A model generated the notes under the pieces. The model saw only the letters and a program-made list of their open reading frames with translations. It was not told the DNA's origin and made no database searches. From an uncultured Holophagae bacterium (lineage in GTDB: Bacteria > Acidobacteriota > Thermoanaerobaculia > Thermoanaerobaculales > Sulfomarinibacteraceae): a stretch of DNA of 64,000 nucleotides. Shown in pieces: positions 1-64,000 of the stretch; position 1 is the first letter of the stretch; every line of letters begins with the position of its first letter. The stretch covers positions 263,720 through 327,719 of the forward strand of contig CAVQOJ010000003.1 in assembly GCA_963714385.1 (NCBI GenBank). The letters run 5' to 3'. Position numbers and translations under genes: made by a program.

Positions 1-1436
1 ACTCGGGGGTCGCGCCGCGACTCTGCCCGGATGGTCTTTTCATCGAGACGGAGGACCCGGCCTCGGCGGGGTCCGCGGTGGGCTTCCGCGTGGTTCTGGC
101 CGATGGTGTGGTGTTGATTCAGGGGTGGGGTACCGTGCTGTGGACCCGGCTGCCGGGGTCGATCGAGGGGCCCCCCGGAATGGCCGTCCAGTTCGGCGAT
201 ATCAACGGTGACACGCGGGAGACCATCGATGCGGTCATCGACGCCCACCTGTCGACCGGTGGCGAGCTCTTCGACCTCGATGGGCGCGGCATCCGGGACG
301 TGTACCCGACGGACGTCCTCGATCAGTCGACCCAGATGACGGCGGCGTCGCCAAGGTGGCTGCCGGATGCCGAGCTTGGAGGTTTGCCGGCCGGAGCCTG
401 GACGGGACGTGCAACCGCGGCCGACGCCGGTGACGACGACACCGGCGTCGTCGACCTCAGATTCGAAGAGGCGATTTCGGGCTTGACGCAGGGCGGTGGA
501 GGGCCGGATCCCGGCGAGGTGGGAGCCATCGATCAGGCGATCGCTGCGGCGGTTATTGCGCCGGCCACCGGCGACGTTCCGGCCGGCGACGAACCCGCCG
601 ACAGCGCCGCGGGCGTTTCCTGGGAGGACGGGAATGGGGACCAGATTCCGGACATCCTGGACGAGTGGCGGGAGGAGCTGCGGATCGCCAGTCCCAAGCC
701 GGACCAGGTGCGGACCGGCTCAGGGTCGGGTTTTGAAACCGCGCCCTGGGAATCTCTGCTGCCGTTCTTGGGGGACGACGACAGCTTGAGAGATGGACCC
801 GGAACTGCGCCGCGGCCGGATCGACGGGTTTCTAGCGCACGACGGTCCACCGTCAATTCCGTCGGCTGGAATCGGCTCTGGTTGGTGCTTCCCGGGGCGC
901 TCGTGATTCTCACCATCGGAGCGGTGGTGCTGTTGATCGGCGGCGGCCCAGAGGTGCCGGACGAGGCGATCGAGTCGGCACCGGTTCCGGTGGTCGCCGC
1001 ACAGATCGAGGAGTCCGAGGGTGAGGTCACGGAGGGTGTGGAACCGAAGACCGTACCCACGGTGGCTGTAGCCTCATCATCCGCCGCACCGGCGGCGATC
1101 GTCACCGCGGTCGAGTGGAGCTCGGAGCCCGGCGCCACCGAGGTGGTCATCCGTGGAAACGGCCCCTTCGATCCGGGCCAGGTGGACGCCAGTCGATTGA
1201 CCGACCCGCCGCGGGTCCTGGTGCGCCTGCGGCGCATCGGCAAGCCCTACGCTCCGATTCAAATCGAGGTCGGCACGCCGGAGCTTGCCGCCGTGCGGAT
1301 CGGGCACCACCCCGAGCTGCGGCCGGCGACCCTTTACGTGGTGCTGGACCTGACGACGCCGACGGTCAGCTCCACCGATGCCCTGAGGGTGGATGGCAAT
1401 GTGGCCCGGGTGACCGTGCGGTCCGCCGGTCGATGA
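1..1436 (+). CDS. PilZ-like / AMIN-domain membrane protein, 5-prime partial
   Basis: ORF 78..1436 stays open upstream to base 3 (..LCPDGLFIETEDPASAGSAVGFRVVLADG.. looks like the end of a PilZ fold). One TM segment (LWLVLPGALVILTIGAVVLLIGG). The C-terminal ~100 aa (VTAVEWSSEPGATEVVIRGNGPF...LYVVLDL...ARVTV) resembles an AMIN domain. Confidence 0.55.
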   Translation, partial: SGVAPRLCPDGLFIETEDPASAGSAVGFRVVLADGVVLIQGWGTVLWTRLPGSIEGPPGMAVQFGDINGDTRETIDAVIDAHLSTGGELFDLDGRGIRDVYPTDVLDQSTQMTAASPRWLPDAELGGLPAGAWTGRATAADAGDDDTGVVDLRFEEAISGLTQGGGGPDPGEVGAIDQAIAAAVIAPATGDVPAGDEPADSAAGVSWEDGNGDQIPDILDEWREELRIASPKPDQVRTGSGSGFETAPWESLLPFLGDDDSLRDGPGTAPRPDRRVSSARRSTVNSVGWNRLWLVLPGALVILTIGAVVLLIGGGPEVPDEAIESAPVPVVAAQIEESEGEVTEGVEPKTVPTVAVASSSAAPAAIVTAVEWSSEPGATEVVIRGNGPFDPGQVDASRLTDPPRVLVRLRRIGKPYAPIQIEVGTPELAAVRIGHHPELRPATLYVVLDLTTPTVSSTDALRVDGNVARVTVRSAGR

Positions 1437-1457
1437 GGTGAGCGGGCGGAAAGAAGG

Positions 1458-2309
1458 GTGAGCGGCTTGCGCTGTCTCTTCGTGTCGGACCTCCACGGGC
1501 GATCCGAGCGGTATGGCAAGCTGGTGGCGGCGGCCTTGGACGAGCGCCCCGATGTAGTGCTGATCGGCGGCGACCTGCTGCCCTTCGGGCGCCAGTGGGC
1601 GGGGGGCAGCTTCGTGGCCGAGGTGATGGGACCTGAGTTTTCAAAGCTCGTCGATCGGCTCGGCAGCGATGCGCCAAAGGTGCTGATCATCTGCGGCAAC
1701 GACGATCCCCGCGACCGCGAGCCCGAGCTGCTTGAGGGAGATGCGGCGGGTCTCTGGACCTACTTGAACGAGCGGTCGGTGGAGATCGGAGGGTTTGGCT
1801 TCACCGGCTACTGCTTTGTCCCGCCGACGCCGTTCATGCTCAAGGACTGGGAACGGTACGACGTGTCGCGTCATGTGGACCCGGGCTGCGTCTCTCCCGA
1901 GCACGGCAGGCGCACGGTGCCGGTTGCGGCCGGCGAGGCCCGGGACCGAACCATCGCCGCGGACCTCGCGAGCCTCGCTGCGGACCGTGATGTGTCGCGG
2001 GCGGTGATCCTCTTCCACTCACCGCCCTACCGGACGGCGCTGGATCGGGCGGCCCTCGACGGAAAGGCGGTTGACCACGTGCCGCTGGACGTCAACGTGG
2101 GGTCGGTGGCCATTTCGCGCTTCATCGTAGAGCGCCAGCCGCTGCTGACCCTGCACGGCCACGTCCACGAGTCGACCCGACTCACCGGTTCATGGCGTGA
2201 CAAGATCGGACGAACCCACGCCTTCAACGCCGCTCACAACGGGCCCGAGCTGGCGCTCATCCGTTTTGATCTGAACGATCTGGACAACGCCACGCGTCAG
2301 CTGATCTGA
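1458..2309 (+). CDS. metallophosphoesterase (calcineurin-like phosphoesterase)
   Basis: 283-aa ORF with the ordered motifs SDLHG, GGDLLP, GNDD, HSPP and HGHVHES typical of the metallophosphatase fold. Confidence 0.8.
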   Translation: MSGLRCLFVSDLHGRSERYGKLVAAALDERPDVVLIGGDLLPFGRQWAGGSFVAEVMGPEFSKLVDRLGSDAPKVLIICGNDDPRDREPELLEGDAAGLWTYLNERSVEIGGFGFTGYCFVPPTPFMLKDWERYDVSRHVDPGCVSPEHGRRTVPVAAGEARDRTIAADLASLAADRDVSRAVILFHSPPYRTALDRAALDGKAVDHVPLDVNVGSVAISRFIVERQPLLTLHGHVHESTRLTGSWRDKIGRTHAFNAAHNGPELALIRFDLNDLDNATRQLI

Positions 2310-2382
2310 ATCAATCAAAAATCGAAGATCCCCGCGCGCCCGCCGGGGTGGAGGGGCTATGGGGCGATGAGCTTTGGGGCGC

Positions 2383-2417
2383 CGAGATTCCAGATCCCCG
2401 AATCCCGAGCCCCGATG
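2383..2417. repeat. weak period-7 array (CGAGATT CCAGATC CCCGAAT CCCGAGC CCCGATG)
   Basis: Five degenerate heptads in register. A G-rich stretch lies just upstream (2345..2379, GGGG T GG A GGGG CTAT GGGG .. GGGG). Lies in the convergent spacer 2310..2523. Confidence 0.4.
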
Positions 2418-2462
2418 ATTGGTGTTTTGCTGTGTCCCTTTTCCGCGCGGGTGGGTGGGGGC

Positions 2463-2497
2463 AATTTTCAATTTTCAATTTTCAATTTTCAATCTTT
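2463..2497. repeat. period-7 tandem array AATTTTC x4 plus one degenerate unit, preceded by a G-box
   Basis: Perfect units at 2463-69, 2470-76, 2477-83 and 2484-90, then AATCTTT. GGGTGGGTGGGGG lies immediately upstream (2449..2461). Confidence 0.9.
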
Positions 2498-2523
2498 CGA
2501 TCGCCTGTCCGCGGACGCACCGA

Positions 2524-5500
2524 TCAATCGGGTGCTTTCCCCAGCGGCAGCTTGAGGGCGGGATCGGTGACCGCACCGATCTTGGCGGCGAAGCTGGTCC
2601 GGCGAGTGATGTCGTCGTCGGTGACGAAGTGCACGTCGAGCAGCCTGCGGCTCCGGTAACCCGTCCGCAGGTAGTTGATTTCGCCAAGGCAGAGGCTCCA
2701 CCCGTCGAGCCAGGTCTTGAGGTCTCGCTGTTGATCCGCGGAACCGTTGACATGGATCAGCAGGTCGATGTCCGACGACGGGCCAGCGCTGGCGTTCTTG
2801 GTGCTGCCGATGACGTAGAAGGCCTTCACGCCGAAGCGCTCAGCGTCGATTTCCCGCCCGATCTGCTCGGCCATCCGCATCCGCCACCGCCAGAACCCGC
2901 CGGGCCGTTCGGGTGTTTGACCTCCGGGGCGGGAATCGGAGGTACCGCGCCCGGCCTCGGGATCAGCGAGGAATCCGACGGCTTCGTCGAGATCCGCGTT
3001 CATCAGGACGCGCAGCACCCGTCCGTGCGACGACATGGGGACGTCGATCACCCGGACCACCGACTCGAGGTGGGCGTACTCCGGCGCCATTTCGGCCAGG
3101 AGGTTGGGCGCCCGGAGCAGGAAACGCTGGTTGAGAACTCCGGCCGAATCGTCGGGGTAGAGCGGGATGTACCTGATGGACGACTCCACCAGATCCTGGA
3201 AGAAGTGGGTTCCGAAGGAGAGATCGGGCACGTAGCTGCCCTTTTGACGGGCGATCTCGACCAGCACAGCGGTGTTGTTGATGTCCGAGTAGGTGACGTT
3301 GACGCCCATCCGGATGTCGCCGCGACTGCCCCAGCGGCCCGGCCCCATGAGGATGAACTGGCGTTTCGGCAGGACCTTGTTGAGCTTGCCGACCGCCTGG
3401 CCGACCGCGACCAGGTCGGCCCGTTCCGGCAGGGCGCCGTAGCCGTCAGGGTCGACGTAGACGATATGGGTGATGTCCGGAACCCAGCCGTTGGAAATGT
3501 AGCGGTTGGCCCGGAAGACCTTGTCTTCCTCGGCGATGTCCATCGGGATGGGGGCAGGAGTGTCCTGGGCCGAGTAGCTCTGGGGCCGGCATTGGAGGAG
3601 GTAGAAATCACTGCCGTCGAAGGCGAACTCGATGTCCACCGGGGTGCCGAGGTGCTCCTCCAGGATTTTGAGGATGTTGCCCACGTCACGAACGAAGGAG
3701 GTGTCCGAGATCAGCCCGTTGAAGTCGGCGACCAGCTCGTCTCGTTCGGGATCCACCAACACCGGCACCGCCCTCCGAAGGGTGTCGTCCTCGAGCACCG
3801 AGAAGACCTTGTCGAAGGCCGGATACGCGCCCCCGCACGATCGGAGGAGGTCCTTGATGCTCATTGTCTCGAAGCAGTTTGTGGTCAGGTTGAGGACGTC
3901 GATCTGGGTGGGCGAGTAGCGAATGGTCTCGTCGATGGTGGTGTTGACTCGGAGGCTCGGCTGCCCCGGAACCGCCAGGATCGGATAGTCGTCGCTGACC
4001 CGGTCGACGGCGCGCGTGCCGAGGCCGGGGACCAGCCGCAGCAGGCCGTCTTCGCGCTGGATTCGCGGCGACCAGCGGAACTCGTTGTTGGAGAAGGCCA
4101 CCCCGGCCAGGGCCGGGAAGAAGTAATCGCCGACCCGGCGTCCGACCACCTCCTGGATCAGCACCGCCATCTCCTCGTGAAAGTCGAGCAGGCCCTTCTC
4201 CCTTCGGTAGGCGATCGGATCGGGTCCGAAGATGGACGCGTAGACCTCGGTGATGGCGTCGAGCACGGCGCGCAGCCGCTCCGATTTGTCGCCCTGATTG
4301 GCCAGGAACAGGCTCTTGTACTTACCCGAGAAGGCGGAGCCCATCCGATCCTCGAGCAGGCTCGACGAGCGCACGATGAGAGGGTTCTCTCCGACCTCGT
4401 CCAACAGCATGGACAGGCCGCGGACGATGTCGGGTGGGAAGCGGGAGCTTTTGAACAGCTTGACGATGTTGGGGTACTCATGCCTGACCTGCTGGATCTC
4501 GCGGTACTTCTGTTGGAGAACCTCCTCGAGGTCGTTGTACTCGATGAAGTTCATGATCTCTTCGGAAGCCACGTACCAGCTTCGAGGCACCTTGACGGTG
4601 CCTACGGATCGGTCTTCATCCTGGAGTTTGGTCAGGATCTTCTGTGCGAGGAAGAGCCCGGAGGTCTTGCCGCCCAGCTTGCCGTAGCTGTCGGAGGACA
4701 GGATGACGTGGTCGAGCAGGTCGAGGAAGTCGCTGATGTCGAGGACCTCCTTGGCGACGGTGATGAGCTCGAGCTGCTCGGTGAGGAACCGTCGGATGAG
4801 GGCGACGGTCAGGCCGTCGACGGTGGACCGCGACAGCTCAGTGCCGCCGGACACGAGGTGGTGAAAGCGCTGCAAGCTCTCCGAGACCTCGGGAAGTGAG
4901 GACCTCGGGTTGTTGAGCACCTTCGGCAGGAAGCTGGCGTTGTCCTCGACGATCCACCCCTGGATCAGGTTGAACACTTCGTTGTGGCCGAGCACCGACG
5001 ACGCCAGCTCGAAAGGTCTGCCCCCCAGGAGCATTGGCTCGTTGATTCGACCCACCGGACCGGGGACATTGACCTCACCCGTGACACCCTGTGCCGGCTC
5101 CACCTCCCCGTACATTTCCTCGAGCAGCGCCTGGGATCCGTCGACACCGGCCCACCGCAGGTGGTTGACCATCTTGCGGGCGATCCGCAGGTAGAGCTTG
5201 CGGTCCGTGTGGCGGAGCAGGTCGATGGGACCCCGCCAACGGTCGGCCACCTGATCCTCGGTGTCCATTCCGGCGGTGGTCCACTCCAGCCGCATGTCGC
5301 GGAGCCGCTGGTAGAGAATGAAGTGTCCGATCCGCTCGGCGATGGTCCGGATCAGCCGCTCTTCCTCCTTCAGGAACGGCCCGATGTCCTCCCGGGGGCG
5401 CTCCTCGAGATAGCAGACGGTGAGGCTGCCAACCACCTCGTCCTGGGTGGTGATCGACGTGGTTTGCTCCCAGGGGGTGGAGCGAAAATCGGGGCTTTGA

Positions 5501-5712
5501 AACAGGCGGTCGCCGTAATGGATCTTCGCCCGGCAAACGTCGGGGTACTGCCAGCCGGGGGGAATCGCCTTCACCACGGCCTGGAGGGCCTCGTCCAGCG
5601 GGCGGTCGAGCTGGCCGAAGATCTGCTCGACCTCGTACAGGCAGTTCAGCTCCTTGGCGCGCTCCTGGAGGGATGCCAACAGCTTTTCGACCGGCCGTTC
5701 GGAGTCAGTCAT
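2524..5712 (-). CDS. PEP/pyruvate-binding (PPDK_N ATP-grasp) protein with C-terminal nucleotidyltransferase domain
   Basis: 1062-aa ORF. Central GGKTSGLFLA ... VRSSSLLEDRMGSAFSGKYKS block is PPDK_N-like. The LMGPGRWGSRGD ... SFGTHFFQDL block is shared with two paralogues in this window. C-terminal FYVIGSTKNASAGPSSDIDLLIHV is a minimal nucleotidyltransferase motif. No phosphohistidine swivel motif seen. Overlaps the upstream gene by 8 nt. Confidence 0.75.
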   Translation of the reverse strand: MTDSERPVEKLLASLQERAKELNCLYEVEQIFGQLDRPLDEALQAVVKAIPPGWQYPDVCRAKIHYGDRLFQSPDFRSTPWEQTTSITTQDEVVGSLTVCYLEERPREDIGPFLKEEERLIRTIAERIGHFILYQRLRDMRLEWTTAGMDTEDQVADRWRGPIDLLRHTDRKLYLRIARKMVNHLRWAGVDGSQALLEEMYGEVEPAQGVTGEVNVPGPVGRINEPMLLGGRPFELASSVLGHNEVFNLIQGWIVEDNASFLPKVLNNPRSSLPEVSESLQRFHHLVSGGTELSRSTVDGLTVALIRRFLTEQLELITVAKEVLDISDFLDLLDHVILSSDSYGKLGGKTSGLFLAQKILTKLQDEDRSVGTVKVPRSWYVASEEIMNFIEYNDLEEVLQQKYREIQQVRHEYPNIVKLFKSSRFPPDIVRGLSMLLDEVGENPLIVRSSSLLEDRMGSAFSGKYKSLFLANQGDKSERLRAVLDAITEVYASIFGPDPIAYRREKGLLDFHEEMAVLIQEVVGRRVGDYFFPALAGVAFSNNEFRWSPRIQREDGLLRLVPGLGTRAVDRVSDDYPILAVPGQPSLRVNTTIDETIRYSPTQIDVLNLTTNCFETMSIKDLLRSCGGAYPAFDKVFSVLEDDTLRRAVPVLVDPERDELVADFNGLISDTSFVRDVGNILKILEEHLGTPVDIEFAFDGSDFYLLQCRPQSYSAQDTPAPIPMDIAEEDKVFRANRYISNGWVPDITHIVYVDPDGYGALPERADLVAVGQAVGKLNKVLPKRQFILMGPGRWGSRGDIRMGVNVTYSDINNTAVLVEIARQKGSYVPDLSFGTHFFQDLVESSIRYIPLYPDDSAGVLNQRFLLRAPNLLAEMAPEYAHLESVVRVIDVPMSSHGRVLRVLMNADLDEAVGFLADPEAGRGTSDSRPGGQTPERPGGFWRWRMRMAEQIGREIDAERFGVKAFYVIGSTKNASAGPSSDIDLLIHVNGSADQQRDLKTWLDGWSLCLGEINYLRTGYRSRRLLDVHFVTDDDITRRTSFAAKIGAVTDPALKLPLGKAPD

Positions 5713-7453
5713 GGCGGGTCATCACTCCCCGTCCCCGGCTCCCGTCGACGCGGACGCCGAGAGGTTTGGGGACTCTGACGTGACGGATGTTGTCGGTTTC
5801 GAAGACGGCGGGTTGCGACTCCAGCCATGCCCAGTCGACGGTGCCCGGGCGGTGGTGCTCGACGGCGAGGCAGAGCACCTGGAAGCTGAGCACGTTGTGG
5901 AAGAAGTGCGAGCCCTGGCTGAGGTCCGGGTCGATCTCGGGGGTCGTGACCTCGATGATGACCCTGGCGCCGCTGATCTGTCCCCAGGCCACCGGAACGC
6001 CGAGCCGCTCGTCGGAGGTGCCCCAGCGGCCGAAGCCCAGCAGAACGTACCGGCGCCCGTCGGCGAGCAGGTTCCGATTGATCGTCTCCAGGTCCCGGGC
6101 CATGATCGAGGTAGAGCGGGGATCGAAGGCGTCCGGGCGGATGTAGACGATGTCTCTGATGTCGTGGAGCTCGCCGTTGCCGAGCACCCTGGTGGACGAA
6201 ATCACCACGTTGTCGCCGGTCAGATCGGCATCTTCGACGCGCACTTCCTCGAGGCCCACCCGCATCGGCCGAACCTGGAGAAACCCGAATCGCGCGGGCA
6301 GGAGATCTGTGCGATGGAGGCGCACGGCGAACTCGATCTCGACGTCGGCCCCCAGCGACGCCTTCGAGTGGTTCAGCAGATCGGTGATCAGGCTGACGAA
6401 GCCATCCCACCGCGAGCCGATCAGGGGGGCGAAGGTGAGGGCTCTCGGCCCTCGACCCCCCATTCCGGGGTTGATCCGGTCGGAACCTCCATCGTAGGTG
6501 GAGACGACGTGGTTGAGGGAGCCGTCCGCTTCCGCCTCCTTGAGGCCGGGCCGCACCAGGTACTCGGTCTCCCGCACCGGGTCGGGCAGCGGCGGGTCCC
6601 CCATGTGAACCGCCCAGAACTCCCGCTGGGTGTTCTTGAGCAGGTCGCCGACGTCGTTGAAGGGCGGCGGCGCAGCCGGCGCCGAGGGCGAGAAACCCCA
6701 GCACAGGCCGCCGTCGACGATGGTCTTGCCCAGCCCGAGCGCCAGATAGACCACGCCCTCATCGCCCCGAGCGCGGCCGGTGGGGTAGAAGTTGAACGAG
6801 CGCGCCACCCCGGACACGGTTGGGTAGAAACGGTCACCGACGCGCTCGCCGATCACCTCCTGAACGATCACCGCCATTTCCTCTGCCGGCGTGTCGTGGC
6901 CGAGGGCACGGTGGTAATCCCGGGCGGCGGAGAAGAAGGTGCTCGCATAGACGAACTTCACCGCCTCCGCCAGGCGGCGGAACCTGGCATCCTCCTCGAT
7001 CTCGTTGTTGGGGATCATCTTGGTGGCGTAGACCCCGGCAAAGGGGTGGCGAAGGTCGTCCTCGAGCAGGCTCGACGAGCGAACCGCCAGTGGAGTGTGG
7101 ACCGACGAGATTAGGCCTCGCAGGTCGCCCACCAGCTCGGCGGGGAGCTCGGCTCGTTGGAAGGCGTGGGCGATGCGGTCATCCGAGACGTCGGACGTCA
7201 CCACGGGGCGGAGTTGGTTTTGATCCATGAAGGCGCGGAACAGATCGGTGGAGATCACGGTCATTGTCGGCACCGTGACGGTGATCCCGGGATACTTCCC
7301 CTGATCAAGCCGGGGGAGGATGTCCGCGTCGATCAGACGCAGGCCGCTCGCCTTGCCGCCGAGTGCACCCGTACCGATCCGGGTGAGGGTCTCACCGGTC
7401 TCGGTGAAGGTGCGATCGAACCGCGGGATGTCCCGCGACGGGTCCTTCGTCAT
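5705..7453 (-). CDS. PEP/pyruvate-binding (PPDK_N ATP-grasp) domain protein, no swivel domain
   Basis: 582-aa ORF with GALGGKASGLRLI and LAVRSSSLLEDDLRHPFAGVYATK, followed by the C-terminal LLGFGRWGTSDERLGVPVAWGQIS ... SQGSHFFHNV block. Confidence 0.75.
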   Translation of the reverse strand: MTKDPSRDIPRFDRTFTETGETLTRIGTGALGGKASGLRLIDADILPRLDQGKYPGITVTVPTMTVISTDLFRAFMDQNQLRPVVTSDVSDDRIAHAFQRAELPAELVGDLRGLISSVHTPLAVRSSSLLEDDLRHPFAGVYATKMIPNNEIEEDARFRRLAEAVKFVYASTFFSAARDYHRALGHDTPAEEMAVIVQEVIGERVGDRFYPTVSGVARSFNFYPTGRARGDEGVVYLALGLGKTIVDGGLCWGFSPSAPAAPPPFNDVGDLLKNTQREFWAVHMGDPPLPDPVRETEYLVRPGLKEAEADGSLNHVVSTYDGGSDRINPGMGGRGPRALTFAPLIGSRWDGFVSLITDLLNHSKASLGADVEIEFAVRLHRTDLLPARFGFLQVRPMRVGLEEVRVEDADLTGDNVVISSTRVLGNGELHDIRDIVYIRPDAFDPRSTSIMARDLETINRNLLADGRRYVLLGFGRWGTSDERLGVPVAWGQISGARVIIEVTTPEIDPDLSQGSHFFHNVLSFQVLCLAVEHHRPGTVDWAWLESQPAVFETDNIRHVRVPKPLGVRVDGSRGRGVMTRHD

Positions 7454-7533
7454 GACCTGTCCAGGGTGCGGTCGAGACAGAACGATGTCAAGCAGAGGGC
7501 TCGCACCGTACGAGCGGAATGACCTTCCGAGCG

Positions 7534-7561
7534 AGTCAAAAGTCGAAAGTCGAAAGTCAAA
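7534..7561. repeat. period-7 array AGTCAAA AGTCGAA AGTCGAA AGTCAAA
   Basis: Four units in exact register. Left arm of an inverted pair with 7607..7641. Confidence 0.9.
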
Positions 7562-7606
7562 AATCCATTGACTCGGGTCGAATCAGCAAGGACGAGCGGC
7601 AACCAG

Positions 7607-7641
7607 GACTTTAGACTTTGGGCTTTAGACTTTAGACTTTT
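7607..7641. repeat. period-7 array GACTTTA GACTTTG GGCTTTA GACTTTA GACTTTT
   Basis: Five units, reverse-complementary in 6 of 7 positions per unit to the 7534..7561 array. The spacer between the arms is 45 nt. Confidence 0.9.
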
Positions 7642-7653
7642 TTCTCGAGAAGT

Positions 7654-8941
7654 TCAGACCCACCCGCGTTCATAGCACAGAGTGGCGACCCGATCGACGG
7701 CGATGACCAGGGCGGCCTCGCGCATGGTAAGCCCCTTTTTGCGGCTGAGCTCGGAGACCGCGATGAACGCCGAGGTGATCTGGCGGTCGAGCTTGGAGAG
7801 GATCTCGTCGAGCCGCCAGTAGTAGTTCATGGCGCCCTGGACCTGCTCGAAGTACGAGCAGGTGACGCCGCCGCCGTTGGCCAGGATGTCCGGAATGATG
7901 AAAACACCGCGATCGAGCAGAATCTGCTCGGCGGCCGGGGTGGTGGGTCCGTTGGCGCCCTCGGCGACGATCCGGACCGTCGACCGAACCCGGACTACGT
8001 TGTCGGCGGTGATCTGATGCTCCAGGGCGGCGGGAATCAGAATCTCCACCTCCTGCTCGAGCCAGGCATCGCCCGCCAGCACTTCATACCCGAGCTTCGA
8101 CGCCTTGTCGCGGTCGATGTCGCCGAGACGGTCCGAGGCTTCTCGGAGCTCCGCGAGGTCGACGCCACCGTTCTTGCGGAACGCCACCGCCTCGCCGCGA
8201 CCGTGATCCCAGCACGAAACGCACACCACGGCTGCCGCCGATCCGCTGATAGAGCTCGATGGCGTGCTGGGCCACGTTGCCGAATCCCTGCACCGATGCG
8301 GTGGTGGCGGCAGGGTCGAGGCCGACCTCCTTGAGCGCCTCGCGAAGGGTGTAGACCAACCCGTAGCCGGTGGCTTCGGGCCGTCCCAGGGAGCCTCCGG
8401 CACCGATGGTCTTGCCGGTGAGCGAACCGGGAGCGTGCTCGCCCAGCACCGTCTCGTACTCGTCGAGCATCCAGGTCATGTGCTGGGCTGTGGACATGAT
8501 GTCGCGCGACGGCACGTCGCGGCCCGGACCGAGGTAGCGGGCGGTCTTGCGGACCCAGGCGCGGCAAAGCCGCTCCTGCTCCGCCGGGCTCAGCCGGTGG
8601 GGGTCGCACAAGACTCCGCCCATGCTGCCGCCGAGAGGCAGGTCCAAAAGCGCGGTCTTCCAGGTCATCCACATGGCCAGAGCCCTGATGGTGTCGATGG
8701 TCTCGAGGGGGTGGAAGCGGACGCCGCCCCAGAATGGGCCCCGCACGTCGTTGTGCTGCACCCGGTGCCCCCTGAAGACCTCGACCTTGCCGTTGTCCAT
8801 TTTCACCGGCAGGGCGAAGTGGTGCTCGTGCAAGGGGGATCGTAGGAGCTGCCGCACCGGCTCGTCGAGTCCCATCAGGTCGGCCGTGTTGTCGAACTGG
8901 GTCTGGGCGACTGCGAAGGCATTGAAAACGGTGTCGTTCAT
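7654..8941 (-). pseudogene. Glu/Leu/Phe/Val dehydrogenase family gene interrupted by one frameshift (or an assembly indel)
   Basis: N-terminal half lies in ORF 8084..9067 from ATG 8941 (MNDTVFNAF ... [13 protein letters not shown] ... [22 protein letters not shown]). C-terminal half lies in ORF 7654..8403 (AAVVCVS ... [46 protein letters not shown]). The frames meet near 8232..8245, and skipping one nt restores a single ~428-aa protein. Confidence 0.75.
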
Positions 8942-9023
8942 CGGGATGGACCCCCTCGGAGCGATGATGGCACATCTTGAGAACGGGGGTGGAGAGAGTA
9001 TGGGGGTGGGGAGGGTGAAGGAG

Positions 9024-9051
9024 GAAATTCGAAATTCGGAATTCGAATTCC
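9024..9051. repeat. period-7 array GAAATTC GAAATTC GGAATTC GAATTCC, preceded by a G-box
   Basis: Four units in register. G tracts at 8985-89, 9002-06, 9008-11 and 9013-15 lie immediately upstream. Confidence 0.85.
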
Positions 9052-9066
9052 GAGTATGGAGTAACA

Positions 9067-9092
9067 AAACGGCGGCCCGAAGGCCGCCGTTT
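9067..9092 (-). terminator. hairpin terminator downstream of gdhA
   Basis: AAACGGCGGCC cgaa GGCCGCCGTTT: perfect 11-bp stem with a 4-nt loop, 21 nt after the gdhA stop. On the minus strand it is followed by TGTT. Confidence 0.6.
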
Positions 9093-9112
9093 GATTCGAG
9101 CCGATTTTAAGA

Positions 9113-10531
<1,419 letters not shown>

Positions 10532-10706
10532 TCAGATGACAGCGTGATGATCCGAGTTTCGAGCGACGACTCTTCGGTCGGGGGCAGGTGAGGAACGCGG
10601 GTTCGTGACGAAAGCTGGAGTGGACGCTCCATGGCCAGCGAGGATACTCTTGCGGCCCAACGATGACAACCGGGGGATTTGGCGACTGTCGATAGCCCGC
10701 CCCCCG

Positions 10707-13685
10707 TCAGTCGGCGGCACCCTCGAGAATCACCCCGCGGCCGGAGGCGCCGTCGACCAGAACCTGCGCCGGCCGCTCCAGCCGGATGTGCCTGATGACG
10801 CCGTCGAGCAAGGTGGCGACTGTATCCTGGCCGTCGAACCACGGCCAGTTGACGGTACCCTGATCGCAGTGCGCGTGAACCGCAAAAAATGCGACGCCAA
10901 AGCAGGTGAGGTTGTGGAAGAAATGCGATCCCAGTGAGGGTTCGACCTGCAGATCGTAGAAATCGGTCTCGACGATCGCCCTGACGGAGGAGATCTGGGG
11001 CCAGGTGACCGGAATCCCGAGCCACGGGTCCCTGGATCCCCAACGGCCGGGGCCGATCAGAATGCTATGGCGACCCTCCAGCCGGAGGCTTCGATTGAGG
11101 GCCTCGATGGCGCTCGCAGCCTGGGCGGTGGCGGCGCGGTCGAAGCCGTCCGGGTGAATCAAAATGACGTCGGAGATGGTCTCTCTCCGGCCGTGGCCGA
11201 GGGCCATCTCGGACCGCACCAGAGCTTTTTCCAGGGTTTTCGGATCGAGGTGGATCTCGACGTTCATGTCCTCCACCACCAACGGCCGGAGCTGAAGAAC
11301 GTGGAGGGTTTGGATTCGGCCCAGGCCGGGCTCGATGTCGGCGGCGAACTCGATCTCCACCGGGCTGGCCAAGCCTTCGGCGCAGGCCGGCAACAGCCGG
11401 CGCAGCACCTCCGGAAGCGGCAGGATCCTGCCCTTCAGGATGGGCCCGAAGGTGATCAGGGGGGTGCCGCCGTCTTCCAAACCGACGGTGACCCTGTCGT
11501 CCGCACGTCGATAGGTGGAGACGATGGCGTTGGCGGCGCCGTCGGCGATGGCCACGGAGGTCTCCATGTGGACCAGGTTGGCGTCGGGTTCGAGACCGGG
11601 CAGGACGTCGCCGCGTGACATGTCCAGGGCGTAGAACCGTCGCTGGGCGTTGCGCAACATGTCGGGGACCGAGGAAAACTGGGGCAACGACTGAGGGTAG
11701 GCCGGCGAGAACCGGAGCGCCTCGAAGCCCTCGACCACGCTCTTGCCGAGACCGAGGGCCACCTGGGCGACCCCGTCCTCGGGCGTCATGTTGCCGAAGG
11801 GGTAGAAGTTGTAGGACGAGGCGACGCCGGACAGGGTGGGGTAGAAGTGGTCACCCCATCGCCGGCCGACCAGACGTTGGACCAGCACCGCCATCACCTC
11901 CTCCTCGATCCGGTAGGGGGTGGTTTCGATGTAGGCTCGCGAGTGCCGGAAGTAGGTGGAGGCGAACACGGTCTTGACCGCCTCGAGCAGCTGAGCCAGC
12001 CGAACATCGAGCGAGGGGTGGGTGTTGGGCAGCATGATGGTCGAGTAGACGCCGGCAAACGGCTGGTACACCGAGTCTTCGAGAATGCTCGACGACCGAA
12101 CCGCCAGCGGATCGTGGTTGGACTCGAGAAAAGCGATCAGCTGCGAGACCAGGCCCGGCGCGAAGCGGCCGCTGCGAAACTCGTCGAGGATCTCCGCGTC
12201 GGTCAGCAGATCGGCCTCGAGGGCCAACCGCCGCAGGTCGTTTCCGTCCAGGAAATCCTCGAAGACATCGGAGGCGAGCACCACGGTCTGCGGGACCGAC
12301 ACCCGGACGCCCGCCGTCTCCAGATCACCGGTGGCCAGCAGCTTGTGCATGAAGGCCAGGCCTCGGCCCTTGCCGCCGAGGGACCCGGTTCCGATTCTGG
12401 CGAAGGCCACAAAACGGTCGTAGGTCGCGGGGTCGAAATCAGTGATGACGTGGCTCTGGATGTCCCGGAGATAGGTGGTGATGGTCTGGATGAGGAACTG
12501 GCGGAGCTCGGCGGACGAGGCAAACTCGGAGACCTTGCGCGGCCGCATCGCCGACGCCAGCTCGAACTCGGTTCGCGCTTTCAACCATGCCGAGAAGTGG
12601 TTGCGGCTGGCGTGGTACACCAGCGACTGGTCGGGCATGGATTCGAGCAGGTGGAGCATTTCGCGCATGTCCTTGGCGCGGGCGATAGGTTTGCCGTCGG
12701 GGAACTTGAAGACGAAATCACCGAACCCGAAGTGGTCCTGGATGAAGTGGCGGAGGTCCTCGAGCAGGGTGGCCGACTTCTTCCACACGAACTCGGCGTT
12801 CACCTCGATCGCCTGCGGCTCGTGGGTCTTGTCCGCCGATTGCAGCAGGATCGGCAGGTCTTCGTCCTCCGATCGAATCTTGCGGGCGAGCTCGATGCCG
12901 GCGAGCTCGTCCAGCTTGCCGCCGCGCGGAAAGGAGACGTCGCAGATGACGCCCAGGATGTTCTTGCCGTACTTGCGGTACAGCTCCCACGCCTCCTCCC
13001 AGGTCTGTGCGAGCAGGATTTTGGGCCGCGCCCTGATCCGCAGCATGCGGTGTGAGAGGTTGAGGCCGTCGGCCATCAGCCGGCTGGTCTGGGAGGTGAC
13101 CTCGGTGTAGATCTGGGGGAGGTAGGCCGAGTAGGCGCGCACGTCGTCCTCGATGATGACGATCGCCTGGACCCCGCCCTCGAGGATGTCGTGGTCGGCA
13201 TTGCGGCGGTCTTCGACCTGCTTGATCATGGCCAGTAGGGCCTGGACGTTGCCCTGCCAGAGGAAGACCCAGTCGACGGCACCGGTCGATCTGAGCTCTT
13301 CCAACCACGGCAGCTCCCAGGCGTGGGCCGCCACCAGTCCAACCGGGATTTCCGGCTCGATCTCCCGCAACCGTTGGACGAAATCCACAGGCTCGGTGTC
13401 CTGCAGCCGTGGGGTGGTGATCACCATGTCGAAGTCGCGTTCCTGAACGTACTTGCAGGCCTCTGCGGCGGAGGAAACCCGAGTGAAACGTGGCGCGTAG
13501 CGCAGGTTCAGGTCGAGATTCCGGTACTCTTCGAAGACCAACTCGGTGAGCTGCCCGTCCTCCTCCAGCACGAAGGCGTCGTAGTGGGAGGCCACCAGCA
13601 GGATTTCGATGATCCGGTGCTTCATCAGCGCCGAGAACTCCTCGGTGCGCATTCCGTAGCGGCTGGACAGCTCGAGTGGGGCCAT
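10707..13685 (-). CDS. receiver-domain protein fused to a PEP/pyruvate-binding (PPDK_N ATP-grasp) module
   Basis: ORF 10707..13913 trimmed to ATG 13685, because the upstream 76 codons read through the GAATTCG array. Two receiver-like N-terminal modules come first. They are followed by GSLGGKGRGLAFM, LAVRSSSILEDSVYQPFAGVYST and the GPGRWGSRDPWLGIPVTWPQIS ... SLGSHFFHNL block shared with 5705..7453. Confidence 0.75.
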   Translation of the reverse strand: MAPLELSSRYGMRTEEFSALMKHRIIEILLVASHYDAFVLEEDGQLTELVFEEYRNLDLNLRYAPRFTRVSSAAEACKYVQERDFDMVITTPRLQDTEPVDFVQRLREIEPEIPVGLVAAHAWELPWLEELRSTGAVDWVFLWQGNVQALLAMIKQVEDRRNADHDILEGGVQAIVIIEDDVRAYSAYLPQIYTEVTSQTSRLMADGLNLSHRMLRIRARPKILLAQTWEEAWELYRKYGKNILGVICDVSFPRGGKLDELAGIELARKIRSEDEDLPILLQSADKTHEPQAIEVNAEFVWKKSATLLEDLRHFIQDHFGFGDFVFKFPDGKPIARAKDMREMLHLLESMPDQSLVYHASRNHFSAWLKARTEFELASAMRPRKVSEFASSAELRQFLIQTITTYLRDIQSHVITDFDPATYDRFVAFARIGTGSLGGKGRGLAFMHKLLATGDLETAGVRVSVPQTVVLASDVFEDFLDGNDLRRLALEADLLTDAEILDEFRSGRFAPGLVSQLIAFLESNHDPLAVRSSSILEDSVYQPFAGVYSTIMLPNTHPSLDVRLAQLLEAVKTVFASTYFRHSRAYIETTPYRIEEEVMAVLVQRLVGRRWGDHFYPTLSGVASSYNFYPFGNMTPEDGVAQVALGLGKSVVEGFEALRFSPAYPQSLPQFSSVPDMLRNAQRRFYALDMSRGDVLPGLEPDANLVHMETSVAIADGAANAIVSTYRRADDRVTVGLEDGGTPLITFGPILKGRILPLPEVLRRLLPACAEGLASPVEIEFAADIEPGLGRIQTLHVLQLRPLVVEDMNVEIHLDPKTLEKALVRSEMALGHGRRETISDVILIHPDGFDRAATAQAASAIEALNRSLRLEGRHSILIGPGRWGSRDPWLGIPVTWPQISSVRAIVETDFYDLQVEPSLGSHFFHNLTCFGVAFFAVHAHCDQGTVNWPWFDGQDTVATLLDGVIRHIRLERPAQVLVDGASGRGVILEGAAD

Positions 13686-13719
13686 GACTCCGTCGAGATT
13701 ACCAGAAGCGGGGGGGAGT

Positions 13720-13754
13720 GAATTTGGAATTCGGAATTCGGAATTCGGAAAACC
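13720..13754. repeat. period-7 array GAATTTG GAATTCG x3 GAAAACC
   Basis: Five units in register with a G7 run at 13710-16. Lies 35 nt upstream of the ATG at 13685. Near-identical to 37689..37723 and 54166..54193 when read on the other strand. Confidence 0.9.
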
Positions 13755-13827
13755 GATCCCGAATCGCGGCGGGTCCGTCGATCGATTTCTTATGACCTGT
13801 GCGCAGCGAGAGGTAGAAATTCGATCG

Positions 13828-14952
<1,125 letters not shown>

Positions 14953-14980
14953 GGCGTGACCGCGGTGTCCAGATTGGGGC

Positions 14981-14998
14981 GTCAAACGCTAAAAGTCA
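14981..14998. repeat. left part of a period-7 array (GTCAAAC GCTAAAA GTCA) split by the 14999..15846 element
   Basis: It continues at 15847..15865 (AAAAGTCAAACGTCCGGA). Removing the element and one AAAAGTCA copy restores GTCAAAC GCTAAAA GTCAAAC GTCCGGA in exact register. Confidence 0.7.
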
Positions 14999-15197
14999 GG
15001 TTCATCCGGGAAAGCGTGAGGTCGAGTGATCCGTTTCCGACATTCAGGGTCAGCGGCCGCGTTCAGTGGCGGTGGCAGGGTTCAGCGGACAGCGACTGTG
15101 GGCGGTGATCAGGGGCAGCGACCGGGAACAGCGAGCAGGGACAGAGATCAGTCTTCAGCGGCAGCAATCAGTTGCATCGGCGGCCATAGCACGTGGA

Positions 15198-15339
15198 CAC
15201 CTTCGGATCGTTCAAAGGAACAAATCGCCGGCGGGCAGCCGATGTCAAGGGCAAGCCGGCCCACGGGTCCGGTGTTACACACCCTTGACATCGGCTGCCT
15301 CACCGGCTTGCGAGAGAGGGCATGAACGACCCGGAGGTG
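15198..15339 (+). promoter_or_regulatory. long nested hairpin covering the RBS and start codon of the four-helix-bundle ORF
   Basis: Inner perfect 17-bp stem GCAGCCGATGTCAAGGG (15235-51) with CCCTTGACATCGGCTGC (15282-98) and a 30-nt loop. Outer stem CACCTTCGGATCGTTCA (15198-214) with TGAACGACCCGGAGGTG (15323-39). The same architecture is conserved in copy 2 (21477..21618). Confidence 0.6.
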
Positions 15340-15693
15340 ACCATGTCCAAAGCCGTCGCGAACACCAACCTCGTTGCCCACGAGAAAGCCCTCGAAGCAG
15401 CAGGCATCGCCATCAAGCTCGTCATGAGGGTTCCTGCCCCATTAAAGTCGATTGCTGATCAGGTAATCCGGTCGGCGAGCTCGGTCCCGGCCAACCTGGC
15501 GGAAGGACACGGCCGATTCGGAAGAGACCGCCAGCACCACTGGAGGATCGCCTACGCCTCGGCCAAAGAGGTCGACAGCCACCTGCGACTCCTCGCTGCC
15601 GCCGGTGCAGTCAATGGAATCGGGGCAGAGAACGCCCTGGAGACCTTTGACCACGTTCGTGCGATGACGTGGCGCCTGCTCAATCCCATCTGA
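15322..15693 (+). CDS. four-helix-bundle protein (23S rRNA intervening-sequence protein / Avd-like family)
   Basis: 123-aa ORF. IADQVIRSASSVPANLAEGHGRFGRDRQHHWRIAYASAKEVDSHLRL matches the Q..RSA.S...N.AEG..R ... A.GS..E signature of this family. An alternative start is ATG 15343. Confidence 0.8.
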   Translation: MNDPEVTMSKAVANTNLVAHEKALEAAGIAIKLVMRVPAPLKSIADQVIRSASSVPANLAEGHGRFGRDRQHHWRIAYASAKEVDSHLRLLAAAGAVNGIGAENALETFDHVRAMTWRLLNPI

Positions 15694-15903
15694 GCGCGCC
15701 CGGTTCTCCGATGCTGACGCTGTCAACTGACGCCGTCCCTGATAGCCGCTTCCGCCCATGAAGCCGCGGTTCCTCTTCGGGCGGGCGGGTGCAGTTGTGA
15801 AATCCGATCTCGATCGACCCCCATCTCACCGAATTCCAGATGAGCCAAAAGTCAAACGTCCGGAATCGTCTGAGACGACCCGGCGGATCTCGGCGACCTC
15901 GAA

Positions 15904-15938
15904 CGTTTAACCTTTAACCTGTAACGTTTAACGTTATA
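15904..15938. repeat. period-7 array CGTTTAA CCTTTAA CCTGTAA CGTTTAA CGTTATA
   Basis: Five units in register, ending 10 nt from the aceF stop codon (15949). Confidence 0.85.
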
Positions 15939-15948
15939 TTGTGCTCGG

Positions 15949-17325
15949 TCAGCCCTCGAGGACGAGCAGGAGCGGTTGTTCGAGCGCCTCCGCGACCCAC
16001 CGCACAAAGCGAGCGGCGTCGGCGCCATCCACCAGTCGGTGGTCGTAACTCAGCGACAACGGGAGGATCAGCCTGGGCTCGAAGGACTCCCCGGACCACC
16101 GCGGTTCCATCAGACCCCGAGAGACTCCGAGAATGGCCACCTCGGGCCAATTGACGATGGGCGAGAACCCGGTGCCGCCGATGCCGCCGAGATTGGAAAT
16201 CGAAAACGTGCCGCCCTGCATGTCGGCGGGTGACAGCTTGCGTTCACGGGCTCGCCGGGCGAGGTCATCCAGCTCAACCGAGATCTCGGTGATGTTCTTG
16301 GCATCCGCGTTCCGGATCACCGGAACGAGGAGGCCGCGCTCGGTGTCTACCGCCACACCGACGTGCACGAAGTCCTTGTAGACGATCTCGCCGGCCGCCT
16401 GGTCAACACTGGCGTTGAGCTTGGGGAAGACTCTCAGCGCCGCCGCCGCCACCTTCACCAGGATCGCGGTGATGGTGAGCTTGCCGCCGGCGGCCTCGAC
16501 ACGGCCCCGGTAGCGGGTGCGCAGCTCCTCGAGGGCGGTGATGTCGGCCCAGTCGTTGTGGGTGACATGGGGCACGGCAGCCCAGGCGCGCGCGAGGTTG
16601 CGGGCGGTGGCCTGTCGGATCTTCGACATCGGCTCGCGGCGGACGGGTCCCCACACGGTGAAGTCGGGCAACTGGGGAGCCGCGCCCGCCGGCATGCCGG
16701 AGGTGGCCCCACCGAGCAGCCGCGAGGTGTGGACCTTGACGTCGTCGATGGTGATCCGCCCGCCGTTACCGGACCCGGTGACGGTGTTGATATCGACACC
16801 GACCTCGCGGGCGAACCGGCGCACCGACGGCGCAGCCGGCACGGCCGGCCGCGGCCCTTCGGGCACGCTCCAGCGGGGTGCGAGGAGATCGTCGTCCGGC
16901 GGGTGAGGATCGGGTTCGTCCGCGCGAGTGGCGGGCTCGGCTGCGACCGGCTCCCGCCGGGCGGGCTCGGTGGCTTCCGCTCCGGCGCCGGTCGCGAGGG
17001 CGTCGGTTTCGTCCGCCTGGGAACCGTCCGGTGTGGCGACCGCATCAGACGGTTCAGCGGTGTCTTCGGGCTCATCCCGGGCCCCTTCTGCCGGCTCGAT
17101 AGCGACGATGGGATCGCCCGCGCTCAGGCTGTCGCCGACCTTGACGTGGACCTCGGTGACCACACCGGAGACCTCGGACGGGACCTCCACCGAGGCCTTC
17201 TCGGTTTCCACCTCGACGATCGGCTGGTCGACGACGACCCGGTCACCGGCGACGACCAGCACCTTCACCACCTCGACCGCATCGACTCCTTCACCCAACT
17301 CGGGGACCTTCAGCAACGCCGCCAT
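15949..17325 (-). CDS. aceF: dihydrolipoamide acetyltransferase, E2 component of pyruvate dehydrogenase
   Basis: Trimmed to ATG 17325 (MAALLKVPELGEG). Lipoyl domain VEVETEKASVEVPS, Ala/Pro/Glu-rich linker, E3-binding segment, and catalytic SLSYDHRLVDGADAARF. Confidence 0.9.
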   Translation of the reverse strand: MAALLKVPELGEGVDAVEVVKVLVVAGDRVVVDQPIVEVETEKASVEVPSEVSGVVTEVHVKVGDSLSAGDPIVAIEPAEGARDEPEDTAEPSDAVATPDGSQADETDALATGAGAEATEPARREPVAAEPATRADEPDPHPPDDDLLAPRWSVPEGPRPAVPAAPSVRRFAREVGVDINTVTGSGNGGRITIDDVKVHTSRLLGGATSGMPAGAAPQLPDFTVWGPVRREPMSKIRQATARNLARAWAAVPHVTHNDWADITALEELRTRYRGRVEAAGGKLTITAILVKVAAAALRVFPKLNASVDQAAGEIVYKDFVHVGVAVDTERGLLVPVIRNADAKNITEISVELDDLARRARERKLSPADMQGGTFSISNLGGIGGTGFSPIVNWPEVAILGVSRGLMEPRWSGESFEPRLILPLSLSYDHRLVDGADAARFVRWVAEALEQPLLLVLEG

Positions 17326-17335
17326 GCCCACCCCC

Positions 17336-20023
17336 TCAGACCGTGACCGGGTTCGGGGCGTCGGGATCGACGCCCAGGTCGGATATTGCAGCCTCGACCA
17401 AGTCGTGCCCGACCGAACCCTGTTCGGCCAGCTCGTGCAGGGTCGCCAACACGATGTGGGCGGGATCGACCTCGAAGAACCGGCGCAGAGCGGGCCGGCT
17501 GTCCGAGCGGCCGAAACCATCGGTTCCCAGCGCGGCGGGCGGTCTCGGGAACCACCGCCCGATGGACTGCGGCAGGGCCTTGACGTAATCGGACGCGATC
17601 ACGTAGACGCCGTCGGTCTGCTCCAGGCATTGCCGGATCCAGGGCGTCGGCTGATCCGCACCGGGGTGGAGCCGTCGGTGCCGGTCGCAGGCGAGGCCGT
17701 CCATATAGAGCTCCTTGAAGCTCGTGATGCTCCACACGTCGGCGGCGACGCCGTAGCGCTCCCCGAGGATCTGCTGGGCGGCGAGTACCTGGTTGAGAAT
17801 CGCGCCGCTGCCGAAGAGGTGGGCGCGGTGCCCGCCCTCAGATTCGGCCCGGCGATAGCGGTACATGCCGCGCACGATGCCCTCCTCGACGCCGGCCGGC
17901 ATCTCCGGCATGGGGTAGGGTTCGTTCTCGACGGTCACGTAATAGAAGATGTCCTCCTGCTCGGTGAACATGCGGCGGATTCCGTCGGAAACGATCACCG
18001 CCAGCTCGTACGCGAAGGCCGGATCGTAGGCCTTCAGATTGGGCACGGTGTAGGCCAGCAGATGGGAGTTGCCGTCCTGGTGCTGGAGACCCTCGCCGTT
18101 GAGGGTGGTGCGGCCGGCGGTGCCGCCGATCATGAAGCCGCGCGCCCGCATGTCGCCGGCGGCCCAGATCAGGTCACCGATCCGCTGGAGACCGAACATC
18201 GAGTAGAAGACGAAGAACGGGATCGTGTTGATGCCATGGGTGGCGTGAGCGGAGCCGGCGGCGATGAAGGAGCACATGGAGCCGGCCTCGGTGATGCCTT
18301 CTTCCAACAGCTGGCCGTCCTTGGCCTCGTGGTAGTACATCAAGGTGTTCGCGTCCACCGGTTCGTAGAGCTGGCCGGCGTGGGAGTAGATCCCGATCTG
18401 CCGGAACAACGACTCCATGCCGAAGGTTCGCGCCTCGTCGGGGATGATCGGCACGATCAGCTTGCCGATCTGCCGGTCCTTGAGCAGCTTGGTCAGGATC
18501 CGGACGAAGGCGCCGGTGGAGGAAATGGGGCGGCCGTCCGAGCCCTCCTTGAATTCTTCGAAGATCTCGGCCGAGACGGGGGGAAGCGGATCGCAGCGCA
18601 CCCCGCGGGTGGGCACCGGCCCGCCCAGCTCGCTGCGCCGCTGCTGGAGATAGACCAGCTCGGGGCTGTTTTCCGGAGGGTGGTAGAAGGTGGCGTCACG
18701 GGCCTCGTCGTCCGACATGGGAATGCCGAATCGGGTCCTGAACTCGAGCAGCTCTTCCTGGTTGAGTTTTTTCTGTTGGTGGGTGACGTTTCGGCCCTCG
18801 CCGGCCTCGCCCAGCCCGTAACCCTTGATGGTGCGGGCGAGAATCACGGTCGGGGAGCCCCGGTGCTCCACGGCCGTCTTGAAGGCGTTGTAGACCTTCT
18901 GGGGATCGTGTCCACCGAGCCGCAGCCGGCGCAGCTGCTCGTCGGACAGGTGGGCCACCATCTTTTTGAGCTCCGGGTCGACGCCGAAGAAATGCTCCCT
19001 GATGTACTCGCCCGACGACACCGAGAACTTCTGGCTCTCGCCGTCGAGCACCTCGTTCATCCGACGGACCAGACGACCGTCGGTGTCGGCCGCGAGCAGG
19101 GAATCCCAGTCCGATCCCCAGATCACTTTGATTGCATTCCAGCCGGCCCCTCTGAACGCCGCCTCGAGCTCCTGGATGATCTTGCCGTTGCCACGAACGG
19201 GTCCGTCGAGCCGCTGCAGGTTGCAGTTGACAACAAAGATCAGGTTGTCGAGCTTTTCGCGGGTGGCGAGGGTGATGGCGCCGAGCGCCTCCGGCTCGTC
19301 CATCTCACCGTCGCCGAGGAAGGCCCACACCTTGTGGTTCGATCTGGGGTGGAGCCCGCGATCCTCCAGGTAGTGGTTGAAGCGGGCCTGGTAGATGGCC
19401 ATGATGGGAGCGAGTCCCATGGACACCGTGGGAAACTCCCAGAAGGTGGGCATCAGCCAGGGATGGGGGTAGGAGGAGAGTCCGGCACCGATGCCCGCCC
19501 GCACCTCCCGCCTGAAGTTCAGCAGATGGTCCCGGTCGAGGCGCCCCTCCAGGTACGCCCTGGCGTAGATCCCGGGTGAAGAGTGACCCTGAAAGTACAC
19601 CTGGTCGCCGTCGAAGTGCTCGCTCTTGCCGTGTAGAAAATGATTGAAGGCCACCTCGTAGAGGGTGGCCGCCGAGGCGTAGGTGGAGATGTGGCCGCCG
19701 ATGCCGTCCTCCTCGAAGTTGGCCCGGACCACCATCGCCATGGCGTTCCACCGGATCAGGCTCTTGATGCGGCGCTCGATTTCGCGGCTGCCGGGGTACG
19801 GCACCTCTTGGCTGGGAGAGATCGAGTTGATGTGAGGAGTGTTGGCGGAGAACGGAATTTGGACGCCGGCCTTGCGGGCGTAGATCTGCAGGTCCTGGAG
19901 CAATCGCCGGACCCGGTCCGGTCCGCCGTGGGAGAGGACCCACTCCAGCGAGTCGATCCATTCCTGAGTCTCGATCGCGTCAAGTTGCGTTTGCTGCGAT
20001 GTCCGTGCAGGGTCTGATGCCAT
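17336..20023 (-). CDS. aceE: pyruvate dehydrogenase E1 component, homodimeric type
   Basis: Trimmed to ATG 20023 (MASDPARTSQQTQLDAIETQEWIDSLEWV). ~895 aa, collinear with AceE, with the GDGEMDEPE thiamine-diphosphate motif. Lies 10 nt upstream of aceF. Confidence 0.9.
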   Translation of the reverse strand: MASDPARTSQQTQLDAIETQEWIDSLEWVLSHGGPDRVRRLLQDLQIYARKAGVQIPFSANTPHINSISPSQEVPYPGSREIERRIKSLIRWNAMAMVVRANFEEDGIGGHISTYASAATLYEVAFNHFLHGKSEHFDGDQVYFQGHSSPGIYARAYLEGRLDRDHLLNFRREVRAGIGAGLSSYPHPWLMPTFWEFPTVSMGLAPIMAIYQARFNHYLEDRGLHPRSNHKVWAFLGDGEMDEPEALGAITLATREKLDNLIFVVNCNLQRLDGPVRGNGKIIQELEAAFRGAGWNAIKVIWGSDWDSLLAADTDGRLVRRMNEVLDGESQKFSVSSGEYIREHFFGVDPELKKMVAHLSDEQLRRLRLGGHDPQKVYNAFKTAVEHRGSPTVILARTIKGYGLGEAGEGRNVTHQQKKLNQEELLEFRTRFGIPMSDDEARDATFYHPPENSPELVYLQQRRSELGGPVPTRGVRCDPLPPVSAEIFEEFKEGSDGRPISSTGAFVRILTKLLKDRQIGKLIVPIIPDEARTFGMESLFRQIGIYSHAGQLYEPVDANTLMYYHEAKDGQLLEEGITEAGSMCSFIAAGSAHATHGINTIPFFVFYSMFGLQRIGDLIWAAGDMRARGFMIGGTAGRTTLNGEGLQHQDGNSHLLAYTVPNLKAYDPAFAYELAVIVSDGIRRMFTEQEDIFYYVTVENEPYPMPEMPAGVEEGIVRGMYRYRRAESEGGHRAHLFGSGAILNQVLAAQQILGERYGVAADVWSITSFKELYMDGLACDRHRRLHPGADQPTPWIRQCLEQTDGVYVIASDYVKALPQSIGRWFPRPPAALGTDGFGRSDSRPALRRFFEVDPAHIVLATLHELAEQGSVGHDLVEAAISDLGVDPDAPNPVTV

Positions 20024-20162
20024 GTTCACCTCTGTCGTAATGAGCCCGTTGCCGGGTTCGAAAGATGATAACAGCGATGTGCCCCGTCCTGTTTCCGCTG
20101 CCCAACGCCGCGCACCCGGTGTGATGGGGTGAGCAGCGGGTTGAGGTACTCTGAGCCAGCCG

Positions 20163-21248
20163 ATGGCTATAGCGACCAAACTCCTGATCCGCGGGGGGCT
20201 GGTCATCGCCGGGGCGCTGGCCGCCCTGGCGGCGGCCGAGGTGGGACTGCGGCTGTGGTCCGGCGCCACCGGTGAGGTTTCCGAGGACCTATCCCGGGCG
20301 CTGTCCGCGCCTCCGGCAACGACGGCCGGTCAGGCGGGCCTGGCCGATCTGCTGCAGCCCAGCGCCGATCCCGACCGGATTTACGAGCTTCGATCAGGCC
20401 TCGAGTGGGTGTTCAAGGGCGTGGAGGTCACCACCAATTCGTTCGGGATGCGGGACCGCGAGCTGACCCTGGCCAAGGCGGATGGGACCTCGCGAGTGGT
20501 CGGACTCGGCGACTCCGTCATGTTCGGCTGGGGGGTCCGCGTGGACGATGGCTACATGCGGGTTGCCGAGAGGATGCTGGCGCCGAAACAACCGGGGCAA
20601 TCATCGGTGGAGTTCCTGAACTTCGGAGTCCCCGGGTACAACACGGCGATGCAGGTGGCGCTGTTCGAGGATCTGGCGGTGCGCTTCGATCCCGACGCCG
20701 TGGTGATCCACTTCGTGAACAATGATCTCGATCTGCCGAGGTTCATGCTCGAATCGGCTGATCCGTGGACCCTGGACCGGCTGTGGTTGGCCGATCTGGT
20801 GACCGGGGGCTGGACGGCGGTGGCGGATCGCGGCGGCTGGGTGAGCCCCCGCGACGTCGCCGAGATGGGTGGCCGGCGAGGTGCGCGAGTCCGCGAGAAG
20901 TACGCCCACCTTGCCGGTGAGGGGCCGTTCCGGCGGGCGATGGCGAAGCTCGCCGAGGGTGCGCGCGCCCGATCGGTCCCGGTCGTCTTCCTGACCCTCC
21001 AGGTCGACGGTGAGCCTTGGAAGACCGGGGCTGCGGTGGCCGGAGAACACGGCTTCCAGGTGGTTGCGGCCGGCCCGCGATACCTGGAATTCATGGCCCG
21101 GCACGGGATCGAGCCGAGCCGCGCGGGCTGGATTCGGACCTTCTCGGTGTCCGGCGACGACCCCCACCCGAACGCCACCGGACACGTTCTTTTCGCCGAG
21201 ACGCTGGTCGAAGCCTTGTTGGACGTCGGGATCGGCGACCGTCGGTAG
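20163..21248 (+). CDS. SGNH/GDSL-family hydrolase with N-terminal membrane anchor
   Basis: VVGLGDSVMFGWG (block I GDS), GVPGYNT, and DPHPNATGH (block V D..H). N-terminal hydrophobic segment. Confidence 0.75.
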   Translation: MAIATKLLIRGGLVIAGALAALAAAEVGLRLWSGATGEVSEDLSRALSAPPATTAGQAGLADLLQPSADPDRIYELRSGLEWVFKGVEVTTNSFGMRDRELTLAKADGTSRVVGLGDSVMFGWGVRVDDGYMRVAERMLAPKQPGQSSVEFLNFGVPGYNTAMQVALFEDLAVRFDPDAVVIHFVNNDLDLPRFMLESADPWTLDRLWLADLVTGGWTAVADRGGWVSPRDVAEMGGRRGARVREKYAHLAGEGPFRRAMAKLAEGARARSVPVVFLTLQVDGEPWKTGAAVAGEHGFQVVAAGPRYLEFMARHGIEPSRAGWIRTFSVSGDDPHPNATGHVLFAETLVEALLDVGIGDRR

Positions 21249-21250
21249 GG

Positions 21251-21296
21251 GTTGAAGGCTGGAAGTTGAAAGTTGAAAGTTCCCGCCCTCCCTCCC
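21251..21296. repeat. period-7 array (GTTGAAG GCTGGAA GTTGAAA GTTGAAA GTT) fused to the C-box CCCGCCCTCCCTCCC
   Basis: The array starts 3 nt after the stop codon at 21246-48. The C-box at 21282..21296 is GGGAGGGAGGGCGGG on the other strand, a canonical four-tract G-quadruplex motif. Confidence 0.9.
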
Positions 21297-21316
21297 AATT
21301 TGAGAGTTGAAAGTTG

Positions 21317-21866
21317 GGTTCATCCGGGAAAGCGTGAGGTCGGGGTTCTGCCGTGCCCGTGCCCGGAATGCAGCGGCTGCGACAGTATTCAGCGGCAGCG
21401 ACCGGGAACAGCGATCAGGGACAGCAATCAGTATTCAGGGGCAGCAATCAGTTGTCTTGGCGGAATAGCACATGGACACCTCCGGGTCGTTCAAAGGAAG
21501 GAGTAGCCGGTGGGCAGCCGATGTCAAGGGCAAGCCGGCCCACGGGTCCGGTGTTACACACCCTTGACATCGGTTGCCTCACCGGCTTGTGAGGGAGGGC
21601 ATGAACGACCCGGAGGTGACCATGTCCAAAGCCGTCACGAACACCAACCTCGTTGCCTAGCGCCTGCTCAATCCCATCTGAGCGCACCCTGCTCTCCGAT
21701 ACTGACGCTGTCAACTGACGCTGCCGCGGGTCCCCGCCGCTGGCTTCTGACGCTGTCCCTGATTGCTGATTCCCCGGATGAAGCCGCGGTTCCTCTTCGG
21801 GCGAGCAGGTGCCGTTGTGAACTCCGAACTCGATCGACCCCCACCTCACGGAATTTCGGATGAGCC
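21317..21866 (+). mobile_element. degenerate second copy of the intervening-sequence-like element (ORF core deleted)
   Basis: Termini GGTTCATCCGGGAAAGCGTGAGGTCGGGGT and ..ACCCCCACCTCACGGAATTTCGGATGAGCC are about 23/30 complementary. Collinear with 14999..15846 but lacks ~290 bp: ..AACCTCGTTGCC joins directly to CGCCTGCTCAATCCCATCTGA, leaving an in-frame TAG. Confidence 0.6.
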
Positions 21867-21867
21867 C

Positions 21868-21916
21868 AACTTTCAACTTTCAACTTTCAACCGGGGGGGT
21901 GGGTGGGGGGGCTGGG
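21868..21916. repeat. period-7 array AACTTTC x3 fused to the G-box GGGGGGGTGGGTGGGGGGGCTGGG
   Basis: Units at 21868-74, 75-81 and 82-88. G-box at 21893..21916. The array is the reverse complement of the GTTGAAA array at 21251..21281. Confidence 0.9.
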
Positions 21917-21918
21917 AA

Positions 21919-24150
21919 TCAACCGGTCGGCGTCTGCATCCGGTCGTCGAGGATCTTGCGGAGGTGGTTTTCCTCCTTGAGGGTTCGAGCCAGGAGCTCG
22001 TCGGCCTCCTCTACGGGCACCGGCGCCGAAATGAACATCCCCTGAGCACGGTCGACTCCCAGGTCGCGAAGGGCGTCGAATTGGGAGCGGGTTTCGACCC
22101 CCTCGGCCACCGTCTGCTTGCCGAGGTTGCCGGCTAGGGTGGTGATGGTCTTGACGATCTGCGAGCTCTCCTCGTCGGCGAGCATCCGCGACACGAAGGA
22201 GTAGTCGATCTTGAGGGTGTCGATCTTGAACCGCCGGAGGTAGGCGAGGGACGAGTAGCCGGTTCCGAAGTCGTCGATGCTGATGCCGATATCCAGGGAT
22301 CTCAGCTGGTCGAGCATCTCCGACGCGTACTGAGCGTTCTCCATCAGGACGCTCTCCGTCACCTCGAGAGTCAGGCTGCGGCCGTAAAGCCCGGTCTTGC
22401 GCAGGATGTGGTCGATGCGGGTCACCAGGTCGGGCTGCATGAACTGGGTGCCCGAGACGTTGACGCTGACGTTGAGGGGGGGATTGTGACGGTACTGGCC
22501 TTGCCACGCCCGCAGCTGCCGGCAGGCCTCTTCGCAGACGAATCGATCGATCTGGATGATGGCGCCCATCTCCTCGGCCACGTGGATGAACTCTCCGGGT
22601 AGGAGCAGTCCACGCTCCGGGTGGTCCCACCTGACCAGAACCTCGAACCCGGTGATCCGCCCGACGGCGATCGAGACGATCGGCTGGTAGTAGACCTCGA
22701 ACTCGTTGCGGGCGATGGCGCGGCGGAGGTCGGTCTCGAGCTTGAGGGTTGCCACCACCTTGGCGTGCATCTCCTCGTCGAAGACGGCAAAGTTGTTGCG
22801 GCCCATCGCCTTGGCGCGGTACATGGCGGTGTCCGAGTCGCGGAGCAGATCCTCGGGCCGCTCGTAGCTCGGCTTCCAGACGGCGATGCCGATGCTGACC
22901 GTGGAAAAGACCTCGAGGCCGGCGACGTCGAATGGGATCCGGAACTCCTCGTGGATACGCTCGGCGGCCACCGTGGCACCGCGGACATCGGTGATGTCCT
23001 CGACGATGATGACGAACTCGTCGCCGCCGAAACGCGCCACGGTGTCCGATGGGCGGCAGGCCGACTGCACGCGCTGGGCGATGGCGCTCAGCAGGCGGTC
23101 GCCGGTGAGGTGGCCGAGGCTGTCGTTGACGTTCTTGAAACGGTCCACGTCGAAGAACAGCACCGCGAACGGCCGGCTGGGATCGCGGCGGGCGCGCGCG
23201 AACGCGAGTCGCAGCCGATCCATCAGCACAGTACGGTTGGGCAGCTTGGTGAGGGGGTCGTGGAGACCGCCGATCCGAATTTCTCCGTTCGGCTCCTCGG
23301 AGTGAACGTCGATCTGGCGGCCGACAATCCGGTGGACCGCACCGGTTGCGTCGCGCAGCATCTCGGCGCGCGCGAGCATCCACCTGTAGTCGCCGTCCTT
23401 GTGGAGGATCCGGTAGCGATGCTCGATGGGAGTCATGCTGCCGGCCAGGTTGGCATCGATCATGTTCCTCAGGCGCTCTCTGTCGTCCTCGTGAACGAGG
23501 TCGAACCAGACCTCCGGGGTCGATCCAAGCTCGTCTCCCGAGTAGCCCAGCATCTGCTTCCACCGGAGGGAGTAGTGCACCGTGTTGTGGTCGACATCCC
23601 AATCCCAGATCCCGTCGTCCTGGCCACCGCAGGCGATCACGAATCGGTCGTAATCGGATCGCAGTTCCCGATTCGAGTCGACGATGTCGGCCACGTGACC
23701 GATCCGGCCGGCAAGGAATCTGAGCTTGGTCGTGATGTCTTCGACAGCAACTGGATGGGAAATGAAATCGTCGCAGCCGAGGGCCAGCACCTCCTCGAGG
23801 GTGCCGGCGTCGTGGTCCGGGACGATGGCGAGAACCTGGGGTCCGGCGTACTCGTCTCGTCGGAGCTCGGCAAGGATCTCCCTGAGGTTCGCCGAGGGCA
23901 GGCGCCAGTCGACCACGGCCATGGACGGCGCGCTGCAGCGCACAACGGTGCGTGTTTCGTCGGGATCGGGAACGATGTGGGCGACATTCCCCATTTCAAC
24001 CACCACGCCCGCGACCATGTCGGCGAGTTCCCGGTCGCCCGACACGATCACCACGTTTCGGCTGGCTGCAGGGGGAGGTGAGTCCTGAACATCCGGGCCG
24101 GTTGAGTCCGTCATTCCACGGAGGCGGGCCAGCAGGTCGCGCCAAGTCAT
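21919..24150 (-). CDS. response-regulator receiver / PAS / GGDEF / EAL c-di-GMP turnover protein
   Basis: 743 aa. N-terminal receiver-like domain, PAS (DGIWDWDVDHNTVHYSLRWKQMLGY), RFGGDEF, EAL-domain blocks (EVLVRW, DDFGTGYSSL, KIDYSFV). Confidence 0.9.
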   Translation of the reverse strand: MTWRDLLARLRGMTDSTGPDVQDSPPPAASRNVVIVSGDRELADMVAGVVVEMGNVAHIVPDPDETRTVVRCSAPSMAVVDWRLPSANLREILAELRRDEYAGPQVLAIVPDHDAGTLEEVLALGCDDFISHPVAVEDITTKLRFLAGRIGHVADIVDSNRELRSDYDRFVIACGGQDDGIWDWDVDHNTVHYSLRWKQMLGYSGDELGSTPEVWFDLVHEDDRERLRNMIDANLAGSMTPIEHRYRILHKDGDYRWMLARAEMLRDATGAVHRIVGRQIDVHSEEPNGEIRIGGLHDPLTKLPNRTVLMDRLRLAFARARRDPSRPFAVLFFDVDRFKNVNDSLGHLTGDRLLSAIAQRVQSACRPSDTVARFGGDEFVIIVEDITDVRGATVAAERIHEEFRIPFDVAGLEVFSTVSIGIAVWKPSYERPEDLLRDSDTAMYRAKAMGRNNFAVFDEEMHAKVVATLKLETDLRRAIARNEFEVYYQPIVSIAVGRITGFEVLVRWDHPERGLLLPGEFIHVAEEMGAIIQIDRFVCEEACRQLRAWQGQYRHNPPLNVSVNVSGTQFMQPDLVTRIDHILRKTGLYGRSLTLEVTESVLMENAQYASEMLDQLRSLDIGISIDDFGTGYSSLAYLRRFKIDTLKIDYSFVSRMLADEESSQIVKTITTLAGNLGKQTVAEGVETRSQFDALRDLGVDRAQGMFISAPVPVEEADELLARTLKEENHLRKILDDRMQTPTG

Positions 24151-24367
24151 GGCTCACTTCACCTGGCGGGTGCGGGCGTCGTCGCGCTGTGGGGACGGTG
24201 ACACGGGCGTGGTGAATCCCTCTCGTTGTGTGTTCACGCTTCGATCAAACATACCACTGCCGGGCCCGACAGGGCAAAGCCCCGCGCCATCGACCGGCCC
24301 GGCGGTCAACGGGGTTGTCCGATTCCCTGCCAGAACAGAAAATGTCCCCGGGATGTAAACTGCGCTG

Positions 24368-27300
24368 GTGAAGAGGGTCCGGCGATGGTTGGTGGCTGCG
24401 GCTGCGGTTCTGCTGGTGGTGATGACCGCCGGGCTGGTGCTGGTCCACCTCCCGCCGGTCCAGCGGCGTGCCTGGTCGAAGATCGTGGAGTCGGTGGCCG
24501 CCGAAACCGGCTGGCGGCTCGAGGCTCGGAGCGTCCGTTTCCGGTTGTTTCCGGCCGTCTTGGTGATCGACGGTTTCGGCATGGGAACGGGCGACGCGCA
24601 GCCGATCGCCGCCGACCACCTGGAGATTCGTTTTAGCTGGCGGCGGCTGATGGGAACGCCGCGCTCCGTCGACCGTGTGGTGATCGAAGGGCTCGAGGTG
24701 GACGGCACCCAGTTTGAGCTTCCCGAGCCAACAGGATCTCCTCAAGAGCCCCCAGCCGTCGATCCCTGGCGGACCCTCGAGATCGCCGAGCTCAGCCTGG
24801 CGGACGGCCGGCTGGTGGCGGCGGGCGGGGGAGTGGGCCTGAACGTGCAGCGGCTCAGCATCGCCGGGGCGCTGCGTGAAGGCACCGCCGAGGTCGAGAT
24901 CGATGCCGGGAGCCTGGCGGTCGACCGGGACGGCCGACGGCTGGATGCAGGCAGGTTGGTCATCGCCGCCCGAGCGGCGGCCTCGGGCGTCACATTGGAC
25001 CGAGTTCGGCTCGACGGGGCCAATGCACGGCTCATCGCATCCGGTGATCTCTCGGTATCGCCCGCGGTCGCCGGAACAGGAACGATCACCGCCGAGGCCG
25101 ACCTCCCAGCTCTGGTGAGCTGGTGGGATCCCGGGTTGGTTGACGTTTTCTCGCCCGAAGGTCGTCTCGCCATCGACGCCGGGATCTCGTACGCCCCGGA
25201 CGGCGGGTTCGAAATCAACATCCATCAGCGCGGCGATCCGGTTGGCATTTCAGGGTTTTCGGTCAGCAACCTCGCTGTGGAGCACGGCGGGGGCGTCACC
25301 CGGGCCTCGGCGGAGCTCGTGGGGCTGGGAACGGTGGAGCTGGCGTCCGTCGGAGCGCAAGGCTACCGACTGGTGGCCGACGTGGGTGAGGTGCGGATCG
25401 CCCGGCTTCTCGCCCTGGTGAACCGCCCGGCCATCGATGTCCTGCCGGAGGAGTTGACGGTCGGCGGTGAGGTCGAGGCGACCTTCGTCATGCCGATCAA
25501 CCTGGAGACCGCCGCGGCCGGTGGGCGGCTCGTGGTCCGCTGGCCGGAAGGCCACGTGGAGATCGAAGGATCGGGCGGCGGCCGGGATTGGGACCTGCGC
25601 CGGCTGGAGCTCGAGGTGCCGGGGGCGATTGGCTCCGGCAGGGGTGCGCTTGCCGGCGGCTCGATCACTGCGGATGTCCACATCCAGATCACGGACCCCG
25701 CGGCATTGGCCCGGGCGGCCGGTCCGTGGGTTCCTGCGATCGCCGCGCTGGCGGTCGGTGGTGGGCCGATCTCCCTCGACCTGAGGGCTTCGGGCGCATT
25801 GGAAAACCCCTATCTCGAAGCCGATCTGGACTGGATTGGTCCGGAGGTCGGCGGGGCGTCGATGGACGAGCTCCGGGCTGCGATTTCGGGGACCCTCGAT
25901 GATCTGGGTTGGAATGTGGAGCTGCGGCCGGGTCCTGGTGCCCTCGTGTCGGCGGATGGCAGGGCCGGCTTCCCGGAGCTGAGCGTCACTGGATCGTGGG
26001 CGGTGACGGTGGATTCGATCGTTGACCTCGAGCTGGTTCGACGATGGTTGCCTCAGGAGATCTCGGGAGAGCTCGCCGCGACCGGCCATTTCCGGTGGCA
26101 AGGGGGGGATTCCTGGAAGGTCGCCGGGTTCGCGGAGGCCGGCGACGTTGGCGTGGGCGGCTGGCTGGTGGACGAGGCGTCGGCGCGATTCGAGCTGGGT
26201 CCGGGTGGCGGGTCGGTGGCCGACGCGCGACTGCGGATGGGCACGGCCACGCTGGAGCTGGATGCCGATCTGCTGCCGTTGAGCCTCCAGGGGGATCTTC
26301 AAGCCGCGGTGCGGGTCGAAGGGTTGGATCTCGGCCAACTGGGATTGGGAGAGGCGGCGCGGGGCAGCCTTCGGGCGACGGTGGCGGTCGGCGGAACTCC
26401 ATCCGAACCGGTGCTGGTGGGGGATTTGGACTGGGCCGACGACGCCGAGGTGGCGATCGCCGACCCGGTGCGGATGCACCTAACCCTAGAGAGCGGCCGG
26501 TTCGAAGCGGTTACCGAGACCTGGCGGACGGTCGCCGGACCGATCCAGGCCGAGGTCGACATTCCCCTCGGAGACCTGCCGCGGCCGGAGTGGTTCTGGC
26601 CCGATTCGCCGACCGGGCCGATCCGGGCCCGGCTGACCGGAATCGGGCTCACCTCCAGCCCGCTGGTGGCGGCGCTCGGGCTGGACCCGTTGCCGGGAGA
26701 GGCATCGGGAGACGTGAACGTGGAGGTGGCCTGGGATCTGTCGGGCCCGGGGTCGCGCCTGGTACTGGTCGAGATCGACGGGCTCACCGCCAAGGGCGCC
26801 CACATGGACCTGACCGCCCAGGAAACCGTTCGGTTGCGATTCCTCGACAACCGCCTCGAGGTCGAGTCGGTCAGCCTGGTCGGGCCGCGCAGCAGGGTCG
26901 AGCTCGGGGGGGTCTACGACCTCGGCAGCCGCCGTCTGGTGGGCGCCGCCGACCTCAGTCTCGACGCCAGGGTCGTCGAGATGCTGCCGTTTCCGATTCG
27001 TGCCACCGGTCCGATCCGAATCCAGGCCGGTGTGGACGGCCCGATGGAGGGTCTCACCGCCACTCTTCTGGTGGACCACGAGGGCGGGTCGATCGTGATG
27101 CGTGATCCGGCCGTCGAGCTCACCGATCTCCGACTCCGGGTGGAGATCGACGACGGGGTGGTGTGGATCCAGGACGGGGAGGCCGGGCTCAATCAGGGGC
27201 GGCTGTGGATCGGCGGCGGCTGGGACCCAGCCATTCGGCAGGGCGTGGTGCTGGAGTTCGAGGACGTCAAGGCCCTGCTCGGCACCAGCATCGTCACCAG

Positions 27301-30253
27301 CTGGAGCGGGGCCGTCGCCATCGAGCCGGATCCCGAGCGCCTGGCACTGGTGGTCGGCGAGCTCGGTTTGAACGCCGGAGTCTGGGAGCGACCCTTCGAC
27401 CTCAAGGGGGCTTTCTTCGGCTCCGACGACGTCGCTCCGGAGGAGGACGACCCGTTGGCCGACATCGGCCTCGATCTTCAGGTGGCGGGATATGGCGGGA
27501 TCAAGGTCGACAACAACCTCGGGCGCTTCGACGCCAGTTGGGGAATCCTCGAGGTGGGGGGCACGGTTGCCCGACCCGACCTGGTCGGGACGGTCCGGCT
27601 GGCCCCGGGCGGAACCGTCAATCTGCCGGGCCAGACGGTGACGATTCGCCGGGCGACCCTGGACTTCACGGGCAATCCGGACACCGACCCGGTGATGGAG
27701 ATCGTGCCCGAGAAGTACTCGGTCGGCCTGGGCGGCAGCGAGGGCGGGGGTGGCCTGGATACCAGGCTGCTGGCCGCCGAGACCCTCGCCCGCAGCGCCG
27801 GTTCGGTGCTCGGCCTCGAGAACACGACCCTCCAGCCCGCCGAGGTCGCCTTCGAGACCCAGACCGACGCCAGTTCGGCCTTCACCGCCGGCCAGCGGCT
27901 GACCAGGAACGTCGCGATCTTCCTGACCACCGATCTGAGCGACGTGCAGAGGCAGACGACCATGCTCCAGCTGTGGAATCTGCGCGGCCTGCCGGGGCTG
28001 GCGCTCCAGGGGTACACCAAGACGGGGGAGGCCGACCACGGTGGCAACCTCATCGAGCGCTACCGTTGGGGAGGTGGCGCGGGGACCGATGACCGGCCGG
28101 TGATCCAGAAGATCAAGTTCGACGGCGAATGGCCGATCGGTCGGCGCCGCCTGCTGAAGACCACCGGCCTGCGGAAGGGAGAGCCCTTCGAACCGTTCCT
28201 CCTGTTCGCGGCCGGGCTCAGGCTGGAGGGCGCCCTGGCCGAGCTCGGCTACTCCCGAGCCAGAGTGCGCGGGGAGGCGGCGGGGGACCCGAAGCTGCCG
28301 GCCCTGATCTTCACCGTCGATCCGGGTCCCCGCGTTGACTTCGAGTTCACCGGGGATCAGATTCCCGCCCATGTCAGGCGCGCCGCCACTAGCCTGTACC
28401 TGGAGCCGCCCCTCGAAGAGGGCTCGTTCCTCGAGATCCGGCGGACCGTGATCCGCCACCTGCTGGGCGAGGGTTTTCCGGACGCGGAGGTCACCGTGGA
28501 GCGAGTCGCGGATGCAGTCGTCGTGACCAGCCACCGGGGAGAAAAGTCGGTCCTCAACGGGCCGCTGGTGGTGGGTCTGTCGGACGCCGATTCCGCGTCC
28601 CTGAGACGCCATGCCGGGACTGCGCTGATGCTGGCCGAGTTGGTCCGGGAGCCGGAGCTGGCCGCCCGGCTGGTGGAGCGTTGGCTGCGGGTCGAGGGAT
28701 ATCCCGAGGCGAAGCTCGAGGAGGTGTGGGTGACCGACCGCGACGATGGCACCCGTTGGGTCAATCTCAGGATCGATCCCGGACCCCGCCAGCGGCTGGG
28801 CCGGGTGGAGGTGGTGGGGGAAGACCCACTGGGGCTGACCTCAGGCGGTGTCCCCGATGTCGAGGCCGGGATGCCGTTGGACCGGCGGGCGATCGATCAG
28901 GCCCTGGGCCGGTTGCGGTCGAGGTACCGTGCGGCCGGGTACCCGGACGTCGCCGTCTCGATGAGCTTGCAGAGCGGCGACACAGCGGAACCGTCCATGG
29001 TGGTGACCCTCGAGCCGGGATCGCAACGAACGGTTCGCCAGGTGGAGGTGACCGGTCTGCGCTACATCCGCGAGTCGGTGATCCTGAAGGGGCTGACCGT
29101 CGAGCCCGGCCAGATCCTGCTGGCGTCGGACCTGGACACCAGCGCGGTCCGGACGGCCTTCTTCGCCCCGGTGGAGAAGGCGAACGTCAACACCCGAGAC
29201 GTGGGGTTGAATGTGACGGACGTGACCTTCGACGTCACGGAAAAGACACGATGGGCGGTGGAGGCCGGCGCCGGCTGGAGCACCGAGCGGGGGGCCAGCG
29301 TGCAGGCCGGGTTCCGTGACGACGGGCTGTTGGGTCGAGGGGCGGGGCTGAGCCTGCGAACCATATGGGACGAACGGCAGCACCAGGCGACACTGTACGC
29401 GTCGCTGCCCCCGCCTCCGGGCGGGCGCTGGTCCATGGTCGGGAACTTCCTGTGGTTTGACGGCGACTCGAGATCCAGCCCCGATTCGTTCAAGGAGGAA
29501 CAGGTGGGCGGCGCAGTGGAGGCGACCTACAGGGTCACCGACACGACCTCGCTGCGGGGTTACCTCAGGAGGCAGAGGACCGTAACAGAACTCAAACACC
29601 CGGAGGATCTCCCCCCGGGATTGGCGCCCGATCCAGTGACCAGCCACGAGACCATCGTCGGATCTCAATTCGTCTGGGACCGAATGGACAACCCCTTCGA
29701 TCCCCGGCGCGGGTCAGCCGTCGCCGTCGACCTGAGCCATAACGCGCCGAACCTGGGGTCCGATCTGAATGACCTTCGCCTCGTGCTGACCGGATCGCTG
29801 GTCACCGAACCGAGGGGCGGTTGGACCTGGGCCCAGACGCTTCGTCTGGGAGGGGTCGAGGGTCTCGGCGGAATGATCCCGGTCTTCAACCGCAAGTTCG
29901 TGGCCGGGGGTCAGGCGACGGTGCGGGGCTTCGACCTGGATTCCATCGGGCCGGTGATTCCGGCCGGGGGAGGCGGGTACAAGGCCAAAGGCGGGGGGGC
30001 GCTGTTCGTGTTGAACGAGGAGGTGCGTATCCCGATCGTGGCCAACATTCGGGCGGCGGTGTTCGCGGACGTGGGCCAGGTGTGGGAAACGTGGGGGGAC
30101 GCCACTTTAGAGTTCTCGGTCGGGGCAGGCTTCGGGCTTCGGCTGTCCACCCCGGTCGGCCCTCTCTGGGCTGACGTGGCGTGGCCCGTTGCGAACCCCA
30201 ACATCAGCTCGCCCGGGGCGAAGTACTACTTCGGTCTGGGAACGAACTTCTGA
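24368..30253 (+). CDS. TamB-like (AsmA/DUF490) protein fused in frame to a POTRA/Omp85 (BamA/TamA-like) outer-membrane barrel
   Basis: Single 1961-aa ORF. N-terminal signal anchor (WLVAAAAVLLVVMTAGLVLV) and ~1230 aa of TamB-like beta-rich sequence ending in a DUF490-like tail (FTAGQRLTRNVAIFLTTDLS ... LQGYTKTGEADHGGNLIERYRW, to 28069). After a Gly-rich linker, POTRA-like repeats start (VIQKIKFDGEW, ~28100), then an Omp85 barrel ending ..KYYFGLGTNF. No internal signal peptide. Confidence 0.8.
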   Translation: MKRVRRWLVAAAAVLLVVMTAGLVLVHLPPVQRRAWSKIVESVAAETGWRLEARSVRFRLFPAVLVIDGFGMGTGDAQPIAADHLEIRFSWRRLMGTPRSVDRVVIEGLEVDGTQFELPEPTGSPQEPPAVDPWRTLEIAELSLADGRLVAAGGGVGLNVQRLSIAGALREGTAEVEIDAGSLAVDRDGRRLDAGRLVIAARAAASGVTLDRVRLDGANARLIASGDLSVSPAVAGTGTITAEADLPALVSWWDPGLVDVFSPEGRLAIDAGISYAPDGGFEINIHQRGDPVGISGFSVSNLAVEHGGGVTRASAELVGLGTVELASVGAQGYRLVADVGEVRIARLLALVNRPAIDVLPEELTVGGEVEATFVMPINLETAAAGGRLVVRWPEGHVEIEGSGGGRDWDLRRLELEVPGAIGSGRGALAGGSITADVHIQITDPAALARAAGPWVPAIAALAVGGGPISLDLRASGALENPYLEADLDWIGPEVGGASMDELRAAISGTLDDLGWNVELRPGPGALVSADGRAGFPELSVTGSWAVTVDSIVDLELVRRWLPQEISGELAATGHFRWQGGDSWKVAGFAEAGDVGVGGWLVDEASARFELGPGGGSVADARLRMGTATLELDADLLPLSLQGDLQAAVRVEGLDLGQLGLGEAARGSLRATVAVGGTPSEPVLVGDLDWADDAEVAIADPVRMHLTLESGRFEAVTETWRTVAGPIQAEVDIPLGDLPRPEWFWPDSPTGPIRARLTGIGLTSSPLVAALGLDPLPGEASGDVNVEVAWDLSGPGSRLVLVEIDGLTAKGAHMDLTAQETVRLRFLDNRLEVESVSLVGPRSRVELGGVYDLGSRRLVGAADLSLDARVVEMLPFPIRATGPIRIQAGVDGPMEGLTATLLVDHEGGSIVMRDPAVELTDLRLRVEIDDGVVWIQDGEAGLNQGRLWIGGGWDPAIRQGVVLEFEDVKALLGTSIVTSWSGAVAIEPDPERLALVVGELGLNAGVWERPFDLKGAFFGSDDVAPEEDDPLADIGLDLQVAGYGGIKVDNNLGRFDASWGILEVGGTVARPDLVGTVRLAPGGTVNLPGQTVTIRRATLDFTGNPDTDPVMEIVPEKYSVGLGGSEGGGGLDTRLLAAETLARSAGSVLGLENTTLQPAEVAFETQTDASSAFTAGQRLTRNVAIFLTTDLSDVQRQTTMLQLWNLRGLPGLALQGYTKTGEADHGGNLIERYRWGGGAGTDDRPVIQKIKFDGEWPIGRRRLLKTTGLRKGEPFEPFLLFAAGLRLEGALAELGYSRARVRGEAAGDPKLPALIFTVDPGPRVDFEFTGDQIPAHVRRAATSLYLEPPLEEGSFLEIRRTVIRHLLGEGFPDAEVTVERVADAVVVTSHRGEKSVLNGPLVVGLSDADSASLRRHAGTALMLAELVREPELAARLVERWLRVEGYPEAKLEEVWVTDRDDGTRWVNLRIDPGPRQRLGRVEVVGEDPLGLTSGGVPDVEAGMPLDRRAIDQALGRLRSRYRAAGYPDVAVSMSLQSGDTAEPSMVVTLEPGSQRTVRQVEVTGLRYIRESVILKGLTVEPGQILLASDLDTSAVRTAFFAPVEKANVNTRDVGLNVTDVTFDVTEKTRWAVEAGAGWSTERGASVQAGFRDDGLLGRGAGLSLRTIWDERQHQATLYASLPPPPGGRWSMVGNFLWFDGDSRSSPDSFKEEQVGGAVEATYRVTDTTSLRGYLRRQRTVTELKHPEDLPPGLAPDPVTSHETIVGSQFVWDRMDNPFDPRRGSAVAVDLSHNAPNLGSDLNDLRLVLTGSLVTEPRGGWTWAQTLRLGGVEGLGGMIPVFNRKFVAGGQATVRGFDLDSIGPVIPAGGGGYKAKGGGALFVLNEEVRIPIVANIRAAVFADVGQVWETWGDATLEFSVGAGFGLRLSTPVGPLWADVAWPVANPNISSPGAKYYFGLGTNF

Positions 30254-30256
30254 AAA

Positions 30257-31102
30257 CTAGCCTGCGAAGGCTGCCGAGAGCGCGCGTGCTGTGTCCGCCT
30301 CGGGCGCCGAAGGGGCGAGGGCGAGGAACCGCGAAAAGTCGTCTAGCATCAGGTCCTTCCGATCGAGCTTTGACCACGCGAGACCGCGGTAGAAGAACGC
30401 TGGTGCGAAGCGGTCGTCGAGGGTGATGACCGCCGTGAAGGCATCCACGGCCTTGGTCCACTGCTTTTCGAGCACATACGTCAGCCCGGTCTGGTAGCCG
30501 GTCATTCTCTTGTCAAAGCCCTCCTGCGCCGCGGCGGCGAGCGCGGTGCGTGCGGGTCCCGGCTGCTCGTGCCTGACCAACGCCGCACCGAGGTAGAACT
30601 GAGCGTGGGCGTTTTTCGGTTGGGCGGTCACCAGCGCCTTGGCTCGGTCGCGCGCCTTGGTCCAGGCGGCTCGAGCGGGGTCGGGTTTCTTCTGTGCCTG
30701 AAGCACCTCGCCCTTGAAATACTCGGCCGTCGGATCGGAGGGATCGGCGGTGGATGCCGCCTGGAGCAGGTCGACGGCGTCTTGGAGCTTGCCCTCGTTG
30801 TAGCGCAGCAGGCCGGTGGCGGTCTTGAACTCCGGCGTCGCTCCGTACTGCTGCCTCGCGCCGTCGAGGATGTTCTTGCCGGCGTTGGTCTTCCAACCGA
30901 CCAGCTCTGCGATCGCCCGGTCTGCAACTTTGCGGGCTCCGCCACCATTGGTCGAAACCTGGGTCGGCTGCTGCGCCGGTACCGCGCGGCCGCCGCGGCG
31001 CGGCGCCGGGACCGGCGTCGCTTCCTGGGCGACGGTCCAGCCCGCTACGAGTAACGCCACACCGCCGAGTAGAAACCGAGAACCGATACGTGCCATGCCC
31101 AC
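30257..31102 (-). CDS. secreted TPR-repeat protein
   Basis: 281 aa. N-terminal signal sequence (FLLGGVALLVAGWTVAQEA) and several TPR-like Ala/Tyr/Phe-spaced helical repeats. Confidence 0.65.
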   Translation of the reverse strand: MGMARIGSRFLLGGVALLVAGWTVAQEATPVPAPRRGGRAVPAQQPTQVSTNGGGARKVADRAIAELVGWKTNAGKNILDGARQQYGATPEFKTATGLLRYNEGKLQDAVDLLQAASTADPSDPTAEYFKGEVLQAQKKPDPARAAWTKARDRAKALVTAQPKNAHAQFYLGAALVRHEQPGPARTALAAAAQEGFDKRMTGYQTGLTYVLEKQWTKAVDAFTAVITLDDRFAPAFFYRGLAWSKLDRKDLMLDDFSRFLALAPSAPEADTARALSAAFAG

Positions 31103-31258
31103 CTCCTGGACGTCTTCACCCTCTGATCCGCCACGGACCGCCGGTGGGGAAGGAAACGCCGGTCATGTTCGTGACCAAAGCACAGTCTTCCCCGAGGGCT
31201 CTACCGTGGCAATTGGTATACGGAACAGGTAGGCTCCTCGTTTAATGGTCTTCTATTC

Positions 31259-32584
31259 GTGCTGACTGCAGACCGCCGTGGGCGGATCCTGAGCCTCGCC
31301 CTGCCGATCATCGGGGGCATGGCGTCTCAGAACGTGCTCAACCTGGTGGATACAGCCATGGTGGGACTTCTGGGCGCCGCGCCGCTGGCTGCGGTGGGCA
31401 TGGCGAGCTTCGCCAACTTCATGGCCGCAGCCTTCATCATGGGTCTGTCGGCCGGGGTTCAGGCGATGGCGGCGCGACGCCTCGGCGAGGACCGTCACTC
31501 AGAGACCGCGGTGCCCTTGAATGGGGGCCTCCTGCTGGCGCTGGTGGTGGCCGTTCCGTGGTCGATGCTGTTGATCGCAGAAAGTGCAAGTTTCTTCCCG
31601 TTCCTGGTGGCCGACCCGGAAGTGGTGGCGCACGGCGTTCCCTATCTCCAGGCCAGACTGGTCGCGATGGTGGCGCTGGCGATGAACTTCTCCTTCCGGG
31701 GCTATTGGAACGGTGTCGGACTGTCCAAGGTTTACATGCGCACCCTGATCGTGATGCACGCCACCAACATCGTGTTGAACTGGGTGCTGATCTTCGGTCA
31801 CCTGGGCTTCCCCGCGCTTGGCGCCACCGGTGCTGGGGTCGCGTCGGCCATCTCTACCTTCGTCGGCACCGGGTTGTACCTGTACCAGGGCTCGCGGATC
31901 GCGCGGGACAACGGTTTTCTGCGCGGCCTGCCCGACCGTTCGACCATCTTCACCATGCTCAGGCTGTCGGTCCCGGCCGGGATCCAGCAGTTCTTTTTCG
32001 CGGCCGGGATGACGGCACTGTTCTGGATTCTCGGTCGCATCGGGACGGCGGAGCTCGCCGCATCCAACGTGCTGGTTCAGCTGCTCCTGGTGGCCATCCT
32101 CCCGGGCATCGGATTCGGCATGGCGTCGGCCTCCCTGGTCGGGCAGGCGCTGGGCAGAGGCGACCCCGAGGGCGCCCGGGCCTGGGCTTGGGATGTGGTG
32201 CGGCTGGGCGTCGCCACGGTCGGGGCCATTTCCCTGCTCGGCCTCGTGTTTCCCGATTTCCTGCTCGGCTTCTTTCTTCACGACCCGGTGACCTTGGCTT
32301 TGGCCCGCACCCCGCTTCGCATCCTCGCCGTTGCGATGTGGGTGGACACCATCGGCCTCGTACTGCTCAACTCGTTGCTCGGAGCCGGCGACTCGAGGCG
32401 GGTGATGATGGTGACGGTGTCCCTGCAGTGGCTGATTTTTCTGCCGACTGCCTGGGTGCTCGGTGCACAGCTGGGGGTCGGGATGACCGCGGTGTGGGTC
32501 GCCCACGCGGTCTACCGGGGGCTGCAGAGCCTGGTCTTCATCTCCATGTGGCAGGGTCGCAGGTGGACCGAGATATCTCTGTGA
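31259..32584 (+). CDS. MATE-family efflux transporter
   Basis: 441 aa, ~12 hydrophobic segments. N-terminal [27 protein letters not shown] is the typical MATE signature. Confidence 0.85.
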
Positions 32585-32615
32585 AACGTGAAAAATGAAC
32601 GGTGAAAAGTGGGAC
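32581..32615. repeat. period-7 array GTGAAAC GTGAAAA ATGAACG GTGAAAA GTGGGAC
   Basis: Starts on the MATE stop codon (TGA 32582-84). Left arm of an inverted pair with 32644..32674. Confidence 0.85.
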
Positions 32616-32643
32616 CAGATTGGTGACGTTCCAAATGCCATGT

Positions 32644-32674
32644 CACATTTCACTTTTCACGTTTCACTTTCACG
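32644..32674. repeat. period-7 array CACATTT CACTTTT CACGTTT CACTTT CACG
   Basis: Reverse complement of the GTGAAAA array. The 28-nt spacer is CAGATTGGTGACGTTCCAAATGCCATGT. Confidence 0.85.
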
Positions 32675-32814
32675 TCGCGATTGCCGCAGCGTGGCTTTCG
32701 CCGGCACGGCGACGGGTGGTACCCTGCCCGGCGCCGGTCAAACGGCTCACTCAATTGGGGTTCTGCGGTGTTCGCGGCCTGCGGGTGCGCGTCGATTCGA
32801 GAGGATGGAGCGAG

Positions 32815-33831
32815 ATGCGATTCGAAAACGTCAGCATATTGAGCGTCGAGCACGTGGATGCTCCGCACAGGCTCAGCTCGGAGGAGATTGAACGGCGGCT
32901 CGGCCCGGCGATCAGCCAGCTCGGAATCCGACCCGGGTTGCTGGTCGAGGTGTCCGGAATCGTCGAGCGGCGGCTGTGGGACCCCGGCGTCACGCCGAGC
33001 GTTCCGGCGACCTCGGCTGGAGAGCGGGCTATCCAGGCGGCAGGCCTGGACCGGTCGAAGGTGGGCGTCCTGGTCAACACCTCGGTGTCACGCGACTACC
33101 TGGAGCCTTCAACGGCCTGTGCGATCCACAATGGCCTCGGCCTGCCCGAGACCTGCATGAACTTCGACGTCTCCAACGCCTGCCTCGGCTTCATGAACGG
33201 CATGGATGTCGTGGGCAACATGATCGAACGGGGTCAGGTGGAGTACGGCATCGTCGTCGACGCCGAGAGCAGTCGGGAGTTGATCGAGGCGACGATCCCC
33301 CGCCTGCTCGACGGGTCGATGGATGCAACCGCCTTTCGCGAGAACTTCGCCAGCCTCACCCTCGGTTCGGGGGCGGTGGCGATGGTGCTGGCCCGTTCGG
33401 ACCTGGCGCCGGAGGGACATCGTTATCTGGGCGGCGTCACCCTGGCGGCCACCGAGAACTGCCAGCTGTGCTGCGGCAACATGGACCGGATGGTCACCGA
33501 CACCCAGGCGCTGACCGTCGCCGGCCTCGAGCTTGCGATGCGGACTTGGAGGCGCGCCGCCGAGGTGCTGGGATGGACCACGGACACCCACGACCACTAC
33601 GTCCAGCACCAGGTGAGCAAGGGCCACGCCGAAAAGGTCGCGGGCATCCTCGGGCTCGACTTCGACAAGGTCTACCGGCTGTACCCGACCTACGGCAACG
33701 TGGGCCCGGCCGGGGTCGCCATCGTGCTGTCCAAGCTCGGGAAGGAAGGTATCGCCGCAGCCGGAGATCGGATCGCCATGATGGGCATCGGCAGCGGGAT
33801 CAACTGCACGATGGCGGAGGTGATCTGGTAG
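32815..33831 (+). CDS. oleA: OleA, FabH-like thiolase for head-to-head fatty-acyl condensation
   Basis: Trimmed to ATG 32815 (MRFENVSILSVEHV). FabH/KAS-III-like with active-site NACLGF. First gene of a thiolase / alpha-beta hydrolase / AMP-ligase / short-chain reductase set in the canonical ole order. Confidence 0.8.
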   Translation: MRFENVSILSVEHVDAPHRLSSEEIERRLGPAISQLGIRPGLLVEVSGIVERRLWDPGVTPSVPATSAGERAIQAAGLDRSKVGVLVNTSVSRDYLEPSTACAIHNGLGLPETCMNFDVSNACLGFMNGMDVVGNMIERGQVEYGIVVDAESSRELIEATIPRLLDGSMDATAFRENFASLTLGSGAVAMVLARSDLAPEGHRYLGGVTLAATENCQLCCGNMDRMVTDTQALTVAGLELAMRTWRRAAEVLGWTTDTHDHYVQHQVSKGHAEKVAGILGLDFDKVYRLYPTYGNVGPAGVAIVLSKLGKEGIAAAGDRIAMMGIGSGINCTMAEVIW

Positions 33832-33836
33832 GGCGG

Positions 33837-33871
33837 AGTCAAAAGTTAAAGTCAAAAGTCTAAAGTCCGAG
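33837..33871. repeat. period-7 array AGTCAAA AGTTAAA GTCAAAA GTCTAAA GTCCGAG
   Basis: Starts 6 nt after the oleA stop. The leader GCGGAGTCAAAAGT is also found after the murB stop (63194..). Left arm of an inverted pair with 33910..33944. Confidence 0.85.
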
Positions 33872-33909
33872 GTCAGCGCACCGACTTTCCCCGACGATCA
33901 GGTTCAGAC

Positions 33910-33944
33910 GACTTTGGACTTTTGACGTCGAGACTTTAGACTGA
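33910..33944. repeat. period-7 array GACTTTG GACTTTT GACGTCG AGACTTT AGACTGA
   Basis: Reverse-complementary to 33837..33871 with a 38-nt spacer. Ends 19 nt before the oleB ATG. Confidence 0.85.
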
Positions 33945-33962
33945 CTCGACGGTTGAGATTTC

Positions 33963-34868
33963 ATGAAGAGCGTGCCGAAAGAGCTGTATCCGTTTGAACC
34001 GCACTACGTTGAGGTGCAGGGTGTGCGGATGCACTACGTGGACGAGGGCGTGGGCGATCCGGTGCTCTGCGTCCACGGCAATCCCACCTGGTCGTTCTAC
34101 TACCGTCGGCTGATCCTGAGCCTGAGGGACGGCCACCGCGTGGTGGCACCCGATCATGTCGGCTGCGGGCTCTCCGATCGACCAGGTGACGATCGCTATG
34201 CGTACACCCTCGCCCGCAGGATTGACGATCTCGAGGCGCTGGCGGATGACCTCGAGCTGACCGGGGTCAATCTGGTGGTCCACGACTGGGGAGGCGCGAT
34301 CGGGCTCGGCTGGGCGGTGCGACATCCCGAGAGAGTGCGGCGCCTGGTGATCCTCAACACGGCGGCGTTCCATCTGCCGGCCGGGAAGAAGCTGCCGTGG
34401 CAGCTGAGGCTGGTTCGCGACACGGCGGCCGGCGCGTTCGTGGTGCGCGGCCTGAACGCATTCGCACGGGGAGCCACCCACGTTGCCTGCACCCGGCGGC
34501 GGTTGACCAAGGCAGAACGCGACGCCTACTGCGCTCCCTACGACAGCTGGACGAACCGGATCGCCACCCTCCGCTTCGTCCAGGATATTCCGCTCGGCCC
34601 GGGGGACCCCGCCTACCCGGTCATCACCCAAATCCAGGAGTCGCTGGGGGAGCTCGCCGACCGGCCGATCCTGGTGTGTTGGGGCCTGCGTGACTTCGTC
34701 TTCGACCGCCATTTCCTGGCCGAGTGGCGCCGGATCTACCCCGGTGCCCAGGTGCACGAGTTCCCCGACAGCGGGCATTACGTGCTCGAGGACTCCGGCG
34801 ACGAGATCGTCGGGCTGGTAGGTGCCTTCCTGTCCGCCGACCGGGTGTTAGACTCGACCGCACGGTGA
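33963..34868 (+). CDS. oleB: OleB, alpha/beta hydrolase (haloalkane-dehalogenase-like beta-lactone decarboxylase)
   Basis: 301 aa. HGNPTWSFYYR and VVHDWGGAIG motifs of the haloalkane-dehalogenase-like subfamily. Its stop overlaps the oleC start (GTGA). Confidence 0.8.
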   Translation: MKSVPKELYPFEPHYVEVQGVRMHYVDEGVGDPVLCVHGNPTWSFYYRRLILSLRDGHRVVAPDHVGCGLSDRPGDDRYAYTLARRIDDLEALADDLELTGVNLVVHDWGGAIGLGWAVRHPERVRRLVILNTAAFHLPAGKKLPWQLRLVRDTAAGAFVVRGLNAFARGATHVACTRRRLTKAERDAYCAPYDSWTNRIATLRFVQDIPLGPGDPAYPVITQIQESLGELADRPILVCWGLRDFVFDRHFLAEWRRIYPGAQVHEFPDSGHYVLEDSGDEIVGLVGAFLSADRVLDSTAR

Positions 34869-36523
34869 GCGGCCCGGTCAATATCGCGTCGTACCTGCCG
34901 CGGAGAGCCTCCGAGCGGCCCCACGCCATGGCGGTGGCGTGTCCCGTCGGGCGCGACGCTGGCGGTCGAACCAGCTACGCCCACCTGACCTACCGCCAGC
35001 TCGACACCCGGTCCGACCATATCGCCAACGGCCTGGCGTTGAGTGGTATCGGCCCCGGTGTGCGGACGGTGCTCATGGTCCGACCCGGGCTCGACCTGTT
35101 TTCTCTGGTCTTCGCCATGCTCAAGGTGGGGGCGGTTCCGATCCTGATCGACCCGGGCATCGGACGCCGCCACCTCAAGCGGTGTATCGCCGACGCTCGA
35201 CCCGAGGCGTTCATCGGGGTTCCCGAAGCCCAGCTGGCCAGCCTCGCGTTCGGGTGGGGACGAGGCACCGTGCGCCGCCGCGTGACGGCCGGTCGAAAGG
35301 TTCCCGGCGGCGGAATCACCCTGGCGAAGATCGAGAGAGACGGCGCCGCGGTTCGCCGCCGGGAGCCGGTGGACGCCGGCGCCGACGAGATGGCCGCGAT
35401 CGTGTTCACGTCCGGATCCACCGGACCGCCGAAGGGCGTGGTCTACCGGCATCGCAACTTCACCGCCCAGGTGGAGGCGATCCGAGAGATGTTCGACCTG
35501 AAGCCGGGGGAGGTCGATCTCCCGACCTTCCCGCTGTTTGCCCTGTTCGACCCGGCGCTGGGCATGACCACCATCATTCCCCGGATGGATCCCACCCGGC
35601 CGGCGATGGTGGATCCGCGGAGGATCATCGAACCGATCGACGACTTCGGGGTGACCATGATGTTCGGCTCGCCGGCGCTGCTGGACACGGTGGGAAGGTA
35701 CGGCGAGCGGCACGGGGTCCGCCTGCCGTCGCTGAAACGGGTGCTCTCCGCCGGCGCACCGGTCCCGCCTCGGGTGATCGCCCGGTTTGCCGGGATGCTC
35801 CCCGAAGATGCCCGGATCCTCACACCCTACGGGGCCTCGGAGGCCCTGCCGGTGGCCGTGATTTCATCGGACGAGATCCTTGGGGAGACGGGATCCGGCA
35901 CCGACCGGGGGGCCGGCGTGTGCGTCGGACGAGCCGTGCCGGGCATCGAGCTCGAGCTGATCCGAGTGACGGACGAGCCTATCCAGGCCTGGGATCCGGG
36001 GCTCGCGGTGGCCCCGGGCGAGATCGGCGAGATTGTCGTCAAAGGAGAACAGGTCACCACGGCCTATTTCAACTCTCCCCACCACGACCGGCTGTCGAAG
36101 ATGCGGGACACCGACGGCAGCGTCCGCCACCGCATGGGGGACCTCGGGTACCGGGACGATCGGGGGCGGTTGTGGTTCGTGGGCCGCAAGTCTCAGCGAG
36201 TGGTGACCGCGAGCGGCACCCTCTACACCGATCAGTGCGAGGGGGTGTTCAACACCCACCCGGCGGTGTACCGGAGCGCGCTGGTGGGGGTCGGTGACGG
36301 TGGCGACGTCGAGCCGGTGATCTGCGTGGAGCTCGAAAAGACCTCTTCGATCAGCAGGCGGCAGCTGATCCTGGAGCTCGAGGAGCTCGGCGGGCGATTC
36401 GAGCACACCAGGTCGATCCACCGATTCCTGTGCCATCCGGGCTTTCCGGTGGACATTCGCCACAACGCCAAGATCGGGCGGGGGCAGCTGGCCCGGTGGG
36501 CGGCGAAAAAGCTGAATCGTTGA
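34865..36523 (+). CDS. oleC: OleC, AMP-dependent synthetase (beta-lactone synthetase)
   Basis: Start set at GTG 34865, overlapping the oleB stop. Adenylate-forming motifs IVFTSGSTGPPKG, YGASE and GDLGYRDDRGRLWFVGRK. Confidence 0.8.
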   Translation: MSGPVNIASYLPRRASERPHAMAVACPVGRDAGGRTSYAHLTYRQLDTRSDHIANGLALSGIGPGVRTVLMVRPGLDLFSLVFAMLKVGAVPILIDPGIGRRHLKRCIADARPEAFIGVPEAQLASLAFGWGRGTVRRRVTAGRKVPGGGITLAKIERDGAAVRRREPVDAGADEMAAIVFTSGSTGPPKGVVYRHRNFTAQVEAIREMFDLKPGEVDLPTFPLFALFDPALGMTTIIPRMDPTRPAMVDPRRIIEPIDDFGVTMMFGSPALLDTVGRYGERHGVRLPSLKRVLSAGAPVPPRVIARFAGMLPEDARILTPYGASEALPVAVISSDEILGETGSGTDRGAGVCVGRAVPGIELELIRVTDEPIQAWDPGLAVAPGEIGEIVVKGEQVTTAYFNSPHHDRLSKMRDTDGSVRHRMGDLGYRDDRGRLWFVGRKSQRVVTASGTLYTDQCEGVFNTHPAVYRSALVGVGDGGDVEPVICVELEKTSSISRRQLILELEELGGRFEHTRSIHRFLCHPGFPVDIRHNAKIGRGQLARWAAKKLNR

Positions 36524-37548
36524 TGTTGACCTCAACGCGAGCAGTGAAGGCCCTGGTCACCGGAGGCGGGGGGTTCCTCGGCGGGGCGATCGTCCGCCGG
36601 CTGGTCGAGCGCGGGTGGATGGTGAGGACGTTGCAGCGCGGCCAGTATCCGGCTCTCGACGACCTCGGGGTGGAGCAGATCCGGGGTGACATCGCCGATC
36701 AGGCGGCGGTCGATCGGGCGGTGGCCGGGTGCGACCTGGTGTTTCACGTCGCGGCCAAGGTCAAGATGTGGGGACGATACGACGACTTCCAACGCATCAA
36801 CGTCGACGGCACGGGCAACGTCCTCGCCGCCATGGACCGCCACGGCGTGAGCCGGCTCGTCTACACCAGCACGCCGAGCGTGGTTCACGGCGGGCAGTCG
36901 ATCGAGGGCGCCGACGAGACGGCGCCGTACCCGACCACCTTTGATTCTCCCTACCCGGAGTCGAAGGCCGCCGCCGAACGGGCGGTGCTGGCGGCCAACG
37001 GGCCCCGGCTGGCCACGGTCGCGCTGAGGCCGCACCTGATCTGGGGGCCGGGAGACACCAACCTGGTGCCCCAAGTCGTCGCCCGCGCCAGGGCGGGTCG
37101 CCTGCGATTCGTCGGCGGCGGCGACAACCTCGTGGATACGGTCTACATCGACAACGCGGTCGATGCCCACCTGCTGGCCGCCGACCGGCTGAAGCCGGGC
37201 GCGCCGTGCGCCGGCCGGCCGTACTTCATCACCAACGGGGAGCCGAGGCCTTTGAAAGAGGTGATCAACGGGATTTTGGCGGCGGCGGGCCTGCCGCCGG
37301 AAAACCGGTCGCTGCCGCTGGCCGTGGCGCTGGCCGCCGGCAGCCTGTTGGAGGCGGTGCACCGCGTGCTGCCGGGCGACCACGATCCGGTCATGACCCG
37401 GTTCATCGCCCGCAATCTCGCCACCGCCCACTGGTACGACATCTCGGCCGCTCGCCGCGACCTCGGCTACGAGCCTCGAGTCAGCATGGATGAAGGACTC
37501 AGGCGACTCGGAGACTGGTTCCGAACCCGACGGACGAGCGATATTTAG
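36523..37548 (+). CDS. oleD: OleD, NAD(P)H-dependent reductase (3-beta-hydroxysteroid dehydrogenase/epimerase family)
   Basis: ATG 36523 overlaps the oleC stop (ATGA). Rossmann motif VTGGGGFLGG and catalytic YPESK. Confidence 0.8.
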   Translation: MLTSTRAVKALVTGGGGFLGGAIVRRLVERGWMVRTLQRGQYPALDDLGVEQIRGDIADQAAVDRAVAGCDLVFHVAAKVKMWGRYDDFQRINVDGTGNVLAAMDRHGVSRLVYTSTPSVVHGGQSIEGADETAPYPTTFDSPYPESKAAAERAVLAANGPRLATVALRPHLIWGPGDTNLVPQVVARARAGRLRFVGGGDNLVDTVYIDNAVDAHLLAADRLKPGAPCAGRPYFITNGEPRPLKEVINGILAAAGLPPENRSLPLAVALAAGSLLEAVHRVLPGDHDPVMTRFIARNLATAHWYDISAARRDLGYEPRVSMDEGLRRLGDWFRTRRTSDI

Positions 37549-37564
37549 AATTCTGCCGGTTTTT

Positions 37565-37645
37565 CCCAATTTCGTGCCTCTGATTCGACTGCAAATCGCT
37601 GCGGATTCGCCGCGGTGGTCCGCGAATCAGAGGCACGAAATTGGG
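37565..37645. repeat. perfect 23-bp inverted repeat (possible terminator or REP-like hairpin) after oleD
   Basis: CCCAATTTCGTGCCTCTGATTCG (37565-87) and CGAATCAGAGGCACGAAATTGGG (37623-45), with a 35-nt loop. Begins 17 nt after the oleD stop. No T-run follows. Confidence 0.7.
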
Positions 37646-37688
37646 CTGTTAGCAGAGTTATTCGTTTGGCGCCGGCCGTTTTTGTGAC

Positions 37689-37723
37689 GGTTTTCCGAAT
37701 TCCAGATTCCGAATTCCGAATTT
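37689..37723. repeat. period-7 array GGTTTTC CGAATTC CAGATTC CGAATTC CGAATTT
   Basis: Five units in register, ~120 nt upstream of mdh. Same family as 13720..13754 and 54153..54193. Confidence 0.9.
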
Positions 37724-37841
37724 GCCGCCGAGGTGGTATGCTCCGTGCCGTGTCAAAGCTCGTGCATTTTTTCACACGCACTGGCCGGCCGGGAGCCTCG
37801 ACACCCCGAGCACGGCACAGCAGCAGGGAAAGGAGTGAGTG

Positions 37842-38852
37842 ATGCTCAAGAAAATCGGTGTCATCGGAGGCGGGTACATCGGCGGCGTCCTGACCCAGGA
37901 GATCGCCCAACGGCGCCTTGCCCGCGAGGTCGGGCTGTCCGACCCGGCGCCCTTCGTCAACCCGGACGACCCGCCGGAGCGGCAGGAGGTCGTGGCCAAG
38001 CAGTCGGTGTCCAAGGGCAAGTGCCTCGACATCGCGGAAGGGCTGCCCACGATCCGCAGCGACATCCGCTGCGTCGGTTCCAAGGACTACTCGGCCCTTG
38101 CCGGTGCGGAGCTCATCATCAACACGGCGGGGGTCCCGCGGAAGGCTCGCCCGGACGGTACCTTCCCGAGCCGGGAGGAGCTGCTGACCATCAACCTGAA
38201 GGTGACCAAAGCGGTCGCCGAGGGCATCAAGCAGAACTGCCCGAACGCGACGATCATCTCGATCGCCAATCCGCTCGACGCTATCGTCTACACCCTGGAC
38301 AAGGCCCTGGCTCCAGCCAAGAACAAGCTCATGGGCATGGCCGGGCAGCTGGACTCCGGCAGGTACTGCTACTTCGTCGCCGAGGCCGCCAATGTCTCGG
38401 TGGAGAACGTGAACGCCATGGTGTTGGGCGGTCACGGCGACGACATGGTTCCCGTGCGGTCCTCCTGCCTGATCGCCGGCGTTCCGGTCAGCAAGTTCCT
38501 GGATGACGAAACCCTGGCCAAGATCGAGATGCGGACCCGCAAGGCGGGCGGCGAGGTGGTCGGTTTGCTGGGCTTCGGATCGGCCTTCGTGTCCCCGGCC
38601 TGGGCTGCCCTCGAGATGGCCGAGGCGATCATCTTCGACAAGCGCAAGATCATCCCGGTGTGCGCCAAGCTGGAGGGCGAGTACGGCGTCAACGGCCTGT
38701 TCGTCGGCGTGCCGGCCATCGTCGGCAAGAACGGCGTCGAGAAGATCATCGAGCTCGACCTGACCGATGAAGAGAAGGACGCCCTTGCCAAGTCGGTCGC
38801 CGGCGTGCGCAAGACCTGCGACGAGGCCGACCAGCTGCTGGCCTCCTTCTGA
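37842..38852 (+). CDS. mdh: malate dehydrogenase, LDH-like family, with two unusual insertions
   Basis: ATG 37842 lies 7 nt after AAAGGAG. KIGVIGGGYIGG Rossmann motif, GVPRK...SREELL loop, IANPLD, GGHGDDMVP, and a C-terminal half collinear with LDH-like MDHs. Confidence 0.85.
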   Translation: MLKKIGVIGGGYIGGVLTQEIAQRRLAREVGLSDPAPFVNPDDPPERQEVVAKQSVSKGKCLDIAEGLPTIRSDIRCVGSKDYSALAGAELIINTAGVPRKARPDGTFPSREELLTINLKVTKAVAEGIKQNCPNATIISIANPLDAIVYTLDKALAPAKNKLMGMAGQLDSGRYCYFVAEAANVSVENVNAMVLGGHGDDMVPVRSSCLIAGVPVSKFLDDETLAKIEMRTRKAGGEVVGLLGFGSAFVSPAWAALEMAEAIIFDKRKIIPVCAKLEGEYGVNGLFVGVPAIVGKNGVEKIIELDLTDEEKDALAKSVAGVRKTCDEADQLLASF

Positions 38853-38875
38853 CATCTCCAGATCGTGTTATCGAA

Positions 38876-38906
38876 AGCCCCCGGATCTCCGGGGGCTCTT
38901 GTTATT
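38876..38906 (+). terminator. rho-independent terminator after mdh
   Basis: AGCCCCCGG atct CCGGGGGCT (9-bp GC-rich stem, 4-nt loop) followed by CTTGTTATT. Lies 24 nt after the mdh stop. Confidence 0.75.
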
Positions 38907-38961
38907 GCCGCCTGCGATTTTTCGAAACGTGTATGCTATGCCGGTTTGTGGAGGTGAGTGA

Positions 38962-40062
38962 ATGACTCGTGGGATCCACCGGATTGCCGTCAACACTGGA
39001 GGAGGGGACGCCCCGGGCCTCAACGCCGTGATTCGGGCGATCGTGCTGTCAGGGCTGCGCCGGGGGTGGGAGGTGTTGGGAATCCACAAGGGGTACGCCG
39101 GGCTGCTCGACACCTCCAAGATCATCCAGCTCGACCGGGATTCGGTGCGCGGCATCACCCACATCGGCGGCACGATTCTCGGCACGACGAACACCGGAAA
39201 CCCTTTCAGCTTCCCGGTGAAGTTGCCCAGCGGGGAGGTCACGCTGGTGGACCGCTCCGACGAGGTCATGGAGGCCTTCAAGCGGCTTCGAATCGACGCC
39301 ATGATCGCGATCGGCGGCGACGGCTCGATGAAGATCGCCTCCCAGTTCGCCGCCAAGGGGATGCCCATCGTTGGGGTCCCGAAGACGATCGACAACGATC
39401 TGTCAGGGACCGTCGCCACCTTCGGTTTCGACACCGCGGTGACGGTGGCGACCGAAGCCATCGACCGACTCCACTCCACCGCCGAGGCCCACGAACGGGT
39501 CATGGTCACCGAGGTGATGGGGCGGTATGCCGGTTGGATCGCCCTGTTCGCCGGGGTGGCGGCGACCGCGGATGTGATCTTGATTCCGGAGATTCCGTTC
39601 GACATCGAGGCGGTGTGCGAAAAGATCAACGATCGCGAAGCCCAAGGCCAGCGATTCGCCATCGTGGTGGTGGCCGAAGGTGCGATTCCGATTGGTGGAA
39701 AGGTGGTGATCAAGAACCACGAGGTCGGTCGCGACGCCCAGTTGGGGGGCATCGCCGAGCACGTGGCGGCGGAGATTCACCGCCTGGCCGGCAAGGAGAC
39801 GCGGACCGTCGTCCTCGGACACCTCCAGCGGGGCGGTCCGCCGACCACCACCGACCGTCTGCTCGCGCTGCGATTCGGCGCCGCCGCCGTGCGGCTGGTG
39901 GGCCAGGGGATGTTCAAACACATGGTGGCCCTCGATCCGCCGAATGTTCGGGCGGTGCCTCTGGAGGAGGCCACCAGCCGGATGAAGACCGTTCCGTTGG
40001 ATAGCGACATCGTCGACACGGCGAGGGATCTCGGTATTTCCTTCGGGGATGCGTCCGACTGA
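38962..40062 (+). CDS. pfk: 6-phosphofructokinase (ATP- versus PPi-dependence not decidable from sequence)
   Basis: 366 aa. NTGGGDAPGLNAVIRA, IGGDGSM, VPKTIDNDL and MGRYAGW PFK motifs. The Gly in GGDG is ATP-type and the Lys in PKTIDND is PPi-type, so the signature is mixed. Confidence 0.9.
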   Translation: MTRGIHRIAVNTGGGDAPGLNAVIRAIVLSGLRRGWEVLGIHKGYAGLLDTSKIIQLDRDSVRGITHIGGTILGTTNTGNPFSFPVKLPSGEVTLVDRSDEVMEAFKRLRIDAMIAIGGDGSMKIASQFAAKGMPIVGVPKTIDNDLSGTVATFGFDTAVTVATEAIDRLHSTAEAHERVMVTEVMGRYAGWIALFAGVAATADVILIPEIPFDIEAVCEKINDREAQGQRFAIVVVAEGAIPIGGKVVIKNHEVGRDAQLGGIAEHVAAEIHRLAGKETRTVVLGHLQRGGPPTTTDRLLALRFGAAAVRLVGQGMFKHMVALDPPNVRAVPLEEATSRMKTVPLDSDIVDTARDLGISFGDASD

Positions 40063-40081
40063 GGTACCATGAGACGATCCA

Positions 40082-40417
40082 ATGATCGTCTCGGCGTGGC
40101 ATGACGGAGGTGGCGGATTCGGGCTTCGGGTTCCCGAGGACAATATCAGTCTGTTTTTCCGCCCGGAGTGGAGCCGGGTTTCGATCTACCTTCCGGGTGA
40201 GACGGAACCTGCCCAGATCAACCTCACCGAGAGCTTTTGGAGCACGGCTCCGGAGCTCCGATCGTCCCGGATCCGGTCCTTTTTCGAGCGCCACGGCCTG
40301 GTTCCGTGGATCAAGCACCGTCCGCCCCACTTCGAGCTCGAACCTCTCGGGGACGGCGAGTTTCGGCTGCTGTGGCTGGAACGCGTCGAAGGTCAACAGT
40401 CGCTGCCACTCGACTGA
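40082..40417 (+). CDS. hypothetical protein (111 aa)
   Basis: ORF starts 20 nt after pfk and has coding-like composition. I do not recognise any motif. Confidence 0.45.
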   Translation: MIVSAWHDGGGGFGLRVPEDNISLFFRPEWSRVSIYLPGETEPAQINLTESFWSTAPELRSSRIRSFFERHGLVPWIKHRPPHFELEPLGDGEFRLLWLERVEGQQSLPLD

Positions 40418-40449
40418 CGATGGTCCGGATCGGATTGAGGGTGGTTTTT

Positions 40450-41544
40450 CTACTCACGCTCCTGGGATGAGCGTGGGCCGCGAGGGCTGCGAAATGCGAG
40501 GGCGCGGCGTTGACTGATGCCCTGGCGCCAGAGCGGGATGAAGGTGCCGAGATCACGCAGCGAGTCGTCGAGGCCGCGGAGGTAGGGGATCAACCTGCTG
40601 CTGATCGTGGCGCTCACCGCGGCGGCGTGCGGCGTCGAATCCTCGGGCCCCTCGCGTCCCAGGGAAAGGGCGGTAAGGATCTGGCGTCCGGCCTCGTAGA
40701 GCTCGACGAGCAATCGGCAGTTGACCGGCATCTCGACGGCGTGGTGGCTGAGCAGGTCGAGCTCGGTCAGCCGAATGGCGCGCAGCGAGAGGGTCTTTTT
40801 CAGACGGTCGGTGAGGTCGGCGGAGAGAAAACGGAGGAAGGAGTCCATGGGCGCCCAGTCGGAGGGTTCGGGAATCCGCTGGCGGCCGGCGATCTTCTCG
40901 AGGAACGGAGGAAAGAGCTGCCGTCGTTCGGCTTCGATCTTTTGGAAATCCGCGTCCAGAGAAATCACCGAGGTGTACAGCCACTCCGACTCTTCGACGT
41001 CGCGCGGGAACTCCCTGGACAGGTAGTAGTCGGCATCGTGGCAGCCGCGTGGGTCGCTGGCCATGAGGCTGCCGAAGGAGTCCTGCAGGAAGGCGTGAAG
41101 CTGGCCGACGGCCACGCACAGGAAACGCCGCAGCTGATCCTCGTCTCGAGGCTGGGGATCGGCGGGTAGATCGTCGATCTGGGCAAGCAGGGTGAGCTGC
41201 AGGTGAGCGAGGTTGGTGGCCACCGCCTGGCGCGCCGATTCGAGCTTCGGCACCACCGATGGGCTGTCGATCAGCGGAGCGAGGTCGTTCTCGATCCTTT
41301 CGGCGACCTCGCGGACCGTCTTCCAGATTGCCAACAGCCGCGTGGGTGAGGCGTAGAGGATGGCGGTGTTGCTCTCCAACGCGCTGCTGATCCTGCGAAG
41401 ACAGCCGAGCAAGGTCCGAATTCGGGGGTTCTGCCACCCCTCCATTTCGGGCCGCCACTGCTTGATCGAAACCCCCTCGGGCAGGGTCACCTGACCGAAA
41501 TCCGGGGAGTTTCCGTCGGCGTTTGATTGCAAGAAGCTCATCAA
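40450..41544 (-). CDS. hypothetical helical protein (364 aa)
   Basis: Long ORF with Leu/Arg/Glu-rich helical composition. No recognisable motif. Convergent with 40082..40417. Confidence 0.5.
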   Translation of the reverse strand: MMSFLQSNADGNSPDFGQVTLPEGVSIKQWRPEMEGWQNPRIRTLLGCLRRISSALESNTAILYASPTRLLAIWKTVREVAERIENDLAPLIDSPSVVPKLESARQAVATNLAHLQLTLLAQIDDLPADPQPRDEDQLRRFLCVAVGQLHAFLQDSFGSLMASDPRGCHDADYYLSREFPRDVEESEWLYTSVISLDADFQKIEAERRQLFPPFLEKIAGRQRIPEPSDWAPMDSFLRFLSADLTDRLKKTLSLRAIRLTELDLLSHHAVEMPVNCRLLVELYEAGRQILTALSLGREGPEDSTPHAAAVSATISSRLIPYLRGLDDSLRDLGTFIPLWRQGISQRRALAFRSPRGPRSSQERE

Positions 41545-41626
41545 TATCCCATGCTACGGCAGGCGCACCGTGCCTCCCTCCAGGTCTTTGGTACCCTGCG
41601 GCGCCCGGAATGATCGCCCAACCGAA

Positions 41627-43792
41627 TCACTCGACAGCGAGCGGCAGTCCGGCAGCCCGCCAGGCCAGGATTCCTCCCTTGAGTCCGTAGTACCTCTCGA
41701 AGTTCAGCTCGCGAAGGGTCTGCATGGCCCGCGCGGTTCTGCGGCCCGATCGATCGACGATCAGGATGGTTCGATCGCGGGGCAGGCTGTCGATCTCGGA
41801 GTACAGCGTCCGCAGCGGTTTCAGCTCGGAACCCGTGATGTACCCCCTTTCGAACTCCTCGGGCTCTCTGACGTCGATCACGGTCGCTTTGGCGGACTCC
41901 ATCAGGTCGCAAAACGTGGCGGCGTTGACGAACCGGGTGGCATCGAGGCTGCGGTGGGGGAGGATCGGCAGCTGCTCTGACGACGGGTGCTTCTGGATCG
42001 CCTGACACTCGGCGAAGACCCGGTGCTCGCAGCCGTAACTGCAGACCGACGGATCCACCACGTGGTCAAACAGAAATTCGATGGCGCCTTCCTGGGGCAG
42101 GATGTGTCCCTCTCCAAGGGTTTCAGCTATGAAGCCGCTTTGCTCCATGACCTCGAGCACAGGCTGCCGGGGCCGGACCAGGAAGACGTCACCGCCGAAG
42201 GCACGGTAGGTGGCGACGGTTGCCTCGAGCATCTCGATTCCGCTCAGGTCGATGATGTCGACCCCGTGCATCCTGAGCAAGAGGACGTTCTGACCCGGGT
42301 TGTCCTCGAGGTTGAGGCGGAGCTCCTCCTCGATGTGGTAGACGGCGCCGAAAAACAGCGGTCCGCGGATGTTCATGACGCCCACCTGCGGGCAGACGGG
42401 TTCGTTTACCCGGCGGATCAGGTGGCGGAAGGTGGGGTCGGGAACGGTGGGGTAGACGCTGGGCATGCTCGAACGAATCACGAAGATGGCCAGGGAAAGG
42501 ATGACGCCGGAAAGGACCGCGAAATCGAGGGGCAGGGTGAGGGTGGCGGCGAAGGTCATCGCCATCACCGCCGTCTCGGACCGTGAGGTTTTGATCGCTT
42601 TCCGGGTGCCCTCGCGATCGATCATCCCCCAGGCGACCACCAGCAGCACGGCAGCGATGCTGGCCTTCGGAATGAAGTGCGCGTAGGGTGCCAGGACCAG
42701 CATCGCGCCGAGGATCGTCAACCCGGTGACTATTCCGGCCATGCGCGTCTTGGCTCCCACCTGCTGATTCAGCGAGGAGCGGGTGAACGAGCCGGAGGTC
42801 GGATAGCCGGAGAAGAACCCGGCAGCCAGGTTGGCGAGGCCCTGTCCGAAGAACTCCTGGTTGCTGTCGAGACGGTCGTTGGTCCGCTTGGCGAGGGTCT
42901 GGGCCGAGGCGACGGCCTCGACCAGGCCGAGCGCGGTGACGGCGAGGGATCCCACGACGAGGGCTCGAATGGTCGACAGATCCGGCAGATCCGAGAAGGA
43001 CCTGAAGGTGAACGGCGGCAGCGAGCGGGGGATGGATCCCACCACCCAGACTCCCCGGTCGTCGAGGGCGAAGGCCCAGACCACGATCGCGGCCGCCGCG
43101 ACCGCGACGAGGGCGGCGGGGACCCTGGGGCCGAGACGCCGGAGGACGAGCAGGAGGACGAGAGTCGCCAATCCGAGGCCGAGGCTCAGGAAATGCGTGT
43201 CTCCGATTTGAGCCGCGATGTTGATCGCGGTGTTGTAAAGCTCCGGAGACGAGGGGACCTTGATTTGCAGCAGGTTCTTCATTTGACCGACCGCGATGTG
43301 GACCGCGGCGCCGGCGGTGAATCCGAGCAGCACGGCGCGGGATGCCAGGGTCACCAGGGCCCCGAATCGCAGCACGGCGAGCAGAATCTCCGACACCCCG
43401 ACCATGAGGGCGAGGGTTGCAGCCGCGATCACGAATGTGGCGGTGCCGGGCTCGGCCACCGCCAACAAAATGGGCAGAACGAGCAGCGAAACGGCGTTGA
43501 CCGGCCCGGTGGCCAGAAACCTGGACGATCCCCACAACGATCCCACCACGGCGGCTACCACGGCGGCGTAGAGACCGGTCTGGGGCGGGAGCTCGGCAAT
43601 CGAGGCGTAGGCGATGGCCTGGGGGACGGCGACCGCGGCCACGGTGGCGCCGGCGATCAGATCAGGGGTGAGATTCGAGCGGTCGTAGTCCCGGAAGAGG
43701 CCGAGCGGGCGCGACAGGAACTCGACCACCCTCCGCGCCTGAATGACCGGGTTGGGCCGGAGCCATGATGTGGAGTCAGTCCCGTCTTGCAT
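41627..43792 (-). CDS. SulP-family anion transporter with STAS and C-terminal rhodanese domains
   Basis: 721 aa. The SulP signature region (DLIAGATVAAVAVPQAIAYASIA) and many TM segments are followed by a STAS-like region. A rhodanese-like tail closes the protein (ATVIDVREPEEFERGYITGS ... ILIVDRSGRRTARA). Confidence 0.85.
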   Translation of the reverse strand: MQDGTDSTSWLRPNPVIQARRVVEFLSRPLGLFRDYDRSNLTPDLIAGATVAAVAVPQAIAYASIAELPPQTGLYAAVVAAVVGSLWGSSRFLATGPVNAVSLLVLPILLAVAEPGTATFVIAAATLALMVGVSEILLAVLRFGALVTLASRAVLLGFTAGAAVHIAVGQMKNLLQIKVPSSPELYNTAINIAAQIGDTHFLSLGLGLATLVLLLVLRRLGPRVPAALVAVAAAAIVVWAFALDDRGVWVVGSIPRSLPPFTFRSFSDLPDLSTIRALVVGSLAVTALGLVEAVASAQTLAKRTNDRLDSNQEFFGQGLANLAAGFFSGYPTSGSFTRSSLNQQVGAKTRMAGIVTGLTILGAMLVLAPYAHFIPKASIAAVLLVVAWGMIDREGTRKAIKTSRSETAVMAMTFAATLTLPLDFAVLSGVILSLAIFVIRSSMPSVYPTVPDPTFRHLIRRVNEPVCPQVGVMNIRGPLFFGAVYHIEEELRLNLEDNPGQNVLLLRMHGVDIIDLSGIEMLEATVATYRAFGGDVFLVRPRQPVLEVMEQSGFIAETLGEGHILPQEGAIEFLFDHVVDPSVCSYGCEHRVFAECQAIQKHPSSEQLPILPHRSLDATRFVNAATFCDLMESAKATVIDVREPEEFERGYITGSELKPLRTLYSEIDSLPRDRTILIVDRSGRRTARAMQTLRELNFERYYGLKGGILAWRAAGLPLAVE

Positions 43793-44012
43793 ACCTTATA
43801 ACCATCTAAGAATATAATCGAGAAAGGCCGGTTGTCAACCGCAGGTGAGACTTCGGTTTTCGTGGGCTACACTTGGGTCCGATGAGAATCGCTCTGGTTC
43901 AGCAGCCCGCCGGGATTGATCGCGACGACAACCGACGCCGAGGACTCGCGGCACTCGGTGAGGCGACGGGGCAGGGCGCCGACCTGTTGTGCCGGACCCT
44001 AGGAGGCGGATA

Positions 44013-44465
44013 ATGGACGATCTCAAAACCCCGGCCGGGCCCACCGGTCAACTCCCGCTGGCGGGATATCGGATCCTGGTGGTTGACGACGACGAGGACA
44101 CCAGGACCTACCTGCTGACCGTCCTGGCCGATGCCGGTGCCCAGATCTGCGAGGCGGAGGACGGCGACGAGGCGATCGAGGTGGCCGGGCGGGAGAGTCC
44201 GGACCTGATAACCCTCGACCTTTCGATGCCGCACAAGGACGGCGTGGCGGCGCTGTGCGAGCTGCGCGGGACGCCGGGGTTGGAGGAGATTCCGGTGTGT
44301 ATCATTACCGGCCACCCGGAGTTTCGCCGGGTCATCTACGACCGCCCGACGAGGCCCCCCGAGGGCTATCTGAACAAGCCGGTTGATGCGGACGATCTGG
44401 TCCGAACCGTGCGACGCATCCTGGGGCTGGGACGGCGCCGCCGGGATCGGCCTCATCCGCGCTAG
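44013..44465 (+). CDS. single-domain response regulator (CheY-like receiver)
   Basis: ATG 44013 lies 7 nt after AGGAGG. RILVVDDDEDTR, DLITLDLSMPHKDG and a conserved Lys region (YLNKP). Confidence 0.8.
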   Translation: MDDLKTPAGPTGQLPLAGYRILVVDDDEDTRTYLLTVLADAGAQICEAEDGDEAIEVAGRESPDLITLDLSMPHKDGVAALCELRGTPGLEEIPVCIITGHPEFRRVIYDRPTRPPEGYLNKPVDADDLVRTVRRILGLGRRRRDRPHPR

Positions 44466-44502
44466 TCGACCCTGCTCATCTGCTTTCTGCTGCTGTCGGC
44501 GA

Positions 44503-44541
44503 GTTGAAAGTTGAAAGTTGAAAGTTCCCGCCCGCCCACCC
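44503..44541. repeat. period-7 array GTTGAAA x3 GTT fused to the C-box CCCGCCCGCCCACCC
   Basis: Units at 44503-09, 10-16 and 17-23. C-box at 44527..44541 (GGGTGGGCGGGCGGG on the other strand). The ~50-nt segment from CTGCTGCTGTCGG onward is homologous to 61524..61570. Confidence 0.9.
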
Positions 44542-44574
44542 GAGGCAGGCCCAGCGCCCGCGTCGGGGCCCAGC

Positions 44575-44730
44575 GACGGCGGCAGTCTTCAGCGTCAGCC
44601 TCCAGAATGGCCGGTGCAGAGAGTTCCAATCAGAATTCTGGGTTGAACGACCCGGAGGTGGTCATTTGCTGTGCCGACAAGGCAACTGATCGCTGCCGCT
44701 GAAGACTGATCTCTGTCCCTGCCGCTGCAG
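44575..44730 (-). mobile_element. relic fragment of the intervening-sequence-like element
   Basis: 44682..44722 is the reverse complement of 15135..15175 at about 40/41 identity (GCAGGGACAGAGATCAGTCTTCAGCGGCAGCRATCAGTTGC). 44643..44660 (TTGAACGACCCGGAGGTG) matches the outer-stem / ORF-start sequence. No TIRs, hairpin core or ORF remain. Confidence 0.5.
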
Positions 44731-44742
44731 TTCGGACGCCGA

Positions 44743-44777
44743 CAATTCGCAATCCGCAATCCGCAATTCGTAATCCA
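44743..44777. repeat. period-7 array CAATTCG CAATCCG CAATCCG CAATTCG TAATCCA
   Basis: Five units in register, ending 7 nt from the M16 peptidase stop codon (44785). Confidence 0.9.
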
Positions 44778-44784
44778 CCAGGGG

Positions 44785-47499
44785 CTAGTCGGCCGGCCTG
44801 CCCTGCTGGTCCACCACCTGCGGAGCCGGAAATCCGGCCTCCACCAGCTGGGAGGCGACAGCCTCGGCGTCGCCAACCAGGACTATCCGGAACCCGTTCC
44901 AGTCGAACAGGCCTGAACGGGCGATCCGGTTCACCAGCTCGAGGTCCACGGCGGAGAGGCTGCCAAGGTCGGTTGCCACCGAGTCCAACGGTCTCCCGTC
45001 GGCGGCCAAAGCCACAAGGGTGGCGGCGAGGGATCTCGTGCTCTCACCGGTCTTGATCAGCTCGTAGCTCACGGTGCTGGTGGCCTTGGCGAGCTCGTCG
45101 GCGCTGATGTCTCCTTCGGCGAGGCGGGCGAACTCTTCTCTGAGCTCGGCGAGGGCCGCCGCCGTGACTTCCGCCTGGACCGCGGAGTAGGCGTAGAGCT
45201 CGAACTGGTTGCCGCGCTGATCGAGGGCGCTGCCGGCATGATAGGTGTAGCCGTGCTGCTCGCGGAGATTGCGCATCAGGCGGCTGGTGAAGGTGGCGCC
45301 GAACAGGGTGTTGACGCACCGCCGCCCGATCCTCTCCGCCCCGTCTTCGGGAGCAGCCACCGGACGGAGCATGAAGATCACCGTCTGAGCAGCGTTGGGC
45401 CGGTCAACGATGGCCAGCCCGGCAGCGGCTTCGGTCACCGCCGCCGGCATCGCCATGGACTCCGGTGGCGGCGCGCGCCACGACCCGAATCGCCGGTTGA
45501 GGGCGTTTCTCAATGCCTCGGCCTCCACATCGCCGGCGAAGACGAACCGGGAACGCGCCGGGTGAAGCAGCTGGGGCAGCGCCGCCCGGACGTCCTCAAG
45601 CTCGACGGCAGCCGCGGTCTCCTCATATCCGGAGCGGGGACGGCCGCGCGGGTCGTCCCGCCCATACACCATGGCGCCGGCCGCCAGGTAGGCGACGGAG
45701 TGGGGGTTCTGACCCCGGCTGCGGATTCGCTCGAGGGCGAGGCGGCGCTCGCGACGAAAGTCCTCCTCGCCGAGATTGGGCCTCAGCACCGCGTCAGCGA
45801 ACAGATCGAGGGTCGCATCGAGGCGGGACGAGAGGCCCTGGACCTTCACCTGAAAATCGTCCCAGCCTGCGGTGGCCGTCACGTCGGCGCCGAGGGATGC
45901 GACGGCGTCGGCGAACTCCACGGCCGATCGGCCCCCGGCGCCAGCGGTCAACATGGAGGCCGCCAACGCGGCCAGGCCGGCGCTGTCCGCCGCGACCATC
46001 CGCTCCCCACCGTCCGCCAGCAGCGCGCCCGCGAACAGTCCGGTGCCGGGGCGGCTGATCAGCGCCACCTCGATGCCGTTGGCGAGCGTGACGGACTCTG
46101 ACGAGGGGGGACGGTAGGTCGATGACGTCCAGTCGGTGGGACGGACATCGAGGTCGGCTTGGACCTCGGCAGCCGCCTCGGGCAGAATCCGGAGGTCGAG
46201 CCGAGCCGACGTGAGAACCTCGCGGGACCAATCTCGGACGCCCTCCCGGGTGGCACCCGTCCACCGGGCGAGGTCGCGGGCGAAGGAGTCCGGTTCACCA
46301 AACTGGTCGCGGTAGGCGTTGAGGGCATCGGCACGGTTGACGAGGTTCTCCATGCTTCTCAGGAACGAAGCCTCCTGAGCCGCCTTGACCCTCGCAAGCT
46401 CCTGGGCGGTCGGCCCATACGCCTGAAGCCCGCCAATGACCTCGAGGACGGCGCGCTTGATCAGCTCCAGGTCGCCGTCGGCGGCGGCGGTCGCCTCGAT
46501 GAAGAACATCGATCCCAGGCCCTCGGACGCCTGGTAGGCCGTCACGTCCTGAGCGGTCGCGTCCTCGATGACCAGTCGCTGGTACAGGCGGCTCGACGGT
46601 CCATCGGCCAGGATCGACGCCACCAAGTCCATTTCGGCGTCTCCCGGCGAGTAGGCCGGCGGCGATGGCCACACTAGGTAGAACCGGGCCGCGTCCACGC
46701 GGTCGGTTTCGACGCGCCGGATTTCGCGATCCAGGGTGACCGGCGGGACGGTCACGTGCTCCGGCGCGGGCCTGATCGGAACTGCCCCGAAGGTGGCGAG
46801 AACCAGCTGCCTCGTCTTTTCGGGGTCGATGTCGCCGGCGACCACCAGGCTGGCGTTGGCGGGTACGTAGTAGGTGTTGAAGAAGTCGACAACGTCCTCC
46901 AGGGTGGCCGCCTGGAGGTGCTCGGTCTCGCCGATCCCGGACAGATGATAGGGGTGATCCGGGGGATAGATTGCCTTCGGGATGATGATGTAGGCCTTGT
47001 TGTAGGGCGCGTTTTCGTAGTTCTCCCGGCGCTCGTTGAGCACCACGTCCCGCTGGAGGTCGAGCTTTTCAAGGGTCATGGCGCGCCCGAGACCGTCGAG
47101 GCGGTCGGCGTCGAGCCAGAGCAGGGTCGGCAGCAGCGACGACGGTCCCCAGATGTAGTAGTTGGTGCGATCCATGCCGGTGGAGGCGTTGTTGGCGCCG
47201 CCGCCGGCTTCCATGATGTCATCGTAGCCGCTTCCGGGGACCCGCTCGGTTCCCATGAACATCAGGTGCTCGAAGAGGTGGGCGAAGCCGCTGCGCCCGG
47301 GCGGGTCGTCCTTCGAGCCGACGTAGAACCAGGTGTTCACCACCACCTGGGGCAGGGAGTGGTCCTCGTGCAGGATGACGGTCAGCCCGTTGGGCAGGGT
47401 GAAGATCTGGTACTCGACCTCGAGCTCGGAGGCGGTGACGGCGGTGGCGACCAGGAGAAGGGCGGCGAAGACGACGGCTGAACGCGGGCGTGGGGGCAT
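44785..47499 (-). CDS. secreted M16-family (pitrilysin/insulinase-like) zinc peptidase, double module
   Basis: 904 aa with a signal sequence. Inverted zinc motif HLFEHLMFMG (H..EH) in the first module, then a second non-catalytic M16 pair. Confidence 0.85.
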   Translation of the reverse strand: MPPRPRSAVVFAALLLVATAVTASELEVEYQIFTLPNGLTVILHEDHSLPQVVVNTWFYVGSKDDPPGRSGFAHLFEHLMFMGTERVPGSGYDDIMEAGGGANNASTGMDRTNYYIWGPSSLLPTLLWLDADRLDGLGRAMTLEKLDLQRDVVLNERRENYENAPYNKAYIIIPKAIYPPDHPYHLSGIGETEHLQAATLEDVVDFFNTYYVPANASLVVAGDIDPEKTRQLVLATFGAVPIRPAPEHVTVPPVTLDREIRRVETDRVDAARFYLVWPSPPAYSPGDAEMDLVASILADGPSSRLYQRLVIEDATAQDVTAYQASEGLGSMFFIEATAAADGDLELIKRAVLEVIGGLQAYGPTAQELARVKAAQEASFLRSMENLVNRADALNAYRDQFGEPDSFARDLARWTGATREGVRDWSREVLTSARLDLRILPEAAAEVQADLDVRPTDWTSSTYRPPSSESVTLANGIEVALISRPGTGLFAGALLADGGERMVAADSAGLAALAASMLTAGAGGRSAVEFADAVASLGADVTATAGWDDFQVKVQGLSSRLDATLDLFADAVLRPNLGEEDFRRERRLALERIRSRGQNPHSVAYLAAGAMVYGRDDPRGRPRSGYEETAAAVELEDVRAALPQLLHPARSRFVFAGDVEAEALRNALNRRFGSWRAPPPESMAMPAAVTEAAAGLAIVDRPNAAQTVIFMLRPVAAPEDGAERIGRRCVNTLFGATFTSRLMRNLREQHGYTYHAGSALDQRGNQFELYAYSAVQAEVTAAALAELREEFARLAEGDISADELAKATSTVSYELIKTGESTRSLAATLVALAADGRPLDSVATDLGSLSAVDLELVNRIARSGLFDWNGFRIVLVGDAEAVASQLVEAGFPAPQVVDQQGRPAD

Positions 47500-47564
47500 G
47501 ATCTCTCCTTCGGCTCAACGAATCCATCGGGCTCCAGGAATCTACGATGATCCGGGAGGAGAGT

Positions 47565-49341
47565 TTATCGCGGACCCGTCAGCGTCGCGAAGGGGACCCT
47601 GGTCGAGGACCCGGTGCCGGCACGGTGACCGCGGGCGCGGAACTCGAGCCACCTGATCATGGTCGCTGCCGGGTCGAAGGTGACGCGACCAGAGGACCGG
47701 CGAACCGGCGACCCGATGATCGACAGAGTCGCCGGGTTGGTCACCAACCGGCCCGCGGCATTGGTGATCACGCAGTCGTAGTCCCCGAGATCCTCATAGC
47801 CGAGACCGTGGAGGGTGACTTCCGGGCCGGTGGCGCCGGAGATCCGGTGGTTGTCCTCGAGGGCGATGGTGTGTCGGCGCCACCGGTACGACATCTCGCT
47901 GTCCGACGCCACCACCACCGAAAACGCGGTCGAACCGTTGAATGGCGCCGTGGCGGCCGTCGGGCCGGCCAGGATCTCCGGCGGCTCGTGGGCGGTGAGG
48001 GTCACGGTGTTGAATGCCGCATCGCCGAATCGTGGACCGCCAATGCGGACGAGGCGCGCATAAACGCCGACCGTCCGATTGGGCTGGTCGGGCCGGATCG
48101 ACGTCGAGATCAGCACGCCGTCGAGGGTTTGCGTCTCGCCCGGGCCCACCGGCACTGAGACGGCGACGGGGTCCACCGAGTGGGTCCAGCCCTGCTCCGA
48201 GACATCGAAGATCAGGTAGTAGCCATCCTCCGCCCTCCAAGTGGAGGTGCCGGTGTTCCGAACCTCGATCTGAATCGGTTGCGACTCCCGCGACCCCAGG
48301 GTGGCGGGCACGCCGTGAATCGCGACTTCGGCGTCGTCGATATCGGCGGTGTCGATGAAAGAGGCATAGGCGTGGTATGCGAGCTTGGGCTCGAGATCCG
48401 GCGGGGGCCCGAGGATGCCCCAGGTATTGGCTGGGTTGGACGCCGGGTCGACCATCTCGTAGAAGAAAACCCTGGCAAGCCAGGTGTTGTCCCGATCCTC
48501 CCCGAACCAGCCCTCGAGCACGCCGAGATAGAAGTCCTCCTGACCGGCTTCGCCGAACTCGCCGCTCTGAACGCCGGTCTCGGTGAGCCACACCGGACGT
48601 TGGGACCAGCCGGCATCGTCCAGGACCGAGCGGACCGACGGCGGGTCCCAGGGGAACTGGCCGCCCTCGTCGAGCTTTTCCCGAACGTCGCCGCTCGTGC
48701 CGTCGGACGGGTAGACGTGGTGAGTGACCACGTCGAGCAGATCCCGTGTTCTGGAGACGATGTCGTCAAGCCAGTCGTCCCAGTCGGCGCTCACCAGGTG
48801 GGCGAGATCGGGAGCGGCCACGAAGGCATCCGGGTCGACGGTTCGAACCGCTTCGATGCCGGCCAGCAGGATCTCATCCAGATACTGACTGCGGCTGCCC
48901 TCCCAGAAGTGATAGAGATTCGGTTCGTTCCAGAACCCCCAGGCGTCGACCCGGTCGTGGTACCTGGATGCGAGAACGTAACAAAAATCGCGCCAGTCCG
49001 CCGGGTTTTCCGGTACTCCGCTGAACTCGGATCCCGCGGTCGCCCAGAGGGGAGTGCCCGAGACGGTGGCGAAGACCCTGAGGCCCCTCGATTCCAGGCG
49101 ATCCATGAGCTCGTCGATCCGGATGCCAATCGTAGCGATCCGGCTCGGGTTCGATGAGGGCCCAGACGACGTCAATTCGGACCCATTCGATGCCGGCGGC
49201 GGCGATCTCGTCGGCAACGGGATCCGACGGGATGTGGGCGTCGACGCCGAAGGTCGAGGCCTCACCGGCACCGGAGCAGACCCCGAGCAGCACTGCCGCC
49301 GACAGGGTCACCGCACGACCGGACGAGCGTACGAGCTTCAT
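47565..49341 (-). pseudogene. clan-A glycoside hydrolase (GH5-like) with C-terminal Ig-like domain, interrupted by one frameshift (or an assembly indel)
   Basis: The N-terminus from ATG 49341 (MKLVRSS ... LLGVCSG ... GIEWVRIDVVWALIEPEPDRYDW) lies in ORF 48874..49353. It continues in ORF 47565..49271 (IRIDELMDRLESRGLRVFATVSGTPLWA ... GFWNEPN ...). The switch is near 49125..49135. The C-terminal I-set-like segment is YEDLGDYDCVITNAAG. Confidence 0.65.
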
Positions 49342-49395
49342 GCCACTCACCACAACGCGGATTGTACATCCCGGTATTCTGAAAGCCGACCCCGG

Positions 49396-51689
49396 CTACC
49401 TGGCAAATCGTGCCAGATTCCGCCAGAAGGCGAGATTCGCCGGCGGATCCTGGGTCGCGCCGAGCATGCCGAGGTCCGCCAGCACCACCACGGTGCCGGC
49501 GCCGTGCTGCACCACCGTCGCGGCGATTTCACCGTCGATTTCGGCCAGGGACTGACCGCCGGCCGCGCTGATCGGCGAGGCCGTTGTCGGCGGCCATCCT
49601 GATAACGGACACGCCGGCGACCAGAGGGTGGTTGCCGGTTGTGAAGGCCAGGTTGGTCTGCAACACCGTCGGTTGGTAGGCGACCCCGAACCGGTCGGCG
49701 ACGTCGTTGACCTCCAGCCGGTCCTCGTTCTCGTCGTAGGTCAGGTTGAGGTACTTGAGCCGGTGGACGGTGGTCGGTGAGCACCAGCACGCCGCCATCG
49801 GCAACGTACTGCTCGATGACGTCGACCTCGGAGGGTTGCCAGCTCTCGTCATAGAGGGAGAGATCACCTCCCGCCGTCGGGTAGTCGTGGACCGGCAACA
49901 GCACCACCAGGTCGGCGTCCCCGAGCGCCTCGGCGGTGACCGGTTCGCCGTACGGGATCATGTCGACGTCAAAGCCCTCCCAGGCCAGGGTCATGCCGAA
50001 CTCGGTCAAGCCAGCCGGCGACATGTGGATGCCCTCGGTGTGACTGCCGACGAAGAGGGCCCGGCGGTCCGGTGCCGGCGTCACCTCGAGGTCGGGATCG
50101 TCGGCCGCGGTGTGGAGGGCGGCCGCCAGCATGACCGTGGCCATCTGCTCGAAAGGCTCGCCTTCGAGCTCGGCCAGATCCATGCCGTCGTAGGGATCGT
50201 GGAGGTGGTTGCCATAGTGCACCTCCGCCGGCGCGAAGGGGTTCATGAAGATCATGTTGGCGTTGGGAACGCCGTAGCCGGAGAAGCTCGAGTTGTCCGA
50301 GACCAGGCCGTGGACGTCCGCGATGCGGGTGGCGATGCCCCGGTCCGAGGCCAGATCTTGCAGGTAAGCGGGCCAGGGAATGCTCCCGTCGCCCTGGGCT
50401 TCGAAGGACCACGTCTCCAGCCAGATCTCGTTGGTGATGCCGTCGAGCGGATGGCCGAGGCAGTCCATCTGGAGCATGGCGATGGTGCGGTCGAGCAGTT
50501 GAGAGTTGTGAGCGGTGAAGTTGTAGGACCCGTAGAGCCCTCGTTCGTGGGACCCGAACCACGCCAGGATGAGGTCCACCTCGGGGATCACCCAGGCCCG
50601 GTCCAGCACCCGCGCCACCTCCAACAGTGCGGTTGATCCGCTGCCGTCGTCGAAGGCTCCGGGGGTGTTCGAGGAGTCGATGTGGGCGCCCAGGATGATC
50701 GCCCGCGATGAATCCCGGCCGGGGATGCGGGCCGCCAAGAACTGCGAATCCCCGGGGGCGAACAGGTCGACGTCCCAGGTGACCTCGACCCGATCCAGGG
50801 TCTCGAGGTCGGACCAGCCGTGAACTCCGAACGGTTCCAGGTCCTCCATCCGGAGGCTGAGCACCGGAATCTCGTACCCGACCTCGACCCACGTCGGCGC
50901 CGGAAAATCACCTGCAAAGCTGCCGTGACTTTCGCCGTTGACGTTTGAAAACCGGGTGATCATCACCACCGCTGCGGGGTTCTTTTCGATCAACACCCAG
51001 GCCCTGGTCACGGCTTCGTTGAAAGTCACGATCGACCGGTCGATCACCGCGTAGTCCAGGAGAACGACCCGGCCGGACACCCGATCGGGCGACAGTCCGT
51101 AGAGCTGATTGGCCGAACGCACCACCAGCGGCCGGCCCCTCACGACCATGGGATCGCGCCTGCGATCGTTGAGCTCGCCGTCGGAATCGATGCGCAGGGC
51201 GAGGTCGATCCAGTCCCGGTGCCCGGGCATGCCGTCGGCCGGGGCGACGAAGACCTCGCCGTTAAGTTCGATCGCGACGCTGGTCTCCCAGAACTCGACG
51301 CCGGTGAAGGTCCGGAACGGTTGCCGCCAGGTGTGCAGGCCAGAGCGCTTCAGGAACTCCATTCGGGAGAGCCTGTCCTCGACGAACGACATGGCGTCGG
51401 CCTCGCCGAGGGTGGTGGATTGGCGCCACCCGAGGTGAGGGCGAATCGCCGTCAGCTCCCCGAGGGTGTCGAGTAGGGACTGGCTCGAAAGGTACTCGAA
51501 GGGGTCTCCCTGGGCGCGGTCGCGCCCGCTCGCCCGGCGGGGAGGCACGTCCTCTGAGAGCTCGGCCGGGGTCACCGGAGCCACGGTTCGGGGGGCCATG
51601 GGTGCCCTTTCCATCTGGCCGGCGGCCGGGCCGGCGACGAGCACGGTCAACAACAGAACGATGACGCACGGCAGGGTTGATCGTCGCAT
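49396..51689 (-). pseudogene. secreted M28-family aminopeptidase interrupted by two frameshifts (or assembly indels)
   Basis: Signal peptide plus M28 core (ILGAHIDSSNTPGAFDDGSGSTALLEVARVL) in the 51689 frame down to about 49775. The middle part (TVHRLKYLNLTYDENEDRLEVNDVADRFGVAYQPTV ... AADNGLA) lies in the 49529..49867 frame. The tail (SAAGGQSLAEIDGEIAATVVQHGAGTVVVLADLGMLG ... ARFAR, stop 49396-98) lies in the third frame. The switches are near 49760..49775 and 49565..49573. Confidence 0.65.
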
Positions 51690-51803
51690 CGGACCCCCTC
51701 ATGAATGTACTGTCGGCCCTGCCCTTTGGTTTCACCCGTAGGCAGGGCACGAACGGACCCCTCGTTCATTCATGCGACAACGGTGACCCTATACCGCAGC
51801 GGG

Positions 51804-53195
51804 CTAGCTCGGCTCGTCGTCGCCTCGCTGGCCGGCGAGGGCGGCCCGCATCTCGTCGTGGAAGGCGGCGATGATGGACTGCGGGTCGGGAATCAAGCCG
51901 GCGTCGGTGGCCACACCGAGTCGAACCTGTCCGGCGTAGCTGAGGATGCTTACGCCGAGGCCGAGCCTGGCCGATTGGGGCACCCAGAACATCATGCTCC
52001 GCATCGGGACTCCGGCGAGGTAGATCGTCTCCCGGGGACCCGGGACGTTGGTCATGACGGCGGTGGCCTTGGAGCCGAAGAACTGGACGGCGGCGCTCTC
52101 CACGTCGGGGCTGGTCATGCCCAGGGCGTTGAGGATGGCGAAGGTGACCACGGCCTCGGACGAGCCCTTGATCTCATCCATTCGCTCCTTGAGCAGCCTG
52201 AGCCGCTGCCATCGGTCCGCTTCGCCCACGGGCAGCGACAGGAAGACCAGCCCGAAACGGTTGCCGAGTTTCTCCGGCTCGTCTTCGGGCCTGAGATTGA
52301 CCGGGATCACCGCCCGGATGTCGAGCCCCTCGGCCACCGAGCCCTGCCGATCGATCAGGTAGCGCCTGAGGGCGCCGGTGACGCCTGTCAGCAAGACGTC
52401 GTTGATGGTCGCCCCCTTGCTCTTGCTGAACCTCTTGACGTCCTCTAAAGGCAGCACCTCGGACCAGGCGCACCGCTTGGTGGTGACCAGCTTGCCGCGG
52501 AGCGGGGTCTGGGGATCGGCGGAGAGGGCGGCCAGGCGAGCGACAATTCCCGCAGCCTGGGCCCCGTCGCGGAGGTGCCCGGCGAGCTTGGCGGGATGGG
52601 TGAGGGTCTGGATCCCTTGCTGGATCACCGGCCCGGTGGCCCGTCGCACGGATCGGACCGTATCGTTGACCACCTCGGGCAGCCAGGTGCCGCCGCCGAG
52701 GGGCTTGCTCCGGCGACGCTGGCGCCGCGTCACCGGAGACCCGACCGGAGAGTCATCGGTCATACCCAGGAGCACCCGCACCAGAGCGATGCCGTCGGCG
52801 ATGCAGTGGTGGATTCGGCCGACCAGGGCCGAGCCGCCGCGGTAGTTCTCGATGTACTGCATCTGCCACAGCGGTTTGGAGGTGTCCAGCGGGGTGCTCA
52901 TCAGATCCGAGACCATCTCCTGGAGTTCGACCTGGCCGCCGGGGTCGGGCAAAGCGACCCGCTGCAGGTGGGAACGCAGGGCGAAGTGCTCGTCCTCGAC
53001 CCACCGCGGGTGGCCGAAGGCCGAGTGGATGCCCACCACCCGTTGCCGGAAACGGTCGTAGCAGATGAACCGGTCCTCGATCACCCCCTTGAGCTGGGCG
53101 AAGTCGAGGCGTTCCGGGAAGGTCATCACCCCGGTAATCGTCATCAGGTTGGTGCGGTCCTCCATGCGCAGCCACGCCGCGTCCACGGTGGACAT
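51804..53195 (-). CDS. wax ester synthase / diacylglycerol acyltransferase (WS/DGAT)
   Basis: Trimmed to ATG 53195 (MSTVDAAWLRMEDRTNLM). Active-site HHCIADGIA (HHxxxDG). ~463 aa, collinear with the WS/DGAT family. Confidence 0.85.
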   Translation of the reverse strand: MSTVDAAWLRMEDRTNLMTITGVMTFPERLDFAQLKGVIEDRFICYDRFRQRVVGIHSAFGHPRWVEDEHFALRSHLQRVALPDPGGQVELQEMVSDLMSTPLDTSKPLWQMQYIENYRGGSALVGRIHHCIADGIALVRVLLGMTDDSPVGSPVTRRQRRRSKPLGGGTWLPEVVNDTVRSVRRATGPVIQQGIQTLTHPAKLAGHLRDGAQAAGIVARLAALSADPQTPLRGKLVTTKRCAWSEVLPLEDVKRFSKSKGATINDVLLTGVTGALRRYLIDRQGSVAEGLDIRAVIPVNLRPEDEPEKLGNRFGLVFLSLPVGEADRWQRLRLLKERMDEIKGSSEAVVTFAILNALGMTSPDVESAAVQFFGSKATAVMTNVPGPRETIYLAGVPMRSMMFWVPQSARLGLGVSILSYAGQVRLGVATDAGLIPDPQSIIAAFHDEMRAALAGQRGDDEPS

Positions 53196-53280
53196 CGCCT
53201 CGCCTTTGCGACCCGGAAAAATGGTGGGGAGTTTCACCTTCTGGTTGATCTCCTGTGTCAGTCGATCAACTGTAGCAGAC

Positions 53281-54009
53281 TCAGGCGTAGAGCTCGAGGA
53301 AGCGTCGCATGATGGCGTCGGCTTCGAGGGTGGGTCGCAGCCGCCGGATGATCTCGAGGAAGCTCTCCCGGTCGGGGACATAGCTGTCGACGTAGACGTC
53401 GAGCCGCTCGCGCAGCCGTTCTTCGTTCATCTCGCTGTGAAACTGGGTGCCGTAGACGGGCTTGCCGGCGAGCCGGATCGCCTGGTTGGGACAGAGATCC
53501 GAGACCGCGAGGTCGACCCAGCCGGGACCGAGCGAGGACACCCGGTCCTTGTGGCCGAACTGGACGTGGAAGCCGTCGGGCAAACCGTCGAACAGGGGGT
53601 CGGCTCGACCTTTGCGGGTGAGCCGGATGGGGAGGGTCCCGATCTCGGTGCGGTCAGGGTCCTCGATGACCGTGCCGCCTCCGGCGACGGCCATGAACTG
53701 GTGACCCCAGCAGGAGCCGAAGACCGGCCGGTCACGGTGGATCAATTCGAGGAGGACCTGCCGGAGGGGCTCGGTGAAGGGGTGGTTCTCGGTGACCGAG
53801 TAGGCCCCGGCGCCTCCGATGATCACCGCGTGGGCGTCGGCCACGTCGCGCCAGAGGACCTCGGGCTCGTCGACGAGGTTGATGAACCGGAACTGGCGGC
53901 GGGCCACCCGACAACGCTCGATGAAGCAGCCCTGCTCCTGGCGCAGCGGCAATCCGTCCTCCCGCACCTGAAGCAGGACGAGCCTCAGACGGGTGCGCGG
54001 CGTCCCCAT
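53281..54009 (-). CDS. class-I glutamine amidotransferase-like protein
   Basis: Trimmed to ATG 54009. GSCWGHQFMA nucleophile-elbow motif and a C-terminal QFHSEM block typical of GATase1. Confidence 0.7.
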   Translation of the reverse strand: MGTPRTRLRLVLLQVREDGLPLRQEQGCFIERCRVARRQFRFINLVDEPEVLWRDVADAHAVIIGGAGAYSVTENHPFTEPLRQVLLELIHRDRPVFGSCWGHQFMAVAGGGTVIEDPDRTEIGTLPIRLTRKGRADPLFDGLPDGFHVQFGHKDRVSSLGPGWVDLAVSDLCPNQAIRLAGKPVYGTQFHSEMNEERLRERLDVYVDSYVPDRESFLEIIRRLRPTLEADAIMRRFLELYA

Positions 54010-54152
54010 CAGCCCTTCGCCCCTGGTGGAGAGGAAACGACCGAATCGCGGCGATGACCGTTGTGCAAACTCATCAGCTCCCAATGACCAACGGCCGTCA
54101 CCCCCCGATTATTCACCGCCGCTCCGACCAGCCGTCCGAAACGAACCGTCTT

Positions 54153-54193
54153 CGTTTTCGAATTCGGTTTTCCGAATTCCGAATTCCGAATTT
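54153..54193. repeat. period-7 array CGTTTTC GAATTC GGTTTTC CGAATTC CGAATTC CGAATTT
   Basis: 54166..54193 is near-identical to 37689..37723 and to the reverse complement of 13720..13754. Lies between the gloB stop and the GATase start. Confidence 0.9.
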
Positions 54194-54225
54194 CCTCGTG
54201 CCGGCCAATCTCGGCCATACCCCGA

Positions 54226-55002
54226 TCACCCCCGCCACCCATCCTTCCAAGCTCGGATGGTGGCGAACACATCCACAGGGTCGGCCATGGCTCGCCCGGC
54301 GTGCCGTTCGGCGGCGGCGATCACGTCAGGCTCGGCGCAGCGCAGGAACGGATTTGTACCGAGCTCGTCAGCCATGGTGGAGGGCACCGTCGCGAGGCCG
54401 CGGCCGCGCAGCTCCCGGACCCGATCCCGGCGTGCGGCCAGCGCGGCGTTGCCGGGCTCCACCATCGCGGCGAATCGGAGGTTCGCCTCGGTGTACTCGT
54501 GCGCGCAGTAGATCCGGGTGCCCGAAGGCAGGGCAGCCAGGCGAGCCAGCGAACCGACCATCTGGGCGGGGGTGCCCTCGAAGACCCTGCCGCACCCTCC
54601 CGCGAACAAGGTGTCGCCGCAGAGAACGAAGCCGTCCCCAGCGAAAGCTATGTGGCCGGCGGTGTGGCCCGGAACGTCGAGCACCTCGAGTGCGACGCCC
54701 ACTGCGGAAAACTCCAACCGGTCACCGCCGTTCACGGGGCGGTCGACCCCGGCGATCGCTTCTCCCGCCGGACCGTGTACCGGGGCTCTCCGGTCCTCGA
54801 CCAGGCTCGCCACGCCACCGACGTGGTCCGAGTGGTGATGGGTCAATAAAACGGCGGCAACCGTCAAGCCCCGGCCCGCCAGCTCCGCCGCCACTGGGGG
54901 ACCGCTGCCGGGATCCACCACCACGACGTCCGGGGAGGTTGGGGACTGGAGGATCCACACGTAGTTATCGCCGAGCACCGGGATGGGCCAAATCTCCACC
55001 AT
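54226..55002 (-). CDS. gloB: hydroxyacylglutathione hydrolase (glyoxalase II)
   Basis: Trimmed to ATG 55002 (MVEIWPIPVLGDNYVWILQ). Metallo-beta-lactamase motif THHHSDHVGG. ~258 aa. Confidence 0.85.
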   Translation of the reverse strand: MVEIWPIPVLGDNYVWILQSPTSPDVVVVDPGSGPPVAAELAGRGLTVAAVLLTHHHSDHVGGVASLVEDRRAPVHGPAGEAIAGVDRPVNGGDRLEFSAVGVALEVLDVPGHTAGHIAFAGDGFVLCGDTLFAGGCGRVFEGTPAQMVGSLARLAALPSGTRIYCAHEYTEANLRFAAMVEPGNAALAARRDRVRELRGRGLATVPSTMADELGTNPFLRCAEPDVIAAAERHAGRAMADPVDVFATIRAWKDGWRG

Positions 55003-55096
55003 GCTCCGATGTTGCCAGGACCCCAACCTCCGGTCAACGGACCGTAACTGGAGGAAACGCGAATACTGAAGGGCGCCAACGCGTTAAGATCGGGAA

Positions 55097-56077
55097 ATGG
55101 ATACTCGCTACCTGCTGGTCGCCGACCCCGTGTCAACCCTCAACCCGACCTTCGACCTCGGCGTGTGCGTCGCCGCGGAGTTGATCCGCCGGGGCATCAC
55201 GGTCGATTACCTCGACCTGCTCGCCAGCGACGTCTCCCTCGCCAGCAATGACTACCTGTCGAACCTCCCGGTGCGCCGAATCCTGTCCTCGGATGCAGGC
55301 CGTGATCCGTTCTGGGTGCTGGCCGAGGAGCGCGTGGCGAGGGTCGGTGAGTACCGGGTCATCCTGCAGCGCAAGGACCCCCCGGTCGACGAGCGGTTCG
55401 TGGCCTTCAGCCGGCACTTCGAGCAAGTCCCCGAGGACATCGTCCAGATCAACCGGCCGCCGGCCACCTACGGTCTCTCCGAGCACACCGTCATCGATCG
55501 TTATCCCGACTACGCCGCCCCGACTGAGGTGGCGACGAGCTTCGAGGAGCTGGCGGCGGCCGTCCGGTCGATGCCCGGCGAGGTGGTTCTGAAGCCGAAG
55601 AGCACCTACTGCGGAATCGGCGTGACCTTCGTCTCCAACCGCGCGGCGGCCGCCGAGCTGCGCGAGTTCTGGGAGGCCTGGCGCCCGGAGGTGATCGTCC
55701 AGCAGTATCTCGAAGCCATCGAGGCCAGTGGAGACCTGCGGATTCTGACCATCAACGACCGCATCCTCGGCTCCGTCCTCCGGGTTCCTGCGCCAGGGTC
55801 TCGGTTGGCCAATCTCCACCAGGGGGCGTCGGCGGCGAGGTTGGAGCCGACCCCGCGGCAGATCGAAGCGTGTCACGCGGTGGCTGCCGACCTGAACCCC
55901 ATGGGGCTTCACCTGCTGGGGCTCGACTTCATCGGGGAGCACCTCACCGAGGTCAACTTCACCTCGCCGACCACGATCGTCCAGATCAACCAGGTCAACC
56001 AAATCCGGGCGGACGTGGAGCTGGTGGACGAGCTCGAACGGATGTGGCGGGCACGCGCCGGCGGCTCGAGTGTCTGA
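55097..56077 (+). CDS. gshB: glutathione synthetase (prokaryotic ATP-grasp type)
   Basis: 326 aa. Collinear with GshB (VILQRKDPPVD, GDLRILTINDR, GLDFIGEHLTEVNFTSPT). Divergent from gloB. Confidence 0.75.
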   Translation: MDTRYLLVADPVSTLNPTFDLGVCVAAELIRRGITVDYLDLLASDVSLASNDYLSNLPVRRILSSDAGRDPFWVLAEERVARVGEYRVILQRKDPPVDERFVAFSRHFEQVPEDIVQINRPPATYGLSEHTVIDRYPDYAAPTEVATSFEELAAAVRSMPGEVVLKPKSTYCGIGVTFVSNRAAAAELREFWEAWRPEVIVQQYLEAIEASGDLRILTINDRILGSVLRVPAPGSRLANLHQGASAARLEPTPRQIEACHAVAADLNPMGLHLLGLDFIGEHLTEVNFTSPTTIVQINQVNQIRADVELVDELERMWRARAGGSSV

Positions 56078-56378
56078 TCGGGCGAGCCGCAACCGGGTGG
56101 TCTGCCGTGATCGTGGGGTTCCCGACGGCTGGGTCGTGGTGGCGGTCTACCACAACCCGGCGTGCCCGGGCGATGGCGCCAACGCCCTGGTCGTCAAGCG
56201 CCCCGGCCGCCGCGACGTCGTGTGGTCCGAGTCGCCCGTTCCAGACGGCTACTCGAAAACACGGTCGACCCACTCGGAGCACTTCCCGGGCGAAGGCGAC
56301 AATGCCGTCGTCATCGAGCGGAAAATCGAGAATGAAAAATGGAAAATGAAAAAACCGAGATCGCCGCGGGAGAGTTGA
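56070..56378 (+). CDS. small hypothetical protein with an internal duplication
   Basis: GTG 56070 overlaps the gshB stop. Two ~30-aa repeats (VPDGWVVVAVYHNPACPGDGANALVVKRP and VPDGYSKTRSTHSEHFPGEGDNAVVIER). The last ~15 codons run through the heptad array at 56320..56354. Confidence 0.4.
   Translation: MSDRASRNRVVCRDRGVPDGWVVVAVYHNPACPGDGANALVVKRPGRRDVVWSESPVPDGYSKTRSTHSEHFPGEGDNAVVIERKIENEKWKMKKPRSPRES
56320..56354. repeat. period-7 array GGAAAAT CGAGAAT GAAAAAT GGAAAAT GAAAAAA
   Basis: Five units in register. Related to the reverse complement of the AATTTTC array at 2463..2497. Confidence 0.85.
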
Positions 56379-56465
56379 CTCTCAGCTATGCCCCAGGTTG
56401 ATACGAGGGACCGGAACGAGCCGCTAGTCAGCGACGGTAAGGCTGGCTCAAAAGAAACAAAATCA

Positions 56466-56509
56466 CTTCGAAAAGCGGGGTAGGGAGGGAAGGGGGCAGC
56501 TTTTCGAAG
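56466..56509. repeat. hairpin with a G-quadruplex motif in its loop
   Basis: Arms CTTCGAAAAGC (56466-76) and GCTTTTCGAAG (56499-509), 11 bp perfect. The loop GGGGTAGGGAGGGAAGGGGGCA carries four G tracts. An extra right-arm copy CGCTTTTCGAAGCG lies at 56554-67. A second copy of the element starts at 63967. Confidence 0.8.
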
Positions 56510-56567
56510 AGACAATCGCCACCGTTCTTGTCAGCAATGACGAACCGGGGGACCGCTTTTCGAAGCG

Positions 56568-57290
56568 TTAATCGCCGGCGCTGGCTCTGGCGGGGAGGTT
56601 CCTGTCGACGAACATCTCCAGCCGCAGCCGGTCAGAGCCCTCGAACGAAACGAAGCGGACCCCCACGCCGTGCACCATCTCGCGCCGGGGATCGGTGGTC
56701 CTGGTGATCTCGGCGGAGCCGCGGATCGCGTTGGGTTCGTCCGGCACCACGATCTCGAACTCGAGGGTGGTCCCGATCGGGAACTGGGTGACCCCCCGAA
56801 GCAGCATGCCCGACGCCGACAGGTTTTCGATCTGGGCCATCAGGCGGAGCGGGCGCCCGTCGGCGAAGAGCTGAACTCGGGCAGGCATGCGCACCGACAC
56901 GCGCGGCGCCGGACGGGCGAGCTCCTCGACGGCGGACAGGATCTTGCTTTCCAGCTCCCGATCCAGGACGACCCGGTTCGCCCCCTTGCCGATCAGCGTC
57001 GAAGCCGCGTCGGAATGCTCGCCCTCGGTGATCAGCAGCAGGCCGGCACGGCGGCAGGCGGCGCCAGGGGCCCGGGCGGTGTCCAAAAACCTGTTCAGCG
57101 CGGCCTTCGACACCGGATAGCCGATGATGATGACGTCGAACGACGTGCCCTGGACCAGCTCGAGAGTGGTGCGGTCCCATCGCGCGTAATGCAAATCGAC
57201 CCGCGCCGTGCGCAGCAGCTCGGTCACCCGGCGGTGGGTGGCGTCGTCCACCCGGGTCAAAAGAACCTGTTTCTTGCTTCCAGCCGACAT
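56568..57290 (-). CDS. PilZ-domain protein with receiver-like N-terminal domain
   Basis: 240 aa. C-terminal RVSVRMPARVQLF ... IENLSASGMLL ... GVGVRFVSF matches the PilZ RxxxR / D.S.GG pattern. The N-terminal half is receiver-like. Confidence 0.7.
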   Translation of the reverse strand: MSAGSKKQVLLTRVDDATHRRVTELLRTARVDLHYARWDRTTLELVQGTSFDVIIIGYPVSKAALNRFLDTARAPGAACRRAGLLLITEGEHSDAASTLIGKGANRVVLDRELESKILSAVEELARPAPRVSVRMPARVQLFADGRPLRLMAQIENLSASGMLLRGVTQFPIGTTLEFEIVVPDEPNAIRGSAEITRTTDPRREMVHGVGVRFVSFEGSDRLRLEMFVDRNLPARASAGD

Positions 57291-57310
57291 CCCCAGAGAT
57301 TATACCGACT

Positions 57311-60300
57311 TCAGTACGCACCCTCCATGGTTGAAGCCGAAGCCGGAATGTAGACCGGGTCGCCGCTGTCGCCGTCGACCACCGAGGCATGGGCCACGAA
57401 GCGGGCAGCCGCGTCGTCACTGTGAAGGACGGCCCACGCGGTGCCGACGTGGCCAAGCTCGCTTGAGAGGATCCTGGTCACCTGGAAAAACCCTCCGGCG
57501 ACCAGCGGAACAGAGATCTCTCCGAGCAGGGCGCCGCCGTCGGCGAAGACCTGCACCGCGACCGTGGTCGCCTCGCCGGCGAAGGAGGTGATGCCGAGGT
57601 TGGTGCGGAAACCGTCGGCCGAGCTGAGCCCGCCGAGGACGACGGCCTGCCCGACCGTCACCGCCTGTGAATCCGTGACCGCCGGCACGAGCTGTCCGTA
57701 GGTCCCGGCAACGGCATCGTTGTAGGTGCGGCTCGATGCCGTGATCCCGGGAGCGGCAGGCATCAGCTCCAACCACCCGGATCCGGTTGTGGCGAAGACC
57801 TGGCGCACGAGATCCTCGAGCAGCAGCGCGGCGCCGGCGGCCAACGTGCGGCTGGATTCGGCGGTCGTTGATCCGTCGGCAGGGTGAAACACCAGGCCGA
57901 CGTCGACCGCGACGTCGCTGAGGTTGACCATCGAGAGATCGGACCTCCACATCGTCTGGTTGTCGCCTGGATTGGAGGCGACGACCGGGATGACCAACCG
58001 GCCGGCGGGCAGGTCTGTCGCATCCACCGGCAGAATGAGGGTCGGGTCGTGGGAGCCGTCGTCGACCACCGAACCGTAGGCGGAGAAGCGTGCGCTGTCG
58101 TCGGTCGCGGAGATGACCGCGTAGCCTCCGCGCACCGCCTCGGTGGTGAATTCCGCAATGACCTCGTTGTTTTGTGCGAACGCACCGGCCGCGACGGTCA
58201 GGGTCCCCGACCCCAGCACGGCGCCGTCAACGCCGTACAGCTCGTAGAGCAACACCAGGGATTGGTCGCCGAAGTTGAAGGCCCCGATGTTGGTGTGGAA
58301 GCCGCCGTTCCCGGCCAGGCCCGGCAGCACGTACGACCGGTCGCCCGGGAGCGCTGCCCCGCGGGCCAACGACGGAATGTACTGGCCGTAGGTGCCGCCC
58401 TGCTCGTCGGAAAAGGTGCGCGACACGCCCACGAATCCGGACCCCGACGCACGGATGGCGATGCCGCCTGCCCCGTGGTGGCCGGTGGCGGCGACCAGGT
58501 CGGCCAGCGACCGTTGACTGCGAGCCGGCAGCGACATGGTGAGGTCGGGCCCGGGGTCGGTGCGGGGGGCGGTCGGCCGGAAGCTCAGGTCCACCATCAG
58601 GTCGGTGTTGGTGGGATTCAGGAAGAAACCGCGCGACCGCCACTGGGATCCGCCCAGTCCGGGCGTGCTGGCCGCCGCCGGGAAGGCCCACTCCTCGACC
58701 GCCTGGACATCCCCAACCAGGTGAGCGCTGACCGGCACGATCGCGCGAGGCAGACCGCGATCGTCTGAAGACACGGTCAAGCTGCCGCGCGGGTCCGCCG
58801 AGCCCCCGTCCTCGACCACCAGCGAAAGCTCGCCGCTGGCCCCGGGCGGGAGCACCGACCCGGCGCCGAATGGCCCGTTAACGATGGCGAAGGGGCCGTC
58901 GACCTGCACATCCAGGACGGTCAGGTCTTCGGTTCCGGTGTTGCTGACCGTCACCGGTCGGGAGGCTCCCTCGACCGTGACGCCGAAGCCGATAGGCGCC
59001 GGGGAGATTTCGATCCGGGGCGCACCGGCGCCGGTTCCGGAGATCTGGATCTGCTTCTCCGGGGTGTCGGGATCGTTGCTCAGCAGGGTGAGAACGGCGG
59101 CGTGCGGGCCCACGGTCTCCGGCGCGAACCGAATGAAGATCGGCAGTGAGTCTCCGGCCGCGATCGCCTCGGGAATGGCAGTGCCCATGCTGAAGCCGGC
59201 GCCGGTCAGCTGAGCGCTCAACGCGAGGGGCGCCGCACCGAAGTTGAGGACGGCGACGATCGCCTGCCCGAAGTCTCCGATCGGAACCGTTCCGGCATTG
59301 GAGGTGGAGGGAGACACCAGGCGCGGGTTCTCCGACAGGGCGCTGCGTCCCGTGATGGGCAGGTATGCAAAGCCCCCCAAGTACGAGGGATCGTTGGTGT
59401 AGAAGAGGATCCAGTCGGACTGCTCCCCCGACGACGACGAGCTGAATTCAATCACCAGATCGAAGGACTCGCCGGCGGCGAGGGTGATCGGCAGGTCGGT
59501 GGGGGAGGTGATCGAAAAGCGCGAACCGCTGCTCATCGCGAGGTCATCGATGATCAGGTCGCTGCCGCCGGTGTTGGTGATCGGCAGGACGACGGTAGAG
59601 GGCTGTCCGCGCCACACCTGGCCGGCGTCGAGGTCGGGTGCATCGGGACCGAAGTCGAGATCGGGCTGGGACGAATGGCTCAGGTGGCTGAGGACGATGC
59701 CGTCCGGGTCCAGCTCGACGCCGGTGGCGGTCGCGCCCAGCTGGAGATCGATGACCTGCTCGGCCACCGCTTCGAGGTCGATGCGGTGGCGTTCGGTGCC
59801 AGAGGTGGTGGTGACCGCCACGTCCATGGGGATTCTGAAGTAGGGTGCGTTCGAATGCTCCTGGGTTACCGTGAGCCGGACCGCCGGACCCGCGACGGCC
59901 TGCCAGTCGAACTGGATCCTGGGCCGGTTGGACCCGTAGACCCACTGGTCGAAGAACCAGTCGAGCTCGGTGCCGGAGGTGGCTTCGAGCACGGCCCGCA
60001 GCTCCTCGCTGGTGGCGGAATCCTCGGCGAACGCTTCACGGTAGGCGCGCAGGCCGGGAAAGAAGGCGTCGTCGCCCATGACGTCGCGCAGCATCCGCAG
60101 CACCAGGGCGCCCTTGTCGTAGACGGTTCGTGAAAACGACACCGGGTTGTCGTAGAGGGGACCGGTGAAGAACTGGGCGGGGTCGGCGTCTTCGGCGTAC
60201 TGCCTGACGAAGTCCTCATCGTAGCGATCTTCGGCCCACACAAACTCCGAGTAGCTCGCGAAGCTCTCGTTGAGCCACAGCTCGCGCCAGTCGTCGCAGG

Positions 60301-61396
60301 TGACCCAGTCGCCCCACCACTGGTGGCCGAGCTCGTGGACGTTGAGCCACTCCATCCAGGGATCGCCGAAGAAGTTGCCGATGGTGGTCAGGGTCTGGTG
60401 CTCCATGCCGCCGCCGAAGTTGGCGGTGAGATTGCCGTACTTCTCTTCAACGAACGGGTACTCATCGAACCGGGAGGCCAGGCTTTCGATCATCTGGGGG
60501 GTGATCGCGAGATCGGCCTCACCGGCATCGGCGAGCTCCGGGTACAGGTAGGCCACCACCGGCATGGTGGATCCGTCGAGGGCGTTGTAGGTCCATTCGC
60601 GGTAGGCGTAGTCCGAGAGGTTCATGACCACCAGGTAGGTGGCCACCTGGTACTGCGACGACCAGGTCGTGGTGGCGGTGCCGTCCGGATTGTCGATGCG
60701 GGACGTCTGGAGCCCGTTGGCGGCGACAGTCAGCTCCGCCGGCGCGGTGACGATCAGGTCCACCGTGGCCTTGTCGTCGGGCCGGTCGTTGCACGGGAAC
60801 CAGACCCGCGCTCCGAAGGGTTCGGCAAAGGTGAAGATCGACCGCGCTCCGGTGTGGTACGACCAGTTGATGCCGTAGCCGGACTGCGAGCCGTGGCCGC
60901 CGTAGGGAATCAAAAGACGTACCGACTCGCCCGCCGAAAGCGGCCGCGGGAGGTCGACGGTGAGGCGGTCCTCGGCGTGCTGGAAGTTGAGCGAGGACGG
61001 GGAGTCCCCGGGGAAGGCGCTGTCGGACAGCAGCACCACCGCCATAACCCTCAGCCCGAGAGCGACGTCGAGCTCGATTGATCGCAGACCGTCCTCGACG
61101 GCGGCGATGTCCACCGCCGCAGTCCCGGAGACCACCTCACGATTGACATCGAGGAGCAGGTCCAGTCGGTAATGGAGGACGTCGATGGGCGACGGGTCGG
61201 GCACCGGCGCCCAGTTCTCCGGTTGGGCCATGGCCATCAGGAGCGCCTTCTCGTGCGAGGCTCGCTTGGCCTCGGCCTCGGCCGCGTGGCGGCTCGTCGC
61301 GAAGGGCTGAAAGGTCCCATCGCCGGTATCCGCCTCATCGGCGAAGACGGGTAGAGCGATCAGCGAGCAGAGACAGAAAGTGGCGAAAAAACGCAT
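57311..61396 (-). CDS. secreted M1-family (aminopeptidase N-like) metallopeptidase with a ~850-aa beta-rich C-terminal extension
   Basis: ATG 61396 lies 5 nt after GGAGG. Signal sequence FFATFCLCSLIALPVFA. GGMEHQT, HELGHQWWGD and WLNESFASY (GxMEN / HExxH-E). The C-terminal half contains repeated Ig-like or choice-of-anchor-like segments. Confidence 0.85.
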   Translation of the reverse strand: MRFFATFCLCSLIALPVFADEADTGDGTFQPFATSRHAAEAEAKRASHEKALLMAMAQPENWAPVPDPSPIDVLHYRLDLLLDVNREVVSGTAAVDIAAVEDGLRSIELDVALGLRVMAVVLLSDSAFPGDSPSSLNFQHAEDRLTVDLPRPLSAGESVRLLIPYGGHGSQSGYGINWSYHTGARSIFTFAEPFGARVWFPCNDRPDDKATVDLIVTAPAELTVAANGLQTSRIDNPDGTATTTWSSQYQVATYLVVMNLSDYAYREWTYNALDGSTMPVVAYLYPELADAGEADLAITPQMIESLASRFDEYPFVEEKYGNLTANFGGGMEHQTLTTIGNFFGDPWMEWLNVHELGHQWWGDWVTCDDWRELWLNESFASYSEFVWAEDRYDEDFVRQYAEDADPAQFFTGPLYDNPVSFSRTVYDKGALVLRMLRDVMGDDAFFPGLRAYREAFAEDSATSEELRAVLEATSGTELDWFFDQWVYGSNRPRIQFDWQAVAGPAVRLTVTQEHSNAPYFRIPMDVAVTTTSGTERHRIDLEAVAEQVIDLQLGATATGVELDPDGIVLSHLSHSSQPDLDFGPDAPDLDAGQVWRGQPSTVVLPITNTGGSDLIIDDLAMSSGSRFSITSPTDLPITLAAGESFDLVIEFSSSSSGEQSDWILFYTNDPSYLGGFAYLPITGRSALSENPRLVSPSTSNAGTVPIGDFGQAIVAVLNFGAAPLALSAQLTGAGFSMGTAIPEAIAAGDSLPIFIRFAPETVGPHAAVLTLLSNDPDTPEKQIQISGTGAGAPRIEISPAPIGFGVTVEGASRPVTVSNTGTEDLTVLDVQVDGPFAIVNGPFGAGSVLPPGASGELSLVVEDGGSADPRGSLTVSSDDRGLPRAIVPVSAHLVGDVQAVEEWAFPAAASTPGLGGSQWRSRGFFLNPTNTDLMVDLSFRPTAPRTDPGPDLTMSLPARSQRSLADLVAATGHHGAGGIAIRASGSGFVGVSRTFSDEQGGTYGQYIPSLARGAALPGDRSYVLPGLAGNGGFHTNIGAFNFGDQSLVLLYELYGVDGAVLGSGTLTVAAGAFAQNNEVIAEFTTEAVRGGYAVISATDDSARFSAYGSVVDDGSHDPTLILPVDATDLPAGRLVIPVVASNPGDNQTMWRSDLSMVNLSDVAVDVGLVFHPADGSTTAESSRTLAAGAALLLEDLVRQVFATTGSGWLELMPAAPGITASSRTYNDAVAGTYGQLVPAVTDSQAVTVGQAVVLGGLSSADGFRTNLGITSFAGEATTVAVQVFADGGALLGEISVPLVAGGFFQVTRILSSELGHVGTAWAVLHSDDAAARFVAHASVVDGDSGDPVYIPASASTMEGAY

Positions 61397-61456
61397 GCGG
61401 TCCTCCAAGGGCGGGCATTGTACAAGGTCCGCGGGATGTCGGCACGCCGACGGAAG

Positions 61457-61512
61457 CAGTTGGCCGTTAGCCGTTGGCCGTTAGCAGTTAGCCGTTGGCA
61501 GTTTACGGTGTC
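61457..61512. repeat. period-7 array, 8 units (CAGTTGG CCGTTAG CCGTTGG CCGTTAG CAGTTAG CCGTTGG CAGTTTA CGGTGTC)
   Basis: Longest array in the window. Its reverse complement family (AACGGCC / AACTGCC) lies at 61992..62026. Confidence 0.9.
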
Positions 61513-61539
61513 GCAGCCGTTGGCTGCTGCTGTCGGTGA

Positions 61540-61570
61540 GTTGGAAATTGAACGTTCCGCCCGCCCTCCC
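61540..61570. repeat. period-7 units GTTGGAA ATTGAAC GTT fused to the C-box CCGCCCGCCCTCCC
   Basis: Homologous to 44503..44541 and 21265..21296, including the upstream CTGCTGCTGTCGG segment. Confidence 0.8.
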
Positions 61571-61971
61571 ATCATTGGAGACAGAAAAACACAGAGAAAC
61601 ACTGACTTCCCCCGCCCGCCCGGGTGAGAAGGGGAGGAGGGGAGAAAAGGAGAAAGAAAAAACCCTGAATGTGGATAGGGAAACCCATCCTCCCACCTGG
61701 GTGAGATGAGGAGAAGGGGAAGGCTCCCGTCGACGCCTCCTTCCATTGTCATCCCGAACGAGGGCCGAAGGGCCGAGGAGGGATCCGTTCGACTCGCTTC
61801 TCTCGCTCAGGACAAGTCTGGGTCAGCGGTTGATGCCATAAACCACTCGAGAGAGCCCGAACAGGACGACTCGGTTGCACATAACGAACCGATCCGCGCC
61901 GAACGATTCCCGAGATTGCCCAGGTTCTTCCGTGACCCTTCAGTTCCCGTTCCCAATGACATCCATCGGCT

Positions 61972-62052
61972 GGGCCGGGTGGGCGGGCGGGAATTCCCAA
62001 CTGCCAACGGCAAACGGCCAACTGACATCCGGGTGGGTGGGCGGGGGCTGGG
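61972..62052. repeat. G-box, period-7 array, G-box composite
   Basis: GGGCCGGGTGGGCGGGCGGG (61972-91). AATTCCC AACTGCC AACGGCA AACGGCC AACTGAC (61992-62026). GGGTGGGTGGGCGGGGGCTGGG (62031-52). Ends 38 nt before murB. Confidence 0.9.
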
Positions 62053-62089
62053 CTTGAGGCGGGGCGTGCCTTAGGGCACACTGGCCCGG

Positions 62090-63190
62090 ATGGAATTCGA
62101 CCGGGCCATGCGCCCCGTGAAAACTCGCGACGCAGTCGACCTGGCGTCACTCACCACTCTGGAGGTTGGGGGACCGGCCCGTCACTATCTGGAGGTCGAT
62201 GACGAGGGCGCGCTGTTGGAGGCGCTGGGGTGGTCGAGGACCGAAGGGCTGCCGGTCACCGTCCTCGGCGGGGGCAGCAACGTGGTGATCGCGGACGCCG
62301 GGGTCGAGGGGTTGGTGCTCCGAGTCGGCCTCGGCGGGATCCGGGTGCAACGAGATGGTGACGCCGCCTTACTGACGGCGGCGGCGGGAGAGCCGTGGGA
62401 CGGCGTCGTCGCACATTCCCTGGCCGATGGCCTGGCGGGTCTGGAGTGCCTGTCCGGGATTCCCGGATCGGCGGGTGCGACCCCGATCCAGAACGTCGGC
62501 GCCTACGGCCAGGAGATCGCCGACGTCATCGACTCGGTCCGGGTGGTGGACCGATCGACCCTGGAGGTATCCATCCTGTCGCCCGGCGATCTCGGCTTCG
62601 ATTATCGCACCAGCCGGCTGCGCGAGACTCCGGACCGGTTCGTGGTGCTCGACGTCAGCTTTCGGCTCACCAGGGGTGGCGACGCGGTCGTTCGCTATCC
62701 CGAGCTGCGGCGGGCGTTGGAGGTGCATGCTGCCGCCCCGTCCCCAGCCCAAGTTCGGGAGGCGGTGCTCGAGCTGCGGCGCTCCAAGTCGATGGTGATC
62801 GAGCCGGACGACCCGAACCGTCGCAGCGTCGGGTCGTTCTTCGTCAACCCCGTAATCGAGCCGTGGGCCGGCGCCGAGCTCGAGCGTCGGGTCGAGGGCT
62901 TGGGCGAGGGCCGCGCCGTGCCGATGTACGCGACCGAACCCGGGCGGGTGAAGGTCTCGGCAGCCTGGCTCATCGAGCACTCGGGCTTCGCCAGGGGACA
63001 CGGGCGCGGGGCGGTCGGCCTGTCCACCCGGCACTGCCTCGCCCTGGTCAACCGCGGCGGCGCCACGGCGCGCGAGATCATCGCCTTCGCGAGGGACATT
63101 CGTCGTGCGGTTCGGGACCGCTTCGGGATTCTCTTGCAGCCGGAGCCGGTCTTTCTCGGGTTCGATCGTTCGAATCCTCTCGACGAATAG
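62090..63190 (+). CDS. murB: UDP-N-acetylenolpyruvoylglucosamine reductase
   Basis: 366 aa. FAD-binding LTTLEVGGPA, VLGGGSNVV, GIPGSAGATPIQNVGAYG and a C-terminal SAAWLIE block. Confidence 0.9.
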   Translation: MEFDRAMRPVKTRDAVDLASLTTLEVGGPARHYLEVDDEGALLEALGWSRTEGLPVTVLGGGSNVVIADAGVEGLVLRVGLGGIRVQRDGDAALLTAAAGEPWDGVVAHSLADGLAGLECLSGIPGSAGATPIQNVGAYGQEIADVIDSVRVVDRSTLEVSILSPGDLGFDYRTSRLRETPDRFVVLDVSFRLTRGGDAVVRYPELRRALEVHAAAPSPAQVREAVLELRRSKSMVIEPDDPNRRSVGSFFVNPVIEPWAGAELERRVEGLGEGRAVPMYATEPGRVKVSAAWLIEHSGFARGHGRGAVGLSTRHCLALVNRGGATAREIIAFARDIRRAVRDRFGILLQPEPVFLGFDRSNPLDE

Positions 63191-63196
63191 GTGCGG

Positions 63197-63231
63197 AGTC
63201 AAAAGTCCAAAGTCAAAAGTCGAAAGTCGGA
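63197..63231. repeat. period-7 array AGTCAAA AGTCCAA AGTCAAA AGTCGAA AGTCGGA
   Basis: Starts 7 nt after the murB stop. Same leader (GCGGAGTCAAAAGT) as the array after oleA. Confidence 0.9.
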
Positions 63232-63372
63232 TGGCGAAGGTCGAGGGGGGTTGGGCATCGGGCTTGGATTGAAGGCCTGTCGGTCGGGCGTGGTTGGTTT
63301 AATTGGAAGGTGGTTGACGCGGTGAAGATCGGGCCGCACATTGGAGTGGGTTCGCTCCGAGGAGGGTTTGCA

Positions 63373-63864
63373 ATGAACGCAACGAAACTCGTCGGCGTGG
63401 TCGCAGTCATCGGTGTGGTAGGTCTGGCTGGAGTCGCCGGTGCGGCGGAGGGCTCGGATGACAATCGGCTGGCGGGGGTCGAGGAATCCCTGGCTCGAAT
63501 TGAAGCTCTCCTTGAGGAGCTGGTCGAGACCTCGAAGGCGAACGTCATCGCGTCCATCTACGAGACAACAGTGACGCGAATCGGTGTGGTAGAGAGCAGG
63601 CATGCCGAGATCGAGAAGGAGGAGCGTGCAACGCTGTTTGCAATCGAAGGCGTTCGAGGGCGACTCGACGATTTGTCCACCACGGGGATGGCGCTGACGA
63701 ACGACGAAAAGACCGAGATCGCTTCCGATCTTGAACAACGAGCGATTGAATTTGAAGAGTCCCTCAGGGATTTTAGGTCCGCGATCGCGGAGCTCGAAGT
63801 TGAACTCCTCAGTCTCGAGGTTCAAAGAAGCAAACTCGAGGAAGCGATCGCAGATCTGCAGTAA
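63373..63864 (+). CDS. small secreted coiled-coil protein, lower G+C than its neighbours
   Basis: ATG 63373 within ORF 62395..63864. Signal-like MNATKLVGVVAVIGVVGLAGVAGAAEG, then a heptad-rich Glu/Leu/Ile helix. Third codon positions are visibly richer in A/T than in flanking genes. Confidence 0.55.
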   Translation: MNATKLVGVVAVIGVVGLAGVAGAAEGSDDNRLAGVEESLARIEALLEELVETSKANVIASIYETTVTRIGVVESRHAEIEKEERATLFAIEGVRGRLDDLSTTGMALTNDEKTEIASDLEQRAIEFEESLRDFRSAIAELEVELLSLEVQRSKLEEAIADLQ

Positions 63865-63868
63865 AACT

Positions 63869-63914
63869 GGGCGGGCGGGTGGGAACTTTCGACTTTCAAC
63901 TTTCAACTGCCAAC
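63869..63914. repeat. G-box GGGCGGGCGGGTGGG fused to the period-7 array AACTTTC GACTTTC AACTTTC AACTGCC AAC
   Basis: The G-box starts 5 nt after the stop at 63862-64. The array is inverted relative to 63197..63231. Confidence 0.9.
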
Positions 63915-63966
63915 ACCGCGAGCGACCGCGAGTGTCCTTTGACCGCCCCACGGGAGTCTTCAATCA

Positions 63967-64000
63967 GTTCGAAAAGCGGGGCGGGGGAGCGGGTGGGCAG
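63967..64000. repeat. second copy of the G-quadruplex-in-loop hairpin, truncated by the window edge
   Basis: CAATCAGTTCGAAAAGCGGGGCGGGGGAGCGGGTGGGCAG parallels CAATCACTTCGAAAAGCGGGGTAGGGAGGGAAGGGGGCAG at 56461... The right arm would lie beyond base 64000. Confidence 0.6.

What the first reader, a model, noticed from the sequence alone, without database searches (positions are those of the whole stretch)
24368..30253. Single 1961-aa ORF fusing a TamB-like inner-membrane-anchored protein to a POTRA/Omp85 outer-membrane barrel
The first ~1234 residues have the TamB layout: an N-terminal signal anchor, a long beta-rich periplasm-spanning region, and a DUF490-like tail ending ..LQGYTKTGEADHGGNLIERYRW.

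After a 10-residue Gly-rich linker (28070..28099), the frame continues with no stop and no second signal peptide. It runs into ~385 aa of POTRA-like repeats and a ~330-aa Omp85 barrel ending in the typical aromatic terminus (..YFGLGTNF).

In the systems I know, TamB and its Omp85 partner (TamA or BamA) are separate polypeptides that dock through the TamB C-terminus and the POTRA domains. A covalent TamB-to-Omp85 fusion has the right topology for an envelope-spanning single chain (N-terminus in the inner membrane, C-terminus in the outer membrane). It would hard-wire that interaction. The missing internal signal peptide argues for a genuine fusion rather than two genes merged by error.
Basis: partly seen in the sequence, partly recalled or inferred. 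Interest (0 to 1): 0.65.

Follow-up and report, generated by a model that had tools for sequence, protein, structure and literature searches.

The report
Natural single-chain TamB–Omp85 envelope bridge
One 1961-residue gene joins an inner-membrane-anchored TamB-type lipid bridge to a BamA-like outer-membrane barrel, and this real fusion is conserved across many uncultured Acidobacteriota yet went unmentioned in every paper I could search.

Summary
Window 24368..30253 (+) is one 1961-codon ORF. It has a single N-terminal membrane anchor, a TamB-type region that keeps the complete DUF490 tail, and a 13-residue Gly-rich linker with no signal peptide. Five POTRA domains and a 16-strand Omp85 barrel follow.

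It is not an assembly artefact:
- 167 related proteins from independent assemblies read through the same junction, and 132 are full length (1858-2297 aa).
- Linkers are 7-41 aa, median 11.
- One independent sediment-metagenome unitig spans the junction with substitutions only.

Unfused relatives exist with the same gene order (tamB then omp85, ATGA overlap). There the Omp85 has its own signal peptide.

The organism is probably a Thermoanaerobaculia member of Acidobacteriota from sediment.

The most likely function is a hard-wired TAM-like module for outer-membrane lipid and protein biogenesis, inferred from E. coli TamAB.

A secreted TPR protein gene lies next to the fused gene in most loci and is a candidate partner.

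Three points stay untested: whether the DUF490 tail docks into its own barrel, whether the chain is cleaved, and whether a separate canonical BamA exists.

Databases label these proteins automatically, but seven full-text literature searches found no description. I rate it a new variant of a known kind.

The parts
24368..30253 (+). Complete fused tamB-omp85 gene, 1961 codons plus stop. GTG start at 24368; alternative TTG start at 24389.
   Evidence: GC3 is 0.84.
24389..24445 (+). N-terminal signal-anchor helix (residues 8-26, LVAAAAVLLVVMTAGLVLV), preceded by the basic stretch KRVRR. Predicted inner-membrane anchor.
   Evidence: It is the only segment with Kyte-Doolittle(19) above 1.5, at 2.84. 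Weak AsmA/DUF748 N-terminal matches. Being uncleaved is inferred from TamB homologues (PMC5582053).
24446..27706 (+). TamB-type periplasm-spanning beta-rich region (residues 27-1113). Predicted beta-taco lipid groove.
   Evidence: The family TamB-part HMM covers residues 5-1237 of the ORF and also matches E. coli TamB at 167 bits. PDB profile search hits 9xdc_B at E 5e-51. The AlphaFold2 model of residues 901-1113 is nearly all beta-strand at pLDDT about 75-89. Residues 27-900 were not modelled.
27707..28069 (+). DUF490 tail (residues 1114-1234): two low-confidence helices, then five predicted beta-strands ending in ..NLIERYRW. This is the counterpart of the TamB strands that enter the TamA barrel in E. 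coli.
   Evidence: hhalign aligns to E. coli TamB residue about 1244. An aromatic or hydrophobic residue followed by Gly-Gly is conserved at the end across the family. The E. coli hybrid barrel is described in PMC12800296 and PMC13119328.
28070..28108 (+). Linker GGGAGTDDRPVIQ (residues 1235-1247). No stop and no hydrophobic segment.
   Evidence: Family linker lengths are 7-41 aa, median 11. Run X10 has a 151-nt unitig spanning 27993-28141 with 6 substitutions and 0 gaps.
28109..29251 (+). Five POTRA domains, approximately residues 1248-1318, 1324-1389, 1395-1470, 1479-1549 and 1555-1625.
   Evidence: Pfam POTRA. The beta-alpha-alpha-beta-beta pattern repeats five times in two AlphaFold2 models; the POTRA-plus-barrel model has pLDDT 91. 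Foldseek's best matches are full-length BamA over about 800 columns at E 1e-43 to 1e-47.
29252..30250 (+). 16-strand Omp85 barrel (residues 1629-1961) with the VRGF loop-6 motif and the C-terminal ..YFGLGTNF.
   Evidence: Pfam PF01103 at 123 bits. Sixteen strands by DSSP. R, G and F of the VRGF motif are invariant across 31 homologues.
30257..31102 (-). Secreted TPR protein gene, convergent, 3 nt from the fused gene's stop. Candidate accessory partner, inferred from conserved adjacency only.
   Evidence: Only generic TPR matches in Pfam and NCBIfam, no BamD match. Signal-peptide-like N-terminus MARIGSRFLLGGVALLVAGWTVAQ with no lipobox Cys. A homologue lies next to the fused gene in 32 of 47 fused loci; many of the loci without one lack enough flank. 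In L038 and L051 it is on the same strand directly upstream.

Best explanation
This is a genuine single polypeptide that combines both subunits of a TAM-like envelope machine.

Shown:
- One N-terminal hydrophobic anchor.
- A TamB-homologous region of about 1200 residues that keeps the complete DUF490 tail, including the last beta-strand.
- A short Gly-rich linker with no signal peptide.
- Five POTRA domains and a 16-strand Omp85 barrel.
- The same continuous architecture in more than 130 diverged homologues.

Inferred:
- The chain is exported through Sec, and its N-terminal helix stays in the inner membrane.
- The TamB part spans the periplasm as a hydrophobic beta-taco groove.
- The DUF490 strands engage an Omp85 barrel seam as in E. 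coli TamAB, either the chain's own barrel or a neighbour's.
- The assembled chain carries phospholipids to the outer membrane and may help assemble some outer-membrane proteins.

The fusion fixes a 1:1 ratio and makes the association permanent. It most plausibly arose from a tamB-then-omp85 operon by loss of the stop codon and of the Omp85 signal peptide. A secreted TPR protein encoded next door is a likely partner.
For: Architecture:
- Domain hits.
- The family profile matches BamA at 2e-85, TamA at 5e-55 and E. coli TamB at 5e-51 in the PDB.
- hhalign against E. coli TamB gives 98% probability and runs into the last strands.
- AlphaFold2 models: pLDDT 79 for residues 901-1961 and 91 for 1245-1961.
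- Foldseek's best match is full-length BamA.
- A single membrane anchor and no internal signal peptide.

Genuineness:
- All 31 word-index hits are 1898-2297 aa and carry PF04357, PF07244 and PF01103.
- In the exhaustive search most of the top 150 cluster representatives align in one stretch across the junction.
- 167 chains contain the junction and 132 are full length.
- Many metagenome loci are fused.
- Synteny is kept at 39% identity.
- A unitig from run X10 spans the junction without gaps, and the three listed substitutions are synonymous or conservative.

Origin:
- L072 and L076 have tamB then omp85 with an ATGA overlap, and their Omp85 has its own signal peptide.

Function:
- TamAB hybrid barrel and lipid transport are described in PMC12800296 and PMC13119328.
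- TamB pairs with BamA in bacteria that lack TamA (PMC5582053, PMC4494059).
Against: - There is no functional or expression data for any member.
- In E. coli the TamB strand that pairs with TamA beta-1 is the free C-terminus. Here it continues after 13 residues into POTRA1, which is the POTRA farthest from the barrel along the chain.
- Comparing Foldseek TM-scores with and without the TamB part did not discriminate.
- No separate canonical BamA could be looked for outside the 64-kb window. None lies within it.
- The Pfam TamB hit on the single sequence is weak (28 bits). The strong support comes from profiles.
Confidence: 0.72

Rival explanations
1. Precursor model. The chain is made as one polypeptide so that the Omp85 part can be exported without its own signal peptide and in equal amounts. 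A periplasmic protease then cuts the Gly-rich linker. The result is an ordinary two-subunit TamB/Omp85 complex in which TamB regains a free C-terminal beta-signal.
For: - In E. coli the strand pairing with TamA beta-1 is the free C-terminus.
- The aromatic residue followed by Gly-Gly at the end of the TamB part is conserved.
- Linkers are short, variable in sequence and predicted flexible; pLDDT is below 50 at model residues 339-341.
Against: - No recognisable protease site is conserved in the linker.
- Linkers as short as 7 residues leave little room for a protease.
- There is no precedent in TAM or BAM systems in the papers read.
- Unfused same-order operons exist and work with an ordinary signal peptide, so a fusion-then-cleavage route has no obvious advantage.
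Confidence: 0.12
2. Tethered-BamA model. The Omp85 part is the organism's main or only BamA. The general beta-barrel insertase itself would then be covalently tied to a TamB bridge, rather than this being an extra TAM-like paralogue.
For: - Five POTRA domains as in BamA rather than three as in TamA.
- The profile and Foldseek match BamA best.
- No other Omp85 gene lies in the 64-kb window.
- TamB works with BamA in Borrelia (PMC5582053).
Against: - TIGR03303 scores 171 bits against a cut-off of 297.
- In a crude neighbour-joining tree the fused Omp85 parts group apart from the stand-alone BamA-like genes that cluster with E. coli BamA.
- Acidobacteria are reported to carry a canonical BamA plus a second copy linked to TamB (PMC4494059).
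- A barrel that needs an Omp85 for its own insertion would be hard to start without a separate BamA. This last point is inference.
Confidence: 0.12
3. Artefact model. Two adjacent genes were merged by an assembly or sequencing indel that removed a stop codon.
For: - Public runs hold only thin coverage of this population, and only one unitig spans the junction.
- Some homologous loci do show frame breaks: L004 in three frames, and L033 with an in-frame TAG.
Against: - 167 independent chains read through the junction with different linker sequences and lengths.
- There is no signal peptide after the junction, unlike the truly separate genes in L072 and L076.
- The X10 unitig has no gap.
- The breaks in L004 and L033 lie elsewhere, not at the junction.
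Confidence: 0.02

Closest known systems
E. coli TamA-TamB translocation and assembly module (PDB 9xdc; PMC12800296, PMC13119328)
   Same: - An N-terminally anchored TamB with a beta-taco and a DUF490 tail of helices and beta-strands.
- An Omp85 partner with POTRA domains and a 16-strand barrel.
- Homology supported by profile searches.
   Different: - Two polypeptides encoded tamA then tamB, against one chain ordered TamB then Omp85 here.
- TamA has three POTRA domains, against five here.
- TamB's last strand is a free C-terminus in E. coli but internal here.
- The TamA equivalog model is far below its cut-off (78 bits against 625).
TamB-BamA pairing in bacteria without TamA (Borrelia burgdorferi BB0794/BamA; PMC5582053, PMC11361582)
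   Same: - TamB works with a five-POTRA BamA-type Omp85.
- The gene order tamB then bamA is reported for Spirochaetes (PMC4494059).
- The TamB C-terminal domain binds POTRA domains.
   Different: The proteins are separate, and BamA there is the canonical, only Omp85 with its own signal peptide.
Unfused tamB-omp85 operons found here (loci L072, L076; candidate-division relatives)
   Same: The gene order is the same and the TamB tail is the same type (..DLLYKLRFP). The genes are tightly coupled through an ATGA overlap.
   Different: - The stop codon is retained.
- The Omp85 has its own signal peptide and only about three POTRA-equivalents by HMM coverage.
- No adjacent TPR gene was detected.
[quoted passage not shown]
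   Same: They set a precedent for partner or passenger domains being fused in front of the POTRA domains and barrel.
   Different: Those extensions are periplasmic or secreted domains. None is an inner-membrane-anchored bridge that would make the chain span both membranes. That survey does not list a TamB fusion.
Plastid TIC236-TOC75 (TamB and Omp85 homologues; bioRxiv 10.1101/2021.04.25.441383, listed)
   Same: A TamB homologue anchored in the inner envelope links to an Omp85 channel in the outer envelope.
   Different: The proteins are separate, the setting is a eukaryotic organelle, and the role is protein import.

Membership tests
TamB / DUF490 family (Pfam PF04357; AsmA-like bridge proteins) | Sequence match to the DUF490 model above the curated cut-off | tested here: met
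   PF04357 scores 28.2 bits against a cut-off of 22.4 on the single sequence. The family profile matches E. coli TamB at E 5e-51. The tail profile gives E 9e-29. hhalign gives 98% probability.
TamB / DUF490 family (Pfam PF04357; AsmA-like bridge proteins) | Single N-terminal membrane anchor, with the rest in the periplasm | tested here: met
   There is one hydrophobic segment, residues 8-26, and no other. Whether it stays uncleaved could not be tested.
TamB / DUF490 family (Pfam PF04357; AsmA-like bridge proteins) | Long beta-taco groove fold | tested here: inconclusive
   Residues 901-1113 are predicted as consecutive beta-strands at pLDDT 75-89.
TamB / DUF490 family (Pfam PF04357; AsmA-like bridge proteins) | The last beta-strand (beta-signal-like) is the free C-terminus of the protein | tested here: not met
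   The homologous strand ..NLIERYRW ends at residue 1234 and is followed by 727 more residues.
Omp85 superfamily (Pfam PF01103 with POTRA PF07244) | C-terminal 16-strand barrel with the VRGF loop-6 motif, preceded by POTRA domains | tested here: met
   PF01103 at 123 bits and POTRA at 56 bits. Sixteen strands and five POTRA domains in the models. The VRGF residues are invariant in 31 homologues.
BamA (NCBIfam TIGR03303 equivalog) | Score above the equivalog cut-off | tested here: not met
   171 bits against a cut-off of 297. In a crude NJ tree it groups apart from E. coli BamA and the stand-alone BamA-like genes.
BamA (NCBIfam TIGR03303 equivalog) | Five POTRA domains | tested here: met
BamA (NCBIfam TIGR03303 equivalog) | Own cleavable signal peptide; a stand-alone protein | tested here: not met
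   No hydrophobic segment precedes POTRA1, and the frame is continuous with the TamB part.
TamA (NCBIfam NF047950 equivalog) | Score above the cut-off, and three POTRA domains | tested here: not met
   78 bits against a cut-off of 625. It has five POTRA domains. It groups apart from E. coli TamA and from omp85-then-tamB operon genes in the NJ tree.
TAM complex as defined in E. coli | DUF490 strands form a hybrid barrel with beta-1 of the Omp85 subunit | not testable with these tools
The Foldseek TM-score comparison of the two models was uninformative.
TAM complex as defined in E. coli | Phospholipid transport and/or outer-membrane protein assembly activity | not testable with these tools
   This needs experiments.

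The most novel reading that the evidence does not exclude
The fused proteins would form a third Omp85 lineage, distinct from both BamA and TamA. In it a TamB bridge is permanently docked into the barrel of its own chain, even though its beta-signal strand is internal. The chain would work with a dedicated secreted TPR subunit as a self-contained, envelope-spanning outer-membrane biogenesis machine in Acidobacteriota. Its short linker (median 11 residues) would then pin down a POTRA geometry not seen in E. coli TamAB.
Probability: 0.3. Interest if true: 0.75.

Novelty: new variant of a known kind. Interest (0 to 1): 0.6.

Why it matters
How TamB-type bridges are held at the outer membrane is being argued right now. 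The open question is whether the hybrid barrel with the Omp85 partner is a stable working state or a transient one. The two TamAB structure papers differ on this.

A natural covalent TamB-Omp85 chain bears on that question in several ways:
- It is an evolutionary experiment that makes the association permanent, conserved across a major soil and sediment phylum.
- Its very short linker puts a hard distance limit between the end of the TamB tail and POTRA1.
- It offers a built-in 1:1 complex for structural work.
- It poses a clear biogenesis puzzle: a chain of about 210 kDa anchored in one membrane while its far end is folded into the other.
- It corrects automatic labels, since these genes are currently named BamA, YaeT, TamA or TamB at random.
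- It points to a linked TPR protein as a possible new subunit.

Tried and rejected
- Read-level check of the junction. Eight public sediment runs hold only thin, diverged fragments. Runs X1-X4 do not cover 28066-28144. Only one 151-nt unitig, from X10, spans it.
- The look-up of encoding contigs for the window's own protein returned nothing on record.
- The genome-contig scan with the single protein returned one distant Acidobacteriota MAG locus, L004. Species-level taxonomy and a genome-wide bamA search were therefore not possible.
It was repeated with 10 sequences.
- phmmer of the TamB tail alone against the PDB found nothing. A 9-sequence profile was needed.
- An in-silico control for self-docking compared Foldseek TM-scores to open and closed BamA states, for models with and without the TamB part. 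Both models rank the substrate-engaged states highest, so the test is uninformative.
It returned only 'candidate division ...' with the name cut off.
- The TPR neighbour was tested as a BamD relative. Only generic TPR matches appeared.
- Seven literature searches and six paper look-ups found no natural TamB-Omp85 fusion. The library lacks most subscription-journal papers, so this negative is not absolute.
Full report
OBSERVATION. Window 24368..30253 (+) is one ORF of 1961 codons starting at GTG. The database copy of the same protein starts seven codons later at TTG 24389. In this DNA (63-70% G+C) long spurious ORFs are common on other frames. This ORF, however, has the codon-position G+C of real genes here (0.73/0.50/0.84).

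Pfam finds four things:
- Omp85 at residues 1654-1961 (E 2e-35).
- POTRA in three stretches from residue 1244.
- TamB/DUF490 at 1020-1112 (28.2 bits, cut-off 22.4).
- Weak AsmA/DUF748 matches at the N-terminus.

NCBIfam's best match is BamA TIGR03303 at 171 bits, below its cut-off of 297. TamA reaches 78 bits against a cut-off of 625. Hydropathy shows a single membrane-grade segment at residues 8-26 and nothing near the junction. The junction reads ..NLIERYRW GGGAGTDDRPVIQ KIKF.. with no stop.

IS THE N-TERMINAL PART REALLY TamB? The single-sequence Pfam hit is weak, so I used profiles.
- A profile of 31 homologues matches E. coli TamB (PDB 9xdc_B) at E 5e-51. It also matches BamA at 2e-85 and TamA at 5e-55.
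- A profile of the last ~460 residues of the TamB part matches TamB at E 9e-29.
- hhalign against E. coli TamB residues 800-1259 gives 98% probability. The alignment runs to about residue 1244 of 1259, which is inside the final beta-strands.

The tail ..NLIERYRW is thus the counterpart of the E. coli C-terminus. Across the family this position keeps an aromatic or hydrophobic residue, usually followed by Gly-Gly.

STRUCTURE. AlphaFold2 on residues 901-1961 (31-sequence alignment, pLDDT 79, pTM 0.58) predicts the following, in order:
- Consecutive beta-strands.
- Two low-confidence helices at about 1133-1164.
- Five strands at 1169-1234.
- A 13-residue linker.
- Five beta-alpha-alpha-beta-beta POTRA units at 1248-1625.
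- Sixteen barrel strands at 1629-1957.

A second model of residues 1245-1961 alone has pLDDT 91 and the same layout. Foldseek's best matches are full-length BamA chains over about 800 columns (E 1e-43 to 1e-47). The Omp85 part is therefore BamA-shaped, with five POTRA domains, and not TamA-shaped.

IS THE FUSION REAL? Several lines agree.
- All 31 hits of the word-index search are 1898-2297 aa and carry PF04357, PF07244 and PF01103.
- I ran an exhaustive HMMER scan of 1.84 billion cluster representatives with residues 901-1961. It gave 409 hits at E<=1e-30. Most of the top 150 are proteins of 1850-2280 aa aligned in one stretch across the junction.
- With my own HMMs, 167 of 184 collected sequences contain the junction and 132 are full length (1858-2297 aa, median 2027). 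Linkers are 7-41 aa (median 11), and POTRA regions are 397-462 aa.
- Many JGI metagenome loci carry the same single ORF.
- A locus at 39% protein identity keeps the gene neighbourhood: GGDEF-EAL, the fused gene, TPR, MatE, KAS-III-like and onward.
- Public runs hold only thin, about 95%-identical fragments. One 151-nt unitig of run X10 does span 27993-28141, with six substitutions and no gap. The three listed are 28039 C>T (synonymous), 28066 T>A (synonymous) and 28085 A>G (Thr to Ala).

An assembly artefact is excluded for practical purposes.

COMPARATIVE CONTEXT. The metagenome loci fall into four arrangements:
- Fused.
- tamB then omp85 as separate genes (L072, L076).
- omp85 then tamB, the E. 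coli order (L048, L054, L060, L064, L071, L073, L078).
- Stand-alone BamA-like genes.

In L072 and L076 the tamB stop overlaps the omp85 start (ATGA). There the Omp85 begins with a classical signal peptide, MNRPVYLCACVLAILLIFSRTPFAGD. The fused family has lost exactly these two features.

A crude neighbour-joining tree of the barrel plus about two POTRA domains has no support values. It places the fused Omp85 parts together. They sit apart from a TamA-like group (E. coli TamA plus the omp85-then-tamB genes) and from a BamA-like group (E. coli BamA plus the stand-alone genes).

Heinz et al. 2015 report that Acidobacteria have a canonical BamA plus a second copy in a BamA-TamB operon. They report the TamB-BamA order for Spirochaetes, and they do not mention a fusion (PMC4494059).

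ORGANISM. The window's pyruvate dehydrogenase E1 is about 80% identical to proteins named Thermoanaerobaculales bacterium. That order belongs to Acidobacteriota. Two distant fused homologues are also labelled Acidobacteriota. Runs sharing sequence are sediment and marine-sediment metagenomes. I infer a sediment Thermoanaerobaculia member. I did not establish whether the family extends beyond the phylum.

MECHANISM. By homology with E. coli TamAB, TamB is a lipid-filled beta-taco. Its DUF490 strands form a hybrid barrel with TamA beta-1 (PMC12800296 and PMC13119328). I propose a single-chain, envelope-spanning module for outer-membrane lipid supply and possibly protein assembly.
- Shown: the domain order, the single anchor, the retained tail, the missing internal signal peptide and the conservation.
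- Inferred: Sec export with an uncleaved anchor, barrel insertion by a separate BAM, docking of the tail into an Omp85 seam, and lipid transport.

One geometric issue is open. In E. coli the pairing strand is the free C-terminus. By ordinary beta-barrel topology it should end at the periplasmic face, next to beta-1. Here only 13 residues connect that point to the N-terminus of POTRA1, the POTRA farthest from the barrel along the chain. Thirteen residues span at most roughly 45 Å when fully extended. Three readings are possible: the five-POTRA arm curls back, the tail docks into a neighbouring molecule, or the chain is cleaved in the linker. I could not decide between them because model coordinates are not exposed. 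A TM-score comparison of models with and without the TamB part was uninformative.

A LINKED GENE. The convergent gene 30257..31102 (-) ends 3 nt after the fused gene. It encodes a TPR protein with a signal peptide and no lipobox. Homologues lie directly beside the fused gene in 32 of 47 fused loci, and many of the loci without one lack enough flank. This includes clades only about 25% identical to the window protein. In L038 and L051 the homologue sits immediately upstream on the same strand. Among the unfused loci only L060 has one. It shows only generic TPR matches and none to BamD. I list it as a candidate partner on adjacency alone.

NOVELTY. Annotation pipelines already give these proteins assorted names: TamB domain-containing, BamA, YaeT or TamA. 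The architecture is therefore catalogued. Seven full-text searches and six targeted paper readings found no description of a natural TamB-Omp85 fusion. The library lacks most subscription-journal papers, so this is not proof of absence. I rate it a new variant of a known kind, with interest 0.6.

Noticed in passing
window 30257..31102 (-); also L001 8518.., L038 4101..4886 (+), L051 4100..4885 (+): A secreted TPR protein gene lies beside the fused gene in 32 of 47 fused loci (many of the rest lack enough flank), across clades only about 25% identical. It is convergent in most loci and co-directional with a 3-nt gap or overlap in L038 and L051. It may be an accessory subunit.
   Followed up: partly
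L072 3577..9560 and L076 3487..9368: These are unfused relatives with the same gene order. The tamB stop overlaps the omp85 start (ATGA). The Omp85 has its own signal peptide and only about three POTRA-equivalents. The closest named relative comes from a 'candidate division' whose name was cut off.
   Followed up: partly
L033 355..6075: This fused homologue (76% G+C) has a single in-frame TAG inside POTRA1, after an intact junction. It could be a pseudogene, a sequencing error or a read-through site.
   Followed up: no
L004 7150..13311 (uncultured Acidobacteriota MAG, MFD03551.bin.2.58): This fused homologue is split over three reading frames (7150..10092, 9842..12874, 12664..13311). It looks like indel errors in the assembly rather than separate genes.
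   Followed up: no
window 31259..37548 (+): Just downstream lies a run of genes: a MatE exporter, a KAS-III-like condensing enzyme, an alpha/beta hydrolase, an AMP-binding acyl ligase and a 3-beta-HSD/epimerase-type reductase. The same run is kept in L001 at about 39% identity of the fused protein. It may be a lipid or secondary-lipid pathway next to a lipid-bridge gene.
   Followed up: no
window 21919..24150 (-): A response-regulator-PAS-GGDEF-EAL protein is encoded divergently upstream of the fused gene. A GGDEF-EAL gene occupies a similar upstream position in L001, separated there by a small MAPEG gene.
   Followed up: no
window 24368 vs 24389: The start codon is ambiguous. GTG 24368 gives the basic stretch KRVRR before the anchor helix. 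The database gene call uses TTG 24389 and loses it. The upstream start fits the positive-inside rule better.
   Followed up: no
window 10707..13913 (-): A 1068-aa protein combines a response-regulator receiver domain with a PEP-utilising (PPDK_N) domain. This is an unusual pairing and is unrelated to the finding.
   Followed up: no
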